Part shown: one piece after another, positions 1-62,377 of the stretch | Layout: each line of letters opens with the position of its first letter | Numbering within the stretch: the stretch's first letter is position 1 | Source of the DNA: Acidobacteriota bacterium | GTDB lineage: Bacteria > Acidobacteriota > Terriglobia > Bryobacterales > Bryobacteraceae | DNA: 62,377 bases | Assembly: GCA_016178945.1 (NCBI GenBank) | Contig: JACOSH010000079.1 | Span: forward strand, 1-62,377 | Reading direction: 5' to 3' | Notes under the pieces: generated by a model | Databases searched by the model: none | Told to the model about the DNA's origin: nothing | Seen by the model: the letters and a program-made list of their open reading frames with translations, nothing else | Translations under genes and position numbers: made by a program

Positions 1-663
1 GAGCTGCGAGCGGGCCGCCCACAAATCGGGCCGCAGAGCGATGGCCTTGCGGTAGCAAGCGATGCCCTCTTCGTCGCGGCGGTTGATCACGAAGAAGTGT
101 CCGGCGGTGGCGTAGGCCTCGCCGTAGGCGGGGTTCTTGGCCAGGATGCGGCCGATCCAGGGGGTGTCCTTCTTGTCCTCGAGCCAGTCGATGGTGGCCA
201 GGATAGCCATGGCATCCAGGGCTTCGGCCGAGATTTTCAGCGCCTTTTCGGCCTCCTCGGCCGCCTTCTTCGGGTTGTTGTCTTCCAGCGCGAGGCGCGC
301 CAGCAGCTCCTGGGCTTCCAGGTGCTTGGGATCGGCTTTGAGCGCTTCCTCGGCCAGCTCGACGGCCTTGTGCTCGAAGTTCTCGGCCAAGATCAAGGCC
401 ATGCCGGTGAGCGCGCCGGGATGGTCCTTCTTCATCTTGAGCGCTTCCTCGAACAGCTTGAAGGCCTCGTCCCGGTTGAAACGCTCGAGGAAGAGCCGGC
501 CGAAGCGGACGCGGTAGTCGGGGTTGGCTGGGTGGGCCTTGAGGAGCGCCTCGAAGGCGTTCTTGGCCTCTTCATAGCGCTTGGCGCGCCACAGGGCTTC
601 GGGATCGGGGAGGCGCTGGGCGGTCAGCCCGGCGGCCAACAGGAGAGGAACCAAGCGCCTCAT
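1..663 (-). CDS. secreted TPR-repeat protein (partial; C-terminus lies beyond window start)
   Basis: Absent from the ORF track because it runs off the edge. Reverse translation from ATG 663-661 (ATGA overlap with the stop of the upstream gene) gives MRRLVPLLLAAGLTAQRLPDPEALWRAKRYEEAKNAFEALLKAHPANPDYRVRFGRLFLERF..., open to position 1 (221 codons). It has a signal-like N-terminus and A/L/E/K-rich TPR-like helices. It is the last visible gene of the Bat-like operon. Confidence 0.6.
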   Translation of the reverse strand, partial: MRRLVPLLLAAGLTAQRLPDPEALWRAKRYEEAKNAFEALLKAHPANPDYRVRFGRLFLERFNRDEAFKLFEEALKMKKDHPGALTGMALILAENFEHKAVELAEEALKADPKHLEAQELLARLALEDNNPKKAAEEAEKALKISAEALDAMAILATIDWLEDKKDTPWIGRILAKNPAYGEAYATAGHFFVINRRDEEGIACYRKAIALRPDLWAARSQL

Positions 664-1583
664 TTGTCCAGCTCCGCTTGTACCTTGGCCAGCTCCAGGA
701 CCAGCGCCCCGAGCTCTTTGCGGTACTCTTCAAACGGCATCGCCGCTTTCTGGTATTTCAGGCGGTCGATCTGCTCTTCGATCCCCTGCTTCCTGGCCAG
801 CAGTTTTCGCTGCTCCGGGCTGGTGGATGCGGCGCCGGCGCCGACCAGCAGCACGGGAAAGGCCGAGGCCACCAGGCCATATCCGTTTTCGGGAGATGGC
901 GCGCGCACTCCTTCGCCGTGGCCCGTGTCTTCCAGGACGGCATGCTCGGTGGCCAGCCGCTTCTGGGTCTCGTAGAACTGCGTGGTTTTCTGCTCGGCGT
1001 AGCGGAAGGCTTCCAGCGCCGAGATGGTTTCGTTCTTGTCGCTGTCGGCGGCGCCGTCGCGCAGGGCCTCCACCCAGTACCGGGCGAAGACCGTGGCGTT
1101 CCGCTCGGTGCCCGACTTAGTGGCCGACACGATCACGCGGTTTTCCTTGTGGAGCGAGGCGATGCCGCCGCCGCTGCAGCTTGTCATGTTGACCACCAGT
1201 TGCCGGGCCGGGATGCGATCGAGCAGGCTGGCCAGCTCGATGGCGGAGATGTCCGGACCGGGAAGATTGAACTTGTAGTCGGCGCCGTCAAAGGAGCCGT
1301 GCCCGATCAGCATCAGGACCAGGGCGTCCTGGGCGGTGGACTCTTTGGCGATCTTCTCCAGCGCCGCCCGGAGATTGGCCTTGGTGGCGGCGGGGCCCTC
1401 CAGCGTTTCGAGCTTGGAGTCGGGAGCGGGCTTGAGGATCTTGACCAGCTCCGAGGTCCAGCCGTGGAACCGCTGCTCGAACTCCGGCTCGCCGCCCAGA
1501 CCCGCGACGGCCAGGTAGTAGGTGGAGGCCTGCAGGGAGCCGCCCAGCAGAATCGGAAGCAGCCACCTCACACGACCCCCCAT
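660..1583 (-). CDS. clan CD (legumain C13 / caspase-like) peptidase-like protein with C-terminal coiled coil
   Basis: ORF 660..1652 trimmed to the ATG at 1583 (MGGRVRWLLPILL, signal-like). LIGHGSFDG and NMTSCSGGG resemble the His-Gly and Cys catalytic dyad spacing of clan CD peptidases. The C-terminal EQRKLLARKQGIEEQIDRLKYQK is a coiled coil. Confidence 0.5.
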   Translation of the reverse strand: MGGRVRWLLPILLGGSLQASTYYLAVAGLGGEPEFEQRFHGWTSELVKILKPAPDSKLETLEGPAATKANLRAALEKIAKESTAQDALVLMLIGHGSFDGADYKFNLPGPDISAIELASLLDRIPARQLVVNMTSCSGGGIASLHKENRVIVSATKSGTERNATVFARYWVEALRDGAADSDKNETISALEAFRYAEQKTTQFYETQKRLATEHAVLEDTGHGEGVRAPSPENGYGLVASAFPVLLVGAGAASTSPEQRKLLARKQGIEEQIDRLKYQKAAMPFEEYRKELGALVLELAKVQAELDK

Positions 1584-3847
1584 CGGCGGCGGAGCAGCCA
1601 CTCGCTGCCGCGCAGCAGGAGGGCGGCCAGGAAAACCGCGGGCATGTCCCACAGATCGCGCGTCTCGCGGGTGGTGATGCCGGCCTCCGAGTAGGAGATC
1701 TGATCGGACAGCTTGGGCAGGTCCCGGGCGGTGTAGTAACGGCCGCCGGTCTGCTCGGCCAGCTTCTCGAGCAGCTCGCGGTTCTGCGCCAAGCGGAAAT
1801 TCTCGGCCACGCCGTCCTCGCGGCGGAACATCAGGACGTCCCGGCCCGCCTCCTGTTGGTCCTTCTTGACCACGATTTCCGCGACATAGGAGCCCGGCTT
1901 TTCGGCGTCCCAGTCGGCTTCGTAGACGCCTTCTTCCAGGGGCTGGGGGAGCAGCTCGACGGTTCCCGAGGCGTCGCCGGGACCCACGATGCGGGCCTCG
2001 ACCCGGACGTTGGCCATGGGCTTGTAGGCCTTGTCGCGCACGTCGGCCCGAAGGTGCACCTTGGTCTCATCGGCCAGAACCGGCCGCGGGGTGGAGGCCA
2101 CCACCGCACCGGGGCTTTCCGACGCCAGCCAGCGGAGCAGTTGCTGCCAAAACATGTGGTGGGTCTTGTCCTGGTGATCCTGCAGCATCTTCCAGCGCCA
2201 GCTCCCCTGAGTGGCAAAGACCGCGGTTCGCCCCCGGCCATAGTTTTCCACCGCCAGCACCGGCATGCGCCGCTTGCCCGGGGCGTTGACTTCGGCCAGC
2301 GCCACGGCGCCGGGCTTGACCTCGCCCAATTCCTGGTAGTCGGCCAGCAGCGGCATTTTCTTCCAACGCTCGGCGTTGCGCTCGGGGCGGTCTTCCAGGC
2401 GGCAGATCAGCGATTCGCGGCCGGCGGGAGTGAGCTCGAAATTGGCCTCGTCGCGATGGAAAGTGCCTTTCTGCGGGGGCAGCCGGACGGGGAGCATTTC
2501 GGCCAGCGGGGAGGCCGGATAGCCGCCGTCGGACAGGGTGAAGCGCCCACCCAGGAACAGGACTCCACCCCCGCGGCGGTTGGCGAACTCCTTGATCAAT
2601 TCCTGCTGGGCGGCGGTGAAGTAGCCGGCTTCGACGCTGCCGACGATCAGGCCGGAGTAGAAAAACAACTCCTCGGCCTTGGCGGGAAAACCGTGCTCCA
2701 GCTCCTGGGGTCTGGCGTTGGTGACGCCCTGGCGGTAGATCTTGTTCTGCGTGGTTCGCAGCATGCTCACCAGCTCCAGGCTGCGGTCCTCGTCGATGGC
2801 GCGCCGGATGAACTTGAACTCCCAGCGCGGCTCGCCCTCGATGTACAGGATGCGCGGTTTGGTGGCTTCGACATTCACCAGCCGGAGCAAGGTGTTGTTG
2901 TTGACGTTCTCCTCCCCGTCGAGAGGGTCGATCGAGAACTGGAAGCCCTTGGCGCCGGCGATGCCGGCCTGGAAGGTCAGCGATTCGGTCTGGGGAACGC
3001 CCTCGGCCTTGAGCGTGATCTCCTGGGAGGCGAGCACCTTGTTTCCATCGCGAACCGCAAGCCGGGCCTTGCGCTGGGTGTAGCCGTTGTGCCGGAAAGT
3101 GACCTGGGCGGCCAGCCGCGAGTCCACCAGGGCGCGGGCGGGCAGGGTTGCGTCGCTGATCTCGACATCGGGCGAGATCTTCTCGCGTCCAAAGCCGACG
3201 GTATGGACGGGAATGCGGCGCTGGCGGATGCGGGCGATGGTTTCGCGGTCGATGCCGCCGGAGTTGTCGGCGCCGTCGCTGAGCAGCACCAAGGCCCCCA
3301 GCGGCAGGGTGGAGGCGTCGGTGAGGGCCTCGGTGACGGCGTCGCCGATGCGGCTGGCGCCGGCCGAGGCGGTCAGTTGCTCCAGCTTGTCGATTCTTTC
3401 CAGATTCTTGCCAAAACGGTAGACGCGCACCTGGAACTTCTTGCGCAGGGCGTCGAGCACGCCGGAGTTGAGGCCTGAGACCGCCTGTTGGAGCCGCGTG
3501 CCGCCCTCCTCGCGCAGGGCCATGCTGCGCGAATCGTCGATCAGAACCGATACCACGTTCTGCTGGGGGCGCAGCGTGGCGATGCTGATGGCCGGGTGCC
3601 AGAGCAGGAACAGCACCAGGACGACCACGGCGCTCTGCAGGAGCCAGATCACGGCGGGCCGCGCGCCGCTCAGCAACGAACGGCTCCCGCGAATGTTCAC
3701 CCCCAGCGCGACGGCCGCCACGGCGATCGCGGCGCCCAGCGCCCAGAGCGGCCAAGGCGCCAGCAACACCAGTTCTCCTTTGGAGAAGACCGTCGTCGGG
3801 TATTTGAAGAGGAATTCAAACATGAGGGGCGATTGGGCTGCCGTCAC
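1568..3847 (-). CDS. vWA domain membrane protein (BatA / double-transmembrane N-terminus type)
   Basis: 759-aa ORF. Two N-terminal hydrophobic helices are followed by a vWA-like block VVSVLIDDSRSM (DxSxS MIDAS) ... LLSDGADNSG and a large C-terminal domain. It lies between the DUF4159 and C13-like genes. Confidence 0.65.
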   Translation of the reverse strand: MTAAQSPLMFEFLFKYPTTVFSKGELVLLAPWPLWALGAAIAVAAVALGVNIRGSRSLLSGARPAVIWLLQSAVVVLVLFLLWHPAISIATLRPQQNVVSVLIDDSRSMALREEGGTRLQQAVSGLNSGVLDALRKKFQVRVYRFGKNLERIDKLEQLTASAGASRIGDAVTEALTDASTLPLGALVLLSDGADNSGGIDRETIARIRQRRIPVHTVGFGREKISPDVEISDATLPARALVDSRLAAQVTFRHNGYTQRKARLAVRDGNKVLASQEITLKAEGVPQTESLTFQAGIAGAKGFQFSIDPLDGEENVNNNTLLRLVNVEATKPRILYIEGEPRWEFKFIRRAIDEDRSLELVSMLRTTQNKIYRQGVTNARPQELEHGFPAKAEELFFYSGLIVGSVEAGYFTAAQQELIKEFANRRGGGVLFLGGRFTLSDGGYPASPLAEMLPVRLPPQKGTFHRDEANFELTPAGRESLICRLEDRPERNAERWKKMPLLADYQELGEVKPGAVALAEVNAPGKRRMPVLAVENYGRGRTAVFATQGSWRWKMLQDHQDKTHHMFWQQLLRWLASESPGAVVASTPRPVLADETKVHLRADVRDKAYKPMANVRVEARIVGPGDASGTVELLPQPLEEGVYEADWDAEKPGSYVAEIVVKKDQQEAGRDVLMFRREDGVAENFRLAQNRELLEKLAEQTGGRYYTARDLPKLSDQISYSEAGITTRETRDLWDMPAVFLAALLLRGSEWLLRRRWGVV

Positions 3848-3860
3848 CCGGTGGCCGGGG

Positions 3861-4652
3861 TTAGTGCGTCATGGCATAGATGATGTAATTGATTCCGGTC
3901 CGGTAGGCCTGCGAGGCGTACTTTTCGGGGTAATTGGGGCTGTCGGCCCACTCCCAGGCGTCGCCGTTGTCCTGGTTAAAACAGATTCCGACCATCAGAC
4001 GGCCCTTGTCGTCGTAGATGCCGCGGTAGTGGGGATCGTAGCCGTCGCGCTCGTAGGTGCGGTGGAACGGCCAGTTGACGATGCCCGGAACCTGCATGCG
4101 CTCGTCCAGGTCGTAGAGCACGTGGAAGATCTGGTCGCTGTTCTCGATCTCGACCACGGGCCGGTCCGGAAACACACGGCTCATGCTGTCCATGAAAACG
4201 GCCCATTCCTGGGTACCGTGAAAATCGTCGGTCATCAGGAAGCCGCCCCGCAGCAGATACTCGCGCAGTTTCTTGCACTGGGCGTCGTTGAGAGTCCAAT
4301 GTCCGACCTCCACTGCATAGATCCAGGGCCACTTGAACACCTCGTCGTCATCCAGGTTGACTATCACTTCGACCGACTTGGTATGAAGGCGGGTCAACCG
4401 CCGCACGCCCTGGACGAACTGGCGGTCGGCCTTGGGATAGTCGATGGTCCAATAGCCGCGATAGCCCCAGAAGCGGCCCGAGGGGTACTTCAGCCGCGCG
4501 AACGCGTACTCGGTTTTCTCCTGGGCGTCGGGCGGAACCGGCACGTTGTCGTCGTCTTCGGCGAAGGGACGGAACCCGCCGCGCTGGGCGAAGAGAGCAG
4601 TCACCAAGAGGAAGAGGGCGACACTCGCCGGTCTCAAAATCCGCGGGCGCAT
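3861..4652 (-). CDS. DUF4159 domain-containing protein
   Basis: ORF 3861..4793 trimmed to the ATG at 4652 (MRPRILRPASVALFLLVTALFAQ signal). FARLKYPSGRFWGY...WPWIYAVEVGHWTLNDAQCKKLREYLLRGGFLMTDDFHG matches my memory of the DUF4159 pattern found next to Bat/MoxR loci. Confidence 0.7.
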   Translation of the reverse strand: MRPRILRPASVALFLLVTALFAQRGGFRPFAEDDDNVPVPPDAQEKTEYAFARLKYPSGRFWGYRGYWTIDYPKADRQFVQGVRRLTRLHTKSVEVIVNLDDDEVFKWPWIYAVEVGHWTLNDAQCKKLREYLLRGGFLMTDDFHGTQEWAVFMDSMSRVFPDRPVVEIENSDQIFHVLYDLDERMQVPGIVNWPFHRTYERDGYDPHYRGIYDDKGRLMVGICFNQDNGDAWEWADSPNYPEKYASQAYRTGINYIIYAMTH

Positions 4653-4795
4653 CAAGGGACCTGTTTCTTCAAGAATATCATACGTGCGAACCGGGAAAGA
4701 GTTTCCCGCTGTAACGCCGCGGTCGCTGCGCGCACTATTCCGGTGGTATCGTAGTGGGCCAGGGTTGAGGGGCGAACCCACCCGGAGCTTCAACC

Positions 4796-5782
4796 ATGTC
4801 GAAACGCCGACTTCCGCACATCTTTTTCGTGTTGCCGCTGGTTGTCTTGACGGCCTCGAAACCGCTTCACGCCTGGGGCAAGGAAGGCCACCGCATCACG
4901 GCCCGGATTGCCGCCAAGCACCTGAGCCAGAAAGCGCGCCAGAAAGTGTTCGACCTGCTCAAGGACGACAGCGCCGCCAAGCCATTCCTGCTCGGCCGCA
5001 GTCCGAACGACGTGGATGCGATCGCCGACGCGATGGCCGCGGTCGCGATGTTTGCCGACGCGGTCAAGCACACGTTCGCGCCAGAAACCCGCGAGTGGCA
5101 TTTTCTCGATCTGGCCAAAGGCGACACCGCATCCGAGGTATCAGCGCGCTGCCCAGGCGACGACTGCGTCGCGGTTCGAATCACGCAGTTGCTGGACGCG
5201 CTCAAGACCGGAGCCGCACTCACTACAAGCAGCAACACGTTTCATGCCAGCGCGCAGTTGAAATTTGCGATCAACTTCTTCGGCGACATCCACCAGCCGC
5301 TGCATTGCGCAACCAATGCCGACGCCGGCGGCAACTGCCTCCGCACGGACCCCGCCACCTTCGGAAACGATCAACTGCACGCCACTTGGGACACCGGCCT
5401 GGTGAAGCCGCTCTACAAAGACGATCACGGCCACGACCTGACCGAATTTGCAGTGGCTCGGACCATCAACGCCCGGTTCGGGACGCAGTTCACACACACC
5501 ATTCAGACGAAGAAGTCCGTGGAGATGGCGCTGGAATCGCACGACGTGGCCTTCGAGAAAGCCTACGGTCCGCTGATCACGGCCGGTATCGTGCCGGTCT
5601 TTCCGTTTGTTCCGGGAATCACTCCGCAGTGCGTCGCTCCGCCGCTGCCGCAGAAGCTCAAGGACATGGACCCGGCGGATCTCTCCGAGGTTTACGACGA
5701 CGACACGGTCAAGACGGCCGCGCAACAACTGGCCAAGGGTGGCTTCCGGCTGGCCGACGCGCTGAACCGGACTTTCCAGTAA
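4796..5782 (+). CDS. S1/P1 family nuclease, secreted
   Basis: A signal peptide is followed by WGKEGHRI (mature N-terminal Trp). WHFLD, GDIHQPLHC and LHATWDT are the zinc-ligand motifs of S1/P1 nucleases. Confidence 0.85.
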   Translation: MSKRRLPHIFFVLPLVVLTASKPLHAWGKEGHRITARIAAKHLSQKARQKVFDLLKDDSAAKPFLLGRSPNDVDAIADAMAAVAMFADAVKHTFAPETREWHFLDLAKGDTASEVSARCPGDDCVAVRITQLLDALKTGAALTTSSNTFHASAQLKFAINFFGDIHQPLHCATNADAGGNCLRTDPATFGNDQLHATWDTGLVKPLYKDDHGHDLTEFAVARTINARFGTQFTHTIQTKKSVEMALESHDVAFEKAYGPLITAGIVPVFPFVPGITPQCVAPPLPQKLKDMDPADLSEVYDDDTVKTAAQQLAKGGFRLADALNRTFQ

Positions 5783-5868
5783 CTGCGTGACGCGAGGCGG
5801 TAGTGGGCGCGCCGGACCGGCCGAAGTCCGGAAAGGGATGCTAAGCTGGTATTGATCCCCCTATGTAA

Positions 5869-6348
5869 ATGCCCGATCCGGAGGTCCAGCTTCTTCGTCA
5901 CACCGTGGCCACTCTCGCCTACCGCGCCGGCAAGGCGCTGCGCGACGCTCCCCCGGCCTTCGCGGAGTTCCAAGCGACCGCCGGCACCCGCAGCCCGGTC
6001 CGGATTCTGGCGCATATGGGCGATCTGTTCGACTGGGCGCTGCAATTGGCCGATGGCAAGCCGGTCTGGCAAGATTCGACGCCGCTGCCCTGGACCGAGG
6101 AAGTCGCCCGGTTCTTTGGCGCCCTGGAGGCCTTCGACCGCCGGCTGGCCTCCGGGGCTCCGCTGGGCTATCCGGCGGGAAGGCTGTTCCAAGGGCCGGT
6201 GGCCGATGCCTTGACTCATACCGGACAGCTAACCCTGCTGCGCCGGATTTTCGGCCAGCCGGTCCGCGGCGAGAACTACTTCAAGGCCGATATCGAGGCC
6301 GGGAAGGCCGGCCGGGAGCAGGCGGCCCCGCGCGTGGAGTTCGATTGA
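5869..6348 (+). CDS. DinB-superfamily-like protein
   Basis: 159 aa and helical. Spaced His residues (LRHTV, ILAHMGDL, ALTHTGQL) are typical of DinB four-helix-bundle metal sites. Recognition is weak. Confidence 0.4.
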   Translation: MPDPEVQLLRHTVATLAYRAGKALRDAPPAFAEFQATAGTRSPVRILAHMGDLFDWALQLADGKPVWQDSTPLPWTEEVARFFGALEAFDRRLASGAPLGYPAGRLFQGPVADALTHTGQLTLLRRIFGQPVRGENYFKADIEAGKAGREQAAPRVEFD

Positions 6349-6414
6349 TCCGGGGAGCCGGGCCCCGCCGTCTGATAACCTGACAAAAGGAATTCTGCTA
6401 GAGTGTGAGGCATA

Positions 6415-8856
<2,442 letters not shown>

Positions 8857-8860
8857 GACC

Positions 8861-10078
8861 GTGCCGCTGCGCTGGTGGATCGGCGGGCTGCTGTTCGCCT
8901 CCACCACCATCAACTACATCGACCGGCAGGCGCTGAATGTTCTGGCGCCGTATCTGAAAACCGAATACCACTGGACCAATTCGGATTTCGCCAGCATCGT
9001 GATCGCGTTCCGCCTGGCGTATGCGTTGATGCAGTGGATCGGTGGCAGGGCGGTGGACCGGCTGGGGACCCGTCGCGGGCTGAGCCTGGCCGTCGCCTGG
9101 TATTCGGTGGCCGCCATGGCCACCTCGCTGGCCGGCGGGTTGTGGAGCTTCCGCCTCTTTCGGTTCCTGCTGGGCGTCGGAGAAGCGGCCAACTGGCCGG
9201 CCGCGACCAAGGCCGTCGCGGAGTGGTTTCCGCCAAAGGAACGCGGCTGGGCCGTGGCGCTGTTCGACAGCGGATCGGCGATCGGCGGCGCGGTGGCGCC
9301 CTCCCTGGTGGTCTGGCTGTACCACCGCTTCGGGACCTGGCGTCCGGCCTTCGTCATCACCGGGCTGCTGGGGTTCCTCTGGCTGGCCGCCTGGCGGGCC
9401 GTGGTCCCGGCCGCGCCTCCCCAGCGCTTGCACGAGGCCGCCGGCTCCCCCACTGCGTCCTGGGGCGAGCTGCTGCGCCATCCGCAAACCTGGGGCGTGA
9501 TCGCCCTGCGCGCCCTGCTGGACCCCTACTGGTTCCTCATCGCCGACTGGTTCGCGCTGTTCCTGGTGAGCAAGGGATTCCGGATCGAGGACACCCTGTT
9601 CGGATTCTGGCTGCCCTTTCTGAGCGCGGACTTCGGCAACTTCTTCGGCGGCGGGTTTTCGAGCTGGCTGATCGGGCGCGGCTGGTCGATTCTGGCCGCG
9701 CGGCGCGCGGTCTACGTGGTGTGCGGTCCCATGATGCTGCTGCTGATTCCGGCGGCCTTCACCTCCCACCTGGTCCCGCTGCTGGCCTACTTCGCGGTCG
9801 CCACGTTCGGCTACGCGGCCTGCTCGACCATGCACCTGGTGTTGCCCTCGGACCTGTTCGCCAGCGGCTCGGTCGGAACGGTCAGCGGGATGGCCGGGAT
9901 GGTGACGGGCATGGTGACCATCGCCTCGACTTATGCGGTCGGCGCGGTGACCGACCGGTATTCTTTCGCGCCGGTGCTTCTGGCGGCCAGCGCCGCGCCG
10001 CTGCTGGCCATGGCGGTGGCTTTCCTGGTGGTGCGCAACACGCGAGAGTCCGGCCAGGGCGTGCTGCTGCGAATCTGA
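8861..10078 (+). CDS. MFS transporter (ACS/ExuT-like)
   Basis: 405 aa and polytopic. [20 protein letters not shown] and [12 protein letters not shown] are typical MFS loop 2-3 motifs. Confidence 0.8.
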
Positions 10079-10145
10079 GGGAGCCGGCTGCCTAACAAAA
10101 CTACTTGCCTGTTTCGGGTTTTCGAAGGACACTACAGGATACAGG

Positions 10146-12140
10146 GTGGCGAACCTGGGGAAGGTTTGGCGCCCGCCGCTGGGAGGATCTGAGTTGGAGA
10201 GAAACGGCCGCAAAGGCACACTTGTTCTGGACCCCGCCGAGCGCTGGACGGCGCAGGACGCGCGCGATCTTTACGATGTCGCCAGTTGGGGCAAGGGCTA
10301 CTTCTCGGTCGATGACCAGGGTCATGTGCGGGTGCATCCGACTAAGGATCCGGCGCGCTCGATCGATCTCAAGAAGCTGGTCGACACCCTGGTGCTGCGC
10401 GGGATCTATCCGCCCATCCTGGTCCGTTTCGCCGAAATCCTCAAGCACCGGATGGGCGAGATCCACGATGCCTTCAGCGCGGCGATCGCCGAGCACCGCT
10501 ACCAGGGCCAGTATTGCTGCGTGTATCCGATCAAGGTGAATCAGCAGCGCCAGGTGGTGGAGGAGGTGCTGGAGTTCGGCAAGCCCTACCACTTCGGATT
10601 GGAAGCCGGCTCCAAGCCCGAGCTGCTGGCCGTGATGGCCCTGGCCGACAACGGCACGCCCATCATCTGCAACGGATTCAAGGACGACGAATACATCGAG
10701 ATGGCCATGCTGGCCCACAAGATGGGGCGGCAGATCATCCCGGTGGTGGAAAAATACACCGAGTTGCGCCTGATCATTCAGTACGCGGCCAAGGTGGGGG
10801 TTCGGCCCACGATCGGGGTGCGGGTCAAGCTGGCCAGCCGCGGCTCGGGGCGCTGGAAGTCGTCGGGCGGCTATCGCTCCAAGTTCGGCCTCACCATCAG
10901 CGAGACCCTACAGGCGCTGCGCGAGTTGGAAGGCTTGGGAATGGCCGATTGCCTGCACCTGTTGCATTTCCACCTGGGCAGCCAGATCACCAACATCCGG
11001 CAGGTGAAGGGCGCGGTGAACGAAGCCGCGCGTGTGTACGTGGAGCTGGCGCGCGCCGGGGCGGGCTTGCGCTACCTGGACGTGGGCGGCGGGCTGGGCA
11101 TCGACTACGACGGCTCGCAGACCGACTTTGAATCCAGCGTCAACTACACCCTGCAGGAGTATGCCAACGACGTCGTCTACCACATCCAGAATGTGTGCGA
11201 CGAGGCGCAGGTGGAGCATCCCAGCATCATCACCGAGAGCGGACGGGCGATCGCCGCCTATCACAGCCTGCTGGTGTTCAATGTGCTCGGCGTGTCCGGT
11301 TTCGCGGAAAGCGAATCGCTTCCCCCGCTGCCACCCGAGCCGGAACAGCCGCTGGTCGATCTGCAAGAGACCTACCGGACGCTCAGCACCAAGAATCTGC
11401 TGGAGAGCTTCCACGACGCCCAGCAGGCTTTGGACCAGGCGCTGAACCTGTTCAGTCTCGGCTATCTGCCATTGGAACAGCGCTGCCTGGCGGAGAATCT
11501 ATATTGGAACATCTGCCGCCGCATCCAGAGGCTGGCCGGGGAATTGGACTACTTTCCGGAGGAGCTGGAGGGCCTGGACGCCCTGCTCTCGGACACCTAT
11601 TTCTGCAATTTCTCCCTGTTCCAGAGCATGCCCGACAGTTGGGCCATCAAGCAGTTGTTTCCGGTGATGCCGATCCACCGGCTGACCGAGCGGCCAACGC
11701 GCCACGCGGTGCTGGGCGATATCACCTGCGACTCGGACGGCAAGGTGGACCAGTTCATCGACCGGCGCGACGTGAAGCGCACCCTGCCGCTGCATCCCTT
11801 CGACGGCGAGGATTACTATCTGGGCGCGTTCCTGGTGGGCGCCTACCAGGAGATCCTGGGCGACTTGCACAACCTGTTCGGCGACACCAACGCGGTCCAT
11901 GTCCGGATGAGCGACAGCGGGGACGTGATGCTGGAGGAAGTGATCAAGGGCGATACCGTGCGCGAGGTCCTCAACTACGTGCAGTTCAACGCCGACACGC
12001 TGGTGACTCAGCTCCGGCGCGACGTGGAAGCGGCGCTACGGGAGGGCAAGATCGGCTACGAGGAGTCCGGGCGCCTGCTGCGCTTCTACGAGGAAGGGCT
12101 CCACGGATACACGTATCTGGAGGACGCCCACGAGCGGTAG
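10146..12140 (+). CDS. speA: biosynthetic arginine decarboxylase
   Basis: 664 aa. It has the SpeA N-terminus WTAQDARDLYDVASWGKGYFSVDDQGHVRVHP and the PLP-lysine motif YCCVYPIKVNQQ, and is SpeA-like over the full length. The exact start is uncertain (GTG from the track). Confidence 0.9.
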   Translation: MANLGKVWRPPLGGSELERNGRKGTLVLDPAERWTAQDARDLYDVASWGKGYFSVDDQGHVRVHPTKDPARSIDLKKLVDTLVLRGIYPPILVRFAEILKHRMGEIHDAFSAAIAEHRYQGQYCCVYPIKVNQQRQVVEEVLEFGKPYHFGLEAGSKPELLAVMALADNGTPIICNGFKDDEYIEMAMLAHKMGRQIIPVVEKYTELRLIIQYAAKVGVRPTIGVRVKLASRGSGRWKSSGGYRSKFGLTISETLQALRELEGLGMADCLHLLHFHLGSQITNIRQVKGAVNEAARVYVELARAGAGLRYLDVGGGLGIDYDGSQTDFESSVNYTLQEYANDVVYHIQNVCDEAQVEHPSIITESGRAIAAYHSLLVFNVLGVSGFAESESLPPLPPEPEQPLVDLQETYRTLSTKNLLESFHDAQQALDQALNLFSLGYLPLEQRCLAENLYWNICRRIQRLAGELDYFPEELEGLDALLSDTYFCNFSLFQSMPDSWAIKQLFPVMPIHRLTERPTRHAVLGDITCDSDGKVDQFIDRRDVKRTLPLHPFDGEDYYLGAFLVGAYQEILGDLHNLFGDTNAVHVRMSDSGDVMLEEVIKGDTVREVLNYVQFNADTLVTQLRRDVEAALREGKIGYEESGRLLRFYEEGLHGYTYLEDAHER

Positions 12141-12163
12141 GGCGCGGCGTCGCTAGCCTGAAA

Positions 12164-12261
12164 CACCGCTCCGTAAGAAGCTGTGAAAGAACGCACCGCT
12201 TGCTGAAAGTGCATTCGTTGCACCACCAAGGTTACCGAGCCGCGACGGTTACGGAGCGGTG
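12164..12261. repeat. 13-bp perfect inverted repeat flanking a REP-like element in the speA/ykgJ convergent gap
   Basis: CACCGCTCCGTAA (12164-12176) pairs with TTACGGAGCGGTG (12249-12261). The interior holds CCGCTTGCTGA (12196-12206) and a small hairpin GTGCA-TTCGT-TGCAC. Both are related to the element at 35282-35360. Confidence 0.5.
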
Positions 12262-12274
12262 GCCGCTACGCTAG

Positions 12275-12778
12275 CTAGCGCCGAAACCCGACCTCGTCCT
12301 TCCACTCCTGGAGCGTGTTGTACACGATCGGGCAGTAGCAGGCGCGGTCCACCATTCCCCACATACGGCTGACCAGGGATCCAGGCGCGCGGACCAAGTG
12401 CGGGAAGGTATCGCAGGTTCCGGGCCGGGCCTCGTAGACGCCGCACAGGTTGCCGTCCAGAAAAACGCACCCCTGTTCGGTGCGCCGCAGGATCAGGCCC
12501 TCCTCCGGATCCTCGGTCGTGTATTGCCGCAGGAACTGATCCCTGCCGATCTTCAGGAAACGCGCCAGTTTCTCGACGTCGCGAGGCGCCAGAGTGACCG
12601 TGGCGACCCGGCAACAGTTGGCGCAAGTGGTGCAGTCCATCTCGTCCTCGTATTTCTCGGCGATCCGGCGCAGCCGCCGCTCCACGAAGTTGTGACGCTT
12701 GAGATGCAGGCGGAAGCGGAGGTTCTCGCCCCGCTGCTTCTCGCCCAGGCGGCGGATCTGTACGAGGTCGGTCAGCAT
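12275..12778 (-). CDS. YkgJ-family cysteine-cluster protein (CxxCxxCC)
   Basis: 167 aa. It has the CTTCANCC motif plus downstream Cys residues typical of UPF0153/YkgJ zinc/iron-chelating proteins. Confidence 0.7.
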   Translation of the reverse strand: MLTDLVQIRRLGEKQRGENLRFRLHLKRHNFVERRLRRIAEKYEDEMDCTTCANCCRVATVTLAPRDVEKLARFLKIGRDQFLRQYTTEDPEEGLILRRTEQGCVFLDGNLCGVYEARPGTCDTFPHLVRAPGSLVSRMWGMVDRACYCPIVYNTLQEWKDEVGFRR

Positions 12779-12822
12779 CTAGTACAATCATCCTACGGAT
12801 CGACTAGAGGAGGGATCCCGGC

Positions 12823-14021
12823 ATGGACCGTTCCCGACGTGATTTCCTGCGCAACCTTTCCGCGGCCGCCGCGCTGCCGGCGAGTTGGACATCGTTTGCC
12901 GCCGCGCTCCAGGCCGCTCCCGCGGCGGGCGGTGAGCCGTTCTGGCGGCTGGTGAAGTCGCAGTTTCCGCTGGATGAGAAGATCATCTATCTGAACGCGG
13001 CCAACGTCTGCCCGGCCTCGCGCCCGGTGCTGGACCGCCACCTGGAATACCTGCGCGATTTCCACGCCAACCCGTCGTTTCAGAACCGGGACAAGTACGC
13101 GGCGATGCGCGAAAGCCTGCGGTCGAAGCTGGCCGCCATGCTGCGCGTCTCGGCCGACGAGATCGCCATCACGCGCAACACCAGCGAGGGCAGCAACATC
13201 ATCGTCAAGGGCGTGGATCTGAAGCCGGGAGATGAAGTGATCGTCACCGATCACAACCATCCCTCGAACAACGACTCCTGGAAGGTCCGCGCCCGGCGCG
13301 ACGGGTTCCTGGTCAAGAGCGTCCCGGTGCCGGTGCCCGCGCGCGGCGTGGACGACCTGATCGCCGGCATCGACAGGGCCATCACGCCGCGCACGCGGGT
13401 GATCGCCATCACCCACGTCACCAGCACCACGGGAATCCTCTACCCGGCGCCCAGACCTTTGGATCGCTGGACGTCAATCTGGCCGACATCGGCTGCGATT
13501 CCTATTCGACCAGCGCCCACAAGTGGCCGATGGGACCGCTGGAGGCCGGCGTCCTGTACGTCCGCAAGGACCGCATCCCCCAGATCTGGCCGGCCATCGT
13601 CACGGCCGGCTGGGCCGAGGACCTGAAGGGGGCGCGCAAGCTGGAGGTGTTCGGGCAGCGCGACGATCCGCGGGTGGCGGCGCTGGAGGCGGCGGTGGAC
13701 TTCCTCCAGATGGTCGGGATCGGCAATGTGGAGTCGCGGGTGCGGGCGCTGGCGGCGCAGGCCAAGGCCGGGTTGATGAAGCTGGCGGCCGTGGATCTGA
13801 AAACCAATCCGCAGCCCGAGCTTTCCGGCGGCGTAGTGAAGTTCCGCTTGAAGAACGTCCCAACCCGGCGCGCCTACGACACGCTGTGGGAAAAGCACCG
13901 TCTGGCCATCGCCATGACGCCCGGAGGCGACTCCGAGGGCCTGCGGTTTTCGCCTCACGTCTACAACTCGATGGAGGAAATCGACCGGGCCGTGGGGGCA
14001 GTCCGGGAGCTGCTGGGGTAA
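12823..14021 (+). pseudogene. Tat-signal class V aminotransferase-fold PLP enzyme, disrupted by an internal deletion and frameshift near 13445
   Basis: ORF 12823..13626 starts MDRSRRDFLRNLSAAAALPAS (twin-arginine) and reads as a class V fold up to ITHVTSTTGILYP. The homologous sequence continues in another frame (GAQTFGSLDVNLADIGCDSYSTSAHKWPMGPLEAGVLYVRKD, ORF 13530..14021). About 17-20 residues normally lying between TG...P and DGAQ are missing. Confidence 0.6.
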
Positions 14022-14027
14022 GAGGCG

Positions 14028-14402
14028 CTAGTCCGCCAGCAGGCGCTCGACGGCCGACCGCAGCAGGGCGGGGCTAAACGGCTTGTGGAGAAACTCCACG
14101 CGGACCCCTGGAGCGGATGCCGCGAACTGGTCCACGTCAAACGGGTAGCCGCTCCAAAACAGCAGGCGCAGGCCGGGATTTGCGGCCAGCATGCGGCGGG
14201 CCAGGGCTTCGCCGGAGTCCTGCTCCATGCTGATGTCGATCAGGACCAGGCGCAGACCCTCCGGCTCCTGGGCGAAACGGTCCCAGGCTTCCTGCGCTCC
14301 CCGGCAGGCCAGCACGCCGTGCCCGAGGCGGCCCAGGTAACGCGCCGCGAAGTGCAGCAAGGACGGATCGTCATCCACGATGAGAATGTCCGCCCGCGCC
14401 AC
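14028..14402 (-). CDS. single-domain response regulator (CheY-like receiver)
   Basis: 124 aa. ILIVDDDPSLL, LVLIDISM (acceptor Asp) and FLHKPFSP (conserved Lys) are present. Confidence 0.8.
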   Translation of the reverse strand: MARADILIVDDDPSLLHFAARYLGRLGHGVLACRGAQEAWDRFAQEPEGLRLVLIDISMEQDSGEALARRMLAANPGLRLLFWSGYPFDVDQFAASAPGVRVEFLHKPFSPALLRSAVERLLAD

Positions 14403-14408
14403 CGGGGA

Positions 14409-15830
14409 TCACCAGATGGCGAGCGGAATCTCGCTGGGGCTGAACGAAAGGCCGCTGTTGATCCGCCAGTAGGTTCTGCCGAACTGCGAGTTGCCCACAT
14501 CGAATCGGTGCGCATCCGCGCCGACGTTCCAGGAAACGTGGCGCACCAGTTGCCGTCCGGTGCTGATTCCGCCCGTGAAGCTGTTGAACTTTCCTATGGT
14601 CTGCGCCAGGCTCGAATACGAATTGTAGTGGCCATGAGAGGAGATCGTCCACTTGCCGAACCCGCTGTAGCTGTAGTTCACGCCGGCCGACTGGAATCGC
14701 GAGGTGAGATAGACGCCGTTGCCCGAACTGACTCCGTCGTGATAATCGAAATCCAAGTGAGCATGGCGAAAACCGCGCGAGAGCCGCGCGCCGATTGCCG
14801 GCGTGAGGTTGCGGCGGTAAATGGCCTCGATGCCGTAGCTCTGGCCAAGCAGCGCGGCAATCACCGGATCGATGTTGACGCGGCGGAGGCCTTGCGTCTC
14901 CACGAAAGAAACACCGAAATTCCCGCTGATCTCCCAGCGCCGTCCCAACCGCATGGAGTGGACCAGTCCGACCGAGTGCACATCCGTCCCGCCAAACGCC
15001 TTGGTGAAGAAGAAGCGGCTGTAGTTGTATTGGAACCCCGTGGTTGTGTTGCGAGTGAGGCGATAGGCCACGTCTCCGCGCGCGCCGATGATTGTTGCGC
15101 CGAATAGCGCCGATGACCGGCGTCTGACGACGGAATTTTGGACGCCGGTATTGAACGAAAGCCGGGAGGACTTTTGAATCGTGAGATCGCCGGCCGTGCT
15201 GAGGAAGTATGTCTGACCGTCGAAAATGTCGGTCCGGGGGGTATTGGCAAAGTTCGGATCGAGCGAGCCGCTTCCATCATACCCGTAGTTGTAGAAGCCC
15301 CTGCTGAACAGGCCCGCCGACTCCCGGAAGCTGAAGGTGGAGTGGCGCGATAGCTGCCGGCTGTAGACGAACGCCAGGTTCTGCTGGCCGCTGTTGAAGT
15401 AGGATTGCGAATTGTAGTGAGAGTAGCTCGCCGAGTACGCGGACGAGAGTGACGCGCGCCGCCATTTCTGGTAGCCGGTGACTCCGAACGAGGCGTAGGC
15501 GCCAACCGAGTTGCGGCTGGGGACCGTGCCATCGGGAAGCACCGTGACAGCCGTCAGGCCGGCGTCATAGCTGACCCCGACGGAGAGAAACGGTTGAAAC
15601 TTGATCGGCTGGGTGGGGGCGCGAAAGATGGATCCAGCCCCCCGGCTCAGGATGGAGGGCCCGGAGTATTCCGACTGCTGGGAAGAGTCCGTCGTGGCTG
15701 GTGTGGAGGTGGTCTGGGGCTCCTGCCCGGACCCTCTCCCGTTCCCCACCAGCGCTGCTAACCCAATAAAAAGCGTGTATTTAGATACACTCACCTTCAA
15801 AGTGTGACGCGCCTTCTCGGTTTGTGTCAA
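14409..15830 (-). CDS. outer-membrane beta-barrel protein, function unknown
   Basis: 473 aa. It has a signal-like N-terminus and is rich in S/G/Y/N/F alternating beta-strand sequence. The C-terminus is aromatic (...PLAIW). It lies 7 nt upstream of the response regulator gene. Confidence 0.5.
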   Translation of the reverse strand: MTQTEKARHTLKVSVSKYTLFIGLAALVGNGRGSGQEPQTTSTPATTDSSQQSEYSGPSILSRGAGSIFRAPTQPIKFQPFLSVGVSYDAGLTAVTVLPDGTVPSRNSVGAYASFGVTGYQKWRRASLSSAYSASYSHYNSQSYFNSGQQNLAFVYSRQLSRHSTFSFRESAGLFSRGFYNYGYDGSGSLDPNFANTPRTDIFDGQTYFLSTAGDLTIQKSSRLSFNTGVQNSVVRRRSSALFGATIIGARGDVAYRLTRNTTTGFQYNYSRFFFTKAFGGTDVHSVGLVHSMRLGRRWEISGNFGVSFVETQGLRRVNIDPVIAALLGQSYGIEAIYRRNLTPAIGARLSRGFRHAHLDFDYHDGVSSGNGVYLTSRFQSAGVNYSYSGFGKWTISSHGHYNSYSSLAQTIGKFNSFTGGISTGRQLVRHVSWNVGADAHRFDVGNSQFGRTYWRINSGLSFSPSEIPLAIW

Positions 15831-15889
15831 GCTGTGGTTGTGGAAACTGGAACCGAACTTTCCCCTAGCCTTCGCACTCCAGGGGTCTT

Positions 15890-17857
15890 ATGAGACGAAC
15901 GATTTGTAGCGTGGCCCTGGGCGCGGCGGCGCTGACCGCCGCGGATCTGCCGGTCAAACAAGTGATCCTGTACAAGCACGGCGTGGGCTTCTTCGAGCGC
16001 TCCGGCCAGCTCGGTTCCGGCGAGTCGGCGCGGCTGGACTTCAAGACCTCGGAGATGAACGACGTGCTGAAGTCTCTCACCCTCGAGGAACGGGGCGGTG
16101 GTAAGGTGACCGGACTGCGCTACGACTCCAGCGAGCCCCTGGAGCAGAAGCTGCGGGAGTTCCCCTTCCAGTTAGGCGACAAGCAGCCGCTGAGCGGCGT
16201 GCTGGATCAGTTGAAGGGCGCGCGCGTGGAGCTGCGCCTGGGCGCGGACAGTATCGCCGGAGCGATCGTCGGCGGCCGGGAGACGCCCGGGGACGACAAG
16301 CGGCCGCGCCAGGAGCAGGTGACGCTGCTGGTCGATTCCGGAGAGCTCCGCACGGTGGATCTGTCGGCGGTGGCCGGCATCCGCTTTGCGGATTCCAAGC
16401 TCCAAAGGCAATTCCAGGATTACCTGGCCGTGCTGGTAGGCGCGCGGTCCAAGGAGCGCCGCAGCGTGTACATCGACTCGACCGACGCCCCCTCGCGCCA
16501 GATCACCGCCAGCTACATGATTCCCACGCCGGTCTGGAAGTCGAGCTACCGGCTGATCTTCGATAAGGGCCCGCAGGCCATGCTGGAGGGTTGGGCCATC
16601 GTCGACAACACCACGGGCGAGGATTGGACCAAGGTGCGGCTGTCGCTGGTCTCGGGGCGGCCGATTTCCTTTATCAGCCAGTTGTATGAGCCTCGGTACA
16701 TCGAGCGGCCGGTCGCGGATCTGCCCGAGGAGCGCGCCGCCGCGCCCGTGGTGCATGCGGGAGCCGTCGCCGGCGCCCGGGCGGAAATGGCGCGAAAAAT
16801 GCCATCGCCGCCGGCGGCGCCCGCGCCCATGGCGATGCAGGCCGCCATGGAGCGCGTGGAAGTCAGCAGCACCATCGACTCCGCGGCGGCGGGGCGGGAG
16901 TTGGGCGAGTTGTTTGAATACCGCATCCCCAATCCGGTGACCGTGCGCAAGAGCGAGTCGGCCATGCTCCCCTTCCTCCAACAGAAGATCGACGCCCGCA
17001 AGCTGCTGATCTACTCGAACCGGAATTCCCAGCACCCCACCAACGCCGCCGAGCTGAGCAACAACACCGGCAAGACCCTGGACGGGGGGCCGATCACCAT
17101 CTTCGACGGCGGCGCCTACGGCGGCGAGGCGCTGGTGGAAACCCTCAAGGGCGGCGACAAGCGCCTGATCAGCTACGCGGTCGATCTCGGCACGCGCATC
17201 ACCACGCTGTTCGACTCCAAAGGCTCGATCGTGCGCGAAGTCCACTTCCGGCGGGGCCTGCTGACGGCGCGCACCGCGGCGGTCGAGACCCTGACGTACA
17301 CCATTCGCAACGTGGACCAGAAGGCCAAGACCCTGATCCTCGAGCATCCGGCCCGGCCCGGCTACAAGCTCCTCGACCGGAAACCGTCGGAGACCACGGC
17401 CACTTCCTACCGCTTCGAGGTGAAGCTTGCTCCCGTCGTCGAAGAGAGATTTGCCGTGACCGAAGAGCGCGTCTATGACAACACCTTCATGGTGTCGAAC
17501 CTCACGCCGGAAGGCCTGTTCAGTTACACCCAGAACAAGGCGCTGAGCGAGGCCGGACGAAAGGCGCTGGAGCGGATCGTCGATCTCAAGCGCCAGATCG
17601 CCGCGGCCGAGGCGGAGGCCCGGCGCGGCGAAGCCGAAGCCGGCTCCCTGACGCGCGACCAGGAGCGCCTGCGCCAGAACATCCAGAGCCTGAACCAGGT
17701 GAGCGGCCAGCAGCAACAGGTCCAGACCTACGCGCGCCGGCTCGCCGAGCAGGAGGCCAAGCTGGCGGGTCTCCGCGACCGCATCGCCGAGGCGCAGCAG
17801 AAGAAGGCCGGGCTGGAGTCCGAGCTCAACGCCGCGATGGAGAAGCTGGAGTTTTGA
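15890..17857 (+). CDS. DUF4139 (with DUF4140-like N-terminus) domain protein with C-terminal coiled coil
   Basis: 655 aa. It has a signal peptide and PVKQVILYKHGVGFFERSG. The beta-rich body resembles DUF4139 proteins. The last ~100 aa are A/E/Q/R-rich coiled coil. Confidence 0.55.
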   Translation: MRRTICSVALGAAALTAADLPVKQVILYKHGVGFFERSGQLGSGESARLDFKTSEMNDVLKSLTLEERGGGKVTGLRYDSSEPLEQKLREFPFQLGDKQPLSGVLDQLKGARVELRLGADSIAGAIVGGRETPGDDKRPRQEQVTLLVDSGELRTVDLSAVAGIRFADSKLQRQFQDYLAVLVGARSKERRSVYIDSTDAPSRQITASYMIPTPVWKSSYRLIFDKGPQAMLEGWAIVDNTTGEDWTKVRLSLVSGRPISFISQLYEPRYIERPVADLPEERAAAPVVHAGAVAGARAEMARKMPSPPAAPAPMAMQAAMERVEVSSTIDSAAAGRELGELFEYRIPNPVTVRKSESAMLPFLQQKIDARKLLIYSNRNSQHPTNAAELSNNTGKTLDGGPITIFDGGAYGGEALVETLKGGDKRLISYAVDLGTRITTLFDSKGSIVREVHFRRGLLTARTAAVETLTYTIRNVDQKAKTLILEHPARPGYKLLDRKPSETTATSYRFEVKLAPVVEERFAVTEERVYDNTFMVSNLTPEGLFSYTQNKALSEAGRKALERIVDLKRQIAAAEAEARRGEAEAGSLTRDQERLRQNIQSLNQVSGQQQQVQTYARRLAEQEAKLAGLRDRIAEAQQKKAGLESELNAAMEKLEF

Positions 17858-18837
17858 AGATCGCGCTGATCGGATACGGCAACGTGGGACAGGCGCTGGC
17901 CCGGCTGATCCGGCGGCAGCAATCCGAATACCCCTTCGTTATCAGCGGCATTCACACGGCGCGGCATGGTACGGCGGTGTGCAAGAAGGATGCCGCCAAA
18001 GGCCTGTCGCTCACGCCCCGGTTCGGTCCGGCGATGGGCTCGATCGAGGACTTCCTGCGGGCCTCCGGCGCGCGCGTGGCCGTCGAGCTGACCCCGCTCA
18101 ATCCCTGGAGCGGCGAGCCGGCGACCTCCCACATCCGCGCCGCCCTCGATCGTGGCCTGCACGTGGTGACGGCCAACAAGGGACCCATCGCCCACGCTTA
18201 CGCCGGCCTGCGCGACCAGGCCACGCGCCGGGGTGTCCTGTTTCGCTTCGAATCGACCGTCATGGACGGGACCCCGGTTTTCAACCTGGTCCGCCGCAAT
18301 CTGCCCGCGGTCGAGGTCCTGGGGTTCACCGGCGTGTTGAACTCCACCACCAAGATCGTCGTGGAGACGATGGAGCGCGGCGGGACCTTCGAGCAGGGCG
18401 TGGAGACGGCCCGGCGGCTGGGCATCGCCGAAGCCGACGCCCGCTTCGACACCGACGGCTGGGACTCGGCCTGCAAGACCGCCGCCCTGGCCAATGTCCT
18501 GATGGATGCGGGCGTCACACCGCAGGCGGTCAGCGCGCGCGGGATCGGCAGGATCACGCCCGAGCGCGCGCAGGAGCTGAGCCGCTCCGGGAAGACCATC
18601 CGCCTGGTGAGCCGCGCCCGATCCGCCGCCGGCGGCTTCTCCCTGCGCGTGCGCGCCGAGGTCCTGGAGAAGACCGATGTTCTGGCTTCGACCCGCGGCA
18701 CGTCCAACCTGCTGCTGCTCCACACCGGCCTGATGGGCACGCTGGGCGTGGTGTCGATCAACCCCGGCGTGGACCAGACCGCGTACGGCGTCTTCAGCGA
18801 CCTGGTGGAGATCGCCGACGCGGTGTACGGGGAATAA
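17854..18837 (+). CDS. hom: homoserine dehydrogenase (short form, no ACT domain)
   Basis: TTG start overlapping the upstream stop. It has the MKIALIGYGNVG Rossmann motif, then VVTANKGPIA and FRFESTVMDGTPV. Confidence 0.8.
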   Translation: MKIALIGYGNVGQALARLIRRQQSEYPFVISGIHTARHGTAVCKKDAAKGLSLTPRFGPAMGSIEDFLRASGARVAVELTPLNPWSGEPATSHIRAALDRGLHVVTANKGPIAHAYAGLRDQATRRGVLFRFESTVMDGTPVFNLVRRNLPAVEVLGFTGVLNSTTKIVVETMERGGTFEQGVETARRLGIAEADARFDTDGWDSACKTAALANVLMDAGVTPQAVSARGIGRITPERAQELSRSGKTIRLVSRARSAAGGFSLRVRAEVLEKTDVLASTRGTSNLLLLHTGLMGTLGVVSINPGVDQTAYGVFSDLVEIADAVYGE

Positions 18838-18843
18838 CGAAGG

Positions 18844-19350
18844 TCACTTCTTCAGCAGCTTGTCGATCTCGGCGAACAGCACGCTGCCCTCGAAGATCGC
18901 TTTGGTCGCCTCGTTGTAGCCGGCGTCGAACCGGATCATCCCCTGGCCGTCGATCAGGAACACGTGAGGGATGGCGATGGAGTTGCTCTTGGGCATCAGG
19001 TAGGAATAGGCGGCCTGGCCGCAATCAAACACAATGGGCGTGGTCACCTTATGGTCGGCGATGTACTTGGCCACGCTCTTCTGCTCGCTGGGCGGGTTCA
19101 CGATGGAGAGAATCGCCACCTTGTCTCCGTACTTGGCCTTGGCTTTCTCGAGCACCGCGGAGAAAGTGGCGCAATGGGGACAGGCCACCTGCATGAAATC
19201 GACGATGAGGAGCTTGCCGCGGTAGTCGAGGAGGTCGAACTGCTTGGAGGAGGAGTCCGGCAAGGAAAACCCGGGAGCGCGGCGATTGGACAGCTCTCCG
19301 GCGGCAAAAAAGGAGGGCACGGTCAGAAGCAAGGCGGCGAAAACGCGCAT
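18844..19350 (-). CDS. TlpA/redoxin-family thiol-disulfide oxidoreductase
   Basis: Signal peptide MRVFAALLLTVPSFFA and the thioredoxin-fold active site ACPHC. Confidence 0.7.
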   Translation of the reverse strand: MRVFAALLLTVPSFFAAGELSNRRAPGFSLPDSSSKQFDLLDYRGKLLIVDFMQVACPHCATFSAVLEKAKAKYGDKVAILSIVNPPSEQKSVAKYIADHKVTTPIVFDCGQAAYSYLMPKSNSIAIPHVFLIDGQGMIRFDAGYNEATKAIFEGSVLFAEIDKLLKK

Positions 19351-19354
19351 ATTC

Positions 19355-20326
19355 CTAGCGTCGCACAATACTGGCCAGCCCCGGCAGGCCGCCCATGCTG
19401 GGTGCGCTCCTCACTGCGCGGAGGATGCCCTGCGCCACGGCCTCCGCGGCCGCGACTCCCAGGGCGTCGAGGCCGGCCGTTTCCTCGCCCAGTGACAAGG
19501 CGAATACCAGGTCGCCGTCGGACATGGTGTTCACCGGATAGATGGTACGCGCCAGCCCGAGCTGCGCCAGTTGCGCCAGCTTGGTGGCTTCGACCTTGTC
19601 GAGGCGGGCGTTGGTGGCGACCACGGCCAGCGTGGTGTTCTCGCGGCCCAAGCCGCCCTGTGTCCCGCGCTTCATGAGGCGCTCCGATCCAGCCAGCTCC
19701 AGGCTCTCCGGCGAGCGCCGCGCACCCGCGATCAAGGCGCCGGACTCGGGGTCGCGAATATCCCCCAGCGCATTCACCGCCACCAGGCTGGCGACCCGAA
19801 CGGCGTGGTACGGCCCGTCCAGCCACACGGTGGCGCCGCCGATCCCGCTTTTCATGGCCTGCCGGATGCCCAACAGCTTGCCGACGGTCGCGCCAGTGCC
19901 CGCGCCGACGGCGCCCTCGGCGACTTCGCCCCCGGTCGCAGCGGCGGCGGCGGCCTCTCCCATCTCCCGCGTGGGACGCACATCCGCCTTGCCGATCGCG
20001 AGGTCGTAGAGGATGGCCGAGACCACGATCGGAACGCGCGCCGCCGGCGTCGGAAAGCCCACGCCTTTTCGCTCCAGGTAGCGCCGCACCCCGGAGGCGG
20101 CCTCCAATCCGAAGGCGCTGCCTCCGGCCAGCACCACCGCGTGCACCCGGCCGGCCACATGCAGAGGGCTGAGGGCATCCAACTCTTCGGCGCCGCTGGC
20201 CGAGCCGCGCACGTCCACGCCGCCCACCGCGCCGCCGTCGCACAGGATCGCGGTGCAGCCGGTAAGAGCTTCGTAGTCGGAAACATGCCCGACGCGAAGG
20301 CCCGGAATATCGGTGAGTCCTTTCAT
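19355..20326 (-). CDS. P1/S58 (DmpA-type) aminopeptidase family protein
   Basis: The start is trimmed to MKGLTDIPGLRVGH. TGCTAIL, GGVDVRGSASG, VVLAGGSAFGLEAASGV and IVVSAILYDL are typical of the DmpA/S58 family. Confidence 0.75.
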   Translation of the reverse strand: MKGLTDIPGLRVGHVSDYEALTGCTAILCDGGAVGGVDVRGSASGAEELDALSPLHVAGRVHAVVLAGGSAFGLEAASGVRRYLERKGVGFPTPAARVPIVVSAILYDLAIGKADVRPTREMGEAAAAAATGGEVAEGAVGAGTGATVGKLLGIRQAMKSGIGGATVWLDGPYHAVRVASLVAVNALGDIRDPESGALIAGARRSPESLELAGSERLMKRGTQGGLGRENTTLAVVATNARLDKVEATKLAQLAQLGLARTIYPVNTMSDGDLVFALSLGEETAGLDALGVAAAEAVAQGILRAVRSAPSMGGLPGLASIVRR

Positions 20327-20379
20327 GAGCCGGCCGCTTCTATAGTGTATGCTAGCATCGAGGGACAGGATCACTCCGC

Positions 20380-21144
20380 TTGCTCGATCTGCTGAAGAGA
20401 CCCATTCTGACCGTTCAGGAATTCTACTTACTGGCCGGCCAGGCGGTCCGCAACGTGATCCGCCAGCCCCACTACGGCGACGACATCTCGCTCCAGATGG
20501 ATCAGATCGGCGTGGGCAGCCTCCCGATCGTGGTCCTGACCGGCTTTTTCAGCGGCGCGGTCATGGCGTTGCAGATGTCGCGCGCGCTGGCCCAGTACGG
20601 ACAGGTCGGCAAGACCGGCGAGATTGTGGCCATCTCGCTGGTGCGCGAGCTGGGCCCGGTGCTCACGGCACTGCTGGTGGCTGGGCGAAACTCCTCGGGC
20701 ATCGCCAGCGAGCTGGGCTCGATGAAGGTGACCGAGCAGATCGACGCCATGCGCGCCCTGGGGACCGACCCCATCCAGAAGCTGGTGACGCCGCGCCTGG
20801 TGGCCACCGCGGTGGTGTTGCCGCTGCTGACCATCATCGCCGATTTCATCGGGATGTTCGGCGGATACATGATCGCTGTGTTCCGTCTCAATCTGACTGG
20901 AACGCAGTATTGGTCCTCGGTCTGGCAGGTCCTGGTGTGGGATGACCTGGCGCAGGGTCTGCTCAAGCCGTTTGTGTTCGCCTTCGTGGTGGCGCTGGTC
21001 GGCTGCTTCTTTGGGCTGCGCACCACGGGCGGCACGCAGGGCGTGGGCCGCGCCACCACGCAGGCGGTGGTAGCGGCGTCTGTGCTCGTGTTCGTCCTGG
21101 ATTTCTTCATCACCCAGCTTTTCGTTGGTCTGAACCCGAAATGA
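20380..21144 (+). CDS. mlaE: ABC transporter permease, MlaE family
   Basis: 254 aa and polytopic. MKVTEQIDAMRALGTDPIQKLVTPRLVA is the MlaE signature region. Confidence 0.85.
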   Translation: MLDLLKRPILTVQEFYLLAGQAVRNVIRQPHYGDDISLQMDQIGVGSLPIVVLTGFFSGAVMALQMSRALAQYGQVGKTGEIVAISLVRELGPVLTALLVAGRNSSGIASELGSMKVTEQIDAMRALGTDPIQKLVTPRLVATAVVLPLLTIIADFIGMFGGYMIAVFRLNLTGTQYWSSVWQVLVWDDLAQGLLKPFVFAFVVALVGCFFGLRTTGGTQGVGRATTQAVVAASVLVFVLDFFITQLFVGLNPK

Positions 21145-21959
21145 CGCCCGAACCCGCCGCGCTCCGATTCGAGAACGTGTTTGTCGCCTTCGAAGGCGAG
21201 GAGGTGCTGCACAGCGTTTCCTTCGCGGTGCCGGCCGGGGAGACGCGCATCCTGTTCGGCGCCGCCGGCAGCGGCAAGACCGTGGCGCTCAAGACGGCCC
21301 TGGGGCTGGTGACGCCCGATTCCGGCCGCGTCTACGTGTTCGGCCAGGACATCTCCCGGCTACCGGAGCGGGAGTTGTTCGACGTGCGAAGCAAGATCGG
21401 CATGCTCTTCCAGGAGAGCGCCCTGTTCGACTCCCTGACCATCGAAGAAAACGTCGCCTACCCGCTGCTGAACCAGAAATCCATTCGCTGCGGGCCGGAG
21501 GAGTGCCGGCGGCGCGTCCGGGAGGCTCTGCGCTTCGTGGAGCTGGAGCACACGCTGGAGAAATTCCCCAGCGAGCTGTCCGGAGGCATGCGGCGCCGCG
21601 TGGCCATTGCGCGCGCGGTGGTGACCGGGCCGCCGCTGCTGCTCTACGATTCGCCCACCGCGGGTCTGGACCCGATCACCGCCAACACCATCATCACCTT
21701 GATCGTCAAGCAGCGCGATTTAAGCAACACCACCACCCTGATCGTGACGCACCGCTATCAGAACGGCAACCTGCTGGCCAACTACCGCTACGAACCGCAG
21801 ACCGGGCGTCTTCTGCGGACCAACGGCGCGGGCCGGCGGACCGCTGCCACGCGCTTTCTCGGATTCAAAGACGGGCGCCTGATCCTGGACGCCACGCAGG
21901 ACGAGCTGGACGCCTCGACCGACCCCTATGTGTCAAAATTTGTAAAGCACAACGGATAG
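21141..21959 (+). CDS. mlaF: ABC transporter ATP-binding protein, MlaF-like
   Basis: Walker A GAAGSGKT, signature LSGGMRRRVAIARA and Walker B LLLYDSPTAGLD. The start shows a 4-nt overlap with mlaE. Confidence 0.85.
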   Translation: MTPEPAALRFENVFVAFEGEEVLHSVSFAVPAGETRILFGAAGSGKTVALKTALGLVTPDSGRVYVFGQDISRLPERELFDVRSKIGMLFQESALFDSLTIEENVAYPLLNQKSIRCGPEECRRRVREALRFVELEHTLEKFPSELSGGMRRRVAIARAVVTGPPLLLYDSPTAGLDPITANTIITLIVKQRDLSNTTTLIVTHRYQNGNLLANYRYEPQTGRLLRTNGAGRRTAATRFLGFKDGRLILDATQDELDASTDPYVSKFVKHNG

Positions 21960-21962
21960 ATT

Positions 21963-23036
21963 ATGCCAGCGGCGACAAAAGTATCCTGGGCGCAGTTGCG
22001 GGTCGGCATCATGGCGATGGTGGCCATGGCGATTCTGGCGGTTCTGATCTTCCTGCTCACCGGCAGCGGCGACCTGCTCACCTCCAACGCCACCCTCTAC
22101 ACCAAGCTGGACGATTCGGCGGCGATGGCGTCCGGCTCGCCCGTGCGGTTGAACGGCATCCTGGTGGGCAATATCAAGGCGATCCAGCTCACCGGCTCGA
22201 TCGAGAAGAACGAAGTCGTGCTCATTGAAATGCGCGTGAAGCGGGCCTTCCTGTCCCAGATCCCCGACGATTCGACGGCCGAGATCACCGCCGCCAATCT
22301 GCTCGGCGACAAATTCATCAACATCACCAAGGGCAAGAGCAAGGTCCCCATCCCGGATGGCGGAACCCTCAAGGCCAAGGCCGGCGGCGACATCCCGGAG
22401 CTGATCAGCACCGCCGGCAACATCCTGGGCTCGTTTACCCTCCTGACTAAGCGCGTGGAAGGGATGCTCAACGAGATCGACGCCGGCAAAGGGAATCTCG
22501 GGAAGCTGTTTAAGGACGAGCAGCTTTACAACCAGATCAATACCACGCTGGAAGAGCTGCGCGGCGCGATCCAGGTGGCCACCACCGGCAAGGGAACCAT
22601 CGCCCGGCTGCTGAACGACGACTCGCTCTACGAGGATCTGCGCGCGCCGGTCAAGCGCATCGACGCTCTGCTCACCGGCCTGCAGCAAGGGGAGGGCACC
22701 GCGGGCAAGCTGCTCAAGGACACCGGTCTCTACGACGACCTTCGCAAGACGCTCGCCGAGATCCGCAAGACGGTCGACGAGCTGAACGCCGGCAAAGGCA
22801 CCGCGGGCAAGCTGCTCAAGGACGAGGAGCTCTATCGCAAGCTGAACGCGCTGGTGGCCAAGCTCGACCAAAGCGTCACCCTCGTCAATTCCGGCCAGGG
22901 CACATTGGGCCAGCTCATGGTGAATCCGCAGTTGTACGAGACGCTCAACGGCACGATGCGCGAGGTCCAGGGCCTGATGAAGGATTTCCGGACCAACCCC
23001 AAGAAGTTCCTGCGCATCAAGCTGGGCCTGTTCTGA
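21963..23036 (+). CDS. mlaD: MlaD/MCE-domain substrate-binding protein with five tandem C-terminal repeats
   Basis: An N-terminal TM helix is followed by an MCE domain (GSPVRLNGILVGNIKAI). Five ~30-aa repeats of the type GKGTAGKLLKDEELYRKL then follow. Confidence 0.8.
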   Translation: MPAATKVSWAQLRVGIMAMVAMAILAVLIFLLTGSGDLLTSNATLYTKLDDSAAMASGSPVRLNGILVGNIKAIQLTGSIEKNEVVLIEMRVKRAFLSQIPDDSTAEITAANLLGDKFINITKGKSKVPIPDGGTLKAKAGGDIPELISTAGNILGSFTLLTKRVEGMLNEIDAGKGNLGKLFKDEQLYNQINTTLEELRGAIQVATTGKGTIARLLNDDSLYEDLRAPVKRIDALLTGLQQGEGTAGKLLKDTGLYDDLRKTLAEIRKTVDELNAGKGTAGKLLKDEELYRKLNALVAKLDQSVTLVNSGQGTLGQLMVNPQLYETLNGTMREVQGLMKDFRTNPKKFLRIKLGLF

Positions 23037-23858
23037 ATGACGTCCCTCAAACGTCTGGTCGTCAACGCCGACGACTTCGGCTTCACCCCCGACGTCAACG
23101 AGGGCATCGTGGAGGCCCACATCCGGGGCATCCTCTCCTCGGCCACCTTGATGGCCAACGGCTCGGCCTTCTCCGATGCCGTGCGCCTGGCCGCCGGCGT
23201 TCCCAGCCTGGATGTAGGCTGCCATCTGGTGCTCGTGGGCGGGCAGTCGCTGCTGCCGCCGTACCGGCCCTTGCCGTCCAGCGTCCCGGAGCTGTTGGCC
23301 GCTATCGTGGCGCGCCAGATCCGCCTCTACGAGGAGATGGCCGCGCAGGTCGGCCGCATCCTGGAGGCCGGCATCGCGCCCACTCATCTCGATACGCACA
23401 AACACACCCACCTGGCGCCGCCGGTGCTCGATGCCGTGGCCCGCATCGCCGAGGATTTCGAGATCCCCTGGGTCCGCCGGCCGTTCGACTTTCCCATGAC
23501 CGCGGTGCGCGGCGCGGCGCCCTGGTTGAAGCGGGCCACCAGCGAAGGATTGCAGTTTCTCCGCGCCCGTTTCCAGCGCGTTCTGAGCCGGCACCACTGC
23601 CGGACCACCGACTACTTTGCCGGCTTTCAGCTCACCGGCCACTTCCGCACCGCCGAGCTGGTGCGGTTGATTCAGTCGCTGCCCGAAGGGGTCACCGAAT
23701 TCATGTGCCACCCGGGCCGCTGCCGCGACCCGCTGCGGAGCGCTTCCACCCGCCTCAAGGAAAGCCGGGAAGCCGAACTGGAGGCCCTGATCGCGCCCGA
23801 GACCCGCGCCGCGCTCCAGGAATGCGGGGTTGAGCTGGTCAACTACCGGGTGTTGTGA
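23037..23858 (+). CDS. ChbG/HpnK (YdjC) family carbohydrate deacetylase
   Basis: LVVNADDFGFTPDVNEGIVEAHIRGILSSATLMANG is the YdjC-family N-terminal motif. The gene starts directly after the mlaD stop. Confidence 0.75.
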   Translation: MTSLKRLVVNADDFGFTPDVNEGIVEAHIRGILSSATLMANGSAFSDAVRLAAGVPSLDVGCHLVLVGGQSLLPPYRPLPSSVPELLAAIVARQIRLYEEMAAQVGRILEAGIAPTHLDTHKHTHLAPPVLDAVARIAEDFEIPWVRRPFDFPMTAVRGAAPWLKRATSEGLQFLRARFQRVLSRHHCRTTDYFAGFQLTGHFRTAELVRLIQSLPEGVTEFMCHPGRCRDPLRSASTRLKESREAELEALIAPETRAALQECGVELVNYRVL

Positions 23859-23970
23859 CCCGGGTGCCGCGCCTTGGCCAGTTTGGTTCCGGCTACGCCG
23901 GGTTAGGGAGCGGTCCAGTGCCTTTCCCCAAACCGTTACGCACCCGTGAGCCCCCCCGCCGTTTTCGAGC

Positions 23971-23976
23971 TATAAT
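23971..23976 (+). promoter_or_regulatory. candidate -10 box (TATAAT) upstream of the epimerase gene
   Basis: A perfect TATAAT lies 24 nt before ATG 24000 in a 138-nt intergenic gap. No convincing -35 was seen. Confidence 0.25.
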
Positions 23977-23999
23977 AGCCGGAATCTGGGGATAGGGTG

Positions 24000-25010
24000 A
24001 TGGATTATCAAGGGAAGAAGGTCCTGGTCACGGGGGGCCTCGGGTTCATTGGAAGCAACCTGGTCCTGCGCGCGGTCGAACTGGGCGCGGAGGTGACGAT
24101 TGTCGACTCCTCGGTGGAAGGCTGCGGCGCGAATCTCCACAACATTGCGGCCGTGCGCGACCGCGTCGAGTTGATCCCGCTCGACATCGGACAGGCCGCC
24201 GAGTTCGCCTCCGTGATCGCTGGCTCGGATGTGATCTTCAATCTGGCCGGCGAGATCAGCCATCTCCACAGCATGGAGTTTCCCGAGCGAGATCTGGAGC
24301 TCAATACCACCGCGCAATTGCGTTTTCTCAACGTCTGCCGTGGAGTCGCGGCGGGAATCCGCATCGTCTACGCCGGGACCCGCCAGATCTACGGCGTCCC
24401 CCAGTATCTTCCCGTGGACGAACTGCACCCGGTCAATCCGGTCGACTTCAACGGCATTCACAAGTATGCCGCCACCATGTACCACTTGATGCTCACCCGC
24501 AACGGCTGCCTGGACGCGATGGTCCTGCGGCTGACCAACGTTTATGGACCGCGCATGGCGCTGCACATCCCGATGCAAGGCTTCCTGAGCGCCTATTTGC
24601 GGGCTCTCGTGCGGGGAGAGGGGCTGGAAGTCTACGGCGATGGCGCCCAGTTGCGCGATCCGGTCTACGTCGACGACGTGGTGGAAGCGTTCCTGCTGGC
24701 CGGCGCCTTTTCGCGGCTCCCCTCGACCACCTACAACGTGGGCGGCCCCGAGGTGCTGTCCATTGCCCAGATCGCCTGCGCCGCCAGCCAGGCCGCCGGT
24801 GGAGCGCCGGTTCGGGTCCGTCCCTTCCCCGAAGAGCTGAAGACGATTGACATCGGCAGTTACTACACCGACTCGGCCCGCATCGAAAGGGATCTGGGCT
24901 GGAGGGCGCGGGTGCGGCTGGCCGAGGGCCTCTCCCGCTCGCTCGCATACTATCGCGGGGAGCCGGCGCACGACCCGGGCCTGGAATCGGCGGTCCGCCG
25001 CCCACGATGA
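24000..25010 (+). CDS. NAD-dependent epimerase/dehydratase family (extended SDR) protein
   Basis: GKKVLVTGGLGFIGSNL Rossmann motif, with extended-SDR length and layout. ATG 24000 is preferred over GTG 23997. Confidence 0.8.
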   Translation: MDYQGKKVLVTGGLGFIGSNLVLRAVELGAEVTIVDSSVEGCGANLHNIAAVRDRVELIPLDIGQAAEFASVIAGSDVIFNLAGEISHLHSMEFPERDLELNTTAQLRFLNVCRGVAAGIRIVYAGTRQIYGVPQYLPVDELHPVNPVDFNGIHKYAATMYHLMLTRNGCLDAMVLRLTNVYGPRMALHIPMQGFLSAYLRALVRGEGLEVYGDGAQLRDPVYVDDVVEAFLLAGAFSRLPSTTYNVGGPEVLSIAQIACAASQAAGGAPVRVRPFPEELKTIDIGSYYTDSARIERDLGWRARVRLAEGLSRSLAYYRGEPAHDPGLESAVRRPR

Positions 25011-25750
25011 ATCCGGCGGAGTTCTCGAATATCGCCAGCGCCGAAGAGGGTTTCTGGTGGTACCGCGGCATGCGGCGGATCATGTTCCGCCTGCTCGATC
25101 CGCTGTTTGCCGCACGCCCCTTCCAGCGCGTCCTGGAGGCCGGCTGCGGCACCGGACACTTCGCCAAGGCCGTGGCCGGGCGATACGGCGCGCCGCTTTG
25201 CGCCATCGATCTGGGCTGGCCGGGGCTGGAACAGGCCAGGCGGTACGGCTTAAAACGCCTGGCCCAAGCCGATGTCGCCGCGCTGCCCTTCGCCGATGCG
25301 GCGTTTGACCTGGTCCTCTCGATGGACGTGATCGTGCATTTCCCCCTTGGAGAGGAGGATCGGGCGATGCGCGAGCTGGCTCGCATCCTGGCGCCGTCGG
25401 GCATTCTGGTGCTGCGGGTGGCCGCCTTGGACGCGCTGCGCAGCCGCCACTCGCAGTTCGCGCACGAGAGACAGCGCTTCACCCGCGGCCGTGTGTGCCG
25501 CCTGGCCGAGCGCCATGGTCTGAAGGTGCTGCGCGCGACCTATGCCAACTCGCTGCTGCTGCCCGTGGCCTGGGCCAAGTTCCGGCTGTGGGAGCCCTTC
25601 TTGCGCCGCCCACCCGAAAGCGGGGTGCAGGGCGTGAGCCCGTGGCTCGACCGGCTTCTGTATCAACCTCTAAGCTGGGAATCGCACTGGATCGGCGCCG
25701 GCCGCAACCTCCCGCTGGGCCAAAGCCTGATCCTGATCGCGGAGAAGTAG
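25007..25750 (+). CDS. class I SAM-dependent methyltransferase
   Basis: VLEAGCGTGHFA motif I and FDLVLSMDVIVH. The start shows a 4-nt overlap with the epimerase gene. Confidence 0.75.
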   Translation: MNPAEFSNIASAEEGFWWYRGMRRIMFRLLDPLFAARPFQRVLEAGCGTGHFAKAVAGRYGAPLCAIDLGWPGLEQARRYGLKRLAQADVAALPFADAAFDLVLSMDVIVHFPLGEEDRAMRELARILAPSGILVLRVAALDALRSRHSQFAHERQRFTRGRVCRLAERHGLKVLRATYANSLLLPVAWAKFRLWEPFLRRPPESGVQGVSPWLDRLLYQPLSWESHWIGAGRNLPLGQSLILIAEK

Positions 25751-25752
25751 CA

Positions 25753-25806
25753 CCGCTTGCTCACGCGCGCGGCTCTGTTCTTCTTGGCGTTCTTGGCGTT
25801 CTTTGC
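25753..25806. repeat. single arm of the dispersed palindromic element plus a short 9-bp tandem
   Basis: CCGCTTGCTCACGCGCGCGGCTC (25753-25775) matches the arms at 35282-35304 and 35338-35360 with one variable base. It is followed by GTTCTTCTTGGC GTTCTTGGC GTTCTTTGC (25777-25806). Confidence 0.5.
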
Positions 25807-25830
25807 GAGACAGACAGGGAGCGGATGAAA

Positions 25831-27084
25831 CTACGTTTTCGGCTGCTGGACCGGCGGCGGCTCCAGGGCCACTTCCTCGCCCGCCTGCAACCCCTCGGCA
25901 ATCTCGGCGTGGGTGTTGCTGGTGATGCCGACCCGGATGTCGCGCGGCTCATAGCGGTCGCCCTTCCGCACCCATACCACGCGCTTGCCGGCGTGGGCCT
26001 GCAGCGCCTCCACCGGAACCAGCACCGCTTTGTCCTTGCGCTCGATCACGATCTCGGCGCTGGTGGAGAGATCCGGGATCACTCGACGATCGCTGCCCAG
26101 AATGGCCAACCGCACCGGGAGCGTGCGCAGGTAGTTGTTCTGCCGGAATCCGCCGGTGGCCAGCGCTCCGATGCTGTGGACCTTCCCCTTCATCAACAGC
26201 TCGGGAAAGGCATCGAAGCGGACGGTCGCCTCCTGACCGATGCGCACATCGTCGGCGGCCACCTGGCTCACCAAGGCTTCGATCTGCATGCTCCGCGGAT
26301 CAACTACCTTCATAAAGGGCTGCCCGGGCGCGATCTGATCTCCCTGCGAAATCTGAGCCATCTCGCCGGACCGCCAGATGGATTGCATCACCGCCAGGCC
26401 CTCGATCGGGGCGTAAAGGGTGAAACGCTCCAGGTCGTGCGTGTGACGGTCCCGGTGACGCTTGTGGCGTTCCTTGGTGATCTCCAGGATGCGGATCTCC
26501 GACTTGTAGGCCTCCTGTTTGGTCTTCAGATCGGCGAGCTGTTCCTTCTGCTGGGCCTCCAGCTCTTCCACGTTCATCTTCAGGATCTCCTGATCGATCG
26601 GAAACCGGACCTCCGAGGCGCTCAGATCCAGCTTGGCCTTCTCCATCTCGGCCTTGGTGACGCGGAGGGTCTGCTGCAGGTTCTCCCAGTCGATGGCCTG
26701 CTCGGCCTTGCGCTTCTTGATGTCCGCTTCCGCCTGGATGATCAACGCATCGAGGTCGTCGACATGGTCTTTCATCGATTGCCCGTCGATTTGCGCGAGC
26801 ATCTCGCCCTTCTTGACCATCGCGCCGGACTTGACCAGGAAGATGAGAATCAGGGCGCGTCCCGCGTCCGGCCCGCGCATCATGGGGGCGGCCACGGAAA
26901 CATAGTCTCGCGCCTGAGTGGAGCCGGTGACCCGCAGCGTACGCTCGATCGGCCCGCTGGTCGCCTTGGCGGTCTTCACCACGGAGCTCTGGGCGGCCTT
27001 CTTCTCGCCCGACTGCGAAAGTCCCACCGCCGCCAGCGTCCCTGCCAGGATCGCGCTCGCCAGAAAGAAGTGTTTCGAGGCCAT
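25831..27084 (-). CDS. efflux transporter periplasmic adaptor (HlyD/MFP family)
   Basis: 417 aa. It has a signal-like N-terminus, a barrel-sandwich segment (VKSGAMVKKGEMLAQID), a long coiled-coil hairpin and a C-terminal beta-barrel. Confidence 0.8.
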   Translation of the reverse strand: MASKHFFLASAILAGTLAAVGLSQSGEKKAAQSSVVKTAKATSGPIERTLRVTGSTQARDYVSVAAPMMRGPDAGRALILIFLVKSGAMVKKGEMLAQIDGQSMKDHVDDLDALIIQAEADIKKRKAEQAIDWENLQQTLRVTKAEMEKAKLDLSASEVRFPIDQEILKMNVEELEAQQKEQLADLKTKQEAYKSEIRILEITKERHKRHRDRHTHDLERFTLYAPIEGLAVMQSIWRSGEMAQISQGDQIAPGQPFMKVVDPRSMQIEALVSQVAADDVRIGQEATVRFDAFPELLMKGKVHSIGALATGGFRQNNYLRTLPVRLAILGSDRRVIPDLSTSAEIVIERKDKAVLVPVEALQAHAGKRVVWVRKGDRYEPRDIRVGITSNTHAEIAEGLQAGEEVALEPPPVQQPKT

Positions 27085-27142
27085 ATGTATAGCTTACTAT
27101 CAAGGCGCGTGTTAGGGTGGGGAGGTTACGGGAGGGAACGGC

Positions 27143-27399
27143 GTGGACACGCTTTGGCGGCGTCTGTTCCTGCCCGGCGAGGACCGCCCGGAGGCGCCCA
27201 AAGTGGCCATCGTGAGCCACGGTCTCTGGCAGAGCTGGCACGGGTGCTGTCGACCCTGTTGTTCCAAGTACGTCCCAGCGATCCGGCCACCTTGGCCTCG
27301 GTTGTGGCGATCCTGGCCGGCGTCGCCTTCGCAGCCTGCTACATCCCCGCCAGAAGAGCGGCCAAGGTCGATCCGTTGGTCGCGCTGCGGCACCACTGA
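27143..27399 (+). pseudogene. remnant of an FtsX/MacB-type (ADOP-like) ABC permease: N-proximal piece fused out of frame to the last ~55 codons
   Basis: One frame reads DTLWRRLFLPGEDRPEAPKVAIVSHGLWQS (MacB periplasmic-domain region). Another frame reads ELARVLSTLLFQVRPSDPATLASVVAILAGVAFAACYIPARRAAKVDPLVALRHH-stop (a typical permease C-terminus). The several hundred codons normally between them are absent. Confidence 0.5.
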
Positions 27400-27423
27400 C
27401 CTACTGACGAACTGACTTACCGA

Positions 27424-28542
27424 TTACTGCCCCACGATCTTCCGCATCTCGTGGACCGTCAAATCCAGTTCTTCGTCCGTGGTGTAAAAATGCGGGGCGA
27501 CGCGAATGCCCGCCCCAGGGCGGTAGTCCACCAGGAAGTCGCGCCGCAACAGTTCCCGCGTGACGGCTTGGCCATTGGGCGCGTCGATCACCACCACGCC
27601 GCCGCGGCGGGCCGGATCACGCGGGCTGTTCACGCGGAATCCGGCTTCTTCGGCCAGCTCGATCAGGCGCCCGGTCTGCCGGATCGACTTGGCTCGGATG
27701 CGCTCGACTCCGGCCTGACCGATGATCTCGTAGCCGGAGCGCGCCGCGTACATGGCCGGGACGCTGGGCGTGCCGTTCAGAAAGCGGAAGGCGTCCTCCG
27801 CGTACTCCATGGCCGGTTCGAAGGTGAACGGCGCGCGGTGCGCCATCCATCCGGTGGCCGCGGGCCGGAGCGACGGCCACAGATCCTGGCGGACATAGAG
27901 ATAGCCCGCGCCCGGCCCGCCGCAGAGCCACTTCACCGAGCCGCCGGTGGCGAAATCCACGCCCAGCTCGCGGACATTCAGGGGGAGCGTGCCCGCGGAT
28001 TGGTAGATGTCGGCCACCACCAGCGCGCCCGCTTCGTGGGCCCGGCGCGTGATCGCCGCCAGGTCCAGCACCAGGGAGCTGCGGAAGCTGACGTGGGAGA
28101 TCGACACCAGCCGGGTCTGGTGGCCGATGGCCGCGAGCAATTCCTCCGGCGGAACCGCGACCAGGCGCGCGCCTTGCCGCTCCAGCGCCTCATAGATGTA
28201 CAGGTTGCTGGGGAACTGCAAGCTGTCGCAGACCACCTGGTTCCGCGGGCCGCTCCAGTCGAAGCAGGAATTGACGATCGACTGGCCCGCCGAGACGTTG
28301 GGAACCATCACCACTTCGCCCTCGCCGGCCCCGATGATCTTGCCGATCAGATTGCCCACCGAGCGCGGCATCTCCCACCAGCCTTCTTCCCAGGCCCGAA
28401 TGCCGCGGCGGGTCCAGACCTCGGCGTACTCGGCCAGCCGCTCGGCGGCGCGCCGGGGCATGGCCCCCAGCGAATGGCTGATCATGTGGACCGACGTCTC
28501 CAGCGACGGAAACTCCTTGCGCCACTCCAGCAGCTCATCCAT
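27424..28542 (-). CDS. class V aminotransferase-fold PLP enzyme (kynureninase-like)
   Basis: 372 aa. HMISHSLGAMP, VADIYQSAG and FATGGSVKWLCGGPGAGYLYVR (PLP-lysine region) are present. Confidence 0.65.
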   Translation of the reverse strand: MDELLEWRKEFPSLETSVHMISHSLGAMPRRAAERLAEYAEVWTRRGIRAWEEGWWEMPRSVGNLIGKIIGAGEGEVVMVPNVSAGQSIVNSCFDWSGPRNQVVCDSLQFPSNLYIYEALERQGARLVAVPPEELLAAIGHQTRLVSISHVSFRSSLVLDLAAITRRAHEAGALVVADIYQSAGTLPLNVRELGVDFATGGSVKWLCGGPGAGYLYVRQDLWPSLRPAATGWMAHRAPFTFEPAMEYAEDAFRFLNGTPSVPAMYAARSGYEIIGQAGVERIRAKSIRQTGRLIELAEEAGFRVNSPRDPARRGGVVVIDAPNGQAVTRELLRRDFLVDYRPGAGIRVAPHFYTTDEELDLTVHEMRKIVGQ

Positions 28543-29842
28543 AGTGAATCCGGCAGTGAATCCGCCGCCACAAGTAGTACAACGGGATGCCTCCGGCGAT
28601 CAGGCCCAGCCCGGCCAGCGCCGGCCCCGGTGTGGCGATCAACGAGTTGATCACCAGCGCCAGGGAGGCCAGGCAGAACAGGACCGGCGTCGCCGGGTAA
28701 CCCGCCATCCGGTAGGGGCGCGGAGCGTCCGGCCGTCGCGCCCGCAGGACGATCACGGCGGCGACAGTCATCCCATAGAACACCCACGCCGCGACCATCG
28801 AGTAGGAGATCAGCGCGCCGAAAGAGCCGGTGAGGCATAGCAGTGCCGCCCACGCGCCCTGGGCGGCGATAGAAAACGAAGGCGTTTGAAAGCGGGGGTG
28901 TATCCGCCCGAACCAGCGGAAGAAGCTGCCGTCGAGGGCCTGAGCGAAATACACGCGCGGCCCCGCCATCAGGCCGCTGCTCACCGACCCGGCGATCGCC
29001 AGGACGATGGTGAGGGAAACCAGCTTGCCGCCGGCGGGCCCCAGCGTACGCTCCGCCAGGAGGGCGCCGGCTCGATCCGCGCCGGCCATTCCCCCCGCGC
29101 CCAGCACGCGAAGGTAGGCGTAGTTCACCAGCACGTACAGCGCGATGACGGCGCCCAGGCCCAGGGCCAGCGCGCGCGGCACATTGCGCTCCGGGTCGCG
29201 CACTTCGCCCGCCACAAAGCTCACCCCGCTCCAACCTTCATAGGCGAACAGGCAGGAGATGGCCGCCAAGCCCACTCCGGACCAGGAAACGGCGCTGCTT
29301 TCCGGCGGCGCCGTTTGGCCGCTCGCCAGGGCGCCGCCGATCAGCGCCAGCAGCCCGATCACCTTCAGCGCGTTGAACAGGTTCTGCGCCGCCGCGGCTT
29401 GCCGCACTCCGGTATAATTCAGCGCGGTCAGGACGGCAATCAGGACGACCGGCGTCCACCTGGAGGCGACCGGCGTCAGCGGAACCAGCGACCCAAGGTA
29501 GAGCGCAAAGCCCGTGGCCATGGCGGCGATGCCGCCGGACCAGTACACCAGGAAGAGGGTCCATCCGTAGAGGAACGCCCACATCGGCCCATAGGCCTCG
29601 CGCAGGTAGACATATTGGCCGCCGGTGGAGGGCATCATTGCGCCCAACTCCGCGTAGGCCAGCCCGCCGCACATCGAAAACACGCCGCCCAGAATCCACA
29701 CCGCCAGGATCATGGCCGCCGAGGCGACGCTCCTGGCAATCGAACCCGGCACCATGAAGATGCCCGAACCGATCACGATACCGACCACGATCGAGGCGGC
29801 GTCGAACCATCCGAGCTTCCGGGGAAGGTCAGGCAATCCCAT
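28535..29842 (-). CDS. APC-family amino acid permease
   Basis: 435 aa with roughly 12 hydrophobic segments. IVVGIVIGSGIFMVPG is the APC motif. It overlaps the downstream PLP enzyme gene by 8 nt. Confidence 0.85.
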   Translation of the reverse strand: MGLPDLPRKLGWFDAASIVVGIVIGSGIFMVPGSIARSVASAAMILAVWILGGVFSMCGGLAYAELGAMMPSTGGQYVYLREAYGPMWAFLYGWTLFLVYWSGGIAAMATGFALYLGSLVPLTPVASRWTPVVLIAVLTALNYTGVRQAAAAQNLFNALKVIGLLALIGGALASGQTAPPESSAVSWSGVGLAAISCLFAYEGWSGVSFVAGEVRDPERNVPRALALGLGAVIALYVLVNYAYLRVLGAGGMAGADRAGALLAERTLGPAGGKLVSLTIVLAIAGSVSSGLMAGPRVYFAQALDGSFFRWFGRIHPRFQTPSFSIAAQGAWAALLCLTGSFGALISYSMVAAWVFYGMTVAAVIVLRARRPDAPRPYRMAGYPATPVLFCLASLALVINSLIATPGPALAGLGLIAGGIPLYYLWRRIHCRIHYG

Positions 29843-29916
29843 AACGTAGCACGCGGGGACCCGGCTTGCGGATTGCGCGCCGGACCTCGGTCGCTTATTC
29901 TGAAGGACCGAGCACC

Positions 29917-30618
29917 ATGAAGGCCACCGTCGATCAGATTCGCCGCCGATTCGACGCCGACGTGGAGCGCTTCTCCAACCTGGACACCGGCCAGGCCTCC
30001 ACGATCGACGCGCCCCTGGTGATGGAGTTGATCGCGCAGTCGGCGGCGGCCCTCCATCCGGAGGCCAGGGCCTTGCTCGACATCGGCTGCGGGGCCGGGA
30101 ACTACTCGATCAAGATGCGCCAACTGTTGCCCGAACTGGACGTCACGCTGATCGATCTCAGCCGCCCCATGCTCGATCGCGCCTGCCAGCGGCTTACCGG
30201 CGCCCGCGTCACCGCCATTCAAGGAGACATCCGCGAAATCCCGCTTCCGGAGGGCCGCTTCGACATCGCGGTTGCCACCGCCGCGCTGCACCACCTGCGC
30301 GCGGAAGAGGAGTGGCGGGCGGTTTTCGCCAAGGTGCACCGGAGCCTGGTCCCGGGCGGATCTTTCTGGATCGCCGACCTGATCCGGCATTCGACGCCGG
30401 TGGTCGAGAGTCTGATGTGGACCCGCTATGGCGAGTATCTGAGCGGCTTGCGGGACGAAGCCTATCGCGACCATGTGTTCGCCTACGTGGAACAGGAAGA
30501 CTCGCCGCGACCGCTGCTGTTCCAGCTCGACCTGCTACGGGAAGTAGGATTCCAGGCCGTGGAGGTGCTCCACAAGAACAGCGTCTTCGCGGCCTTTGGC
30601 GGGATCAGGAGGGGGTAG
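29917..30618 (+). CDS. class I SAM-dependent methyltransferase (CmoA-like architecture)
   Basis: ATG at 29917. FDADVERFSNLDTGQ, LLDIGCGAGNYS motif I and FDIAVATAALHH are present. Confidence 0.7.
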   Translation: MKATVDQIRRRFDADVERFSNLDTGQASTIDAPLVMELIAQSAAALHPEARALLDIGCGAGNYSIKMRQLLPELDVTLIDLSRPMLDRACQRLTGARVTAIQGDIREIPLPEGRFDIAVATAALHHLRAEEEWRAVFAKVHRSLVPGGSFWIADLIRHSTPVVESLMWTRYGEYLSGLRDEAYRDHVFAYVEQEDSPRPLLFQLDLLREVGFQAVEVLHKNSVFAAFGGIRRG

Positions 30619-30621
30619 TTC

Positions 30622-31026
30622 ATGGGACATGTCGATCCCAGCGGGCGCGTGCCCCTGGGGTTCTCCGACCAGGCTCAGCTCGCTCTCTTCGAGAGGGACC
30701 TGGCCTCCATCATGGCCCGGGAGCAGGCGTCTGGGTGGGTCTTTGTCATCGGCACCACCGCCACCTTCTATTCCATGCATCCCGGCAAGCCGCCGGGACA
30801 CCACTTCGACAAGTCCGGCCGGGGTCAAAACTGGGGCCCCGGCGGGTTCCTGACTCTGGTTCCGCGATTCCAGACTCTTGTGGAATCGTGGAGCTCCCGC
30901 CTCGCACGGCCTGTCGACCTTAGGCTACGGCTCTCGCTCGATGAGGACCCGTTGTCGTCCGATCCGCTTCTCGACTTCGAACCGCCTCCGATCGTCGTGT
31001 ACAGGGGACCTCAGGGGCAAGGTTAG
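30622..31026 (+). CDS. hypothetical protein (134 aa)
   Basis: ORF only, starting 3 nt after the methyltransferase stop. I recognise no motif. Confidence 0.4.
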   Translation: MGHVDPSGRVPLGFSDQAQLALFERDLASIMAREQASGWVFVIGTTATFYSMHPGKPPGHHFDKSGRGQNWGPGGFLTLVPRFQTLVESWSSRLARPVDLRLRLSLDEDPLSSDPLLDFEPPPIVVYRGPQGQG

Positions 31027-31029
31027 GCC

Positions 31030-32385
31030 ATGGATCTCCTGATGCTGGCGGCGGGCCTTGCCGCCTCATTCGCCGTGGTGGCCGCCAACCTGGCCTTGGC
31101 CCGATTTTCGGGCGGGCTGGACGTGCTCGGGTGGATTTTTCTCGGTTTCCTCCCCGTTGGCGCGGCGATCGGAGGGTGGCTGGCGGCCGGCGGGGTCTAT
31201 CTTGGGGCTCGGGCCGTTCACCGCCTCCCCGAGAAGACCTGGCTGGTCTCCATGCTGCTGGCCGCCGGCTGGGCCTGGGTCCTTTACCACTGGCTCGGCT
31301 ACTACTCCGGCTCGCTCGCGGATGGAACCAGGCTTCGCGATCACCAGTCGTTTTGGGAGTTCTTCCGCAACTCCACGGAGCGCATGTATCTTCTCCTCGA
31401 AAGCGAAGGCTCCGCGCCCCCAGCGATCGGCCCGCTCGGCAAGTTCGGCTACCTGATCCCTCCGCTCCGGCTGTTCGGGTTCCTGGTGGGCGGCAAAGTG
31501 TTTCACTGGTTTCTCGACGAGCACCCTGAGGTCTGCCGGGTGTGTCGCCGGTATCCCTGGAAGAGGACCGTGCTCAAACCGGCGCCTCCGGCGCGGTTCG
31601 CGGAAATCATGCGCCGGGCGGGCCTCCGGTTCGACCGCAAGGATTCCAAGGCGCCCTACGTCACGGTCGGTCTCGCGCTCTATTCCTGCCGGCGCTGCCG
31701 GCGAAAATGGCTGACCACGGTGACCTCCATCTACGATCTTCGGATGAGGGGGGAGTCCCTGGATGTAACCGATGCCGAGATCGCCCATCTCCTGGAGGCG
31801 GTCCGCGCCACTTGGCCCGCGCTGAACGGTGTCGCAGCCCCCAGTCAGGCCGAACTGGACGGTCGCGATCCCTTTCTCGTTTCCCCGGCCAGCCAGGAAA
31901 TCCTGGAGAAGCGAGTGCCTGTCCCTCGGCGCTCGCCGGTCGTTCCGTTGGGCTGGGCATTGGTTCTCACGGGGCTGCCCTTCTGGCTGTGTGCTGTTTG
32001 GCGCGATGCCGCCACGAAACTCCAGGCGTGCGCCGTCATCGCCGGCGTCTTGGCCATCCCGGTTCTCCTACTCTTGAAAAGCGCTTGGCGCAGGAGCCGG
32101 CTCTTGCCCACGGGGCAACTGGTCAAAGGCATCGCCGAGTGCTCACACCGGGAGCATCTTCCTGAAGAGTATGTTCGGGGTCCCCAGCCGGATGACGAGA
32201 TTGGCGCCGGAGTTACGCTGGAGTACGCATTTCAGGCTCCCACCGGCGGCCCCCTCATCCGCGGCAGCTTCACTCACTTCGTTTATCCACGGGATCAGAA
32301 GGAGTTTACGAGATGGCCCGAGGCCGGCGCGCGCTTCCCCATCGCGATCTTGTATTTCGGGCCGAGGGACTACCGGATCCTGTAG
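31030..32385 (+). CDS. hypothetical polytopic membrane protein with a cytoplasmic CxxC...CxxC zinc ribbon and a DUF3592-like C-terminal domain
   Basis: 451 aa. Several N-terminal TM helices are followed by CRVCRRYPW ... CRRCRRKW and two more hydrophobic segments (VVPLGWALVLTGLPFWLCAVW, AVIAGVLAIPVLLLL). The tail is beta-rich. Confidence 0.5.
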   Translation: MDLLMLAAGLAASFAVVAANLALARFSGGLDVLGWIFLGFLPVGAAIGGWLAAGGVYLGARAVHRLPEKTWLVSMLLAAGWAWVLYHWLGYYSGSLADGTRLRDHQSFWEFFRNSTERMYLLLESEGSAPPAIGPLGKFGYLIPPLRLFGFLVGGKVFHWFLDEHPEVCRVCRRYPWKRTVLKPAPPARFAEIMRRAGLRFDRKDSKAPYVTVGLALYSCRRCRRKWLTTVTSIYDLRMRGESLDVTDAEIAHLLEAVRATWPALNGVAAPSQAELDGRDPFLVSPASQEILEKRVPVPRRSPVVPLGWALVLTGLPFWLCAVWRDAATKLQACAVIAGVLAIPVLLLLKSAWRRSRLLPTGQLVKGIAECSHREHLPEEYVRGPQPDDEIGAGVTLEYAFQAPTGGPLIRGSFTHFVYPRDQKEFTRWPEAGARFPIAILYFGPRDYRIL

Positions 32386-32395
32386 TGCGGGGCGC

Positions 32396-34045
32396 CTAGC
32401 GCCCGCCTTGCAGATACCATCGGGCCACCACCTCCATGGCCGGCTTGCCCCAGGGCGTGTGTGAGCCGTCCTCCGGGCCGCCTCGGCCGTTGGTCCCCAC
32501 TTTCCACCAGTAGACGCCGTGAAACCAGGGCTTGCTGTAAAAAGCGCGCAGGAGGGCTTCGTAGCAGCGGGCCTGTTCGGCGGGGGCCAGGGCGCGCGGC
32601 GTCTCGTCCCAGGGCGCGCGATGCGGGTCTTTGAAGCTGCAGAAACCGGCCTCGGGAAATACTACCGGACGCTGGAAGCGGCGCTGCACTTCTTCCACTT
32701 TCCGGACCACCGCGCCGGTCGCCAGGTCATCGGGAAGCGGATAGTAGTTGTTCAAGCCGATATAGTCGAGCGCGTCCCAGAAGCGGATGGTTTCGAATTC
32801 CTCACCCTGGATGGCGGCGTAGGTGAGCGGGCCCGCGTACAACTGCCGGGCGCGGGAGATCAGCTTGCGCCACTCCGCCTCATAGGGGGTCATCCGCCGC
32901 AGCTCCACGCCGACGCAGAAGATGTCCGCGTGCATCTTGGCGGCCTGCCCGGACCAGTATTCCAGGAACCGCCGGTACTGCTCGAACCACGCGGCGCGGT
33001 CTTCGGGCTTGTCGAAATGCAGGTCGCCGACGAAGCCGCGTCCCCAAAGCTGCGGCTTGAGCATCACCTTCATGCCCCGCTGGTGCGCCTGGGAGGCGAT
33101 GGCTTCGATCAATTCGGCGCGCTCCCAGCCGCCGCCGAATCCCACGCGGGGCTGCTCCTTGGAGAAGAATCCGTAGGGCACCAGGGCCACCGAGTCCACG
33201 CCGCGCCGGCGAAGCTCGTCCAGCATCTTCGCGCTGAAGCGCGGATCGTATCCGCGGGGCCCCTCGGCGGTGAGGTTGACGCCCTTCTGGAAAAACTGCT
33301 TGGGATACGGCAGCGCCGGATCGGGCCGAGGCAACGCGGCCGAGAAAGCGGCCACCTGCTTTTCGCGTGCGTTGCGCATGGTCCGGTCGGCGGCGGACGT
33401 AGATCCGGCCAGCGCCAGGCTTGCGGCGACCCCGGCCGCGGCCAGACGCCAGCGCGGGCTACTCAGGTGGAGTCCCACGCGCATCGGCGCCGAGACCAGC
33501 AGCGATGCCGCCAGGCTGGGGCCCAGGTACAGACTGAGAAACCGGAAATCGCTCCGGGCGCCCATCAGACCTAAGACCAAAGCGAGAGGAACCAGGTAGC
33601 CGCCTAGCAGCACGGCCAGTCTCGACCAGTAGGTGGAGGCCGCCACACCCGACAGCATCCAGGCCAAGCCGAGCAACAACAGGCAGAAGTAGGGGCCGGC
33701 CGCGACCTTCGCCCACGCGGGCAACGGCGCCGGTCGAAACCAACCAAACAAGGGCTGGATTAGCGCTTCGTGGCCCAGGCGGGCCAGGAACAAGCCGGCC
33801 AGCAGGCGGTGCTTTCGCAAGGCTAACCCGGAGACGAGAGCGGCCGCGCCGATCGCCGCGGCTTGCAGCCCATGACCGGGAGCCGGATCGCCGCCGGCCC
33901 AGACGTTGAGCGGCCCGCATCTCAAATCCACGAGCTGCCCGCCCAGCAGGCCCGCCGCGGCCAGCGCCGGCAGCACGCGCACCGCGAACATCGCCAGCCA
34001 CCAGGCCGGATAGAAGAACGCGGCGCAGCAAACCACGGAAGTCAT
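32396..34045 (-). CDS. membrane-anchored clan GH-A-like glycoside hydrolase (TIM barrel)
   Basis: 549 aa. About 230 aa of N-terminal TM helices precede a soluble domain. That domain has candidate acid/base FCVGVELRRM and nucleophile VVFPEAGFCS glutamates spaced as in GH5/GH113-type enzymes. Confidence 0.5.
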   Translation of the reverse strand: MTSVVCCAAFFYPAWWLAMFAVRVLPALAAAGLLGGQLVDLRCGPLNVWAGGDPAPGHGLQAAAIGAAALVSGLALRKHRLLAGLFLARLGHEALIQPLFGWFRPAPLPAWAKVAAGPYFCLLLLGLAWMLSGVAASTYWSRLAVLLGGYLVPLALVLGLMGARSDFRFLSLYLGPSLAASLLVSAPMRVGLHLSSPRWRLAAAGVAASLALAGSTSAADRTMRNAREKQVAAFSAALPRPDPALPYPKQFFQKGVNLTAEGPRGYDPRFSAKMLDELRRRGVDSVALVPYGFFSKEQPRVGFGGGWERAELIEAIASQAHQRGMKVMLKPQLWGRGFVGDLHFDKPEDRAAWFEQYRRFLEYWSGQAAKMHADIFCVGVELRRMTPYEAEWRKLISRARQLYAGPLTYAAIQGEEFETIRFWDALDYIGLNNYYPLPDDLATGAVVRKVEEVQRRFQRPVVFPEAGFCSFKDPHRAPWDETPRALAPAEQARCYEALLRAFYSKPWFHGVYWWKVGTNGRGGPEDGSHTPWGKPAMEVVARWYLQGGR

Positions 34046-34051
34046 GGGCGG

Positions 34052-35254
34052 CTAATAAGGGCTGAGAGCCTGCGCCGCGGCTGGCACGGGCGCTCCCAGG
34101 ATCTTGGCCACTTCCTTCTTCAGCGGGCCGACGCTCTTCGCGTAGATCATCTTGTAGGCCTGGCAGAAGTAGTCCAGATCCTCGAATTGGCCGTGCCGCC
34201 CGTGGCGCAGCTTCGGGCAGCCGCCATGACAGATCGACTGGTACTCGCATACCTGGCACTCCGGGTGCGCCAGGGTCTTCTTGGCGGCGAAGGTGTAGCG
34301 CGTCTGGCGCCGGGCGATTTCCGCCCAGGACTGCGTCTGGATGTTGCCCAGCTTCCAGCTTTTCTCGACGAAGAAATCGCAGGGATAGACGTCGCCATTG
34401 TATTCGACCACCACGTAGCTGTCGCAGGTCTCGTGCATCGTGCAGTTGCCGGGCTTCTGCCCGGCCAGGGCCTCGGCGATGTTATCGAAGAAGCGAATCC
34501 GCACCCGGCGGCGGTCCGGCCACCACAGGTCGAAAGTCTCGCAGAGAAAACGCCCGTACTGCTCGGGCGCGATGGTGAAGGGCAGGGGCTGGCCCTGGTG
34601 ATCGAACTCGGCCAGCGGGATGTACTGGATGTAATCGATGCCGAGCGAGCGGAAAAACTTATACACCTCCTTGGGGTTCTCGACGTTGGCCTGGCTCAGC
34701 ACGCACAGGACGTTGAACTCGACCTTGTTCTTCTTCAGCGTCTCCATGCCCTGCATGACCTTCTGCCAGGTGCCCCGCCCCTGCTTGTTGAAGCGGTAGC
34801 GGTCGTGCATCTCCTCGGGACCGTCCACCGACAGCCCGATCAGCCAGTTGTACTCGTGGAACAGGCGGCACCAGCGATCGTCGAGCAGGATGCCGTTTGT
34901 CTGGAGCGCGTTCGACACGTTCTGGCCGTCGCGCCCATACTGCTTCTGCAACTCGCACAGCTTCTCGAAAAACGCCGCGCCGGCCAGGGTGGGCTCGCCG
35001 CCCTGAAAGGCGAACACGCTGTTGGGATACGAGTAGAACAGATAGGAATCGACCAGGCGCTCCAGGGTCTCCTCGGTCATCCGGCGCGCCGGAAGCGCCT
35101 TGTAGGGATCGGCCTCGCGATCCAGGTAGAAGCAGTAGGCGCAGTCCAGATTGCATACCGCCGAGGCCGGCTTGATCAGCAGCGAGCTGATGCGCGGCAC
35201 CGGGCCCAGCAGGCTGGCGGTGTTCTCGCCCAGGATCGGAAAGGCCGACGCCAT
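34052..35254 (-). CDS. anaerobic sulfatase-maturase-type radical SAM/SPASM enzyme
   Basis: The start is trimmed to ATG 35254. LLIKPASAVCNLDCAYCFY (CX3CX2C), FQGGEPTLAG and a C-terminal Cys-rich SPASM region (CDSYVVVEYNGDVYPCD, CQVCEYQSICHGGCP) are present. Confidence 0.8.
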   Translation of the reverse strand: MASAFPILGENTASLLGPVPRISSLLIKPASAVCNLDCAYCFYLDREADPYKALPARRMTEETLERLVDSYLFYSYPNSVFAFQGGEPTLAGAAFFEKLCELQKQYGRDGQNVSNALQTNGILLDDRWCRLFHEYNWLIGLSVDGPEEMHDRYRFNKQGRGTWQKVMQGMETLKKNKVEFNVLCVLSQANVENPKEVYKFFRSLGIDYIQYIPLAEFDHQGQPLPFTIAPEQYGRFLCETFDLWWPDRRRVRIRFFDNIAEALAGQKPGNCTMHETCDSYVVVEYNGDVYPCDFFVEKSWKLGNIQTQSWAEIARRQTRYTFAAKKTLAHPECQVCEYQSICHGGCPKLRHGRHGQFEDLDYFCQAYKMIYAKSVGPLKKEVAKILGAPVPAAAQALSPY

Positions 35255-35281
35255 GGGAAGAGTGTACCATCGCGGGGCTGG

Positions 35282-35360
35282 CCGCTTGCTGACGCGCGCG
35301 GCTCGGAGCCATTCGTGCTGCAACGAATGCACCCACAGAGCCGCGCGCGTAAGCAAGCGG
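35282..35360. repeat. 79-nt nested palindromic (REP-like) element in the anSME/allB divergent intergenic region
   Basis: The arms CCGCTTGCTGACGCGCGCGGCTC (35282-35304) and GAGCCGCGCGCGTAAGCAAGCGG (35338-35360) are reverse complements with one mismatch. An inner hairpin CATTCGT-GCTGCA-ACGAATG lies at 35310-35329. Confidence 0.6.
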
Positions 35361-35396
35361 TGCGATTTTCAACCACTGACTGCTAGACTGCGGGTA

Positions 35397-36683
35397 ATGG
35401 ATGTGGTGATTCGAAGCCGCCACGTGGAGACCACCAGCGGTGTGGCTCCAGCCTCGATCCACATTCGTGACGGCCGCATCGCCGAAGTGGCTGCCTGGGA
35501 TGCTCTTCCCTCCGGCTGCCCGCTTCGCGATTTTGGCGACGCCATGGTGATGCCCGGGCTGGTCGACACGCACGTTCACATCAACGAGCCGGGACGCACG
35601 GAGTGGGAGGGCTTTGAGACCGCCACCCGCGCGGCGGCGGCCGGCGGCGTGACCACCCTGGTCGAGATGCCGCTCAACAGCATTCCCGCCACCACCACAG
35701 TGGCCGGTCTGGCCGCCAAGCGCGAGGCGGCGCGCGGGAAATGCGCGGTCGACACCTTCTTCTGGGGCGGCGTCGTCCCGGGGAACACGGGAGAATTGCG
35801 CGGGCTCTACCGGGACGGGGTCCTGGGCTTCAAGTGTTTCCTGGCGCCCTCCGGCGTCGAGGAGTTCCCGTGCGTCTCGGAAGCGGACCTGCGTGAAGCC
35901 ATGCCCGTGCTCACCGGGCTCGGCGCGGTGCTGCTGGTGCATGCCGAGCTGGCCGGCTCGCTGCGGCCCGTGGCCGGGGATCCGCGCCAGTACGCCAGCT
36001 ATCTGGCCTCGCGGCCGCCCGCGGCCGAGCACGAGGCCATCGCGCTGATGATCCGGCTGTGCCGGGAATTCGGAACCCGCGTCCACATCGTCCATCTCTC
36101 TTCCGCCGATGCTCTGCCGATGCTGCGCGAAGCCCGCGCGGAAGGCTTGCCCGTCACCGTCGAGACCTGCCCGCACTACCTCACCTTCGCGGCCGAGGAG
36201 ATCCCCGACGGCGCCACGGAGCTCAAGTGCGCGCCGCCCATCCGCGGGCGCGACAACCGGGAGAAGCTGTGGGCGGCCCTTCTCGACGGCACGATCGACC
36301 TGATCGCCAGCGATCACTCCCCCTGCCCACCGTCCATGAAGCGCGGCGATTTCGCCGGCGCCTGGGGCGGCATCGCCTCTTTGCAGCACGGCCTGCCGGC
36401 GGTGTGGACCGGCATGCGGCGCCGCGGCATCGGCCTCGAGAAGCTGGCCGGCTGGATGTGCGGCGCGCCGGCCCGTCTGGCTGGACTCTCGTCCCGGAAA
36501 GGCCGGATCGCCGCGGGCTTCGATGCCGACCTGGTGGTCTGGAACCCGGAAGCCCGCGCCGCCACCGGCACGTTGCATTACCGCCATAAGCTCACGCCCT
36601 ACTCTGGCGTGGAACTCTACGGCGCGGTCGAAGCCACCTTTCTGTGCGGTAATCTGGTGCCTGGATGCAGTTCAGCGAGCTAG
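35397..36683 (+). CDS. allB: allantoinase
   Basis: ATG 35397 (MDVVIRS...). The cyclic amidohydrolase motifs PGLVDTHVHINEPGRTEWEG and GFKCF (carboxylated Lys) are present, followed by VHAEL and IVHLSS. Confidence 0.85.
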   Translation: MDVVIRSRHVETTSGVAPASIHIRDGRIAEVAAWDALPSGCPLRDFGDAMVMPGLVDTHVHINEPGRTEWEGFETATRAAAAGGVTTLVEMPLNSIPATTTVAGLAAKREAARGKCAVDTFFWGGVVPGNTGELRGLYRDGVLGFKCFLAPSGVEEFPCVSEADLREAMPVLTGLGAVLLVHAELAGSLRPVAGDPRQYASYLASRPPAAEHEAIALMIRLCREFGTRVHIVHLSSADALPMLREARAEGLPVTVETCPHYLTFAAEEIPDGATELKCAPPIRGRDNREKLWAALLDGTIDLIASDHSPCPPSMKRGDFAGAWGGIASLQHGLPAVWTGMRRRGIGLEKLAGWMCGAPARLAGLSSRKGRIAAGFDADLVVWNPEARAATGTLHYRHKLTPYSGVELYGAVEATFLCGNLVPGCSSAS

Positions 36684-38029
36684 TGGATCTGGCCTCCGAG
36701 CGGGTCGGCGGATCCGTGATCGAAGCCAATGACGAGTTCTTTGCGCCCAAAGAGAACCTGCTCCGGCCCGCCCGGCCCGTCTTCGTCGAAGGCAAGTACA
36801 CCGACCGCGGCAAGTGGATGGACGGCTGGGAAACGCGCCGCCGCCGCACGCCAGGCCACGACTGGGCGATCATCCGCCTGGGGCTTCCAGGCATCCCGCG
36901 CGGCGTGGTGGTGGACACCAGCTTCTTTCGGGGCAACTACCCGGAGCACTGCTCCATCGAAGCGCGAGACGCCGCGGTGTCCGGGGAGTGGAAGGAGATG
37001 CTCCCGCTCTCGCGGCTCCAGGGCGACTCGGAGAATCCCTTCCCGATCGACTGGGACGAGCGCGTGACCCACCTGCGCTTCAACATTTTTCCCGACGGCG
37101 GTGTCGCCCGCCTGCGCGTCCACGGCCACGTCGTCCCCTCGTGGCCGGATGCGGGCGAAGTGGATCTGGCGGCGGTGGAGAATGGCGGGCTGGTCGCCGA
37201 GTCCAGCGACATGTTCTTCGGCTCCCGCCACAACCTGATCATGCCGGGCCGCGCGGCCAACATGAGCGACGGTTGGGAAACGCGCCGCCGCCGGGGGCCC
37301 GGCCACGACTGGTGTGTGATCCAACTGGGCACTCCCGGAATCATCCACCGGGTCGAGGTGGACACCGCGCACTTCAAGGGCAACTTTCCCGAGAGCTGCT
37401 CGCTTGAAACCGTCGATGGCGGCATCCTCCTCGCGCGCACCCGGCTGGAAGCGGACACGCGGCGCTTTCTTGAGAGTGAGATCGAGCGTACCGGCCCGCT
37501 CGCGCGGGTGCGCTTCAACATCTTCCCCGATGGCGGCGTCAGCCGGCTGCGCCTGTGGGGCCGGCCCCAACTGCGGATCTTCAGCGAAGAGGAGCTGCTG
37601 GCTTGCTGTGGATCCCGGAGCTGGGCGAAGCGCATGGCGGCCGAGCAGCCCTTCCGGCACCTGGAAGCCATGGCCGCCGCCGCGGACCGCATCTGGGCGG
37701 AGTCCTCGCTCCAGGATCGGCTGGAGGCCTTCGCCGCTCACCCGCGCATTGGGGACGCCACCGCCGGCCGCTGGTCGCGCCAGGAACAGTCCGCCGCCGC
37801 CCAGTCGCCGCCCGAGGTTTGGGCCCGGCTGGCAGAGGCCAACCGCGCCTATGAGGCCCGTTTCGGCCATATCTTCCTGGTGTGCGCCACCGGCAAGAGC
37901 GCCGGCGAGATCCTGGACATCCTGGAGCGGCGCTTGGCCAACCACCCGGAGACCGAGATCCGGATGGCCGCCGAAGAGCAGCGCAAGATCACGCGCTTGA
38001 GGCTGCGCAAACTGGAGGGCGGAGCATGA
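36665..38029 (+). CDS. allantoicase fused to OHCU decarboxylase (bifunctional)
   Basis: 454 aa. Two allantoicase repeats are present (WMDGWETRRRRTPGHDW and MSDGWETRRRRGPGHDW, each followed by FNIFPDGGV.RLR). From about nt 37570 there is an OHCU decarboxylase domain (AFAAHPRIGD, SRQEQSAA, FGHIFLVCATGKSAGEIL). Confidence 0.8.
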   Translation: MQFSELVDLASERVGGSVIEANDEFFAPKENLLRPARPVFVEGKYTDRGKWMDGWETRRRRTPGHDWAIIRLGLPGIPRGVVVDTSFFRGNYPEHCSIEARDAAVSGEWKEMLPLSRLQGDSENPFPIDWDERVTHLRFNIFPDGGVARLRVHGHVVPSWPDAGEVDLAAVENGGLVAESSDMFFGSRHNLIMPGRAANMSDGWETRRRRGPGHDWCVIQLGTPGIIHRVEVDTAHFKGNFPESCSLETVDGGILLARTRLEADTRRFLESEIERTGPLARVRFNIFPDGGVSRLRLWGRPQLRIFSEEELLACCGSRSWAKRMAAEQPFRHLEAMAAAADRIWAESSLQDRLEAFAAHPRIGDATAGRWSRQEQSAAAQSPPEVWARLAEANRAYEARFGHIFLVCATGKSAGEILDILERRLANHPETEIRMAAEEQRKITRLRLRKLEGGA

Positions 38030-38349
38030 TCACGACCCATGTTCTCGACACGACTCAGGGCCAGCCCGCGGCCGGTATCGCCGTCACCCTGGCGGTCCGG
38101 CAAGACGCGGATTGGCGCACGCTGGCGCACGCCGTCACCGACCAGGATGGGCGCGTCCGCGCCCTGCTGCCGCCCGATTCGCCGCTGGCCCTGGGGATCT
38201 ACCGCCTCGCCTTCGACACTGGCGCCTACTTCCCGGCCGGCCTGTACCCGGAAGTCATCATCGTCTTTGCCGTGCGGGATGCGACGCGCCCCTACCACAT
38301 CCCGCTCCTGCTGAATCCGTACGGGTACACTACATATCGGGGGAGCTAA
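38026..38349 (+). CDS. uraH: 5-hydroxyisourate hydrolase (transthyretin-like)
   Basis: ATGA overlap with the upstream stop. It reads MITTHVLDTTQGQPAAG and has the C-terminal YRGS signature. Confidence 0.85.
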   Translation: MITTHVLDTTQGQPAAGIAVTLAVRQDADWRTLAHAVTDQDGRVRALLPPDSPLALGIYRLAFDTGAYFPAGLYPEVIIVFAVRDATRPYHIPLLLNPYGYTTYRGS

Positions 38350-39174
38350 ATGGTGATTGGCGCTCACAGCTACGGAAAATCGCGCGTCCGCCTGGTGCAG
38401 GTGACGCGCCACGCCGATCGCGACGACCTGCGCGAGCTGACCGTGCACATCCGCCTGGAAGGCGATTTCGCCGCCGCCCACATCCACGGCGACAACCGCA
38501 ACATCCTGCCCACCGACACCATGAAAAACACGGTGTACGCGCTGGCCAAGGACCACGGTCACGAGCAGATCGAGGAATTCGGCCTGCGCCTGGCCGGTCA
38601 CTTCCTGACCCACAATCCGCAAGTGTCCCGCGCCACCGTCGACCTCACCGAGCATCCCTGGAGCCGCATGCGGCCGCACGCTTTCGCCCGCGGCGGCGTG
38701 GAGCGGCGCACCGCCTCGGTCACCAGCGCTCCGGAAACGGCGGTCGTCACCGCCGGCATCGACGACCTGCTGGTGCTCAAGACCCGAGGCTCCGCGTTCG
38801 AAGGGTTCGTCGAAGACCGCTACACCACCCTGCAGCCGGCCGGCGACCGGCTCCTGGCCACCTCCATCCAGGCGCGCTGGACCTACCAGCATCAGGATCT
38901 ACGCTTCGGGCAGGTCTGGCGCGGCGCGCGCCAGGTTCTGCTGGACACCTTCGCCGAGCACCAAAGCCAGTCGGTGCAGCACACCGCTTATGCCATGGGG
39001 GAAGCCGTTCTCGGCGCGTTCGAGGAGATCGGCGAGATCCGGTTGTCGCTCCCCAACCGGCACTGCCTGCTGGTGGACCTGGCGCCGTTTGGCCTGGCCA
39101 ATAACAACGAGGTCTTCCTGCCGGTGGATGAGCCGCACGGCCTGATCGAGGTCACCGTAAAGAAGGGCTCGTGA
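38350..39174 (+). CDS. uox: cofactor-independent urate oxidase (uricase)
   Basis: 274 aa. YGKSRVRLV and NILPTDTMKNTVYALAK are uricase signatures. It starts immediately after the uraH stop. Confidence 0.8.
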   Translation: MVIGAHSYGKSRVRLVQVTRHADRDDLRELTVHIRLEGDFAAAHIHGDNRNILPTDTMKNTVYALAKDHGHEQIEEFGLRLAGHFLTHNPQVSRATVDLTEHPWSRMRPHAFARGGVERRTASVTSAPETAVVTAGIDDLLVLKTRGSAFEGFVEDRYTTLQPAGDRLLATSIQARWTYQHQDLRFGQVWRGARQVLLDTFAEHQSQSVQHTAYAMGEAVLGAFEEIGEIRLSLPNRHCLLVDLAPFGLANNNEVFLPVDEPHGLIEVTVKKGS

Positions 39175-39226
39175 TACGATGAAGAAAACCGCCTCGGGCA
39201 GCAACCTACCGAAGGGAGCACCGCGC

Positions 39227-40168
39227 ATGCTGATCAAGATTCCAAAGGGCTGGGAGATTCCGGAGCGGGAGGCCACGCCGGAGAGCGTCTACCTGAACCG
39301 CCGCCAGTGGCTGCAGGCCGCCGGCTTCCTGGGCGCACAGGGCCTGCTCGCCGCGGCCACCGAGTCCAAGAGCCCCTACCCCGCCAAACGCAACCCGGAG
39401 TTTGCCAAGGGCGATCATCCCATCACCGAAGAGTGGGCCGCCACCGGCTACAACAACTTTTACGAGTTCGACCCCAACAACAAGGAAGCCGTGAAGGACA
39501 AAGTCGGGGCCTTCGTGACCAGCCCGTGGACCATCGAAGTGACCGGCCTGGTTAACAAGAAGAAGACGCTGGACGTGGAAGAGCTGGTGCGCACCCTGCC
39601 GCTGGAAGAGCGCGTCTACCGCTTCCGTTGCGTCGAGGCCTGGTCGATGACGGTGCCCTGGACCGGCTTCCCCATGTCCGAGCTGATCAAGCTGTGCGAC
39701 CCCAAGCCCAACGCCAAGTACGTGCGCTGGACCACCGTGAACCGTCCCGATCAGATGCCCGGGATCAAGCAGGCCAACTGGTATCCCTGGCCGTACTTCG
39801 AGGCGCTGCGCCTGGATGAGGCCATGAATCCGCTGGCCATGATCGTCACCGGCCTCTACGGCAAGCCTTTGCCCAAACAGAACGGCGCGCCCATCCGGGT
39901 GATTACGCCCTGGAAGTACGGCTACAAGAGCGCCAAGTCGATTGTGAAAATCGAGTTCACCTCCGGCCAGCCCGAGACCTTCTGGCACAAGCTGCAGCCG
40001 CTGGAATACGGCTTCTACTCCAACGTCAATCCCCACAAACCTCACCCGCGCTGGTCGCAGGCCTTCGACAAGATAATTCCGCGCATGGAGCGCGTCCCTA
40101 CCCCGATGTACAACGGCTACGAGAAGTGGGTTGGCGGTCTGTACAAGGGCGACCCGGACAAGATTTGA
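39227..40168 (+). CDS. msrP: protein-methionine-sulfoxide reductase catalytic subunit MsrP (YedY)
   Basis: Tat motif NRRQWLQAAG. YRFRCVEAWSMTVPWTGF and the molybdopterin-oxidoreductase fold follow. ATG 39227 aligns better with E. coli MsrP than 39179 does. Confidence 0.85.
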   Translation: MLIKIPKGWEIPEREATPESVYLNRRQWLQAAGFLGAQGLLAAATESKSPYPAKRNPEFAKGDHPITEEWAATGYNNFYEFDPNNKEAVKDKVGAFVTSPWTIEVTGLVNKKKTLDVEELVRTLPLEERVYRFRCVEAWSMTVPWTGFPMSELIKLCDPKPNAKYVRWTTVNRPDQMPGIKQANWYPWPYFEALRLDEAMNPLAMIVTGLYGKPLPKQNGAPIRVITPWKYGYKSAKSIVKIEFTSGQPETFWHKLQPLEYGFYSNVNPHKPHPRWSQAFDKIIPRMERVPTPMYNGYEKWVGGLYKGDPDKI

Positions 40169-41328
40169 CCGATCGCCTCTACTACACCGATTCCTACCTC
40201 CGCGAGTTTCGCGCCTCCATCGTCGACCGCGCCGGGGACGGCTGCCGCCTGTACCTGGATCGCACCGCCTTCTATCCCACTTCGGGCGGCCAGCCCTTCG
40301 ATACGGGTCTCATCGCGGGCGCGCCGGTCGTGGATGTGGTCGATGAAGGCGACCGCATCGCGCATGTGCTGGCCGAGCCCGTGGACGCCGCCGGCGAAGC
40401 CGAGTGCCGGATCGATTGGGACCGTCGCTTCGACCACATGCAGCAGCACAGCGGCCAGCACCTGCTCTCCGCCGTGTTCGCCGAGCTGTTCGCCCTGCCC
40501 ACCGTGAGTGTCCATTTCGGCGCGGACAGCGCAACCCTGGATCTGGAAGCGCCCTCTCTCGGCGCGGACCAGATCCTGGACGCCGAGATCCGCGCCAACC
40601 GGTTGGTCTGCGAAAACCGCCCGATCTCGGTGGCCTTCGCCGAATCCTCCGCCGATCTGGGACTACGCAAGGCCTCGCAGCGCGAGGGCTCCGTGCGGAT
40701 CGTCGTCATCGACGGGCTGGACCGCAGCGCCTGCGGCGGCACGCATGTTCGCGCCACCGGAGAGATCGGCCCCATCTTCCTCCGCAAGCAGGACAAGGTG
40801 CGGAACTCGGTGCGCGTCGAGTTTTTATGCGGCCTGCGCGCTTTCCGCCGCGCCCGCGCCGACTTCCAGGCCTTGTCGCAGGTGGCGCAGGTCTTCTCCG
40901 GCCTGCTGGACGATGCGCCGGAGCTGGTCCGCGCCCAGTCCGAGAGCCTCCGTGCCCTGGAAAAGCAGCGCCGGGCCTTGGAATCCGAGCTGGCCGCCTT
41001 CCAGGGACGCGATCTGTATGAGCGCACCGCGCCGGATCCTGCCGGACTGCGCCGCGCGGTCGAGCGCCGGGCCTGCGGGCCGCTCGATGGCCTACGCGGC
41101 CTGGCCCAGAGCTTCTGCTCGCGCCCCCGGGCGATCTTTGTCGGGATCGTCGAGGAGCCCCCCTCTCTCCTGCTGGCAACTTCGGAAGACTCCGGTTGCG
41201 ACGCCGGCAAGACCCTGCGGGCCGCCCTGACCGCTGCCGGCGGTCGCGGCGGCGGCTCCGCCCGGCTGGCGCAGGGCAGTGTCCCGTCCCGCCAGGCGAT
41301 CGAGCCCGTACTAGCCGCTCTACAGTAA
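40165..41328 (+). CDS. alaX: alanyl-tRNA editing protein (AlaX-L type, with DHHA1-like C-terminus)
   Basis: TTG 40165 overlaps the msrP stop. LYYTDSYLREF, the HxxxH zinc motif MQQHSGQHLL and the CGGTHV motif are present. Confidence 0.75.
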   Translation: MTDRLYYTDSYLREFRASIVDRAGDGCRLYLDRTAFYPTSGGQPFDTGLIAGAPVVDVVDEGDRIAHVLAEPVDAAGEAECRIDWDRRFDHMQQHSGQHLLSAVFAELFALPTVSVHFGADSATLDLEAPSLGADQILDAEIRANRLVCENRPISVAFAESSADLGLRKASQREGSVRIVVIDGLDRSACGGTHVRATGEIGPIFLRKQDKVRNSVRVEFLCGLRAFRRARADFQALSQVAQVFSGLLDDAPELVRAQSESLRALEKQRRALESELAAFQGRDLYERTAPDPAGLRRAVERRACGPLDGLRGLAQSFCSRPRAIFVGIVEEPPSLLLATSEDSGCDAGKTLRAALTAAGGRGGGSARLAQGSVPSRQAIEPVLAALQ

Positions 41329-41476
41329 AGCCGGGAGGAGGGGAGAATCGCTTTCCCGGAATCCGGAAAACTTGCCAAAGTCCCGTGCAGGGAATTGGCG
41401 ACTCAGTTGAAAACCTTAGTCCTATGGTTTGGAAGGAGAGTTGCTATCTCAGTACCGGCGCGGTGCGTCTTTGGCG

Positions 41477-41779
41477 ATGCTCAACACTCTCGGCCCCTTT
41501 TGTTACTTGCAGTTGCTGGATTTCCTGACCACTATCGCCTTCCTGATGCAAGGCGTCCAGGAAGCGAACCCGGTCGTAAGGTGGGCGATCCAGGCGGGCG
41601 GGACTTCGCCTCTAGGCGGCTTGGTGGCCGTGAAGCTGGTAGCGATGGCGCTAGGCCTCTACTGCTGGCATCGCGGCAAGCTGCGCCTGCTGGGGTCGAT
41701 CAACCTGCTGTTTGCGGCCGTGGTTACCTGGAACGTGCTGGCCATCATTCTCCACGCCGCCGGTATCGGTTTCCACTAG
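41477..41779 (+). CDS. DUF5658-like small membrane protein
   Basis: LQLLDFLTTIAFLMQGVQEANPVVRW plus two further TM helices. The start is uncertain (41429 or 41477). Confidence 0.5.
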   Translation: MLNTLGPFCYLQLLDFLTTIAFLMQGVQEANPVVRWAIQAGGTSPLGGLVAVKLVAMALGLYCWHRGKLRLLGSINLLFAAVVTWNVLAIILHAAGIGFH

Positions 41780-44700
41780 AACCTCACCCGCAGCGCGAAC
41801 CGGAACATCCGCTCGTCGACACCTTCGCGCCCGGTGTTCTGGACGCCGGTGATGACCGTGTAGCCGTTCAGGTTTCGAATCGATCCATCCGCGTTCAATT
41901 GCAGCGAGCTGACGTTGGTCCCGGGACCACCGAAATGCGGCGTATTGGTGATATTGAAGGCCTCGGCGCGGAATTGGGCGCTGAAACGCTCGGTCAGGCG
42001 GAAGTCGCGAAACACGCTGGCATCCACATTCACGAGTCCGGGGGCGCGGACGATGTTGAAGCCGGAGGTGCCGAATCGGGGCTCCGTGACGGTCGCGAAG
42101 GCCAGCGGATCAAACCAGGAATCTCGCATCCCCAGTTTCCGGACGTTCGGCTTGACCAGGTCGGCCCGCTGCGTATTGCCGGGAGCGTTCAGCGAGGAGC
42201 TATCGGATCCGACCGTAAACGGAGTTCCGGTGTAGGCCGCCACCAAGCCGTTGACCTGCCAGCCGCCCAGGAACTGCTTGCCCAGGCCGCCCGTCGCCCA
42301 GCGCTTGCCTGCCCCGAAAGGCAGTCCGGCGGCGTAGGAAGCCGTGAACATGTGGGTCCTGTCGTAACTCTGGAGAGCCTTGTTCAAAGCGAAGTACGCC
42401 GGGTTGCTGTTGGGGTAGCCGTCGACGCCCGTACCGTTGCCGTTGGGGCCGATCGCCCGGCTCCAGGTATAGGTGAATTTCAGGAAGTAGCCGCCGGATG
42501 CGCGACGGAGCAGCGTGCTCTGCAGCGAGTTGTAGGAAGAGGTGAATCCACCGGTGTCGGAGAAGAAATTGGTGCCGGCGGTGCGGCCGAACAGCCGGTT
42601 CAGGACCTGGCTCGCCGTGCCGCCGCCGATGAAACCATAGTTGGCGTTCCAGCGGTTCTGCTGATGCCGCGAGCCGTTGCCGACATAGCCGGCCTCGCCG
42701 ATCCAGCCGCCGCCGAATTCCTTCTCCAGCATCAGGTTCCAGGACTCGACGTAGGCCCTGCGGTACTTGGGGTCGAACAGCTCCATGCTGACGCCCGAGG
42801 GAACCGGGATCGTGCCATTGCCCAGGCTGGGAGCCGTGAGCGCCGGGATGCCGTCGCTCAGCTTGCCGGCGGGCTGAAATCCATTCGGCGCCGGCAGCGT
42901 GAAGGTGGTCTGGACCGGGTAGCTATGCAGCGGGTTCCGCGCGATGTTCACCGGATCGTAGGCGATGCCGTAGCCGGCGCGGATCACGAAGTTATCGGTC
43001 AGCCGGTAAGCGGCGCCGAGCCGCGGCGAGAAGTACTTCTTGCCCATGCTCATCACCCCGCAGTCCTGGGGCAGGTTCCCCACGCCGCACAACTGTAGCC
43101 GGTTGCTGGAGAAGTCGTAGACCTCCATGCCACGGTCGGCGCGACGCGGCGCCGCCCAGTAGTCCCAGCGCACGCCGAGCGAGACGGTGAGTTTCCGCGT
43201 GGCCTGCCACTTGTCGCGGAAGTAGAGACTCTGAGCCCAGGTGCGCGCCGTATTGGGCTCCCAGGTGACCGTCTTGGTGACGCTGGAAGGCAATCCCAGA
43301 AGGAAGGCCGCGTAGGCGTTGTAGGTGTCCGTGCTCCCGCCCCGGATGCCGGTGACGCCTCCGCCGAAGCTGAAGCTGCCCGGAATGCCGGCCGCTTCGT
43401 CTCCATTCAGCTTCACCAGCATGGAGTCGAAGCCGAAGCGGATATTGTGGCTGCCGCGCGTCCAGGCCGCGTTGGTGACGTATTGGGACTGCGGGCTGTG
43501 GTAATACCAGGGGGCGTTGGTGTTGGCGCGGCCGATGGTGCGCAGCCCGCCGACGGCGAATCCCGGCCAGCCGCCCAGGTAGCGCGATCCGCCGTTGGTG
43601 CCCGGAATGCCCAGGAAGTCCGTGCCCAGGTTCTCATCCAGCCGGATGGGCTCGACGCGCGCGTCGTAGAGCGTGTAGCCGATGTAGGCGTCCACGATGA
43701 GGCGGGGGGTGACCGTGTACACACCCGAGTAGGTCGTGCTCAGGGTCTCGCCGAACGACTTGCCGTCGTAGGAGCAGCGCCCGATGCCGCCGCCGCCGAG
43801 CTGGCCCAGCCAGGCCGGATCGTCGCAGTTCCAGTTCAGATAGCTGATTCTGGCGTTGAGAATCAGCCGGCTGGCCGCGTTCCAGGTCAGCTTTGAATCC
43901 AGCGTCCTGCGGTCGAAGGCGAACGGACCGCTAACGAAGTAGTTATTGGCGACGCCGGGAGGGCCGTAGTTGGGCAGCGGCAGCAGGTCGTTCAACTTCT
44001 TCGCGATCGGGCTGATGCGAACGGCAGGCAGGAGATTACTGGCGAACGGCACGCGATTGGAGCCATCCAGGTCCCCGGTGAGCGGGTCGTAGATCAGGCG
44101 GGTGGATTCGGTGAAGTCGCCGGTATGCATGCGCGCCGTGGGCAGCGAGGTGATGCCGAAAGCGCCCTGGCGGTCGAAGGTGCCTTCGAAAGCCGCAAAG
44201 TAGAACAGCTTGTTTCTGACGATGGGACCGCCCAGCGTTCCGCCCCATTGATTCACCACCCTTTTTTCCTTGTCCTGCGTGGCGGGCAGAAAGTAGGGCC
44301 GGGCTTTCAGGTGCTGGTTGAAGTGATGATCGTAAAGCGACCCGTGCAGGTCGTTGGTGCCGCTCCGGATCTGCACATTGACGGCCGCGCCGCCCGCGTA
44401 CCCCTGCTCGGCGTCGAAGCTGTTGGAGACGATGGTCACGCTCTCAATGGCGTCCAGCGAGGGGACATAGCCGGCGATGTGCGGCAGCCAGGGATGTCCG
44501 GTAGTCGCCCCGTCGACGCGGAAATTCGCGGACTGCGAGTTGGTGCCGTTGGCGTTCACCTGGAGCGATCGCGAGGGATTGGCCGGCACGGAGTGCGCGT
44601 TGACGGGCGGGGTCATGCCGGGCACCGTGATGAGCAGGTTCTGATAGTTTCGGGTGAACGGCACGGGCAGATTCTGAAACTCCTCGGCGCGGATCTCCGC

Positions 44701-45114
44701 GCGCACGTCGGCGCTGTCGGTTTTGAGCGCCGCGGCCGAGGCGCTGACCTTGACGGTCTCCGAGACGGCCCCGACCTGCAGGGTCACATTGACCCGCACG
44801 GTGGCGTTGGCCGTCACCACCAGGCCTTGCTGCGTAAACGTCTGGAAGCCCGGGTTCGAGACGGTGAGCTCGTAGACGCCGGCCGGAATCGTGGACAGCG
44901 AGAACGCCCCCGAATCGTTGGCGGTCGCGGTCCACTCCTGGCGCGTGCCGGTGTTGACAATCTTGACCGCAGCGCTGGGAATCGCGGCCTGGCTGGGATC
45001 CGCGATGCCGCCGACGAGATTGCCGTACAAGACTTGCGCGCGGACGGTTGGACTGCCGGGCAGCAAGCAGAGAATGATGGCCGCAAGGGGATGCCTGTGC
45101 GACGCGCTGGACAT
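41776..45114 (-). CDS. TonB-dependent receptor with N-terminal carboxypeptidase-regulatory-like domain
   Basis: About 1112 aa. After the signal peptide comes AAVKIVNTGTRQEWTATANDSGAFSLSTIPAGVYELTVSNPGF (CarboxypepD_reg), then a plug and a long beta-barrel, with a terminal ...ALRVRF. ATG 45114 has a GGAGG sequence 5 nt upstream. Confidence 0.85.
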   Translation of the reverse strand: MSSASHRHPLAAIILCLLPGSPTVRAQVLYGNLVGGIADPSQAAIPSAAVKIVNTGTRQEWTATANDSGAFSLSTIPAGVYELTVSNPGFQTFTQQGLVVTANATVRVNVTLQVGAVSETVKVSASAAALKTDSADVRAEIRAEEFQNLPVPFTRNYQNLLITVPGMTPPVNAHSVPANPSRSLQVNANGTNSQSANFRVDGATTGHPWLPHIAGYVPSLDAIESVTIVSNSFDAEQGYAGGAAVNVQIRSGTNDLHGSLYDHHFNQHLKARPYFLPATQDKEKRVVNQWGGTLGGPIVRNKLFYFAAFEGTFDRQGAFGITSLPTARMHTGDFTESTRLIYDPLTGDLDGSNRVPFASNLLPAVRISPIAKKLNDLLPLPNYGPPGVANNYFVSGPFAFDRRTLDSKLTWNAASRLILNARISYLNWNCDDPAWLGQLGGGGIGRCSYDGKSFGETLSTTYSGVYTVTPRLIVDAYIGYTLYDARVEPIRLDENLGTDFLGIPGTNGGSRYLGGWPGFAVGGLRTIGRANTNAPWYYHSPQSQYVTNAAWTRGSHNIRFGFDSMLVKLNGDEAAGIPGSFSFGGGVTGIRGGSTDTYNAYAAFLLGLPSSVTKTVTWEPNTARTWAQSLYFRDKWQATRKLTVSLGVRWDYWAAPRRADRGMEVYDFSSNRLQLCGVGNLPQDCGVMSMGKKYFSPRLGAAYRLTDNFVIRAGYGIAYDPVNIARNPLHSYPVQTTFTLPAPNGFQPAGKLSDGIPALTAPSLGNGTIPVPSGVSMELFDPKYRRAYVESWNLMLEKEFGGGWIGEAGYVGNGSRHQQNRWNANYGFIGGGTASQVLNRLFGRTAGTNFFSDTGGFTSSYNSLQSTLLRRASGGYFLKFTYTWSRAIGPNGNGTGVDGYPNSNPAYFALNKALQSYDRTHMFTASYAAGLPFGAGKRWATGGLGKQFLGGWQVNGLVAAYTGTPFTVGSDSSSLNAPGNTQRADLVKPNVRKLGMRDSWFDPLAFATVTEPRFGTSGFNIVRAPGLVNVDASVFRDFRLTERFSAQFRAEAFNITNTPHFGGPGTNVSSLQLNADGSIRNLNGYTVITGVQNTGREGVDERMFRFALRVRF

Positions 45115-45120
45115 AACCAC

Positions 45121-45146
45121 CTCCAGGACAACAACGAGACCTGGAG
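45121..45146 (-). promoter_or_regulatory. 7-bp stem-loop between bfr and the TonB receptor gene whose 3' arm overlaps the receptor Shine-Dalgarno
   Basis: On the mRNA strand the sequence is CUCCAGG-UCUCGUUGUUGU-CCUGGAG, then GUGGUUAUG. The GGAG of the SD lies inside the stem. Confidence 0.3.
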
Positions 45147-45154
45147 TGATTATC

Positions 45155-45625
45155 CTACTTATGCATCTGCTGCGCCAGGTAGTTGTCCAGCCCGATCTCT
45201 CCGATCATGTAGAGCTGGGCCTCCAGCCAGTCCACGTGCTTCTCTTCGTCCACCAGGATCTCCTCGAAGAGCTCGCGCGAGGCGTTGTCGCCCACCTCGG
45301 TGGCCGCTTTGATGGCTTTGTTCAAGCGCGGAATCGCCTCCAGCTCCAGGGCCAGATCGTTCTCCAACTGCGCCTTGACCGACTGCCCGATCCGCAGCAG
45401 GAACAATTCGCTCATGTTGGGCGAGCCATCCAGAAACAGTATCCGCTGGATGGCTTTGTCGGCGTGCTTCATCTCGTCGATCGATTCGTGCTGCACGTAG
45501 GCCGCCAGCTTCATGTATCCCCAGTTCTCGCACATCTTGGCGTGCAGGAAATACTGGTTGATGGCGGTCAGCTCCGCCTTCAATACCTCGTTGAGGTAGG
45601 CAATCACGGTCTCGTTTCCGCGCAT
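45155..45625 (-). CDS. bfr: bacterioferritin
   Basis: ATG 45625. It reads MRGNETVIAYLNEVLKAELTAINQYFLHAKM and ESIDEMKHAD (heme Met and ferroxidase ligands), then EEKHVDWLE. Confidence 0.9.
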   Translation of the reverse strand: MRGNETVIAYLNEVLKAELTAINQYFLHAKMCENWGYMKLAAYVQHESIDEMKHADKAIQRILFLDGSPNMSELFLLRIGQSVKAQLENDLALELEAIPRLNKAIKAATEVGDNASRELFEEILVDEEKHVDWLEAQLYMIGEIGLDNYLAQQMHK

Positions 45626-45704
45626 ATGGTGATTGTAGCATTGCGCATTCCCCAGGCAGGAGATATAACTAAAGGGTGATCGCCGCCGGCCTGCCCTGAC
45701 TGCA

Positions 45705-47393
45705 ATGTTCACTGCTCTTCGCCTCCTCTTTCTCGCCGGAGCATGGCTGGCCTCCGCCTGGGCCCAGGGGCCGGTCCTCAAAGCCCGCCAGGATTTTGAC
45801 AAGGTGGACCTGTCGGCGCGTCCCTCGCTTCAGGACGCGCTGGTTTGCGCTCAATCCCAGACCCCCGCGCTGGCCGCCACCCGCTCCGACCAGCACTTTG
45901 AGATTTTTTACCGCCGCGCGTATTGCGAGCTGTTTGCGGGGATCGCCGGCGGTGAGTCCGCCCAGTTCCAGGCCGCGGCGCGGGACTTCACGCAAGCCGG
46001 CGCCGCTTGGCCACCCAAGTCCCGGGACGAGATTCCGGCGGGTCTGCGGGTCCTGGTCTGGGTCGCGCGACTGGAGCAGGGTCGCACCGCGGCCAACTAC
46101 CCCGACGCGAACCGGGAGTTGGAGGCGGCCATCACGGGAGTCTCCTGGGAACGTTTGTGCCCTCCCTCGCCGGTCATGAATCAGGCCTTTTGCAAGAGCC
46201 TGGTCGAGACCGGCCGCGCCTGGCTGGGCTGGCTCTCCTACCGGGTGCAGAACCTGGAAGGCGCCGCCACGGTCCTGGCGCCGATCCGCCAGAGCCCCTG
46301 GGCTTTGTGGGTGGCCGGGCGTCAGGCGCAGCGCCTGGACCGCACGCCGGAAGCCGCCGATAACTACGCCAAGGCGCTGGCCGCTTGGGCGGCCGCGGAA
46401 AAATCGCCCAATCCCGACCTGATCGCGCAGCTCGGGCCCAAGCCCGATCTGGCGGCGATGTACTACGAGTTGGGGCTCGCCAACTTCGCCGTCACACGTC
46501 ACGACCTGGCCATCACCGCCTTCGACCAGGCGGTTTCGCGGGCGCCGTCGAACTCGCACGCGGTCTTTGTCCGCGCGCGCGCCAAAGAGGCCCTGGGCTT
46601 GGATACGCCCGCCTTGGCCGATTACAAACTGGCCGCCGAAAACGCAAAGTTTTCGAACGACCTGACCTGGCCGGTGGGCGAGGCGCACTACTATCGCGGG
46701 GTCCTGCTCTACCGGAAGAAGGATTACGCCGGCGCAGGGGCCGAGTTCTCCAGCGCCGAGGGCGCCAAGCTGCTGGACATTCCTCAGGCCGATGTCACGG
46801 CCTGGCGCGGCTTGGCCGAAGTGGCCGGCGGCGCTTGTCAGTCCGGTGAGAGGCTGGACTCTTCCCTGCGCGTGGCTTCGGTCCGCTTCCCCAAGGACGA
46901 GGCGGATGCGCTGGTGATGAATTGCCGCCTGCGGGCGGCGGCCGGTCTCGATCAGCTCCTGGCTCTGGACAAGGCCCTGGCCGGCCGCCTCACCGCCGCA
47001 CAAACCGCCGCCCTGCGCGCCCGCATCGCCGATGCCTACGCCGATCAGGGAGTGGCGGCCGAGGACCGCAAGGATTCCTACGCCGCCGTGATCGCCTACC
47101 GCAACGCCATCCAGTGGAATCCCCGGAACGTCCGAGCGCGCTTCAATCTGGGTGCCATCTACATCGAGGACCGCAAGTTCAACCTGGCGGAAGCCGAATA
47201 CCAGGCGCTGGTGGAGGCCGATTCCACCGACCATGAGGCTCAGTTCTGGCTGGCCGAATCGATTCTGGCCCAGCGCCCGCCGCCGGACCGCCGCGCCCAA
47301 GCCTGCGGCCTGCTCCGGAGGTCGCTCGCCATCGTGGATCCCGAGAAGCGCGCCCAGTTCTCGAAATCGCTGGCCGCCGCCAAGTGTCCCTGA
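45705..47393 (+). CDS. secreted TPR-repeat protein
   Basis: 562 aa. It has a signal peptide (MFTALRLLFLAGAWLASAWA) and multiple A..Y..A TPR-like repeats (e.g. AIQWNPRNVRARFNLGAIYIEDRKFNLAEAEYQ). Confidence 0.65.
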   Translation: MFTALRLLFLAGAWLASAWAQGPVLKARQDFDKVDLSARPSLQDALVCAQSQTPALAATRSDQHFEIFYRRAYCELFAGIAGGESAQFQAAARDFTQAGAAWPPKSRDEIPAGLRVLVWVARLEQGRTAANYPDANRELEAAITGVSWERLCPPSPVMNQAFCKSLVETGRAWLGWLSYRVQNLEGAATVLAPIRQSPWALWVAGRQAQRLDRTPEAADNYAKALAAWAAAEKSPNPDLIAQLGPKPDLAAMYYELGLANFAVTRHDLAITAFDQAVSRAPSNSHAVFVRARAKEALGLDTPALADYKLAAENAKFSNDLTWPVGEAHYYRGVLLYRKKDYAGAGAEFSSAEGAKLLDIPQADVTAWRGLAEVAGGACQSGERLDSSLRVASVRFPKDEADALVMNCRLRAAAGLDQLLALDKALAGRLTAAQTAALRARIADAYADQGVAAEDRKDSYAAVIAYRNAIQWNPRNVRARFNLGAIYIEDRKFNLAEAEYQALVEADSTDHEAQFWLAESILAQRPPPDRRAQACGLLRRSLAIVDPEKRAQFSKSLAAAKCP

Positions 47394-47396
47394 CCC

Positions 47397-47774
47397 TTAT
47401 CCTTCCAGAATCACGTGCGCCATCCCCAGCTCCGCCGTGTGGGTGATCGACAGCGAGATCGCCTTCACCCCCATCCGCTCGGCGATCCGGGCGGCCTCCC
47501 CGTGCAGCCGCAGCGTGGGCCGGCCGGAGGGCAGGTTGGCGACCTCGAAATCCCGCCAGCGCACCCCGCGCTTCCACCCCGTGCCCAGGGCCTTCATCCC
47601 GGCCTCCTTGGCCGCAAACCGGCCCGCGTAGCGCTCGTACCGGTTTGCCTTGCGCTCCACGTACGCGATCTCGCCCGGGGTGTAGATCCGCCCGGTGAAG
47701 CGCGCGCCGAACCGCTCGATGGCCTCCCGGATGCGGCCCACCTCGGCCAGGTCGACTCCCGTCCCCAGAATCAC
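47397..47774 (-). CDS. acpS: holo-[acyl-carrier-protein] synthase
   Basis: [27 protein letters not shown] and SLSITHT are AcpS motifs. Confidence 0.85.
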
Positions 47775-48190
47775 TTCAACTCCGCTCCGGAGGTCGTGAT
47801 GGTGAGCCGCCCGTGCTTCACCCCTTTGGTGCTGATCAGCGCGTCGGCGATCTTCCTCACCGCGCCCGCCTTGCCGCGCACCACCAGCACCTCCAGGCAG
47901 TTGTCGTGATCCAGGTGCACGTGCAAGGTCGAGAGGATCGAGCGGTGGAAATCGTGCTGCAGGTCCATCAGCTTGTCGCTCAACATCCGGACGTGGTGGT
48001 CGTAGACCAGCGTCACGGTGCCCACCACCGGGGATTCGGGCGACTCCCAGGATTTCTCCACCAGCTCGTCGCGGATCAGGTCCCGGAAGGCTTCCGAGCG
48101 ATTGGTGTAGCCGCGCTCGCCGATCAACTGGTCGAACTTGTCCAGCAGATCGGAGTCGATGGCCACGCCAATGCGGCTCAACTCGCTCAT
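47771..48190 (-). CDS. nikR: nickel-responsive transcriptional regulator NikR
   Basis: It has a ribbon-helix-helix N-terminus ([17 protein letters not shown]). The nickel site [13 protein letters not shown] is nearly identical to E. coli LHVHINHDDCLEI. It overlaps acpS by 4 nt. Confidence 0.85.
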
Positions 48191-48249
48191 GAGTAGTTCG
48201 ATTCTACACGTTGAGCCGCCGCGCGCGCTACCCAGCCGCCCGGCATACA

Positions 48250-49284
48250 ATGGGGTCCGTGAGATCCCAGCGCGTCAAGACCCTCGCCCGCGAGTGCGGC
48301 TTCGAGCTCTGTGGCATCAGCGCGGCTGCCCCGGCGCCCCAGGCCCGCTACTATCGCCAGTGGGTCGAGGCGGGCATGGCCGGCGAGATGCGCTATCTGA
48401 CCGACCGCCGCGCCCAAGTGCGCGACGATCCGCGCCGGCTCCTGCCCACGGCGCGCTCCCTGATTTGCGCCGGGAAACTCTATGACACCCCACAACCCTA
48501 TTCGACCGAGCTCGGCGAGCCGGAGCTGGCCTGGATCTCGCGCTACGCCTGGGGCGGCGACTATCACGATGTGCTGCGCGCGGGTCTGCAGCGCCTGGCG
48601 GACCGCTTGCGCCAGGAAGCGGGCCAGCCCTTCGACTACAAGATCTGCGTCGACACGGCGCCTCTCCTCGAGCGCGCCTATGCCGAACAGGCCGGCCTGG
48701 GCTGGATCGCCAAGAATACCTGCCTCATCAACCAGCAGATGGGCTCCTGGTTCTTCCTGGGCGAGCTGCTGGTGGCGCTGGACCTGGAGCCCGATCAGCC
48801 TCCCCCCGACCGCTGCGGCTCCTGCACGCGCTGCATCGACGCCTGTCCCACCCAGGCCATTCTGCCCGGCGGCCGCACCCTGGACGCGCGCCTTTGCATC
48901 TCGTACTTCACCATCGAGCTGCGCGGCGCCGCGCCGGCCGGCCAGCGCGCAGCGGTCGGGAACCACGTCTTCGGCTGCGACGTATGTCAGGATGTGTGCC
49001 CTTGGAACCGCCGCCGCGTGTTCAGCGAGGAACCGGCCTTCGCGGCCCGGCACTTTGCGCCGCCGCTCGATGCCTTGGCCGCGCTGACCGCCGAGGAGTT
49101 CCACGCCCTGTTTCGCCACACGCCGGTCGAGCGGGCCCGCTACTCCGGCTTCTTGCGCAATATCGCCATCGCCATGGGCAACAGCCGCGCGGCGAAGTTC
49201 CGCGCGCCGCTCGAGAAGCTGGCCCAGTCGCCGGACCCGCTGGTGGCTGAACACGCGCGCTGGGCTTTGGGACAATTGGAATAG
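48250..49284 (+). CDS. queG: epoxyqueuosine reductase
   Basis: [13 protein letters not shown] and [13 protein letters not shown] ferredoxin motifs are present, with [11 protein letters not shown] and C-terminal HEAT-like repeats. Confidence 0.85.
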
Positions 49285-49291
49285 AACAATC

Positions 49292-50458
49292 ATGCGGGCG
49301 ATCCCTCTGGCACTCCTTCTGTCCCTTCCCCTGGCCGCGCAAGACCCCTTGGCTTCCCCGGGTTTCCAGCACTTCTATAACCTGGAGTATGACCAGGCCA
49401 TCGCGGAGTTTGAGAAGGAGATCGCCGCCAACCCCGCCTCGCCCAGCCTGCATAACCACCTGGCGCAGGCCGTCCAGTTCCGCGAGCTGTTCAAAGTGGG
49501 GGCGCTCGAAAGCGAGCTGGTATCGGGCGCGAACTCCTTCCTTCGGCGCCCCAGGATCAACACCACTCCCGAGATCGAAAAGCGGTTCTTCTCGGAGATT
49601 CAAAAGGCCATGGATCTGTCCCAGGCCTCGCTCGACAAGGATCCCAACGACACCCAGGCGCTCTATGCGATGGGCGTGGCCTACGGCCTGCGCGCCAACT
49701 GGTACTTCCTGGTGCGGAAGGCCTGGCGCGACTCGCTGCACGACGCCACCACCGCCCGCAAGCAGCACAACCGCGTCTCCGAGCTCGACCCCTCGAATTA
49801 CGACGCCCGCCTGACCCAGGGCGCGCACGACTACATCGTGGGCAGCCTGCCGCTGTTCTACAAGATGCTCGGCTTCCTCATCGGATTCCACGGCGACAAG
49901 ACCAAAGGCATTCACACGCTGCAGGAGGTGGCGGCCAAGGGCAGGTACAACCGCGTCGACGCCGAAGTTTTCCTGTGCGCGCTCTACCGGCGCGAGGAGC
50001 GCTGGCAGGAAGCCGCGCCGCTGCTGGCCGAGCTGATCCAGCGCTTCCCGCGTAACTACCTGCTGCGCTTCGAGCAGGCCCAAATGTACAGCGCCACCGG
50101 CCGCAAGGAGCAGGCGGTGGCCTCGATCGAGCAGGTCGCCGCCATGAAGAAGGCCGGCGCACTCGGCTACGTCGCGCTGCCGCCCGAGAAGATCCACTAC
50201 CAGCTTGGCAACATCCAGTTCTGGTACCGGGAATACGACCGGGCCATGGAAAACCTGCGCAAGGTCACGGCCGGCCTGGATGCCGTCGATCTCAATACCG
50301 GCACGTTGGCCTGGATGCGCATCGGCCAGATCTACGACCTCACCCACCGCCGCAATGAGGCGCTGGAAGCCTACCGGAAGGCCATCGCCTTCGCGCCGGA
50401 GGCCGAGGCGGCCAAGGAATCCCGCCGCTACCTGGCGTCCCCCTACCGCCGGGGGTAG
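49292..50458 (+). CDS. secreted TPR-like repeat protein
   Basis: 388 aa. It has a signal peptide (MRAIPLALLLSLPLAAQ) and TPR-like helical repeats (YDQAIAEFEKEIAANPASP, NEALEAYRKAIAFAPEAE). Confidence 0.6.
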   Translation: MRAIPLALLLSLPLAAQDPLASPGFQHFYNLEYDQAIAEFEKEIAANPASPSLHNHLAQAVQFRELFKVGALESELVSGANSFLRRPRINTTPEIEKRFFSEIQKAMDLSQASLDKDPNDTQALYAMGVAYGLRANWYFLVRKAWRDSLHDATTARKQHNRVSELDPSNYDARLTQGAHDYIVGSLPLFYKMLGFLIGFHGDKTKGIHTLQEVAAKGRYNRVDAEVFLCALYRREERWQEAAPLLAELIQRFPRNYLLRFEQAQMYSATGRKEQAVASIEQVAAMKKAGALGYVALPPEKIHYQLGNIQFWYREYDRAMENLRKVTAGLDAVDLNTGTLAWMRIGQIYDLTHRRNEALEAYRKAIAFAPEAEAAKESRRYLASPYRRG

Positions 50459-50500
50459 GCGATTACCGATGAACTCGCGAAAAAGACGAACGAAGGAACA

Positions 50501-50728
50501 GTGATGAAGGATACTTACGACTTCAGTAAAGGTAGGCGAGGCCGGGTCGTGGCCGAGTCCCCTCCCGAGCCCGGGAAGGTGAGAATCACCATCCGGTTGG
50601 ATGAAGACGTGGTCGACTATTTCGGCGCGATCGCCGATCGATCTGGCGGCAAGGTCCGCTACCAAACTTTAGTCAATTCGGCTCTGCGCGAATACGTACT
50701 GGCACGCTGGCCTGCCGGGAGAGAGTGA
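50501..50728 (+). CDS. brnA: BrnA-family antitoxin (orphan; no BrnT/DUF497 partner seen)
   Basis: 75 aa. YDFSKGRRG, ITIRLDEDVVDYF and YQTLVNSALREYV match the BrnA antitoxin pattern. Confidence 0.7.
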   Translation: MMKDTYDFSKGRRGRVVAESPPEPGKVRITIRLDEDVVDYFGAIADRSGGKVRYQTLVNSALREYVLARWPAGRE

Positions 50729-50733
50729 TTCCC

Positions 50734-51410
50734 TTACTCGGCGGCCCTGGAAAGTGACTTCACCAGCTCGTATAAGAATGTTTGCCCTTCGAAGAACGAT
50801 GCAACGCTCATCCGCTCGTCGCGCCCGTGAAAGCGGATGTCGTCCCGGTCCATGAAGAAGCCCTGGACACCGTCGGTCGGAATTCCAATCGCACGAAGGT
50901 GCAGGCCGTCGGTCGCTCCCATGACCATAATCGGAACCGCGGGCACACCCGGCCACATTGTGCCGGTGAGCCGGCTGGCCGCTCGAAACACGTCCTCGCG
51001 CACCGGTGACGCCGGACCCCTGCTGACGTCCCCGGAGATGGTGAGGCTCACCTGGCCGTCTCCGATTACCCGATTCAGAGTGCTCCGCACGTATTCAACG
51101 GAATCCTCGGGGAGAACCCGGCAGTTCACAGTCGCCGCCGCCAGTTGTGGCAACGCGTTCATGGCGTGCCCACCCTCGATCTGTGTCGACACGCAGGTGT
51201 GCGCAACGTGGCATTCCAGGCCGGCGATACCCGCGCAACCTGCTGCATCGCCTCCGTGGACCCCCTGCCCGCCGAGGCAAGTTGGTCTTTCGCCGGCCCG
51301 GTCTCAATCTTCGACATGGCCTCGAAGTACGCCCGCGTAACCTCATTGGTCTTCAGCGGAAAACCAAATGTTTGCAGCCGGCCGAGAGCGGCTGCCAGGG
51401 AAACAACCAA
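50734..51410 (-). pseudogene. M20-family metallopeptidase remnant: 5' half missing, 1-nt frameshift near 51198
   Basis: ORF 51159..51410 reads ...LGRLQTFGFPLKTNEVTRAYFEAM...WNATLRT and then goes out of frame. ORF 50734..51192 continues TCVSTQIEGGHAMNALPQLAAATVNCRVLP...FHGRDERMSV, the M20 dimerisation and C-terminal catalytic regions. No N-terminal catalytic half lies upstream. Confidence 0.6.
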
Positions 51411-51633
51411 CGAAGAGTTTCGCTCTCACTGGCATAAAGTTACGCACTCTGATCCGACGAGGCCGCAGGACCCGGTCACTAACGCTCGCATCGCTTGTCA
51501 TTTCCCCATGCGCGCCCATTGCGCCCGATGTCTGTCCCGCTCAAATCACAGCAGATGTTGGTGCTGTCCACGAGAACTTCGGGGCCAGACTCCGCAGCGC
51601 AACCTAACGAGTGTCGACGCAACTCCGTCCCGA

Positions 51634-52095
51634 TCAGGCCGAACTCGCGTCTTCCCCTACCGGTCGGATCTCTAAAACGCCAGCCTCCAGTAGTTTCGCA
51701 ACTATCAACACGCAGCTGCGGTAAACATGGTCCGGCGCGGTACCGTCGATCTCTGACAGAATCATTCCAATAGATCGTTGGCCGTCCAGCCTTGTCAGGA
51801 AGGTCCGCTCCACTGATGAAAGAGTCCAAATCTTCTCGACCTTCTCAGTGCCCGAATGTATGCGGTGAGCAACAAGCGTGCACTCCTGCCACATTACTTC
51901 GTGTTGGGCGGACCATGCGGGTGCCAACGGTTCAATCATCGCGCGATCATAAGTCAACATCTGATCGATGCGCATGAGATGGGCAGTCGAGAATCGGACG
52001 TGCGATGACTGGGTCGTCCGCAAGCGCAAGTATTTCAGAAATTGACGCCGATCCAGCGGTATTCGGTCGCGCATTAAGTCGCGCCCTCCCTTCAC
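51634..52095 (-). CDS. PqqD-family / RiPP-recognition-element-like protein (stand-alone)
   Basis: The C-terminal ~75 aa read KIWTLSSVERTFLTRLDGQRSIGMILSEIDG...VLIVAKLLEAGVLEI. This fits the PqqD winged-helix pattern (xLNxxxxxIWxLLDGxxTxxEI...L...G.L). The N-terminal ~50-70 aa are unassigned and an internal Met start is possible. Confidence 0.55.
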   Translation of the reverse strand: MKGGRDLMRDRIPLDRRQFLKYLRLRTTQSSHVRFSTAHLMRIDQMLTYDRAMIEPLAPAWSAQHEVMWQECTLVAHRIHSGTEKVEKIWTLSSVERTFLTRLDGQRSIGMILSEIDGTAPDHVYRSCVLIVAKLLEAGVLEIRPVGEDASSA

Positions 52096-52100
52096 GTAGA

Positions 52101-53588
52101 TTATGGCAGACGATAGAGCACGATGTTTCCATGCATCGTGGCGACTTCGTCCACGACCGATGTGTCACCCTGAAGCGGGGAGGGGTTAAACAGCCCCAGG
52201 TGATAGTGCGTTACGCCGGGAAGGGGTTGCGATAGATAGCTCGTCGAAACGGAATGGGTGCCAAATGCCTCCCAGATGTATGGCAGAGGACTAACCACCA
52301 CGGCGCTGGATGGAAGTTGCCTGGACCATCGCCGGATGGCTTCGTGCTCACGGTGCGCGCTGGCGTAGAGTGCGTTCAAAGATATCCAGATCTCGCTGCC
52401 ACAAGTTAGCGAATACAGGGAAAACACAAGGAGTAGGGCGGCCCCGAGCCGAGCGCGATAGCGGTGAGTCCTCAACTGCAAGATGGAAGCGCCCGCTACT
52501 GCCAACGCGGCTAAAGGAAACAGCAAGAAACGGCTCCCTCCCGGAGCCCGGTATTGGCCGACCGAGTACAGCGTGAGCAGGCTGAAGTGTACGACCAGCC
52601 AGAGAAGCAACGCCTGCCAAGTCGTACGGAAAGGCCCCGGAATCCAGGCGAGCCAGCAGAGCCCCACGATTGCCGGAAGGACAAACGGCCACGGTCCGAA
52701 CTCGGCAAGAAAAGCGAAGTTCGCACCGGCATTACCCACCGCGAAAGACAGAGAAAAGCGGGATTCCGGGCGCTGCGAAAGATAGAACCGGGCGAGCGTT
52801 GCGGCGCGGGGGACCAGATCAGCCAGCAACGGGAAGCCGGCCAGCAGGAGAATAACGATGGCTCGTCGGCTTTGCACGATCCTGGTGTTTCTCAACAAGA
52901 GCACGAGCGGAATACCCAATAGAACACCGTCCCAGCGTACGTTGACGGCGAAAAGCGCCGCCATGATCGCTACCAGTGCCCAGTCATTCGGGGATCGCGA
53001 TCTGATGGCCTCAGTGGCGGCCCAGAAGCAGAGGACAGCCAGCAAGACCGCAAGGGGTTCCGCCGAGTTTGAACGATGCCAGCCTCCGACTACGGGATGC
53101 AAGCCGTAGGCGGCCCCAGCAACGATACCTGCGGTAATCGAACCGGACAACCGGCAAGCGAACACCGCTACCAGAAGGACAGTCAACGCGCCGCAGCATT
53201 CGTTGAAAGTGGCCAGTCCACGTTCGGGGCCTAAGCAAGCCACGAGCGGGGCGGCGAGCGTTGGGAAACCGGCCGGCCATTTGTAGCGCTCTACATGTTT
53301 AACCTCGCTTGTGAAAGCCGTGGTGATCGAAGCGCCGTAGCCGAAAAGAACGTTGACGGCCATGTTTCCATAGGCATCTTCGTCGAACAATAGACGATGT
53401 TCTTGCGGATAACCATGGATTCGGCAGATCACCAAGCCCCACAGCAGGCTAAGGCCGAGCACCTTCAGGCACCAGCGCTCGCCTGGATTCCAGGAACGGA
53501 TTAGACGAATGCAGAGGACCGTTACCAAGGCCCAAATGATAAGAGCGGAGAGGATCACGCCAAACGAAATCAGGCCAAGCTTGATCAT
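52101..53588 (-). CDS. polytopic GT-C-fold-like membrane protein (ArnT/PMT_2-like glycosyltransferase candidate)
   Basis: About 495 aa from ATG 53588 (ATGA overlap with the upstream stop). It has many TM helices and an early-loop LLFDEDAYGNMAV resembling the DE..Y motif of GT-C enzymes. A ~100-aa C-terminal soluble domain follows. Confidence 0.45.
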   Translation of the reverse strand: MIKLGLISFGVILSALIIWALVTVLCIRLIRSWNPGERWCLKVLGLSLLWGLVICRIHGYPQEHRLLFDEDAYGNMAVNVLFGYGASITTAFTSEVKHVERYKWPAGFPTLAAPLVACLGPERGLATFNECCGALTVLLVAVFACRLSGSITAGIVAGAAYGLHPVVGGWHRSNSAEPLAVLLAVLCFWAATEAIRSRSPNDWALVAIMAALFAVNVRWDGVLLGIPLVLLLRNTRIVQSRRAIVILLLAGFPLLADLVPRAATLARFYLSQRPESRFSLSFAVGNAGANFAFLAEFGPWPFVLPAIVGLCWLAWIPGPFRTTWQALLLWLVVHFSLLTLYSVGQYRAPGGSRFLLFPLAALAVAGASILQLRTHRYRARLGAALLLVFSLYSLTCGSEIWISLNALYASAHREHEAIRRWSRQLPSSAVVVSPLPYIWEAFGTHSVSTSYLSQPLPGVTHYHLGLFNPSPLQGDTSVVDEVATMHGNIVLYRLP

Positions 53589-55327
53589 GCAAGCGGGTCC
53601 CGGGTCCCGCCGAAGAACTGCCGAAACCACACGGAGAGAGAGTAGATGCCCCACGCTAGATAGAGAAGTTCGGGGTCACGGGGGATTTTCGAACAGGCCG
53701 CGAACACTTGGCCGACCGCATCTGGACAGAGAATGCCGAAGTCGCAGAGACCGCTTCGCAAAACCGAAGCGCCACGGCGGGCCACAACGGTCGGGGAAAA
53801 ATGCTCATTGATGGAAATAGAATGTCCAAAGCCGCTCTTAGGCTCATCCACGGGAAACATCGGTGCGCGGCGCAGGAGTAGTGCCTTGAGCAGAGGTTTC
53901 CCGCCGTTCTGCCTGGGACCCAGACGGAGCGAAAGTGGCAGAGCCAGAACGAACTCGATCAGTTTCTTGGACAGAAAGGGGAAGTGCACGGCGCTGGCGC
54001 CATGCACGGCAGAAGTATACACGGACATGATCGAAGGGCGGGCAAAAAGGAGGTATTGAAACAGCAGAGCCGCAGCAGGATCGCCACCGGCCTCTCGCCC
54101 CGCTTGAACGAGTAGCGACTCGGTTGCCGTGGGCAGTACGCAGCGCAGGAACTCGGGCGTATAGAGAAAACGGCGGGCAAACCGGTTTACGGGGCGAAAC
54201 AGACTCGTGGCCAGGAAAGTGCTCCGCCTGGACGATCCGCGCCCATGCTCGCCACCCGATTCCCGGCAGAGTAGGCGACAGAGAACGTCATCGGCGAGGA
54301 AGATCCCATCCGCGCCGCTGCCGCTGACCAGATGTGGCGCCTGGCTGCCCACTCGTTCGCAGAACCAGTCCACGTACACTGCCGGGAAGGAAAATACCGG
54401 GGCGCGCCACCTGCGAGTAACCTTGGAAGGCTCAGCGGCCGCAGAGGGAAACGTCTCGGAGCGAAAGGGAACACCAAGCCACTTGGCACGCTCCCGTGCC
54501 TTTTCCAGTTCCTCGCGCGCCTCGCCACCGAGACTGTGCGCAACCACTCGGCCCGGCTCACAGCACTCTTGCAGCAGCGAGCCAAGCAAGGTGGAATCCA
54601 CACCGCCCGAAAACAAGAGGGCGAAATCGCAACCGCACGAAGCAATCTCCGACACACGATCCCGGAGAATGGCTTCCAGGAAATCCACTGCCGCCGGTTG
54701 GCTAAGTGTGAGTGGGGCCGGGCGCGGCGACCAGATACTGGTTCGCATTGTCGGCTTTAGGTTGTCGACTAGCAGGATGCTGTTCGGCGGAAGCTGGCGG
54801 ATTCCTCGAAATCCGGTCCAGGGAGCAGGGATGTGAAGCAAGCTGAAATAGGCGTGGATCGATTGAGCACAGGGGCGCGTGTCGCCGAAGCGTGCCAGCA
54901 GCGCCGTGAGACTGTCGGAAAAACAGAGAACGCCATCGCGCTCGAAGTAAAACATGGGGCGGCAACCGAAAGTGTCCGCCACTGCCCAAAAGCGGTTTCG
55001 CCGTCGATCGTAGCCTGCAGCGAGGAATTGCCCCTCCGGAAGTGAAAGGACGTTGTGACTATCGGAGTGATAGGCATGGTGAATTTCTCGGGCAGGTGAA
55101 TGTTTTTCTCCGTAGAGGAAGCCACGGACCGCAGTGAAGCCATCTTGGCTCTGATAAGTGGCACACTGCGGCAACCGTCTTTGGATGGCGAGGTAGCCAC
55201 AATCCCCCACCGCCCTCACCTCCCAATCTGGGGCGGTAGGCGGTGGGGGGAGTCTCTCACAGGAGCCTGGTGAGCGGAAACCAACTGCACCAAATAGTCC
55301 TTCCTCGGGCTCAGAGAATCCGTTCAT
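53585..55327 (-). CDS. asparagine synthetase B-family protein lacking the N-terminal Cys nucleophile (ATP-dependent amide-forming enzyme, lasso-cyclase-like)
   Basis: ATG 55327 (ATGA overlap). It starts MNGFSEP, not MCG. RFWAVADTFGCRPMFYF, the PP-loop ALLFSGGVDSTLL and SGSGADGIF are present. Confidence 0.7.
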   Translation of the reverse strand: MNGFSEPEEGLFGAVGFRSPGSCERLPPPPTAPDWEVRAVGDCGYLAIQRRLPQCATYQSQDGFTAVRGFLYGEKHSPAREIHHAYHSDSHNVLSLPEGQFLAAGYDRRRNRFWAVADTFGCRPMFYFERDGVLCFSDSLTALLARFGDTRPCAQSIHAYFSLLHIPAPWTGFRGIRQLPPNSILLVDNLKPTMRTSIWSPRPAPLTLSQPAAVDFLEAILRDRVSEIASCGCDFALLFSGGVDSTLLGSLLQECCEPGRVVAHSLGGEAREELEKARERAKWLGVPFRSETFPSAAAEPSKVTRRWRAPVFSFPAVYVDWFCERVGSQAPHLVSGSGADGIFLADDVLCRLLCRESGGEHGRGSSRRSTFLATSLFRPVNRFARRFLYTPEFLRCVLPTATESLLVQAGREAGGDPAAALLFQYLLFARPSIMSVYTSAVHGASAVHFPFLSKKLIEFVLALPLSLRLGPRQNGGKPLLKALLLRRAPMFPVDEPKSGFGHSISINEHFSPTVVARRGASVLRSGLCDFGILCPDAVGQVFAACSKIPRDPELLYLAWGIYSLSVWFRQFFGGTRDPLA

Positions 55328-56370
55328 ACACCGGTGGCCAGTTGAAGCTTCAAGCGATAAGACAAGCAACCACCAACGCACTCTCCGGAGCCTCGGAGTC
55401 CACATGACTGGCAGGCGTCGAACAGGTAACTGTGAGCCTGTGATCGAAAGTGGACAGCCAGTGACGCTGCCAGCGGATCTCTAGAAGGGTACCGGATCTC
55501 ATCCAAGGAAACGCGCTTTCCCGCCGACAGCGGCAGGCAGTGCGCCACGCTGAGATCAGGCCTAACGTCCAGGAGCGGATGGCAAACCGACTTAAACAAG
55601 ATGCCACAATCGGAGAGTTCTCCGAGACCCCGGCGGATCGCGGCCTCCGCCGTCTCGCCGTCACGCTGCTGCGCCGCGAACATACACGCCACGAAACCAC
55701 AGTCGCACAGGAGCTTGATTCCATGTTGCTTCAGGTCGATGCCCTGGCGTTTCAATGACTGGCCGATCGCATGGAACCGCTCTCGATCGGCAAAACGGCT
55801 TGCGTGATTCAGCATCGGATGGCTCAGGCTGATTCGGATGACTTTGTTCAGGTGGAATTCCCGAATCAGGTTCGCGTAAGGCAAGAGGTCGAGCCCGTCT
55901 CCACAGGCTGTCACCGACAGGGTGCAGGCGGACTCCATCCAGCGAAGATTCTCGCGGATGGCCTTGATCTCCGCAGTTGGCTGGCCTGGGCGCAGGTAGG
56001 CGTTGACCAGGAAGAACAGTCTGCGGCCTAGCGGGGAATAAAGAATGTCGCGAAGTTCTTCGCTGCGGGACCCGCCAAATACGCCATTCGTGTTCACGCC
56101 TACATCCACATCGAGCGCCAACGCTTCGCGAAGGAATTGAGCGATCAGCGGGTGCTGTGTGGGCTCTCCGCCGAGCAAGGAAATGCGCGGGGACCGCCAG
56201 ACTTCGATTGCGAGATGAAGCAGTTCTGCATAGCGCTCGGCCGTGAGGAAGCTTCGCTCGCTGGAACCCATAACCGGCAAGGTCCCGGAGGCCCTGATCT
56301 CTGGAACGCTCTGCTCGAAGCAGAAATCGCATTCGCGCCGGTTGCACCAGGTAGTGACGAGGATGTTCAT
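55324..56370 (-). CDS. radical SAM enzyme with non-canonical CX4CX2C motif and SPASM-like C-terminus
   Basis: It begins MNILVTTWCNRRECDFCFEQ; I verified the DNA as TGC AAC CGG CGC GAA TGC GAT TTC TGC. The SLLGGEPTQHP GGE motif is present. The C-terminal Cys clusters are CDCGFVAC, CHP...C and CQSCGLRGSGECVGGC. Confidence 0.7.
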   Translation of the reverse strand: MNILVTTWCNRRECDFCFEQSVPEIRASGTLPVMGSSERSFLTAERYAELLHLAIEVWRSPRISLLGGEPTQHPLIAQFLREALALDVDVGVNTNGVFGGSRSEELRDILYSPLGRRLFFLVNAYLRPGQPTAEIKAIRENLRWMESACTLSVTACGDGLDLLPYANLIREFHLNKVIRISLSHPMLNHASRFADRERFHAIGQSLKRQGIDLKQHGIKLLCDCGFVACMFAAQQRDGETAEAAIRRGLGELSDCGILFKSVCHPLLDVRPDLSVAHCLPLSAGKRVSLDEIRYPSRDPLAASLAVHFRSQAHSYLFDACQSCGLRGSGECVGGCLSYRLKLQLATGV

Positions 56371-58028
56371 TGTGCGACACCTGCCAGAGATTGCCCAATC
56401 GAACCCTCCAACCGGGCGGCTGCGTCAGAGTCATTCGTATCGAGCCAGATGCCGAGAAAGACGTTATGCCAAAACAAGTCAGCGGCCTCGCCGGATTCAC
56501 GTGCGGCGGGTGGATTGCTGGCGGTTGTCACCTTAAGGCCAGCGGCCCGGAGGCGCTCAAGCGCTCTTCCGGAGAACGGAGTGAGCAACTCGGCGAACCC
56601 GCGAAACCCGTGCCAGTTCTCGCCGAACCCTTCTTTCGGACGGCTCAAGATGGCTTCCGGAATATCACGCTGGAATGCCTGGCGCAAGACGTTCTTGGTG
56701 AAACCGTCGAAGGCACCCGGGGTGATAAGTGTGTCCCAGGGTAAAGCAAAGGCCGCTGCGACGACCACCGGATTCAGCAAGGGACAGCGGACATCTACAC
56801 CGAACGGAGCTCCCAACCGTGTTCCGGCCAAGAAGTAGGGAAAGCACGTTAACTCCTGCTCGACGGTGGCGTCAACCATGTCGTTAAGTTCTCCCGAGTG
56901 GGGCTCCTTCGGCAGGCAGGCGAGCGCTTGTTCAACCACTTCTTCAGGCGGTTCCCATCCAGTAACAGCCGCAACGTGCCCCAGACGCCAAGTCAGAAGT
57001 TCGCGCCTCAGCGCGGGAAGTTCGTGGCAGCCCTCCGTCTGGCGCTGAACGTATCGCCGTAGCATGAACATCTGGTGCCGGTAACCGAGGAAGAGTTCGT
57101 CACCGCCCTCGCCAAGCAGAATGCGGTCCGTCATGCCGACGGTCCGGCGGAGTAGCAAGTATAGGTAGAAAAGCGGGAGAACGCAGACCGGTTCTTGTAG
57201 AGCCAAGTGGAAATGGGGAAGCAGAGCGAACTCGCGCTCCTCGAAATCGAATGAAATCAGCTCCGATCGGCTGCTTCTGCATAATGTTGCTAGCCCCTGG
57301 TCCTCACCTGAGCCAATGCGTCTGAGCGTAACGGCGCGGACCGGCGGTCCATCTTTGGGCAGGGCCGCCGCCACCACCGCCGAGTCCAGGCCGCCGGACA
57401 GCGCGATGGCAGGACGTGAGGCGGACCGCAACTCTTCACGCACGGCGTGGAAAATACTTCCGCGAAGCGAGTCCTCGATCTGCTGCCAACGCTGCGTACG
57501 CCGAATCCCTTTAGGGATTCGTGTATGGCGCGCAACGCTAACACGATCTGCCCTGAGGAGGACGTGATTGCCCGGCGCCGGCTGCTGGATTTCCTTGTAG
57601 AGAGTGAGGGGCGGCACGACGAAGCGGAACAAATAGTACCGCAGAAGCCCCGCGGGGTCTATGTGGAACGAAACGGGAACTTGCTTGAGCAGTGTGTGCA
57701 GGCCGTTGGAGCAGTAGAGAGTCTCGCCGGAGACACAATAGAAAAGAGGGACGAAGCCGAAAGAGTCGCGAGCCAGGAAGATGCCAGCGCCGCGCCGATC
57801 GGCGACGACGCACGCCCAGGCTCCGTGCAACTCCGAGAAACTGGCGGCACCCGTGCGCAAATATCGGTCAAGTAGAGTCCTGGCGTCAGCCGCCCCGCAA
57901 GGCGTGCCCAGGAGCAAGACTTCGATGCCATGCTCGCTCGCAGTCGAGATCGCCGGATCAGCCTCATCGTGCCTGAGCAAACTCAGGCCGAGGGGGGTGC
58001 CGGCGGGAATCGTTACTGTGGCCAGCAC
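56367..58028 (-). CDS. second asparagine synthetase B-family protein lacking the N-terminal Cys nucleophile
   Basis: GTG start 58028 (MLATVTIPAG). GIFLARDSFGFVPLFYC and the PP-loop AIALSGGLDSAVV are present, and the synthetase domain is full length. Confidence 0.7.
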   Translation of the reverse strand: MLATVTIPAGTPLGLSLLRHDEADPAISTASEHGIEVLLLGTPCGAADARTLLDRYLRTGAASFSELHGAWACVVADRRGAGIFLARDSFGFVPLFYCVSGETLYCSNGLHTLLKQVPVSFHIDPAGLLRYYLFRFVVPPLTLYKEIQQPAPGNHVLLRADRVSVARHTRIPKGIRRTQRWQQIEDSLRGSIFHAVREELRSASRPAIALSGGLDSAVVAAALPKDGPPVRAVTLRRIGSGEDQGLATLCRSSRSELISFDFEEREFALLPHFHLALQEPVCVLPLFYLYLLLRRTVGMTDRILLGEGGDELFLGYRHQMFMLRRYVQRQTEGCHELPALRRELLTWRLGHVAAVTGWEPPEEVVEQALACLPKEPHSGELNDMVDATVEQELTCFPYFLAGTRLGAPFGVDVRCPLLNPVVVAAAFALPWDTLITPGAFDGFTKNVLRQAFQRDIPEAILSRPKEGFGENWHGFRGFAELLTPFSGRALERLRAAGLKVTTASNPPAARESGEAADLFWHNVFLGIWLDTNDSDAAARLEGSIGQSLAGVAQ

Positions 58029-58037
58029 GGGTCCACT

Positions 58038-59519
58038 TCAAGCCATCCGAATCTGTACCAACTTGGTGGAGGGCATTGGCGAGTCCTGTGGAATCCATCC
58101 AGTCGAGGGCTCCGTGACGTCGCCAAAACCGTAGAGGGAGAAGATCTGCGCGCGAGTCAGTTCCCGAATAACAAAGCAGCGATTCCGATTGACAGTATCT
58201 TTTGGGTCCCCGGTGGCAGAGAGTTTGGCCGCGCAATCGCCCGCGCAATGGTAGCGGGCGAAGCAGCCCTGGCAGGGCGCCTTTTCCGCCGCAGTCCATT
58301 GTGCGGCGGCTCGAATCGTATCCATATTCACCCCGAACCGGCCCGTGGCGGGATCTAAGGCCCCGATATCGAAGTGGTGAATGCGCGGATCGTCCTTGGC
58401 GAAGACTTCGTAACAGGAAGTAACGCGGCCATCCTGGGTCACATTGAAGGCTCCGGAAACCGCCTCGCAAAACCTGTTTGTGATCTGGTCAGCTCGTGCG
58501 CCGGCATACTTGAGACGGCGACCATGCTGCCTGGCGATCAAGCGCCCCTGCAGAAAGCCATCGACAAACATCGCCGGATCGACTTCGCGCTCGTCGGTTT
58601 CGATGGCCCGCCCTTCAGGGAAACTGGGCTCTAGCATGAGATCTGCTGTCTGCGAGACTTTGCAAAGATACTCAACGACCTCGGGAATCCGCCCGGCCGA
58701 TCGCCGCGTGATTGTACAGCGGATTCCATAAGAGACACCCAGTTCGTCAAGGATACGCAGCGAGCGCTCGACGATGCGGGAAGAGGAGTTTCTCTCGTCT
58801 TCCATCCCTTCGCCCTTAATGAGGCTATCCGCACGCTCGTGTCCCCCCGGTGAGGACAACGGCCTCTGCGCATCCTGGATATCGGGTGGACCGTCAAGAC
58901 TCACCGTGATGTTGCGCAGTTTGGGAGCCAGCCAGCGCAGACGCTTCTCAGCGATAATGCCGTTCATACCGGCTTCGAAGTCGCACGCAAGGTCCTCCTC
59001 CAAACAGCGGCGCTCGGCGTACTCGATGCATTTCGTCAGGATCGGCCAAGCGAGAGTGGGCTCCCCATCACCATGGAAGATGACCGTGATCTTCAATGAG
59101 TTCGTAGCGATTGCGTTGTCTATTACGAAGTCCAACGCCGCCTTGGCCGTTTCCCATGGCATCACCGAGTCGGTGTCGCCGCCGCGGGCGTAGCAGTACG
59201 AGCAGTGGAGATTACAGTTCCCGGTCAGAAACAGGGTCACCGTCGTGGGCTGGTACGCCCCACCAGTCGACTCGGCTACGCCCGGGGGAGCATCCGGCAG
59301 TTCCTCGAGCAGCCCCATCCGCTCCACGGCTTCCAGGAACGGCTTCTGCCTTAGCCCGGCATCCAGTCCGCCGTTCGCACCCGCGAGGGCACGGAGGATC
59401 TTCTCACCCGCAGAGTTCACGCTGAAGGCGAGCCGCCGGAGCGGCGCGTAAGCGATCTGTTCCGCAGACGTTCTGCCAGGAATAAAGAAAACGGGTGTCC
59501 GTAGCGCCGGCTGCATCAT
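58038..59519 (-). CDS. radical SAM/SPASM peptide-maturase-type enzyme with N-terminal RRE-like domain
   Basis: 493 aa with AGGAG 5 nt upstream of the start. The N-terminal ~90 aa (SVNSAGEKILRALAG...FLEAVERMGLLEE) are PqqD/RRE-like. FLTGNCNLHCSYCY (CX3CX2C), HGDGEPTL and the SPASM motif CQGCFARYHCAGDC are present. Confidence 0.8.
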   Translation of the reverse strand: MMQPALRTPVFFIPGRTSAEQIAYAPLRRLAFSVNSAGEKILRALAGANGGLDAGLRQKPFLEAVERMGLLEELPDAPPGVAESTGGAYQPTTVTLFLTGNCNLHCSYCYARGGDTDSVMPWETAKAALDFVIDNAIATNSLKITVIFHGDGEPTLAWPILTKCIEYAERRCLEEDLACDFEAGMNGIIAEKRLRWLAPKLRNITVSLDGPPDIQDAQRPLSSPGGHERADSLIKGEGMEDERNSSSRIVERSLRILDELGVSYGIRCTITRRSAGRIPEVVEYLCKVSQTADLMLEPSFPEGRAIETDEREVDPAMFVDGFLQGRLIARQHGRRLKYAGARADQITNRFCEAVSGAFNVTQDGRVTSCYEVFAKDDPRIHHFDIGALDPATGRFGVNMDTIRAAAQWTAAEKAPCQGCFARYHCAGDCAAKLSATGDPKDTVNRNRCFVIRELTRAQIFSLYGFGDVTEPSTGWIPQDSPMPSTKLVQIRMA

Positions 59520-59549
59520 CGTGCTCCTATCACCAAAGTTGTCGTGCTC

Positions 59550-61115
59550 CTAATACCAGTACGAAAGCGTGTATCCGCCCCGTCCGCCTTGCGTATTGCA
59601 CGTGCATACTGTGTTGCACGTACAAACTGTGACCCATGTGGGCGACAGCGGGGCGCTCACGCAGTTGCAGATGCAGACAGCACCAGCGGGCAGGGGCGTT
59701 CCGCACGGAACCGTCTTCGTGGTCCACCGTTCAAAGGCCGAATCCCACACCCAGGTGATTCTCTCGTTGTGGGTACTGGTGACAGAAACGGAATTGCACG
59801 TGCATACGCAATCCTGGAAAGGGAGTTTTGCGTCTGCGGGCTTGGACTCTTTGAAGCTGCTGGCGGCTGGGTCTACGACGATTGCGGTGGCGATCTGACG
59901 GCCCCGCTCCGCAGTTCCGACGATAACGCGGCCCTCGGCGCTGCCCCACGCGTAAACGTGGGGTTTTGAGGCACATGACACACAGGTGACGGAAGCGACC
60001 CTGGAGTCGGGGGTCTCCCACTTGAACGGCGAAGGCTGGAACTCGTGGACAATCACTATGTCTCTCCCAACGCCATCGGCGGCCTTCTTCTTCGCCATCA
60101 CCACAGATTCGAGGCCGGAAGAAAAGGCGCGCAATGTCTCCACTATGTCCAGCCGCTCGCCCTGTTTGTCCGGGCGTCCGGAAGGAAACGCGAACAGGTC
60201 GAGCGTGCCCTCTGTCTTACGTAAGTAGCCGACCTTCGTACCGTTGGCCGAGACGATCAACTCGTCGAACGTCGCCACCGGATTCGGAAACGCGGTCACT
60301 TTCGGGACGTCGGTGTCGACTAACAGCACGGCCTTGGCCCCCGCGACGTAGGCGACCCTGGGCGATTCGGGGACGGTACCGGTTGACCGCACCTCCCACG
60401 CGCCACCGGCCACGCCAAGCTGGGACCGAATCGATGCACCAACCTTCAGTATCGCCGTTCGCTTCCCCGTCGCCGAATTCAACAGATGCAGATCGCCGTT
60501 CCTGTCTATCTTGACGATGCGCAGCCCATCGTGGGAAAAGGCGCCAGTCTTCCAGTCCTTTGCACCTGTTTCAAACAGCCGCTTCTGGCCAGCCATGTCG
60601 AAGCAGAGCAGTTTGCCTTTTCGTGTGAGAACAGCAAGACGTTCACCCTTGCCCCAGAAGAAATCGGTTACCATCTCCGAGGGATTAATACGCACAGGGG
60701 CGCGCCGCGCGCGCGTTCCTTTCACCTCCGGCGGAGGGGCCGGAGCTTTGTACGGGAAATCCAGTGGCTTCGAAAGATGGCCGGACTCCCATAATGTCAA
60801 CCGCCCGGCTCCGGCGAGGGCGGCGAGCCAGCGATGGTCATGGGAGAATTCGACCCTTTTCACCGCGCCCGTGACGGCAAGATTGCAGACCACGTAGGAG
60901 ATGGCGCCGCGACGTTGGGACGCGGCCTCTACCTCTACTGCGGACCCGGCAGCACCGATTCCCAGCGCGGCGGCTGCCTTTGCTAGGTCGCGGCGGCTTA
61001 CCGGACGTCCAGTCGCCGGGTCGGGCTCATGCAACTCAGAAACCTGACCGATGGCGGGCTCGTCGGAGTCCGCTTCTAGTTTGTTCGGAACGGAATCCTC
61101 ATTATTGTCCGACAT
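59550..61115 (-). CDS. Tat-signal beta-propeller-like protein with C-terminal cysteine-ladder tail (candidate maturation substrate)
   Basis: 521 aa with a strong SD (AAGGAGG). An acidic N-terminus is followed by SRRDLAKAAAALGIGAAGSAV (twin-arginine motif plus h-region). WD40-like repeats follow (VEFSHDHRWLAALAGAGRLTLWE; GAFSHDGLRIVKIDRNGDLHLLN). The last 87 aa read DCVCTCNS...VCICNCVS...VCTCNTVCTCNTQGGRGGYTLSYWY. Confidence 0.7.
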   Translation of the reverse strand: MSDNNEDSVPNKLEADSDEPAIGQVSELHEPDPATGRPVSRRDLAKAAAALGIGAAGSAVEVEAASQRRGAISYVVCNLAVTGAVKRVEFSHDHRWLAALAGAGRLTLWESGHLSKPLDFPYKAPAPPPEVKGTRARRAPVRINPSEMVTDFFWGKGERLAVLTRKGKLLCFDMAGQKRLFETGAKDWKTGAFSHDGLRIVKIDRNGDLHLLNSATGKRTAILKVGASIRSQLGVAGGAWEVRSTGTVPESPRVAYVAGAKAVLLVDTDVPKVTAFPNPVATFDELIVSANGTKVGYLRKTEGTLDLFAFPSGRPDKQGERLDIVETLRAFSSGLESVVMAKKKAADGVGRDIVIVHEFQPSPFKWETPDSRVASVTCVSCASKPHVYAWGSAEGRVIVGTAERGRQIATAIVVDPAASSFKESKPADAKLPFQDCVCTCNSVSVTSTHNERITWVWDSAFERWTTKTVPCGTPLPAGAVCICNCVSAPLSPTWVTVCTCNTVCTCNTQGGRGGYTLSYWY

Positions 61116-61195
61116 GAGGTGCCTCCTTGTTTGTCACCAACAGATACACCGTGGTTGTGTGACCAGGTTCTTGCCGCAATATTCCGCTCTGAAGG

Positions 61196-62377
61196 TCATC
61201 CATGGGCCACCTCCATTGCGGTATTACCGTGCTCCACCATTCTTAGTTCGGATTCTGGGATGTAAGTGATTCGTTTGCTTCCCCGTGCCCTCAGACAGGC
61301 TTCGACAAACTCGAAAGGTTCTTCCCGCAGAAGCGCGTCCTCGGCCAAGCGTCGGATCTCAGCCCGCGGGTAGTCTGTGTTCGCCGCCAAGTCGTACAGG
61401 CACTCCCAAAACAGCGTCTTGGGATTCTTGCCTTGCTGCATGAAGCGGTTCCAGTTGAATCGCTCCTCTTTGGCTCCTTCCACTTGGTCGGGATGAATGA
61501 TTTCACCTTCCAACGCTCGCCGTGTGGTTAGGTACCCAGGAAAGTAGAGGAGCGAGTACGTGTTCAGGACGTAAGGCCTGGGTATCGAAAGGAGCAGTTC
61601 GAGCACTTCCCGCCGGTCGCTGTCAGCGGAGAACGGATCGTCGATGATGAGGTCAAAAATGTTGTCGAAACCATACTGCTTGCCGAGACGCGCAACACAC
61701 AGGATGTCCTCGACTTTGTAAGGGCGGTCGTAGTACTCTCGGGCTACTTCGGGTGAGCCCTGAATACCCATGGACAACCATTTTACCCCGGCCCGCGCAA
61801 GATGGGGGATGACGCGCTCATTATTGATCCGCGGATCGGTCTGGCAGAAAAACGGGAGACCGATTTCCTGCCGGTACGCTTCGGCGAACTCGCTGACCCA
61901 CTGGTGGTCGGTCGTGAAGACCTCGTCGTAAAAGTAGATCTTGCGGAGTTCGGGGTTGCGGCGCGTGACTTCCTGCAGTTCCGCGATCACGCTCGCAACG
62001 GTACGGCGCCGGAGGAAGTTTCCCAAGCCCTTGTAGACCTGGCGCTGAACCGGATTGACACAGAACTCGCACCTATAGGGGCAACCGCGCGACGCCATCA
62101 TCGAGTACCAGTGCATTGAGCCCTGGACTTGCGTGTAGCGGGAGTTCAGATAGATGTGGTGGCCGTCGTTCTCAAAGTCGGGCCAAGTGATCGAATCCAG
62201 GTCCTGGACAAGCGGAAGCATCTCGTTCCGCAGAACTTCGTCACCCTGTAGAACTGGCAGGATCGTTCCAGGGTCACTGGCTGCGGCGCGGCGGCTCCAC
62301 ACGTTTGGACAGGTCTCAAGAGGTTGACCATGCTCCAAGCGTCGAAGAAAGATCGGCAACGCTTCCTCACACTCCCC
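61196..62377 (-). CDS. B12-binding-domain (class B) radical SAM enzyme (partial; N-terminus beyond window end)
   Basis: The frame is open to the window edge (GECEEALPIFLRR...). MMASRGCPYRCEFC (CX3CX2C), IYFYDEVF and LSMGIQGSPE are present. This layout is typical of B12-rSAM enzymes, whose cobalamin domain would lie upstream. Confidence 0.7.
   Translation of the reverse strand, partial: GECEEALPIFLRRLEHGQPLETCPNVWSRRAAASDPGTILPVLQGDEVLRNEMLPLVQDLDSITWPDFENDGHHIYLNSRYTQVQGSMHWYSMMASRGCPYRCEFCVNPVQRQVYKGLGNFLRRRTVASVIAELQEVTRRNPELRKIYFYDEVFTTDHQWVSEFAEAYRQEIGLPFFCQTDPRINNERVIPHLARAGVKWLSMGIQGSPEVAREYYDRPYKVEDILCVARLGKQYGFDNIFDLIIDDPFSADSDRREVLELLLSIPRPYVLNTYSLLYFPGYLTTRRALEGEIIHPDQVEGAKEERFNWNRFMQQGKNPKTLFWECLYDLAANTDYPRAEIRRLAEDALLREEPFEFVEACLRARGSKRITYIPESELRMVEHGNTAMEVAHG

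What the first reader, a model, noticed from the sequence alone, without database searches (positions are those of the whole stretch)
51634..62377. Eight-gene translationally coupled radical-SAM / AsnB-like / GT-C operon on a lower-GC island: candidate undescribed protein- or peptide-maturation system
What the sequence shows: eight co-directional minus-strand genes. There are ATGA start/stop overlaps at 56367-56370, 55324-55327 and 53585-53588, and gaps of only 5-80 nt elsewhere. The gene order is as follows: (1) a B12-binding radical SAM (CPYRCEFC), whose 5' end lies outside the window; (2) a Tat-signal propeller protein with a Cys-ladder tail; (3) an RRE-fused radical SAM/SPASM (CNLHCSYC; CQGCFARYHCAGDC); (4) an AsnB-like enzyme; (5) a radical SAM with CX4CX2C and a SPASM-like end; (6) a second AsnB-like enzyme; (7) a GT-C-like polytopic membrane protein; (8) a stand-alone PqqD-like protein. 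Established knowledge: PqqD/RRE domains plus SPASM radical SAM enzymes are hallmarks of peptide or protein maturation (PQQ, mycofactocin, sacti-/ranthipeptides, QhpD acting on QhpC). Cys-less AsnB homologues adenylate carboxylates to form amide or isopeptide bonds (lasso cyclases). GT-C enzymes act on the periplasmic face using lipid-linked donors. Inference: I cannot fit the set to a known class. A lasso system would need a B2 protease and a short precursor. Sacti-/ranthipeptide loci lack AsnB and GT-C genes. QHNDH loci carry heme, subtilisin and exporter genes. PQQ and mycofactocin loci have different gene sets. A working model is cytoplasmic radical crosslinking or methylation plus ATP-dependent amidation or cyclisation of the Cys-rich tail, then Tat export and periplasmic glycosylation.
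Basis: partly seen in the sequence, partly recalled or inferred. Interest (0 to 1): 0.9.

Follow-up and report, generated by a model that had tools for sequence, protein, structure and literature searches.

The report
Radical-SAM operon maturing Cys-ladder protein
This is a conserved operon, ten genes long once the neighbouring contig is added, that most likely cross-links, methylates, amidates and glycosylates the cysteine-repeat tail of an exported WD40 protein. It is a rare offshoot of a widespread multi-radical-SAM system that no database or paper I could search describes.

Summary
There are eight co-directional minus-strand genes, three ATGA overlaps, the stated Cys motifs and a lower-GC island.

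A contig 100% identical to the window extends it. It shows two further upstream genes: a GT2 resembling polyprenyl-phosphate sugar synthases, and a 916-aa B12-rSAM/rSAM fusion. It also supplies the missing B12-binding domain of gene 1.

All eight genes recur in the same order in an independent metagenome contig at 35-62% amino-acid identity.

The Cys-ladder tail proved to be a distinct module:
- It consists of a variable number of C-x-C-[D/N]-x-[V/I] hexads.
- It was found in 17 genomes, whose record titles name at least eight phylum-level lineages.
- It almost always sits on proteins with a conserved N-terminal motif, a Tat signal and a WD40 propeller.
- It lies beside orthologues of gene 3 (PapB/CteB-like rSAM/SPASM), gene 5, further rSAM groups and the gene-8 family.

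The window clade has lost two SPASM paralogues. It has gained B12-rSAMs, two Cys-less AsnB-like ligases and a GT2/GT-C pair.

No Pfam or NCBIfam model covers the tail or the gene-8 family. No curated cut-off is reached by any of the rSAMs, and no paper was found.

The chemistry (thioethers, methylation, amide formation, glycosylation) is inferred, not shown.

The parts
61196..62377 (-). g1: class-B (B12-binding) radical SAM enzyme. Its 3' 393 codons lie in the window; the full protein is 524 aa.
   Evidence: Pfam Radical_SAM at 58.4 bits and the CPYRCEFC motif. The identical contig L105 supplies the N-terminus, which matches PF02310 B12-binding at 51.5 bits (cut-off 32.1). Orthologues: 62% identity in L101 and 59% in L001.
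59550..61115 (-). g2: 521-aa candidate substrate. It has an N-terminal conserved motif, a Tat signal, a divergent WD40 propeller and a Cys-ladder tail.
   Evidence: Only 3 homologues were found by the word-indexed search of 5.8 billion proteins, and about 6 representatives in the profile search of 1.84 billion. In that profile search the propeller region matched tens of thousands of WD40 proteins. In the AF2 model the blades are confident for residues about 150-320 and the tail has pLDDT below 40. The gene is syntenic with g1 and g3 in every relative.
61017..61052 (-). g2 residues 22-33 (IGQVSELHEPDP): a conserved motif upstream of the Tat RR. Proposed leader or recognition sequence.
   Evidence: I22, G23, E27, L28, E30 and P33 are invariant in alignment A1. 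The wider family has an equivalent motif, [KR]PE[IV]Y[AG][LV], at the same distance before the RR.
60942..60998 (-). g2 residues 40-58 (SRRDLAKAAAALGIGAAGS): twin-arginine signal motif plus an Ala/Gly-rich h-region.
   Evidence: Read directly from the sequence. R41 and R42 are invariant. NCBIfam TIGR01409 (TAT_signal_seq) passes its cut-off in the homologue L005a (26.9 bits against 16.7). It was not reported for g2 itself.
59553..59843 (-). g2 residues 425-521: the Cys-ladder tail. Sequence: DCVCTCNSV...PCGTPLPAGAVCICNCV...CTCNTVCTCNTQ...YWY-COOH.
   Evidence: This is the best-conserved part of the protein. The same module is found in 17 genomes. Its repeat unit is C-x-C-[DN]-x-[VI] in variable copy number. 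It matches no Pfam or NCBIfam model.
58038..59519 (-). g3: radical SAM/SPASM maturase of orthogroup R1, with a conserved N-terminal extension of about 90 aa.
   Evidence: CNLHCSYC motif plus a seven-Cys SPASM pattern. Best NCBIfam hits are the nif11 maturase, PapB, QhpD and the SCIFF maturase, all far below their cut-offs. The closest solved structure is CteB, 5WGG, at E 9e-17. Full-length orthologues at 29-38% identity lie beside tail genes in 13 of the 17 genome loci.
56367..58028 (-). g4: AsnB-like ATP-dependent amide ligase 1. It has no N-terminal Cys nucleophile.
   Evidence: PF00733 at 107.7 bits; SGGLDS at residue 211; the protein starts MLATV. PDB matches are asparagine synthetases and beta-lactam synthetase. 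Close homologues (43-48% identity) occur only in syntenic operons.
55324..56370 (-). g5: radical SAM of orthogroup R0, with a CX4CX2C motif and a C-terminal CxxC...CxGGC motif.
   Evidence: PF04055 at 33.1 bits. The CNRR[EQ]C[DS]FC motif is conserved in L101 and L104, whereas R0 elsewhere has CX3CX2C. R0 orthologues are present in 13 of the 17 genome loci.
53585..55327 (-). g6: AsnB-like ATP-dependent amide ligase 2. It has no N-terminal Cys nucleophile.
   Evidence: PF00733 at 61.9 bits; SGGVDS at residue 240. Orthologues: 37% identity in L101 and 42% in L104.
52101..53588 (-). g7: GT-C-like polytopic membrane glycosyltransferase.
   Evidence: PMT_2 at 28.3 bits against a cut-off of 26.1. A hydropathy scan gives 10 overlapping hydrophobic windows (about nine distinct segments), and there is an FDEDAY motif. 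Orthologues: 36% identity in L101 and 39% in L005, where the gene follows a GT2 and two tail precursors.
51634..52074 (-). g8: 146-aa protein of family c2. It has an N-terminal RRxF(F/L)K motif without a hydrophobic core, and a C-terminal beta3-alpha3 domain that resembles an RRE or PqqD.
   Evidence: An HMM built from 8 c2 proteins of other phyla finds g8 at E 4e-6. The L101 orthologue is 37% identical. The AF2 secondary-structure order is beta-beta-beta-alpha-alpha-alpha. Links to PqqD or RRE are only weak.
51370..51633 (.). Probable downstream edge of the lower-GC island.
   Evidence: Two independent assemblies (L105, L106) that are 100% identical to the window both end at window position 51370. 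GC rises beyond about 51 kb. A truncated M20 peptidase gene abuts this region.

Best explanation
The operon is a maturation pathway for a whole protein, built like a RiPP pathway. Its substrate is the C-terminal Cys-ladder domain of g2.

Shown by comparative evidence:
- The tail module, a conserved motif in front of a Tat signal, an R1 rSAM/SPASM (g3), an R0 rSAM (g5) and a small c2 protein (g8) form a core. That core recurs across bacterial phyla.
- The window carries a rare derived version. It lacks the R2 and R3 SPASM paralogues. It has gained two B12-rSAM proteins, two Cys-less AsnB-like ligases and a GT2/GT-C pair.

Inferred mechanism:
1. In the cytoplasm, g8 and/or the N-terminal domain of g3 bind the conserved motif upstream of the twin arginines.
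2. g3 is PapB/CteB/QhpD-like. Together with g5 and the R0-like half of the 916-aa protein, it makes Cys-to-carbon thioether (or related radical) cross-links within the C-x-C-[D/N]-x-[V/I] hexads.
3. The B12-rSAM domains methylate the tail; the conserved Trp residues are one candidate target.
4. The two AsnB-like enzymes adenylate carboxylates and form amide bonds. The candidates are Asp side chains or the invariant ...YWY-COOH terminus.
5. The cross-linked, folded protein is exported by Tat.
6. On the periplasmic side, GT-C (g7) glycosylates it from a polyprenyl-phosphate sugar made by the upstream GT2.
For: Operon unity.
- There are three ATGA overlaps.
- Synteny of g1-g8 is complete in L101/L102 and of g3-g8 in L103, at 35-62% identity; it is partial in L104 and L001.

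Substrate identity.
- A search seeded only with the g2 family found the tail in 17 genomes.
- 14 of the 17 loci carry R1 and/or R0 orthologues within 10 kb, and 16 carry at least one related rSAM. Usually there is one each of R0-R3.
- L005 encodes two 162- and 178-aa precursors that have the leader, the Tat signal and the tail but no propeller. The tail is therefore the common element.
- Variable hexad copy number is typical of repeat-type RiPP cores.

Chemistry lead.
- R1, R2 and R3 align over the full length to PapB, a Cys-Asp thioether maturase. The SCIFF maturase and QhpD come next.
- CteB is the closest solved structure to g3.

Tat export.
- The SRRDLAK motif is invariant in the clade.
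- TIGR01409 passes its cut-off in a family member.

Leader.
- A conserved motif lies 10-20 residues before the RR in nearly all members.

g8.
- It belongs to the co-occurring c2 family.
- Its predicted fold order is beta3-alpha3.

Glycosylation.
- The GT2's best matches are AglJ, ArnC, Dol-P-hexose transferase and PpgS.
- The GT2/GT-C pair also follows the tail genes in the distant locus L005, at 49% and 39% identity.

Methylation.
- B12-binding plus rSAM domains are confirmed in g1.
- The 916-aa protein's best hit is the TsrM-type tryptophan methyltransferase, at 7.6e-35.

Amide formation.
- Both AsnB-like proteins keep SGGxDS and lack Cys2.
- They are related to beta-lactam synthetase.
Against: - No chemistry was observed. 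Every modification is inferred from family resemblance at scores far below the curated cut-offs.
- The RRE in g3 was not detectable.
- The PqqD or RRE assignment of g8 rests on three non-significant hints.
- The AF2 model gives no confident fold for the tail.
- The AsnB-like and B12-rSAM genes occur only in the window clade. Their target could therefore be something other than the tail.
- The Pfam support for GT-C is marginal, at 28.3 bits against a cut-off of 26.1.
- No protease or dedicated exporter is present, so the final product and its biological role are unknown.
Confidence: 0.6

Rival explanations
1. Only the core genes (g2, g3, g5, g8) act on the protein. The clade-specific genes (GT2, GT-C, the two AsnB-like enzymes and the B12-rSAMs) instead build or modify a glycolipid, polysaccharide or small molecule that happens to be co-transcribed.
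For: The AsnB-like proteins give their second-best NCBIfam hit to the XrtA/PEP-CTERM EPS amidotransferase. The B12-rSAM hits include lipid- and hopanoid-modifying enzymes. These genes are absent from 16 of the 17 distant loci.
Against: The genes are interleaved with the core genes and translationally coupled to them: g4-g5-g6-g7 are joined by ATGA overlaps. The order is conserved in L101 and L104. The GT2/GT-C pair re-appears directly after tail precursors in the unrelated locus L005. No exosortase, flippase, polymerase or other EPS gene is in the operon. The EPS amidotransferase score is 91 bits against a cut-off of 816.9.
Confidence: 0.15
2. The Cys-repeat tail is mainly a metal-binding or disulfide-ladder domain, like a metallothionein or a beta-solenoid. 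The rSAM enzymes would install or assemble a metal or cofactor centre rather than many thioethers. In this reading the protein is a periplasmic redox or metal-handling protein exported by Tat because it carries a cofactor.
For: CxC repeats and Tat export are both typical of cofactor- or metal-bearing proteins (established knowledge). The R0 group's best hits are MoaA and the tungsten-cofactor oxidoreductase rSAM maturase. The tail has no confident predicted fold.
Against: R1-R3 are full-length relatives of the thioether-forming peptide maturases PapB, SCIFF maturase and QhpD, not of cluster-assembly proteins. The D/N position of the hexad is conserved, as it would be for a cross-link acceptor. 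Leader-like motifs and RRE-like partners point to peptide modification.
Confidence: 0.12
3. The true substrate is a small unannotated peptide. The WD40/Cys protein would be a scaffold, receptor or immunity partner.
For: Most known rSAM/SPASM maturases act on short peptides (established knowledge). The region beyond the GT2 gene is not fully known.
Against: Intergenic gaps in the operon are at most 80 nt, so they leave no room for a precursor gene. The tail, not any small ORF, is what co-occurs with the rSAMs across phyla. In L005 the tail is itself carried on short, precursor-like proteins.
Confidence: 0.05

Closest known systems
Ranthipeptide and SCIFF maturation (PapB/PapA, CteB/CteA)
   Same: An rSAM/SPASM enzyme is encoded next to a Cys-rich, repeat-type ribosomal substrate with Asp/Asn near each Cys. 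PapB is the best full-length NCBIfam match of R1-R3. CteB is the closest solved structure to g3.
   Different: - All scores are far below the family cut-offs, for example 91.8 against 340.
- The substrate is the C-terminal domain of a ~500-aa Tat-exported WD40 protein, not a 40-50-aa peptide.
- Four to six rSAM domains take part per locus.
- There is no peptidase or ABC exporter.
- The window clade adds B12-rSAMs, AsnB-like ligases and a GT2/GT-C pair.
Quinohemoprotein amine dehydrogenase maturation (QhpD acting on QhpC)
   Same: A SPASM rSAM makes multiple Cys-Asp/Glu thioethers in a Cys-containing polypeptide. That polypeptide ends up in the periplasm associated with a beta-propeller (established knowledge). 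QhpD is among the top hits of g3 at 1.2e-24.
   Different: - The QhpD cut-off is not reached (86.9 against 453).
- The operon has no dihaem QhpA, no QhpE subtilisin, no QhpF exporter and no QhpG.
- The propeller and the Cys domain are fused here, and the protein carries its own Tat signal.
Lasso-peptide cyclase and beta-lactam synthetase branch of the AsnB family
   Same: g4 and g6 keep the PP-loop SGGxDS motif and lack the Cys2 glutaminase nucleophile. Enzymes of this kind adenylate a carboxylate and form an intramolecular or peptide amide.
   Different: - The lasso cyclase model scores 70.8 and 44.1 bits against a cut-off of 525.
- There is no B2 protease and no short precursor.
- There are two paralogous ligases.
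- The Tat signal would be removed only after export, so an N-terminal amine nucleophile is unlikely.
Polyprenyl-phosphate sugar synthase plus GT-C transferase pairs (ArnC/ArnT, GtrB/GtrC-type, Ppm1/PMT, AglJ)
   Same: A GT2 with best hits to AglJ, ArnC and Dol-P-hexose transferase lies upstream. A PMT_2-type membrane protein with about nine hydrophobic segments lies downstream in the same operon.
   Different: - No curated cut-off is reached.
- The proposed acceptor is an rSAM-modified Cys-repeat protein domain.
- The sugar is unknown.
His-Xaa-Ser (HxsABCD) and other multi-rSAM systems found by phylogenetic profiling
   Same: A SPASM rSAM is paired with a non-SPASM rSAM around a repeat-containing target. 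Weak hits to HxsB and HxsC were obtained.
   Different: - The target motif is different.
- Far more rSAM domains are involved.
- The substrate is a Tat-WD40 fusion.
- None of the Hxs cut-offs are met.

Membership tests
rSAM/SPASM peptide maturases (PapB, CteB, QhpD type) | CX3CX2C radical-SAM cluster motif in a Radical_SAM domain | tested here: met
   g3 has CNLHCSYC at residue 102. PF04055 scores 37.5 bits against a cut-off of 29.5.
rSAM/SPASM peptide maturases (PapB, CteB, QhpD type) | C-terminal seven-Cys SPASM motif (C...Gx4C ... CX2CX5CX3C ... C) | tested here: met
   Read directly: C351, C369 (as DGRVTSC), C416, C419, C425, C429 and C448. The Pfam SPASM model was not among hits at E<=0.01, so this rests on the motif alone.
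rSAM/SPASM peptide maturases (PapB, CteB, QhpD type) | Score above the curated cut-off of a named equivalog | tested here: not met
   The best hits of g3 all fall short: nif11 maturase 103.1 against 518.7, PapB 91.8 against 340, QhpD 86.9 against 453, SCIFF maturase 86.4 against 425. The same holds for R1-R3 of other phyla.
rSAM/SPASM peptide maturases (PapB, CteB, QhpD type) | N-terminal RiPP recognition element (RRE) | tested here: inconclusive
   A conserved ~90-aa N-terminal extension with the motif IYxPL..LAFxxNxA is present in all R1 proteins. Its profile gave no PDB hit and no significant hhalign match to the c2 family.
rSAM/SPASM peptide maturases (PapB, CteB, QhpD type) | Thioether (or other radical) cross-link formed on the adjacent Cys-rich substrate | not testable with these tools
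   This needs in vivo or in vitro reconstitution and mass spectrometry. Only the genomic association is shown.
Lasso peptide biosynthesis | Lasso cyclase equivalog (NF033535) | tested here: not met
   g4 scores 70.8 bits and g6 44.1 bits against a cut-off of 525.
Lasso peptide biosynthesis | B2 transglutaminase-like leader protease and a short precursor peptide | tested here: not met
   None of the ten operon proteins has a protease family hit. Gaps of at most 80 nt leave no room for a precursor gene.
QHNDH maturation system | QhpD equivalog together with QhpA (dihaem), QhpE (subtilisin) and QhpF (exporter) | tested here: not met
   The QhpD model scores 86.9 against 453. No haem, subtilisin or ABC gene is in the operon.
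Class B (cobalamin-dependent) radical SAM enzymes | N-terminal B12-binding domain followed by a Radical_SAM domain | tested here: met
   The full-length g1 from the 100%-identical contig L105 matches PF02310 at 51.5 bits (cut-off 32.1) and PF04055 at 58.9 bits. The 916-aa protein matches PF02310 at 43.5 bits and has two Radical_SAM stretches. The methyl-transfer activity itself was not tested.
GT-C glycosyltransferase with a lipid-linked donor | Polytopic membrane protein matching a GT-C family model | tested here: met
   PMT_2 scores 28.3 bits against 26.1, which is marginal. A hydropathy scan gives 10 overlapping hydrophobic windows (about nine distinct segments), and there is an FDEDAY acidic motif near the N-terminus. 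No PDB sequence hit was found.
GT-C glycosyltransferase with a lipid-linked donor | Partner polyprenyl-phosphate sugar synthase (GT2) in the same locus | tested here: met
   The GT2 in L105 matches PF00535 at 88.1 bits. Its best NCBIfam hits are AglJ, ArnC, Dol-P-hexose transferase and PpgS, all below their cut-offs. The pair recurs in L005.
PqqD / stand-alone RRE proteins (g8) | Significant match to PF05402, or a winged-helix beta3-alpha3 fold matching a solved RRE | tested here: inconclusive
   g8 has no Pfam hit. 3 of 9 c2 members hit PqqD weakly, best E 0.0057. The profile against the PDB gives PqqD 3G2B at E 0.15 and 5SXY at E 0.35, both collinear. The AF2 model has beta-beta-beta-alpha-alpha-alpha at residues 58-130 with pLDDT about 70-83. 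Foldseek's best RRE is TbiB1 at E 0.57.
Tat-exported proteins | S/T-R-R-x-F-L-K motif, then a moderately hydrophobic h-region, near the N-terminus | tested here: met
   g2 has S40-R-R-D-L-A-K followed by AAAALGIGAAGSAV. The RR is invariant. TIGR01409 passes its cut-off in the homologue L005a but was not reported for g2. Export itself was not tested.
XrtA/PEP-CTERM exopolysaccharide locus | EPS amidotransferase equivalog (TIGR03108) together with exosortase and EPS genes | tested here: not met
   g4 scores 91 and g6 59 against a cut-off of 816.9. No exosortase or EPS assembly gene is in the operon or its relatives.

The most novel reading that the evidence does not exclude
This would be a new class of protein-scale RiPP.
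- A variable array of C-x-C-[D/N]-x-[V/I] hexads at the C-terminus of Tat-exported WD40 proteins is converted by four to six radical-SAM domains into a poly-cross-linked 'ladder'.
- In this clade the ladder is also methylated, amidated and glycosylated.
- The n-region of the Tat signal doubles as the RiPP leader.
- The small RR-motif/RRE-like protein (g8, family c2) couples completion of modification to Tat export. That would be a proofreading principle not yet described for RiPP-type chemistry.
- The mature tail might be a protein-derived redox or metal cofactor. This would parallel the propeller plus cross-linked small-subunit design of QHNDH and MADH.
Probability: 0.25. Interest if true: 0.9.

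Novelty: new variant of a known kind. Interest (0 to 1): 0.75.

Why it matters
- The finding defines a substrate family and enzyme set that current curated libraries do not name. The family is spread over many phyla, including Acidobacteriota, Desulfobacterota, Bacteroidota, Chloroflexota, Nitrospirota, Pseudomonadota and Spirochaetota.
- It would extend RiPP-type radical chemistry from short peptides to whole exported proteins.
- It offers several uncharacterised rSAM groups. One has a conserved CX4CX2C cluster motif, and some proteins fuse two or three rSAM domains.
- It offers two orphan Cys-less AsnB-like ligases with a defined candidate substrate.
- It gives a concrete test case for how the cell coordinates cytoplasmic post-translational cross-linking with Tat export and periplasmic glycosylation.
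- The short propeller-less precursors in L005 and the compact window operon are practical starting points for heterologous reconstitution.

Tried and rejected
- Exact look-up of g3 found nothing. The public gene call starts one codon later (492 aa).
- A metagenome scan seeded with g4 found no relative.
- The second metagenome scan, with the g3 alignment, used generic rSAM motifs. It returned mostly unrelated SPASM enzymes; only L021 is R1-like.
- The exhaustive profile search with the four g2 relatives was swamped by generic WD40 proteins (93,461 hits). It could not count tail-bearing proteins. It did show that the propeller is WD40-like and that the window clade is rare.
- AF2 of g2 with a four-sequence alignment left the tail at pLDDT below 40, so no fold search was run on it.
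- Foldseek on the g8 model gave no significant match.
- The profile of the g3 N-terminal domain gave no PDB hit and no hhalign match to c2.
- No terminator-like or promoter-like site was found downstream of g8.
- No tRNA gene marks the island.
- The lasso-peptide, QHNDH and exosortase/EPS readings were rejected on the membership tests above.
- The 33-aa ORF that one pipeline called in the g1-g2 gap was judged spurious.
- The eLife 2020 conflict-systems paper and the Latescibacterota paper turned up by keyword searches concern unrelated systems.

Full report
**1. The observation**

The region 51634-62377 holds eight co-directional minus-strand ORFs:

| Gene | Coordinates | Note |
|---|---|---|
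| g1 | 61196-62377 | cut by the window end |
| g2 | 59550-61115 | 521 aa |
| g3 | 58038-59519 | 493 aa |
| g4 | 56367-58028 | 553 aa |
| g5 | 55324-56370 | 348 aa |
| g6 | 53585-55327 | 580 aa from the coupled start |
| g7 | 52101-53588 | 495 aa |
| g8 | 51634-52095 | more likely starts at ATG 52074, after GGGAGGG; 146 aa |

- ATGA overlaps are read directly at all three stated positions.
- The stated Cys motifs are all present: CPYRCEFC, CNLHCSYC, CQGCFARYHCAGDC and CX4CX2C (as CNRRECDFC).
- g3 has a full seven-Cys SPASM pattern.
- GC is 0.59-0.61 across the operon, against 0.62-0.69 in the rest of the window.
- Pfam and NCBIfam confirm the broad family assignments:
  - Radical_SAM in g1, g3 and g5;
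  - Asn_synthase plus a truncated GATase domain in g4 and g6;
  - PMT_2 in g7, just above its cut-off.
- g2 and g8 match nothing, and no curated equivalog cut-off is reached by any protein.
- Both AsnB-like proteins keep the PP-loop SGGxDS and lack the N-terminal Cys nucleophile.

**2. The operon is larger than the window shows**

- A public contig (L105, Logan SRR12113411) is 100% identical to window 51370-62377 over 11,008 nt. It continues 4,137 nt upstream.
- It supplies the missing N-terminus of g1. That N-terminus matches the B12-binding domain PF02310 above its cut-off.
- It also adds two more co-directional genes.
  - One is a 916-aa protein with a B12-binding/rSAM half and a second rSAM half related to g5. 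The best hit of the first half is the TsrM-type tryptophan methyltransferase, at 7.6e-35.
  - The other is a 265-aa GT2. Its best matches are AglJ, ArnC, dolichyl-phosphate hexose transferase and PpgS, all of which are polyprenyl-phosphate sugar synthases.
- The unit therefore has ten genes and five radical-SAM domains.

**3. The gene set is a conserved unit**

- g4 has only five close homologues, at 43-48% identity. Their contigs carry the same operon.
- L101 (157 kb) and L102 (100 kb) have, in order: the double-rSAM protein, g1, a 188-aa HEAT-repeat ORF, g2, g3, g4, g5, g6, g7 and g8. Identities are 35-62%. L103 (25 kb) starts inside g2 and shows g2 (partial) to g8.
- L104 shows g3-g4-g5-g6. 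L001 shows GT2, the double rSAM, g1, HEAT, g2 and g3.
- The unusual CX4CX2C motif of g5 is conserved in this clade.
The AsnB, GT-C and B12-rSAM genes travel with the Cys-ladder protein, not with an exopolysaccharide locus.

**4. The Cys-ladder tail is the key**

- g2 has three full-length homologues in the word-indexed search. It has about six representatives in an exhaustive profile search of 1.84 billion proteins.
- The best-conserved part is the last ~90 residues.
- A genome scan seeded with this family returned 17 loci. By record title they come from Pseudomonadota, Flexilinea, Desulfobacula, Desulfobulbus, Acidobacteriota, Bryobacterales, Nitrospiraceae, Bacteroidales, Paludibacter, Cloacimonas, Methylococcaceae, Fimbriimonadaceae and Leptospirales.
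- Their proteins share one architecture:
  - a conserved N-terminal motif, [KR]PE[IV]Y[AG][LV] (IGQVSELHE in the window clade);
  - a twin-arginine signal 10-20 residues later;
  - a canonical WD40 propeller;
  - a tail that starts PCG[ST]P[LI]PxGAxCxC[ND]CV, continues with 2-12 C-x-C-[D/N]-x-[V/I] hexads, and ends (H)YW[YRH]P[NT]-COOH.
- The window clade ends YWY-COOH instead.
- L005 encodes two 162- and 178-aa versions with leader, Tat signal and tail but no propeller. The tail is therefore the functional common element.
- Neither Pfam nor NCBIfam has a model for the tail.

**5. What co-occurs with the tail**

- Local BLAST and clustering of the 10-kb flanks show four rSAM orthogroups:

| Group | Window gene | Presence |
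|---|---|---|
| R0 | g5 | present in most loci, usually once each |
| R1 | g3 | present in most loci, usually once each |
| R2 | none | present in most loci, usually once each |
| R3 | none | present in most loci, usually once each |

- Some proteins fuse two or three rSAM domains. An HxsC-like rSAM is present in three loci.
- A ~153-aa family, c2, is present in eight loci and a ~90-aa family, c3, in six or seven.
- Window g8 belongs to c2. An HMM built without it finds it at E 4e-6 over 100 residues, including the invariant N-terminal RR.
- 14 of the 17 tail loci have R1 and/or R0 within 10 kb, and 16 have at least one related rSAM. The one locus without any (L015) is truncated by a contig end.
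- R1-R3 align over the full length to PapB, the Cys-Asp thioether maturase of ranthipeptides. The SCIFF maturase and QhpD come next, but at roughly a third of the required score.
- The closest solved structure to g3 is CteB. g5 and g7 have no PDB relative by sequence.

**6. What is special about the window clade**

- It keeps R1 (g3), R0 (g5, plus the R0-like half of the 916-aa protein) and c2 (g8).
- It lacks R2, R3 and c3.
- It has gained two B12-rSAM proteins, two Cys-less AsnB-like ligases and the GT2/GT-C pair.
- No B12-binding domain was detected in the eight large rSAM fusion proteins of other loci that were scanned.
- The GT2/GT-C pair is not unique to this clade. In L005 a GT2 (49% identity) and a GT-C (39% identity) directly follow the two propeller-less precursors. 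This ties the pair to the tail rather than to the propeller.

**7. Mechanism**

Shown:
- operon unity and conservation;
- the tail as the conserved partner of the rSAM set;
- a Tat-type signal;
- B12-binding/rSAM architecture;
- the PP-loop retained and the glutaminase nucleophile lost in both AsnB-like proteins;
- a donor-synthase/GT-C pairing.

Inferred:
- leader recognition by g8 and/or the g3 N-terminal domain;
- thioether-type cross-linking of the hexads by g3, g5 and the R0-like domain;
- C-methylation by the B12-rSAMs;
- ATP-dependent amide formation by g4 and g6, on Asp side chains or on the invariant C-terminal carboxylate;
- Tat export of the pre-cross-linked protein;
- periplasmic glycosylation by g7.

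It is suggestive that the AsnB-bearing clade ends in YWY-COOH while AsnB-free relatives end in YW[YRH]P[NT]-COOH. This is a correlation only.

**8. Points that stayed open**

- The PqqD or RRE nature of g8 is supported only by three weak, concordant hints:
  - PqqD Pfam hits in 3 of 9 members;
  - collinear sub-threshold hits to two PqqD structures;
  - a beta3-alpha3 AF2 topology, with TbiB1 as the best RRE in Foldseek at E 0.57.
- An RRE in g3 could not be demonstrated.
- The tail has no confident predicted structure.
- The c2 N-terminus carries an RRxFFK motif like a Tat signal but has no hydrophobic core. Its meaning is unexplained. A role in coupling maturation to Tat targeting is speculation.

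**9. Comparison with known systems and novelty**

- The system works most like ranthipeptide/SCIFF and QhpD-type thioether maturation. To this it adds class-B rSAM methylation, lasso-cyclase- or beta-lactam-synthetase-like amide formation, and ArnC/ArnT-like glycosylation.
- It fails the membership tests for each named family (see the table of tests).
- No curated model and no paper in the searchable library describes the tail, the c2 family or the gene set.
- I class it as a new variant of a known kind: rSAM/SPASM maturation of a Cys-rich ribosomal product. It has unusual features: a whole exported WD40 protein as substrate, a Tat signal n-region as probable leader, and five rSAM domains plus ligases and glycosyltransferases.

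**10. Context**

- The island abuts a truncated M20 peptidase gene and a BrnA antitoxin gene.
- Two independent assemblies break at window position 51370.
- In L101 the operon is followed by IS66 transposase genes.
- Together with the GC drop, this suggests horizontal acquisition.

Noticed in passing
window 50734-51410 (minus strand): A truncated M20-family peptidase gene lies here. Only the end of the dimerisation domain and the C-terminus remain in ORF 50734-51192 (Pfam M20_dimer, profile positions 59-101). A second short ORF in another frame lies just upstream. The gene abuts the lower-GC island and may mark its insertion site.
   Followed up: partly
window 51370: Two independent public assemblies (L105, L106) that are 100% identical to the window both end exactly at this position, about 260 nt downstream of g8. 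This may be a strain-variable junction or the island boundary.
   Followed up: partly
window 50501-50728 (plus strand): A 75-aa BrnA-type antitoxin gene (Pfam BrnA_antitoxin, 43.7 bits) lies next to the island edge. No obvious BrnT toxin partner was looked for.
   Followed up: no
window 52026-52074 (g8 N-terminus); c2 genes in L005-L009, L012, L018, L019: All c2 proteins, g8 included, begin with an invariant RR inside an RRxF(F/L)K motif. It looks like a Tat consensus but is followed by an amphipathic, not a hydrophobic, segment. It could be a vestigial signal or a signal mimic. Its function is unexplained.
   Followed up: partly
window 61116-61195 (g1-g2 gap); L001 9426-9989, L003 318-887, L101 6370-6936: All close relatives carry a ~190-aa HEAT-repeat ORF, with an N-terminal hydrophobic segment, between g1 and g2. 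The window has only an 80-nt gap there, so that gene has been lost or was never gained.
   Followed up: partly
window 56320-56346 (g5 residues 9-17): The radical-SAM cluster motif of g5 is CX4CX2C (CNRRECDFC). This one-residue insertion is conserved in L101 and L104, while R0 orthologues in other phyla have the canonical CX3CX2C.
   Followed up: yes
window 59550-59564 (g2 C-terminus) compared with L004-L020: The AsnB-bearing clade ends ...YWY-COOH. AsnB-free relatives end ...YW[YRH]P[NT]-COOH. This may be a clue to what the AsnB-like ligases act on.
   Followed up: partly
L101 16333-20119: In the syntenic peat-metagenome contig the operon is followed directly by IS66-family genes (TnpB, DDE transposase) and another DDE transposase. 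This fits mobility of the operon.
   Followed up: no
L007 5934-10682; also L011, L013, L016, L019: There are giant multi-domain radical-SAM proteins. One is 1,582 aa with three Radical_SAM domains. They fuse R3, R0 and a further rSAM domain in the wider family. The extra domain was not classified.
   Followed up: partly
window 41776-45120 (minus strand): A 1,114-aa outer-membrane protein with CarboxypepD_reg and a TonB-dependent-like beta-barrel (OMP_b-brl_4, 667 bits). From memory, this architecture is common in Acidobacteriota, which hints at the host lineage. Taxonomy was not tested.
   Followed up: no

Follow-up and report, generated by a model that had tools for sequence, protein, structure and literature searches.

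Radical SAM/SPASM maturases are known chiefly from short peptides, and a close comparison here is the ranthipeptide/SCIFF group (CteB-CteA, PapB-PapA, Tte1186-SCIFF). To our knowledge, whole exported proteins matured by such enzymes are rare, the cases being the sulfatases, QhpC and, since 2026, HxsA. In QHNDH, a SPASM enzyme places Cys thioethers in a small Cys/Trp polypeptide that later stands in the periplasm beside a propeller subunit. With anSME and with the TorD/DmsD chaperones, a full-size protein bearing an export signal is modified or checked in the cytoplasm before export; anSME makes one formylglycine in a C/SxPxR motif. In the HXS antiphage system, HxsA, a whole exported protein with short repeats, is matured by the radical SAM enzymes HxsB and HxsC with the small protein HxsD before it reaches the periplasm (PMC13128918). 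The 2020 eLife paper on conflict systems mentions SPASM enzymes solely in unrelated systems.

The locus studied here lies in a 62,377-nt contig of an Acidobacteriota bacterium (the window, meaning the whole stretch of DNA that was analysed). It includes the gene of a predicted exported propeller protein, whose Cys-rich C-terminal tail had been put forward in the initial annotation as a likely site of modification by radical SAM/SPASM enzymes (Table 1). On the sequence evidence set out below, we consider it probable that radical SAM enzymes use the protein as a substrate of protein size, in which this tail is the core that they modify.

Table 1. Features of the target protein and of the surrounding operon, in window coordinates.
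Feature	Position	Strand	Residues or length	Basis or remark
Target protein (ORF), predicted exported propeller protein	59550-61115	-	521 aa	
Leader-like region and twin-arginine signal	60918..61115	-	1-66	Motif, family conservation
PAIGQVSEL	61032-61058	-		Conserved strand
SRRDLAK	60978-60998	-		Twin-arginine motif
Seven-bladed WD40-like beta-propeller	59841..60908	-	~70-425	AF2 and Foldseek
VTCVSCAS	59967-59990	-		Conserved CxxC inside propeller region
C-terminal Cys-ladder tail	59553..59813	-	435-521	Proposed modified core region
First Cys unit DCVCTCNSVSVT	59778..59813	-	435-446	Extra unit, typical of the YWY-ending clade and nearest relatives
Family-defining motif PCGTPLPAGAVCICNCV	59658..59708	-	470-486	Consensus over 242 tails
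VCTCNT-VCTCNT, two hexapeptide repeats	59592..59627	-	497-508	Family repeat [VI]-C-[TS]-C-[NDV]-x
Terminal YTLSYWY	59553..59573	-	515-521	Aromatic end; the clade's variant of family YW[YH]PN
Radical SAM/SPASM maturase (predicted)	58038..59519	-	493 aa	30 nt downstream of target gene
Second radical SAM enzyme, rSAM2	55324..56370	-	348 aa	Cx4Cx2C at residues 9/14/17
B12-binding radical SAM enzyme (predicted)	61196..62377	-		Pfam Radical_SAM; gene cut by window end
Asparagine-synthase-like protein 1	56367..58028	-	553 aa	Pfam Asn_synthase, E = 1.3e-30
Asparagine-synthase-like protein 2	53585..55405	-		Pfam Asn_synthase, E = 1.2e-16
Polytopic membrane protein, PMT_2 (GT-C glycosyltransferase-like) domain	52101..53654	-		Pfam, 28.2 bits vs cut-off 26.1
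Distant member of the c2 family	51634..52095	-	153 aa	Candidate leader-binding partner

The final 87 residues of the protein (DCVCTCNSVSVTSTHNERITWVWDSAFERWTTKTVPCGTPLPAGAVCICNCVSAPLSPTWVTVCTCNTVCTCNTQGGRGGYTLSYWY) include 11 Cys, against 4 in the remaining 434 residues (Fisher p = 1.2e-6), together with all six CxC motifs of the protein, so the Cys pattern of the tail exceeds chance. All the motifs quoted in the initial annotation were found (DCVCTCNS, VCICNCVS, the VCTCNT pair, VTCVSCAS upstream, SRRDLAK and the terminal YWY). The tail is also the most conserved portion of the target protein, with 64-71% identity to three full-length homologues vs 32-40% for the propeller. C436, C438, T439, C440, S442, V443, V445 and T446 are invariant in four full-length homologues, C438, C440 and V443 are still invariant in a 14-sequence alignment (A4), and Y519 and W520 show no variation in alignments A1, A2 and A4. 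The two 18-nt units encoding VCTCNT differ at 4 positions, all of them third-codon and synonymous; hence the repeat is maintained at the protein level, and we rejected its interpretation as a recent DNA duplication.

We found no match to the tail in Pfam, NCBIfam or PADLOC, either in the target or in 10 diverse relatives, and no significant match in a sequence search of the PDB, which upholds the earlier view that the tail falls outside any named domain. A search of the open literature by motif and keyword retrieved no description of it. AF2 gave a mean pLDDT of 44.5 for the tail alone (23-sequence alignment) and values below 50 for the tail in the full-length model. This lack of a confident fold in the models of the unmodified tail is as would be expected of a core peptide.

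The tail of the window protein is a variant of a C-terminal module that is widespread, has no family name and contains a new core motif. A phmmer search with the 110-residue tail against 1.84 billion representatives gave 165 matches, nearly all with PCG...CxCNC, a genome scan gave 128 relatives in many phyla, and a word-indexed profile search gave 36 matches, mostly fragments and all named 'hypothetical' or 'WD40 repeat protein'. The 242 non-redundant copies are carried by Chloroflexota, Acidobacteriota, Nitrospira, Desulfobacterota, Planctomycetota, Proteobacteria and Bacteroidota. The module comprises xTLPCGSPIPAGAVCxCNCV, then 0-9 copies of [VI]C[TS]C[NDV]x and an end that is most often YW[YH]PN. 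In the consensus of the 242 tails (YTLPCGSPIPAGAVCTCNCV), conservation is 93-100% at each of the residues P, C, G, P, G, A, C, C, N/D, C and V. In 26% of the repeats the second Cys is followed by Val, which rules out Asn/Asp as the universal acceptor.

The middle of the protein is variable. It is a WD40 propeller, an SH3 domain or nothing at all depending on the carrier, and the leader and tail stay the same. Full-length relatives can be as short as 123-134 aa (P0046, P0025, P0029), and those in the genome loci are as short as 166-299 aa. SH3 and short lipoprotein versions with this leader and tail also exist, so the middle domain is dispensable. In the window protein, residues ~72-425 were modelled by AF2 with pLDDT mostly > 90, and the best Foldseek matches in the PDB are the 7-bladed WD40 propellers 7bie and 5yzv. 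This propeller separates the leader-like region from the proposed core, so the putative substrate is not a short precursor peptide.

At the other end of the protein, a strand located ~14 residues before the RR is found family-wide, as PEIYAV, PQVFAV or PxIGQVSEL. In its sequence, the window protein has S40-R-R-D-L-A-K (Tat consensus S/T-R-R-x-F-L-K, with a moderately hydrophobic h-region and an AxA-type site), which precedes AAAALGIGAAGSAV and VEA. The TAT_signal HMMs score relatives and gave no match to the window protein at E <= 0.01. In many relatives the h-region is followed by a lipobox (Tat, often lipoprotein, signals), and the carriers include proteins with PT linkers like those of surface proteins and with SH3 or WD40 domains. 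The Tat and Tat-lipoprotein signals predicted across the family are consistent with the earlier suggestion of export after cytoplasmic modification.

In the genomes, the module goes together with dedicated radical SAM/SPASM enzymes and with small PqqD-like proteins. A radical SAM gene is present in 69 of 73 independent tail loci, at <=1 kb in 68 and at <=100 bp in 59, and the other four have none within 10 kb. Tail homologues without nearby radical SAM genes, which according to the initial annotation would have spoken against modification if common, are thus the exception. Radical SAM genes crowd close to the tail, with a density of 3.06 per 10 kb within 0-2 kb that falls to 0.15 and 0 at 6-10 kb. 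Clusters encode up to five such enzymes, and the set follows the type of tail. Two types are recurrent, SPASM and rSAM2, both of which the window encodes. Aromatic-ended tails usually have three SPASM-type enzymes and one rSAM2-type, whereas CxCVPV and other ends have exactly one SPASM-type enzyme and never rSAM2; orthologues of rSAM2 occur exclusively with aromatic-ended tails (35/46 such loci vs 0/30 others, p = 2.5e-12). PqqD-like partner proteins are recurrent in the clusters; the window encodes one candidate, which gives a weak match. Synteny is kept in every locus of the YWY clade (L001-L003, L083 and L084). Gene adjacency may also be compatible with a substrate that is another part of the protein or another product.

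The SPASM enzyme of the window has its radical SAM cysteines (C102/106/109, CX3CX2C) and its 7-Cys SPASM motif (C351, 369, 416, 419, 425, 429 and 448) conserved in 88/88 aligned family members. Its closest solved relative is the thioether-forming CteB (5WGG, E = 9e-17). The best NCBIfam models are those of the nif11, PapB, QhpD and SCIFF maturases, all below cut-off: the scores are 103.1 bits vs 518.7 for nif11, 91.8 vs 340 for PapB, 86.4 vs 425 for SCIFF and 80.4 vs 500 for CcpM. The SPASM relatives of L004 and L022 are likewise below the cut-offs of the named maturases. Because the matches to characterised thioether maturases fall so far below the curated cut-offs, the type of reaction is assigned by analogy only. 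Pfam detected no RRE in this enzyme. SPASM orthologues with 54-64% identity flank the tail gene in L001-L003, and enzymes of SPASM type adjoin it in most genome loci. Regarding the other two enzymes, rSAM2 has 8 conserved C-terminal Cys, and the B12-binding enzyme scores below the cut-offs of the NCBIfam B12-rSAM families, is 58% identical to a 511-aa B12-rSAM upstream of the L001 homologue and occupies the same position in the gene arrangement of L083. Together, the adjacency of radical SAM genes, the complete SPASM motif and the proximity to CteB make it very probable that the tail is a radical SAM/SPASM modification site, as proposed at the outset.

How does this locus compare with the described systems? 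As in the ranthipeptide/SCIFF systems, a full 7-Cys SPASM enzyme adjoins a gene with a Cys-rich C-terminal repeat, and PqqD-like recognition proteins occur in the clusters. However, the putative substrate is here a 521-aa Tat-signal propeller protein instead of a ~50-aa peptide, the combination of PCGxPxPxGAxCxCNCV, CTCN repeats and an aromatic end is new, up to five radical SAM enzymes are found per cluster, the window operon has no protease or exporter by Pfam and NCBIfam, and the model scores in the window are 3-6 fold under the cut-offs. The likeness to HXS lies in an exported repeat protein accompanied by two radical SAM enzymes and a small accessory protein. In contrast, the HxsA repeats are His-Xaa-Ser and not Cys ladders, HxsA has a peptidoglycan-binding domain and a non-Tat signal, and HXS is nearly confined to Pseudomonadota, whereas the tail module is found in many phyla. 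The HxsB model (TIGR03978) gives the window enzyme 61.3 bits for a cut-off of 370, and PADLOC returned no defence match beyond generic radical SAM similarity. With anSME and the Tat proofreading chaperones, the family would share a cytoplasmic SPASM or signal-peptide-binding step before export; the anSME model scores 42.8 on the window enzyme (cut-off 349), and, unlike in the TorD/DmsD systems, there is no TorD-like protein here and the proposed leader-binding partner is PqqD-like.

By analogy with these systems, the tail is probably furnished with Cys thioether links in the cytoplasm before Tat exports the protein. The target protein would be synthesised in the cytoplasm, where its extended Tat n-region (PAIGQVSEL...SRRDLAK) would be bound by a recognition domain, supplied by the 153-aa c2-like protein or lying at the N-terminus of the SPASM enzyme; the putative recognition peptide of this region is PAIGQVSELHEPDPATGRPVSRRDLAK, which includes the IGQVSEL strand. 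The SPASM enzyme would abstract H atoms and cross-link the Cys of the ladder to neighbouring residues, thioethers being the likeliest type of link, as in CteB, PapB, SCIFF and QhpD. We suggest that rSAM2 acts on features that accompany the aromatic YW(Y/H) end, that the B12-binding enzyme methylates, and that the two Cys-less AsnB-like enzymes form amide bonds. The folded, finished protein would be exported by Tat, and the propeller would therefore bear a rigid cross-linked C-terminal knot outside the cytoplasm.

More tentatively, and with somewhat less confidence than in the core region itself, the family may represent undescribed, phylum-spanning 'protein-sized RiPPs'. These would be Tat-exported, often lipid-anchored surface proteins, in which two to five dedicated radical SAM enzymes remodel a Cys-ladder module that is constant at the C-terminus, the extended Tat n-region serves as the leader recognised by the maturases, and the product has a new cross-link pattern or a protein-derived cofactor.

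The tail could instead be a metal- or Fe-S-binding Cys cluster, metallothionein-like in its CxC spacing and loaded in the cytoplasm, with the radical SAM neighbours serving another purpose or the assembly of the cofactor. The dense CxC and CxCxC motifs would fit this explanation, as would Tat export, which cytoplasmic loading explains and which is typical of cofactor-bearing proteins; the apo tail was also modelled without a confident fold, as may be expected of apo-metallothioneins. We nevertheless regard it as unlikely. Searches of Pfam, NCBIfam and the PDB (the first two also with 10 relatives) gave no metallothionein or ferredoxin family match, and a metal site leads one to expect neither the tight coupling to SPASM enzymes of peptide-maturase type and PqqD-like proteins, nor enzyme sets that track the type of tail, nor a fixed register of residues that are not ligands (T/S between the Cys, N/D after them, PxPxGA). 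Metal may bind subsequent to modification.

Release of the tail after modification, as a free cross-linked peptide natural product for which the propeller would be a giant leader or carrier, seems to us quite unlikely. It has a precedent in fused borosin precursors such as OphMA, and it would account for a C-terminal core with a leader-like N-terminus and for the short family members, which resemble RiPP precursors. Yet Pfam and NCBIfam revealed no protease or peptide exporter in the operon (51.6-62.4 kb), the Tat/lipoprotein signals, PT linkers and SH3/WD40 domains point to a mature exported protein, and in some relatives a Peptidase_S74 chaperone sits after the module, which implies that the module stays on the protein.

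It is improbable that the module is an ordinary disulfide-rich structural or sorting element, oxidised after export, next to radical SAM enzymes that are there by coincidence or are active elsewhere. Cys i and i+6 of two hexapeptides could form cross-strand disulfides, as happens with such Cys spacing in the beta-helices of beetle antifreeze proteins, and the conserved YW[YH]PN at the extreme C-terminus resembles a sorting tag. However, the adjacency of radical SAM genes in the great majority of loci, across phyla, is beyond coincidence, the use of Tat instead of Sec speaks against folding by periplasmic oxidation, and the loci have no recurrent partner of sortase or exosortase type.

Finally, the analogy drawn in the initial annotation with a fusion of the QHNDH beta (propeller) and gamma (cross-linked, quinone) subunits, i.e., an amine dehydrogenase with cysteine tryptophylquinone, has in its favour the propeller with a small Cys/Trp-rich domain, an invariant Trp near the C-terminal end and the presence of QhpD among the models matching the SPASM enzyme (E = 1.2e-24), but it did not survive the analysis and is very improbable, because the QhpD model (TIGR03906) scores 86.9 bits vs a cut-off of 453 and covers only the generic radical SAM core (residues 67-222), Pfam and NCBIfam found no dihaem alpha subunit, QhpE, QhpF or QhpG at 51.6-62.4 kb, the propeller matches WD40 proteins with QHNDH beta absent from the top 50 of Foldseek, and the propeller is not constant in the family, many members having an SH3 domain or no middle domain.

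If the tail is indeed the core region of a radical SAM substrate, the module would add to the described systems a large multi-phylum family with a new core motif and an unusually rich enzyme set, and would tie modification to Tat export within one protein. It provides a search motif, a cultured carrier (Flexilinea flocculi TC1, locus L022, with a tail that ends in HYWHPN) and predictions of which enzyme acts on which part of the tail, which make the chemistry and the surface-protein role directly testable.

An HMM of 26 c2 proteins ranks the 153-aa protein first in the window (E = 6e-5, a weak link). Members of the c2 family have ~160 aa, carry RRxxL close to their N-terminus and are PqqD-like at the C-terminus, and one of them weakly matches Pfam PqqD (E = 0.015). 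A small protein of ~190 aa, encoded between the B12-rSAM and the target in L001-L003, has no counterpart in the window by tblastn. Scans for tRNAs, promoters and terminators gave nothing useful on the borders of the cluster. We found no counterparts of the AsnB-like and PMT_2 genes in the other 82 loci; they were therefore rejected as family-wide partners and are specific to this cluster or clade. The first asparagine-synthase-like protein starts with LATVTIPAG and thus lacks an N-terminal Cys nucleophile, and the second probably has its true start at M27, judging from the ATGA overlap that this start creates with the rSAM2 stop codon. Two loci of the YWY clade, L001 and L083, have GT2 genes.

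The association of the cysteine-rich tail with radical SAM (rSAM) enzymes, proposed in the initial annotation, was borne out in other genomes. With each species represented by a single genome, a scan gave 128 relatives, and we fetched 76 loci from Chloroflexota (including the isolate Flexilinea flocculi TC1), Acidobacteriota, Nitrospira, Desulfobacterota, Planctomycetota, Proteobacteria, Bacteroidota, and others. Among the 73 loci in which a tail ORF was present, local profile searches revealed an rSAM gene in 69; it is less than 1 kb from the tail gene in 68 of the 73 and less than 100 bp from it in 59. Up to 2 kb from the tail gene there are 3.06 rSAM genes per 10 kb; at 6-10 kb, the internal control, the density falls to 0.15 and 0. 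Four loci have a tail and no nearby rSAM enzymes. The coupling, to rSAM proteins of the peptide-maturase type and PqqD-like proteins, is obligate-looking. Several tail genes lie side by side in an Anaerolineales MAG (L065, six in 20 kb) and in loci L008, L019, and L074. Such arrays of many tail genes beside few rSAM genes suggest that one enzyme set may serve many substrates.

Features of the window and of the loci of its closest relatives (window genes in operon order)
Feature	Sequence	Coordinates	Strand	Remarks
B12-rSAM	window		minus	cut by window end
Target ORF	window	59550-61115	minus	521 aa
Tail	window	59553-59813	minus	last 87 residues, DCVCTCNSVSVTSTHNERITWVWDSAFERWTTKTVPCGTPLPAGAVCICNCVSAPLSPTWVTVCTCNTVCTCNTQGGRGGYTLSYWY
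VCTCNT-VCTCNT pair	window	59592-59627	minus	two 18-nt units
SPASM enzyme	window	58038-59519	minus	
AsnB-like 1	window	56367-58028	minus	
rSAM2	window	55324-56370	minus	
AsnB-like 2	window	53585-55405	minus	
PMT_2/GT-C-like membrane protein	window		minus	
c2-like protein	window	51634-52095	minus	last operon gene
M20 peptidase fragment	window	50734-51192	minus	152 aa
Interposed protein	L001	9426-9989		
Interposed protein	L002	1-507		
Interposed protein	L003	318-887		
Interposed protein	L083	6693-7283		
Interposed protein	L084	1193-1615		

All the motifs quoted in the initial annotation are present in the translated sequence. Eleven of the 15 Cys of the protein fall in the tail (Fisher p = 1.2e-6), as do all six of its CxC motifs. 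The tandem VCTCNT pair is indeed encoded by two 18-nt units, which mismatch at 4 positions, all of them synonymous third positions. This rules out a fresh DNA duplication as its source and indicates that the repeat is maintained by selection at the protein level. The propeller was recovered as a confident all-beta domain (residues ~72-425) in the full-length AF2 model, with seven-bladed WD40 propellers as best PDB matches; confidence is low in the N-terminal 71 residues and in the tail (440-521). As to a Tat signal, the sequence has the twin-arginine motif SRRDLAK, followed by a mild h-region and VEA; Tat HMMs score the relatives and not the target.

An exhaustive phmmer search of 1.84 billion representatives with the last 110 residues of the target gave 165 matches, nearly all with the same tail motif. 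Together with the loci of the genome scan they make 242 non-redundant tails. The module starts with a short hairpin followed by YTLPCGSPIPAGAVCTCNCV; its P, C, G, P, G, A, its three Cys, its N/D, and its V each reach 93-100% conservation. Then come a spacer, 0-9 copies (mode 2) of [VI]-C-[TS]-C-[N/D/V]-x, and a Gly/Ser/Tyr stretch. The tails end in YW[YHR]Px (127), CxC[VI]P[VI].. (51), or YWY (8, the clade of the window). At the other end of the proteins, a conserved strand (PEIYAV, PQVFAV, or FELxRV...PEIVPV; PAIGQVSEL in the target) precedes RRxFL by ~14 residues, and many members have a lipobox after this region. The middle domain varies between a WD40 propeller, an SH3 behind a Pro/Thr linker, and almost nothing (proteins of 123-170 aa). 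The initial annotation did not recognise the tail as a named domain, and no Pfam or NCBIfam model covers it in the target or in ten diverse relatives, and a PDB sequence search with it gave no match. Source annotations of the members are limited to "hypothetical" and "WD40 repeat protein". Motif and keyword searches of open-access full texts returned no description of the module; one may exist in subscription journals, which lie outside this scope.

Some members extend beyond the module. In P0148, P0136, P0041, P0116, and P0124, a Peptidase_S74 "chaperone of endosialidase" directly follows it, in the C-terminal ~100 aa after CTCVPV (E = 6e-13 and 5e-11). The S74 domain of phage fibres drives folding into trimers, after which it cleaves itself off. 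Its presence here hints that the Cys module may be part of a fibre-like trimer and that self-cleavage may give rise to CTCVPV-type ends. Others (P0106, P0141, P0043, and P0147 among them) have a ~130-150-aa extension past CTCVPxCQAH, starting CQAH(R/K)LLHxD, which may be a second unnamed domain (no Pfam match in two examples).

Two rSAM types recur. The SPASM type (~430-520 aa) keeps CX3CX2C and all seven SPASM Cys in 88 of 88 sequences, and the nearest solved relative of the window copy is the thioether-forming CteB. The rSAM2 type (~330-350 aa) has Cx4Cx2C (C9, C14, C17) in place of the canonical CX3CX2C and eight conserved C-terminal Cys, including a Cx2Cx7Cx3C stretch; it has no PDB match by sequence. 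No cluster protein reaches NCBIfam cut-offs. Enzyme sets track tail type. Aromatic-ended tails are usually accompanied by three SPASM-type genes and one rSAM2, whereas loci with CxCVPV and other ends have a single SPASM-type gene and in no case an rSAM2 (35 of 46 aromatic-end loci with rSAM2 versus 0 of 30, p = 2.5e-12). Some aromatic-end clusters also encode a HemN/ChuW-like rSAM, which stands alone in Flexilinea (L022) and is joined to a SPASM domain in the metagenomic locus L004. Small partners include a ~95-aa family in 17 loci, PqqD-like by eye and with no PqqD match in a Pfam scan of its members, and the recurrent c2 family (~160 aa), whose N-terminal part has an RRxxL motif and whose C-terminus resembles PqqD; the last window operon gene is a distant member (E = 6e-5). 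RRE assignments in the clusters are weak. In Flexilinea/Leptolinea (L019, L021-L023, L028; Anaerolineae), a ~750-810-aa membrane protein lies upstream at the cluster edge, with repeated segments that by eye resemble formylglycine-generating-enzyme (SUMF1) domains.

We infer a protein-sized substrate that has the tail as its core and whose Tat signal n-region would serve as leader. The common SPASM enzyme would cross-link the ladder Cys, with thioethers the likeliest links judging from CteB, PapB, SCIFF, and QhpD; Asn/Asp as acceptor carries the caveat that Val is common at that repeat position in the 242 tails. The rSAM2 and extra SPASM paralogues would act on features specific to aromatic-ended tails, methyltransferase-type rSAM enzymes (B12 class in the window, HemN class in Chloroflexota) would add methyl groups, and the finished, folded protein would then be exported by Tat. 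Release of the tail as a free peptide is improbable, with no protease or exporter in the window operon and with carriers built like surface proteins. A metal or Fe-S site is unlikely, though least so after modification; on its own it leaves the enzyme coupling unexplained. Still less probable is a plain disulfide or sorting module, which accounts for neither the rSAM adjacency nor the use of Tat. The suggested fusion of QHNDH beta and gamma subunits fails membership tests.

Modification of the tail as proposed here would work like ranthipeptide/SCIFF maturation, and has a whole exported protein as substrate, like sulfatase/anSME, QhpC/QhpD, and the recently described HxsA/HxsBCD. Membership tests place it in none of these systems. 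By comparison with them, what would be new is the widespread Tat-exported protein family and its core motif, rSAM/SPASM maturation being already known.

Only three full-length homologues of the target (37-42% BLASTP identity) emerged when 5.8 billion proteins were searched by word index; the aligned tails are 64-71% identical versus 32-40% for the propellers. A SPASM enzyme orthologue (54-64% identity) lies directly 3' in 3 of 3 contigs, and a B12-rSAM gene precedes the homologue wherever the contig extends upstream (58% identity in L001, 75% over a fragment in L003). In L083 and L084, which add two members to this YWY-ending clade, the order is B12-rSAM and/or rSAM2-type, small protein, target, and, where the contig continues downstream, SPASM enzyme. 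All members of the YWY clade except the window's have an unannotated 140-196-aa protein between the upstream rSAM gene and the target; in the window these two genes are just 80 nt apart (61116-61195), and the protein has no copy elsewhere in it.

The window operon extends from 62377 or beyond to 51634, its adjacent genes overlapping or separated by short gaps. Its AsnB-like genes are interleaved with the rSAM genes, and the second probably starts at M27, where its start codon would overlap the stop codon of rSAM2 (ATGA). Both proteins lack the N-terminal Cys nucleophile, like lasso cyclases. AsnB-like and PMT_2 genes have no counterpart in the other 82 loci, and thus represent an addition peculiar to this cluster or its clade. 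The G+C content of the block at 51000-62377 (0.59-0.61, versus 0.62-0.69 in the remaining window, taken as 1-50000) suggests a horizontally acquired island. At its edge, an ORF matches only the C-terminal third of an M20 peptidase model (positions 324-472 of 474), and this truncated gene may mark the insertion point.
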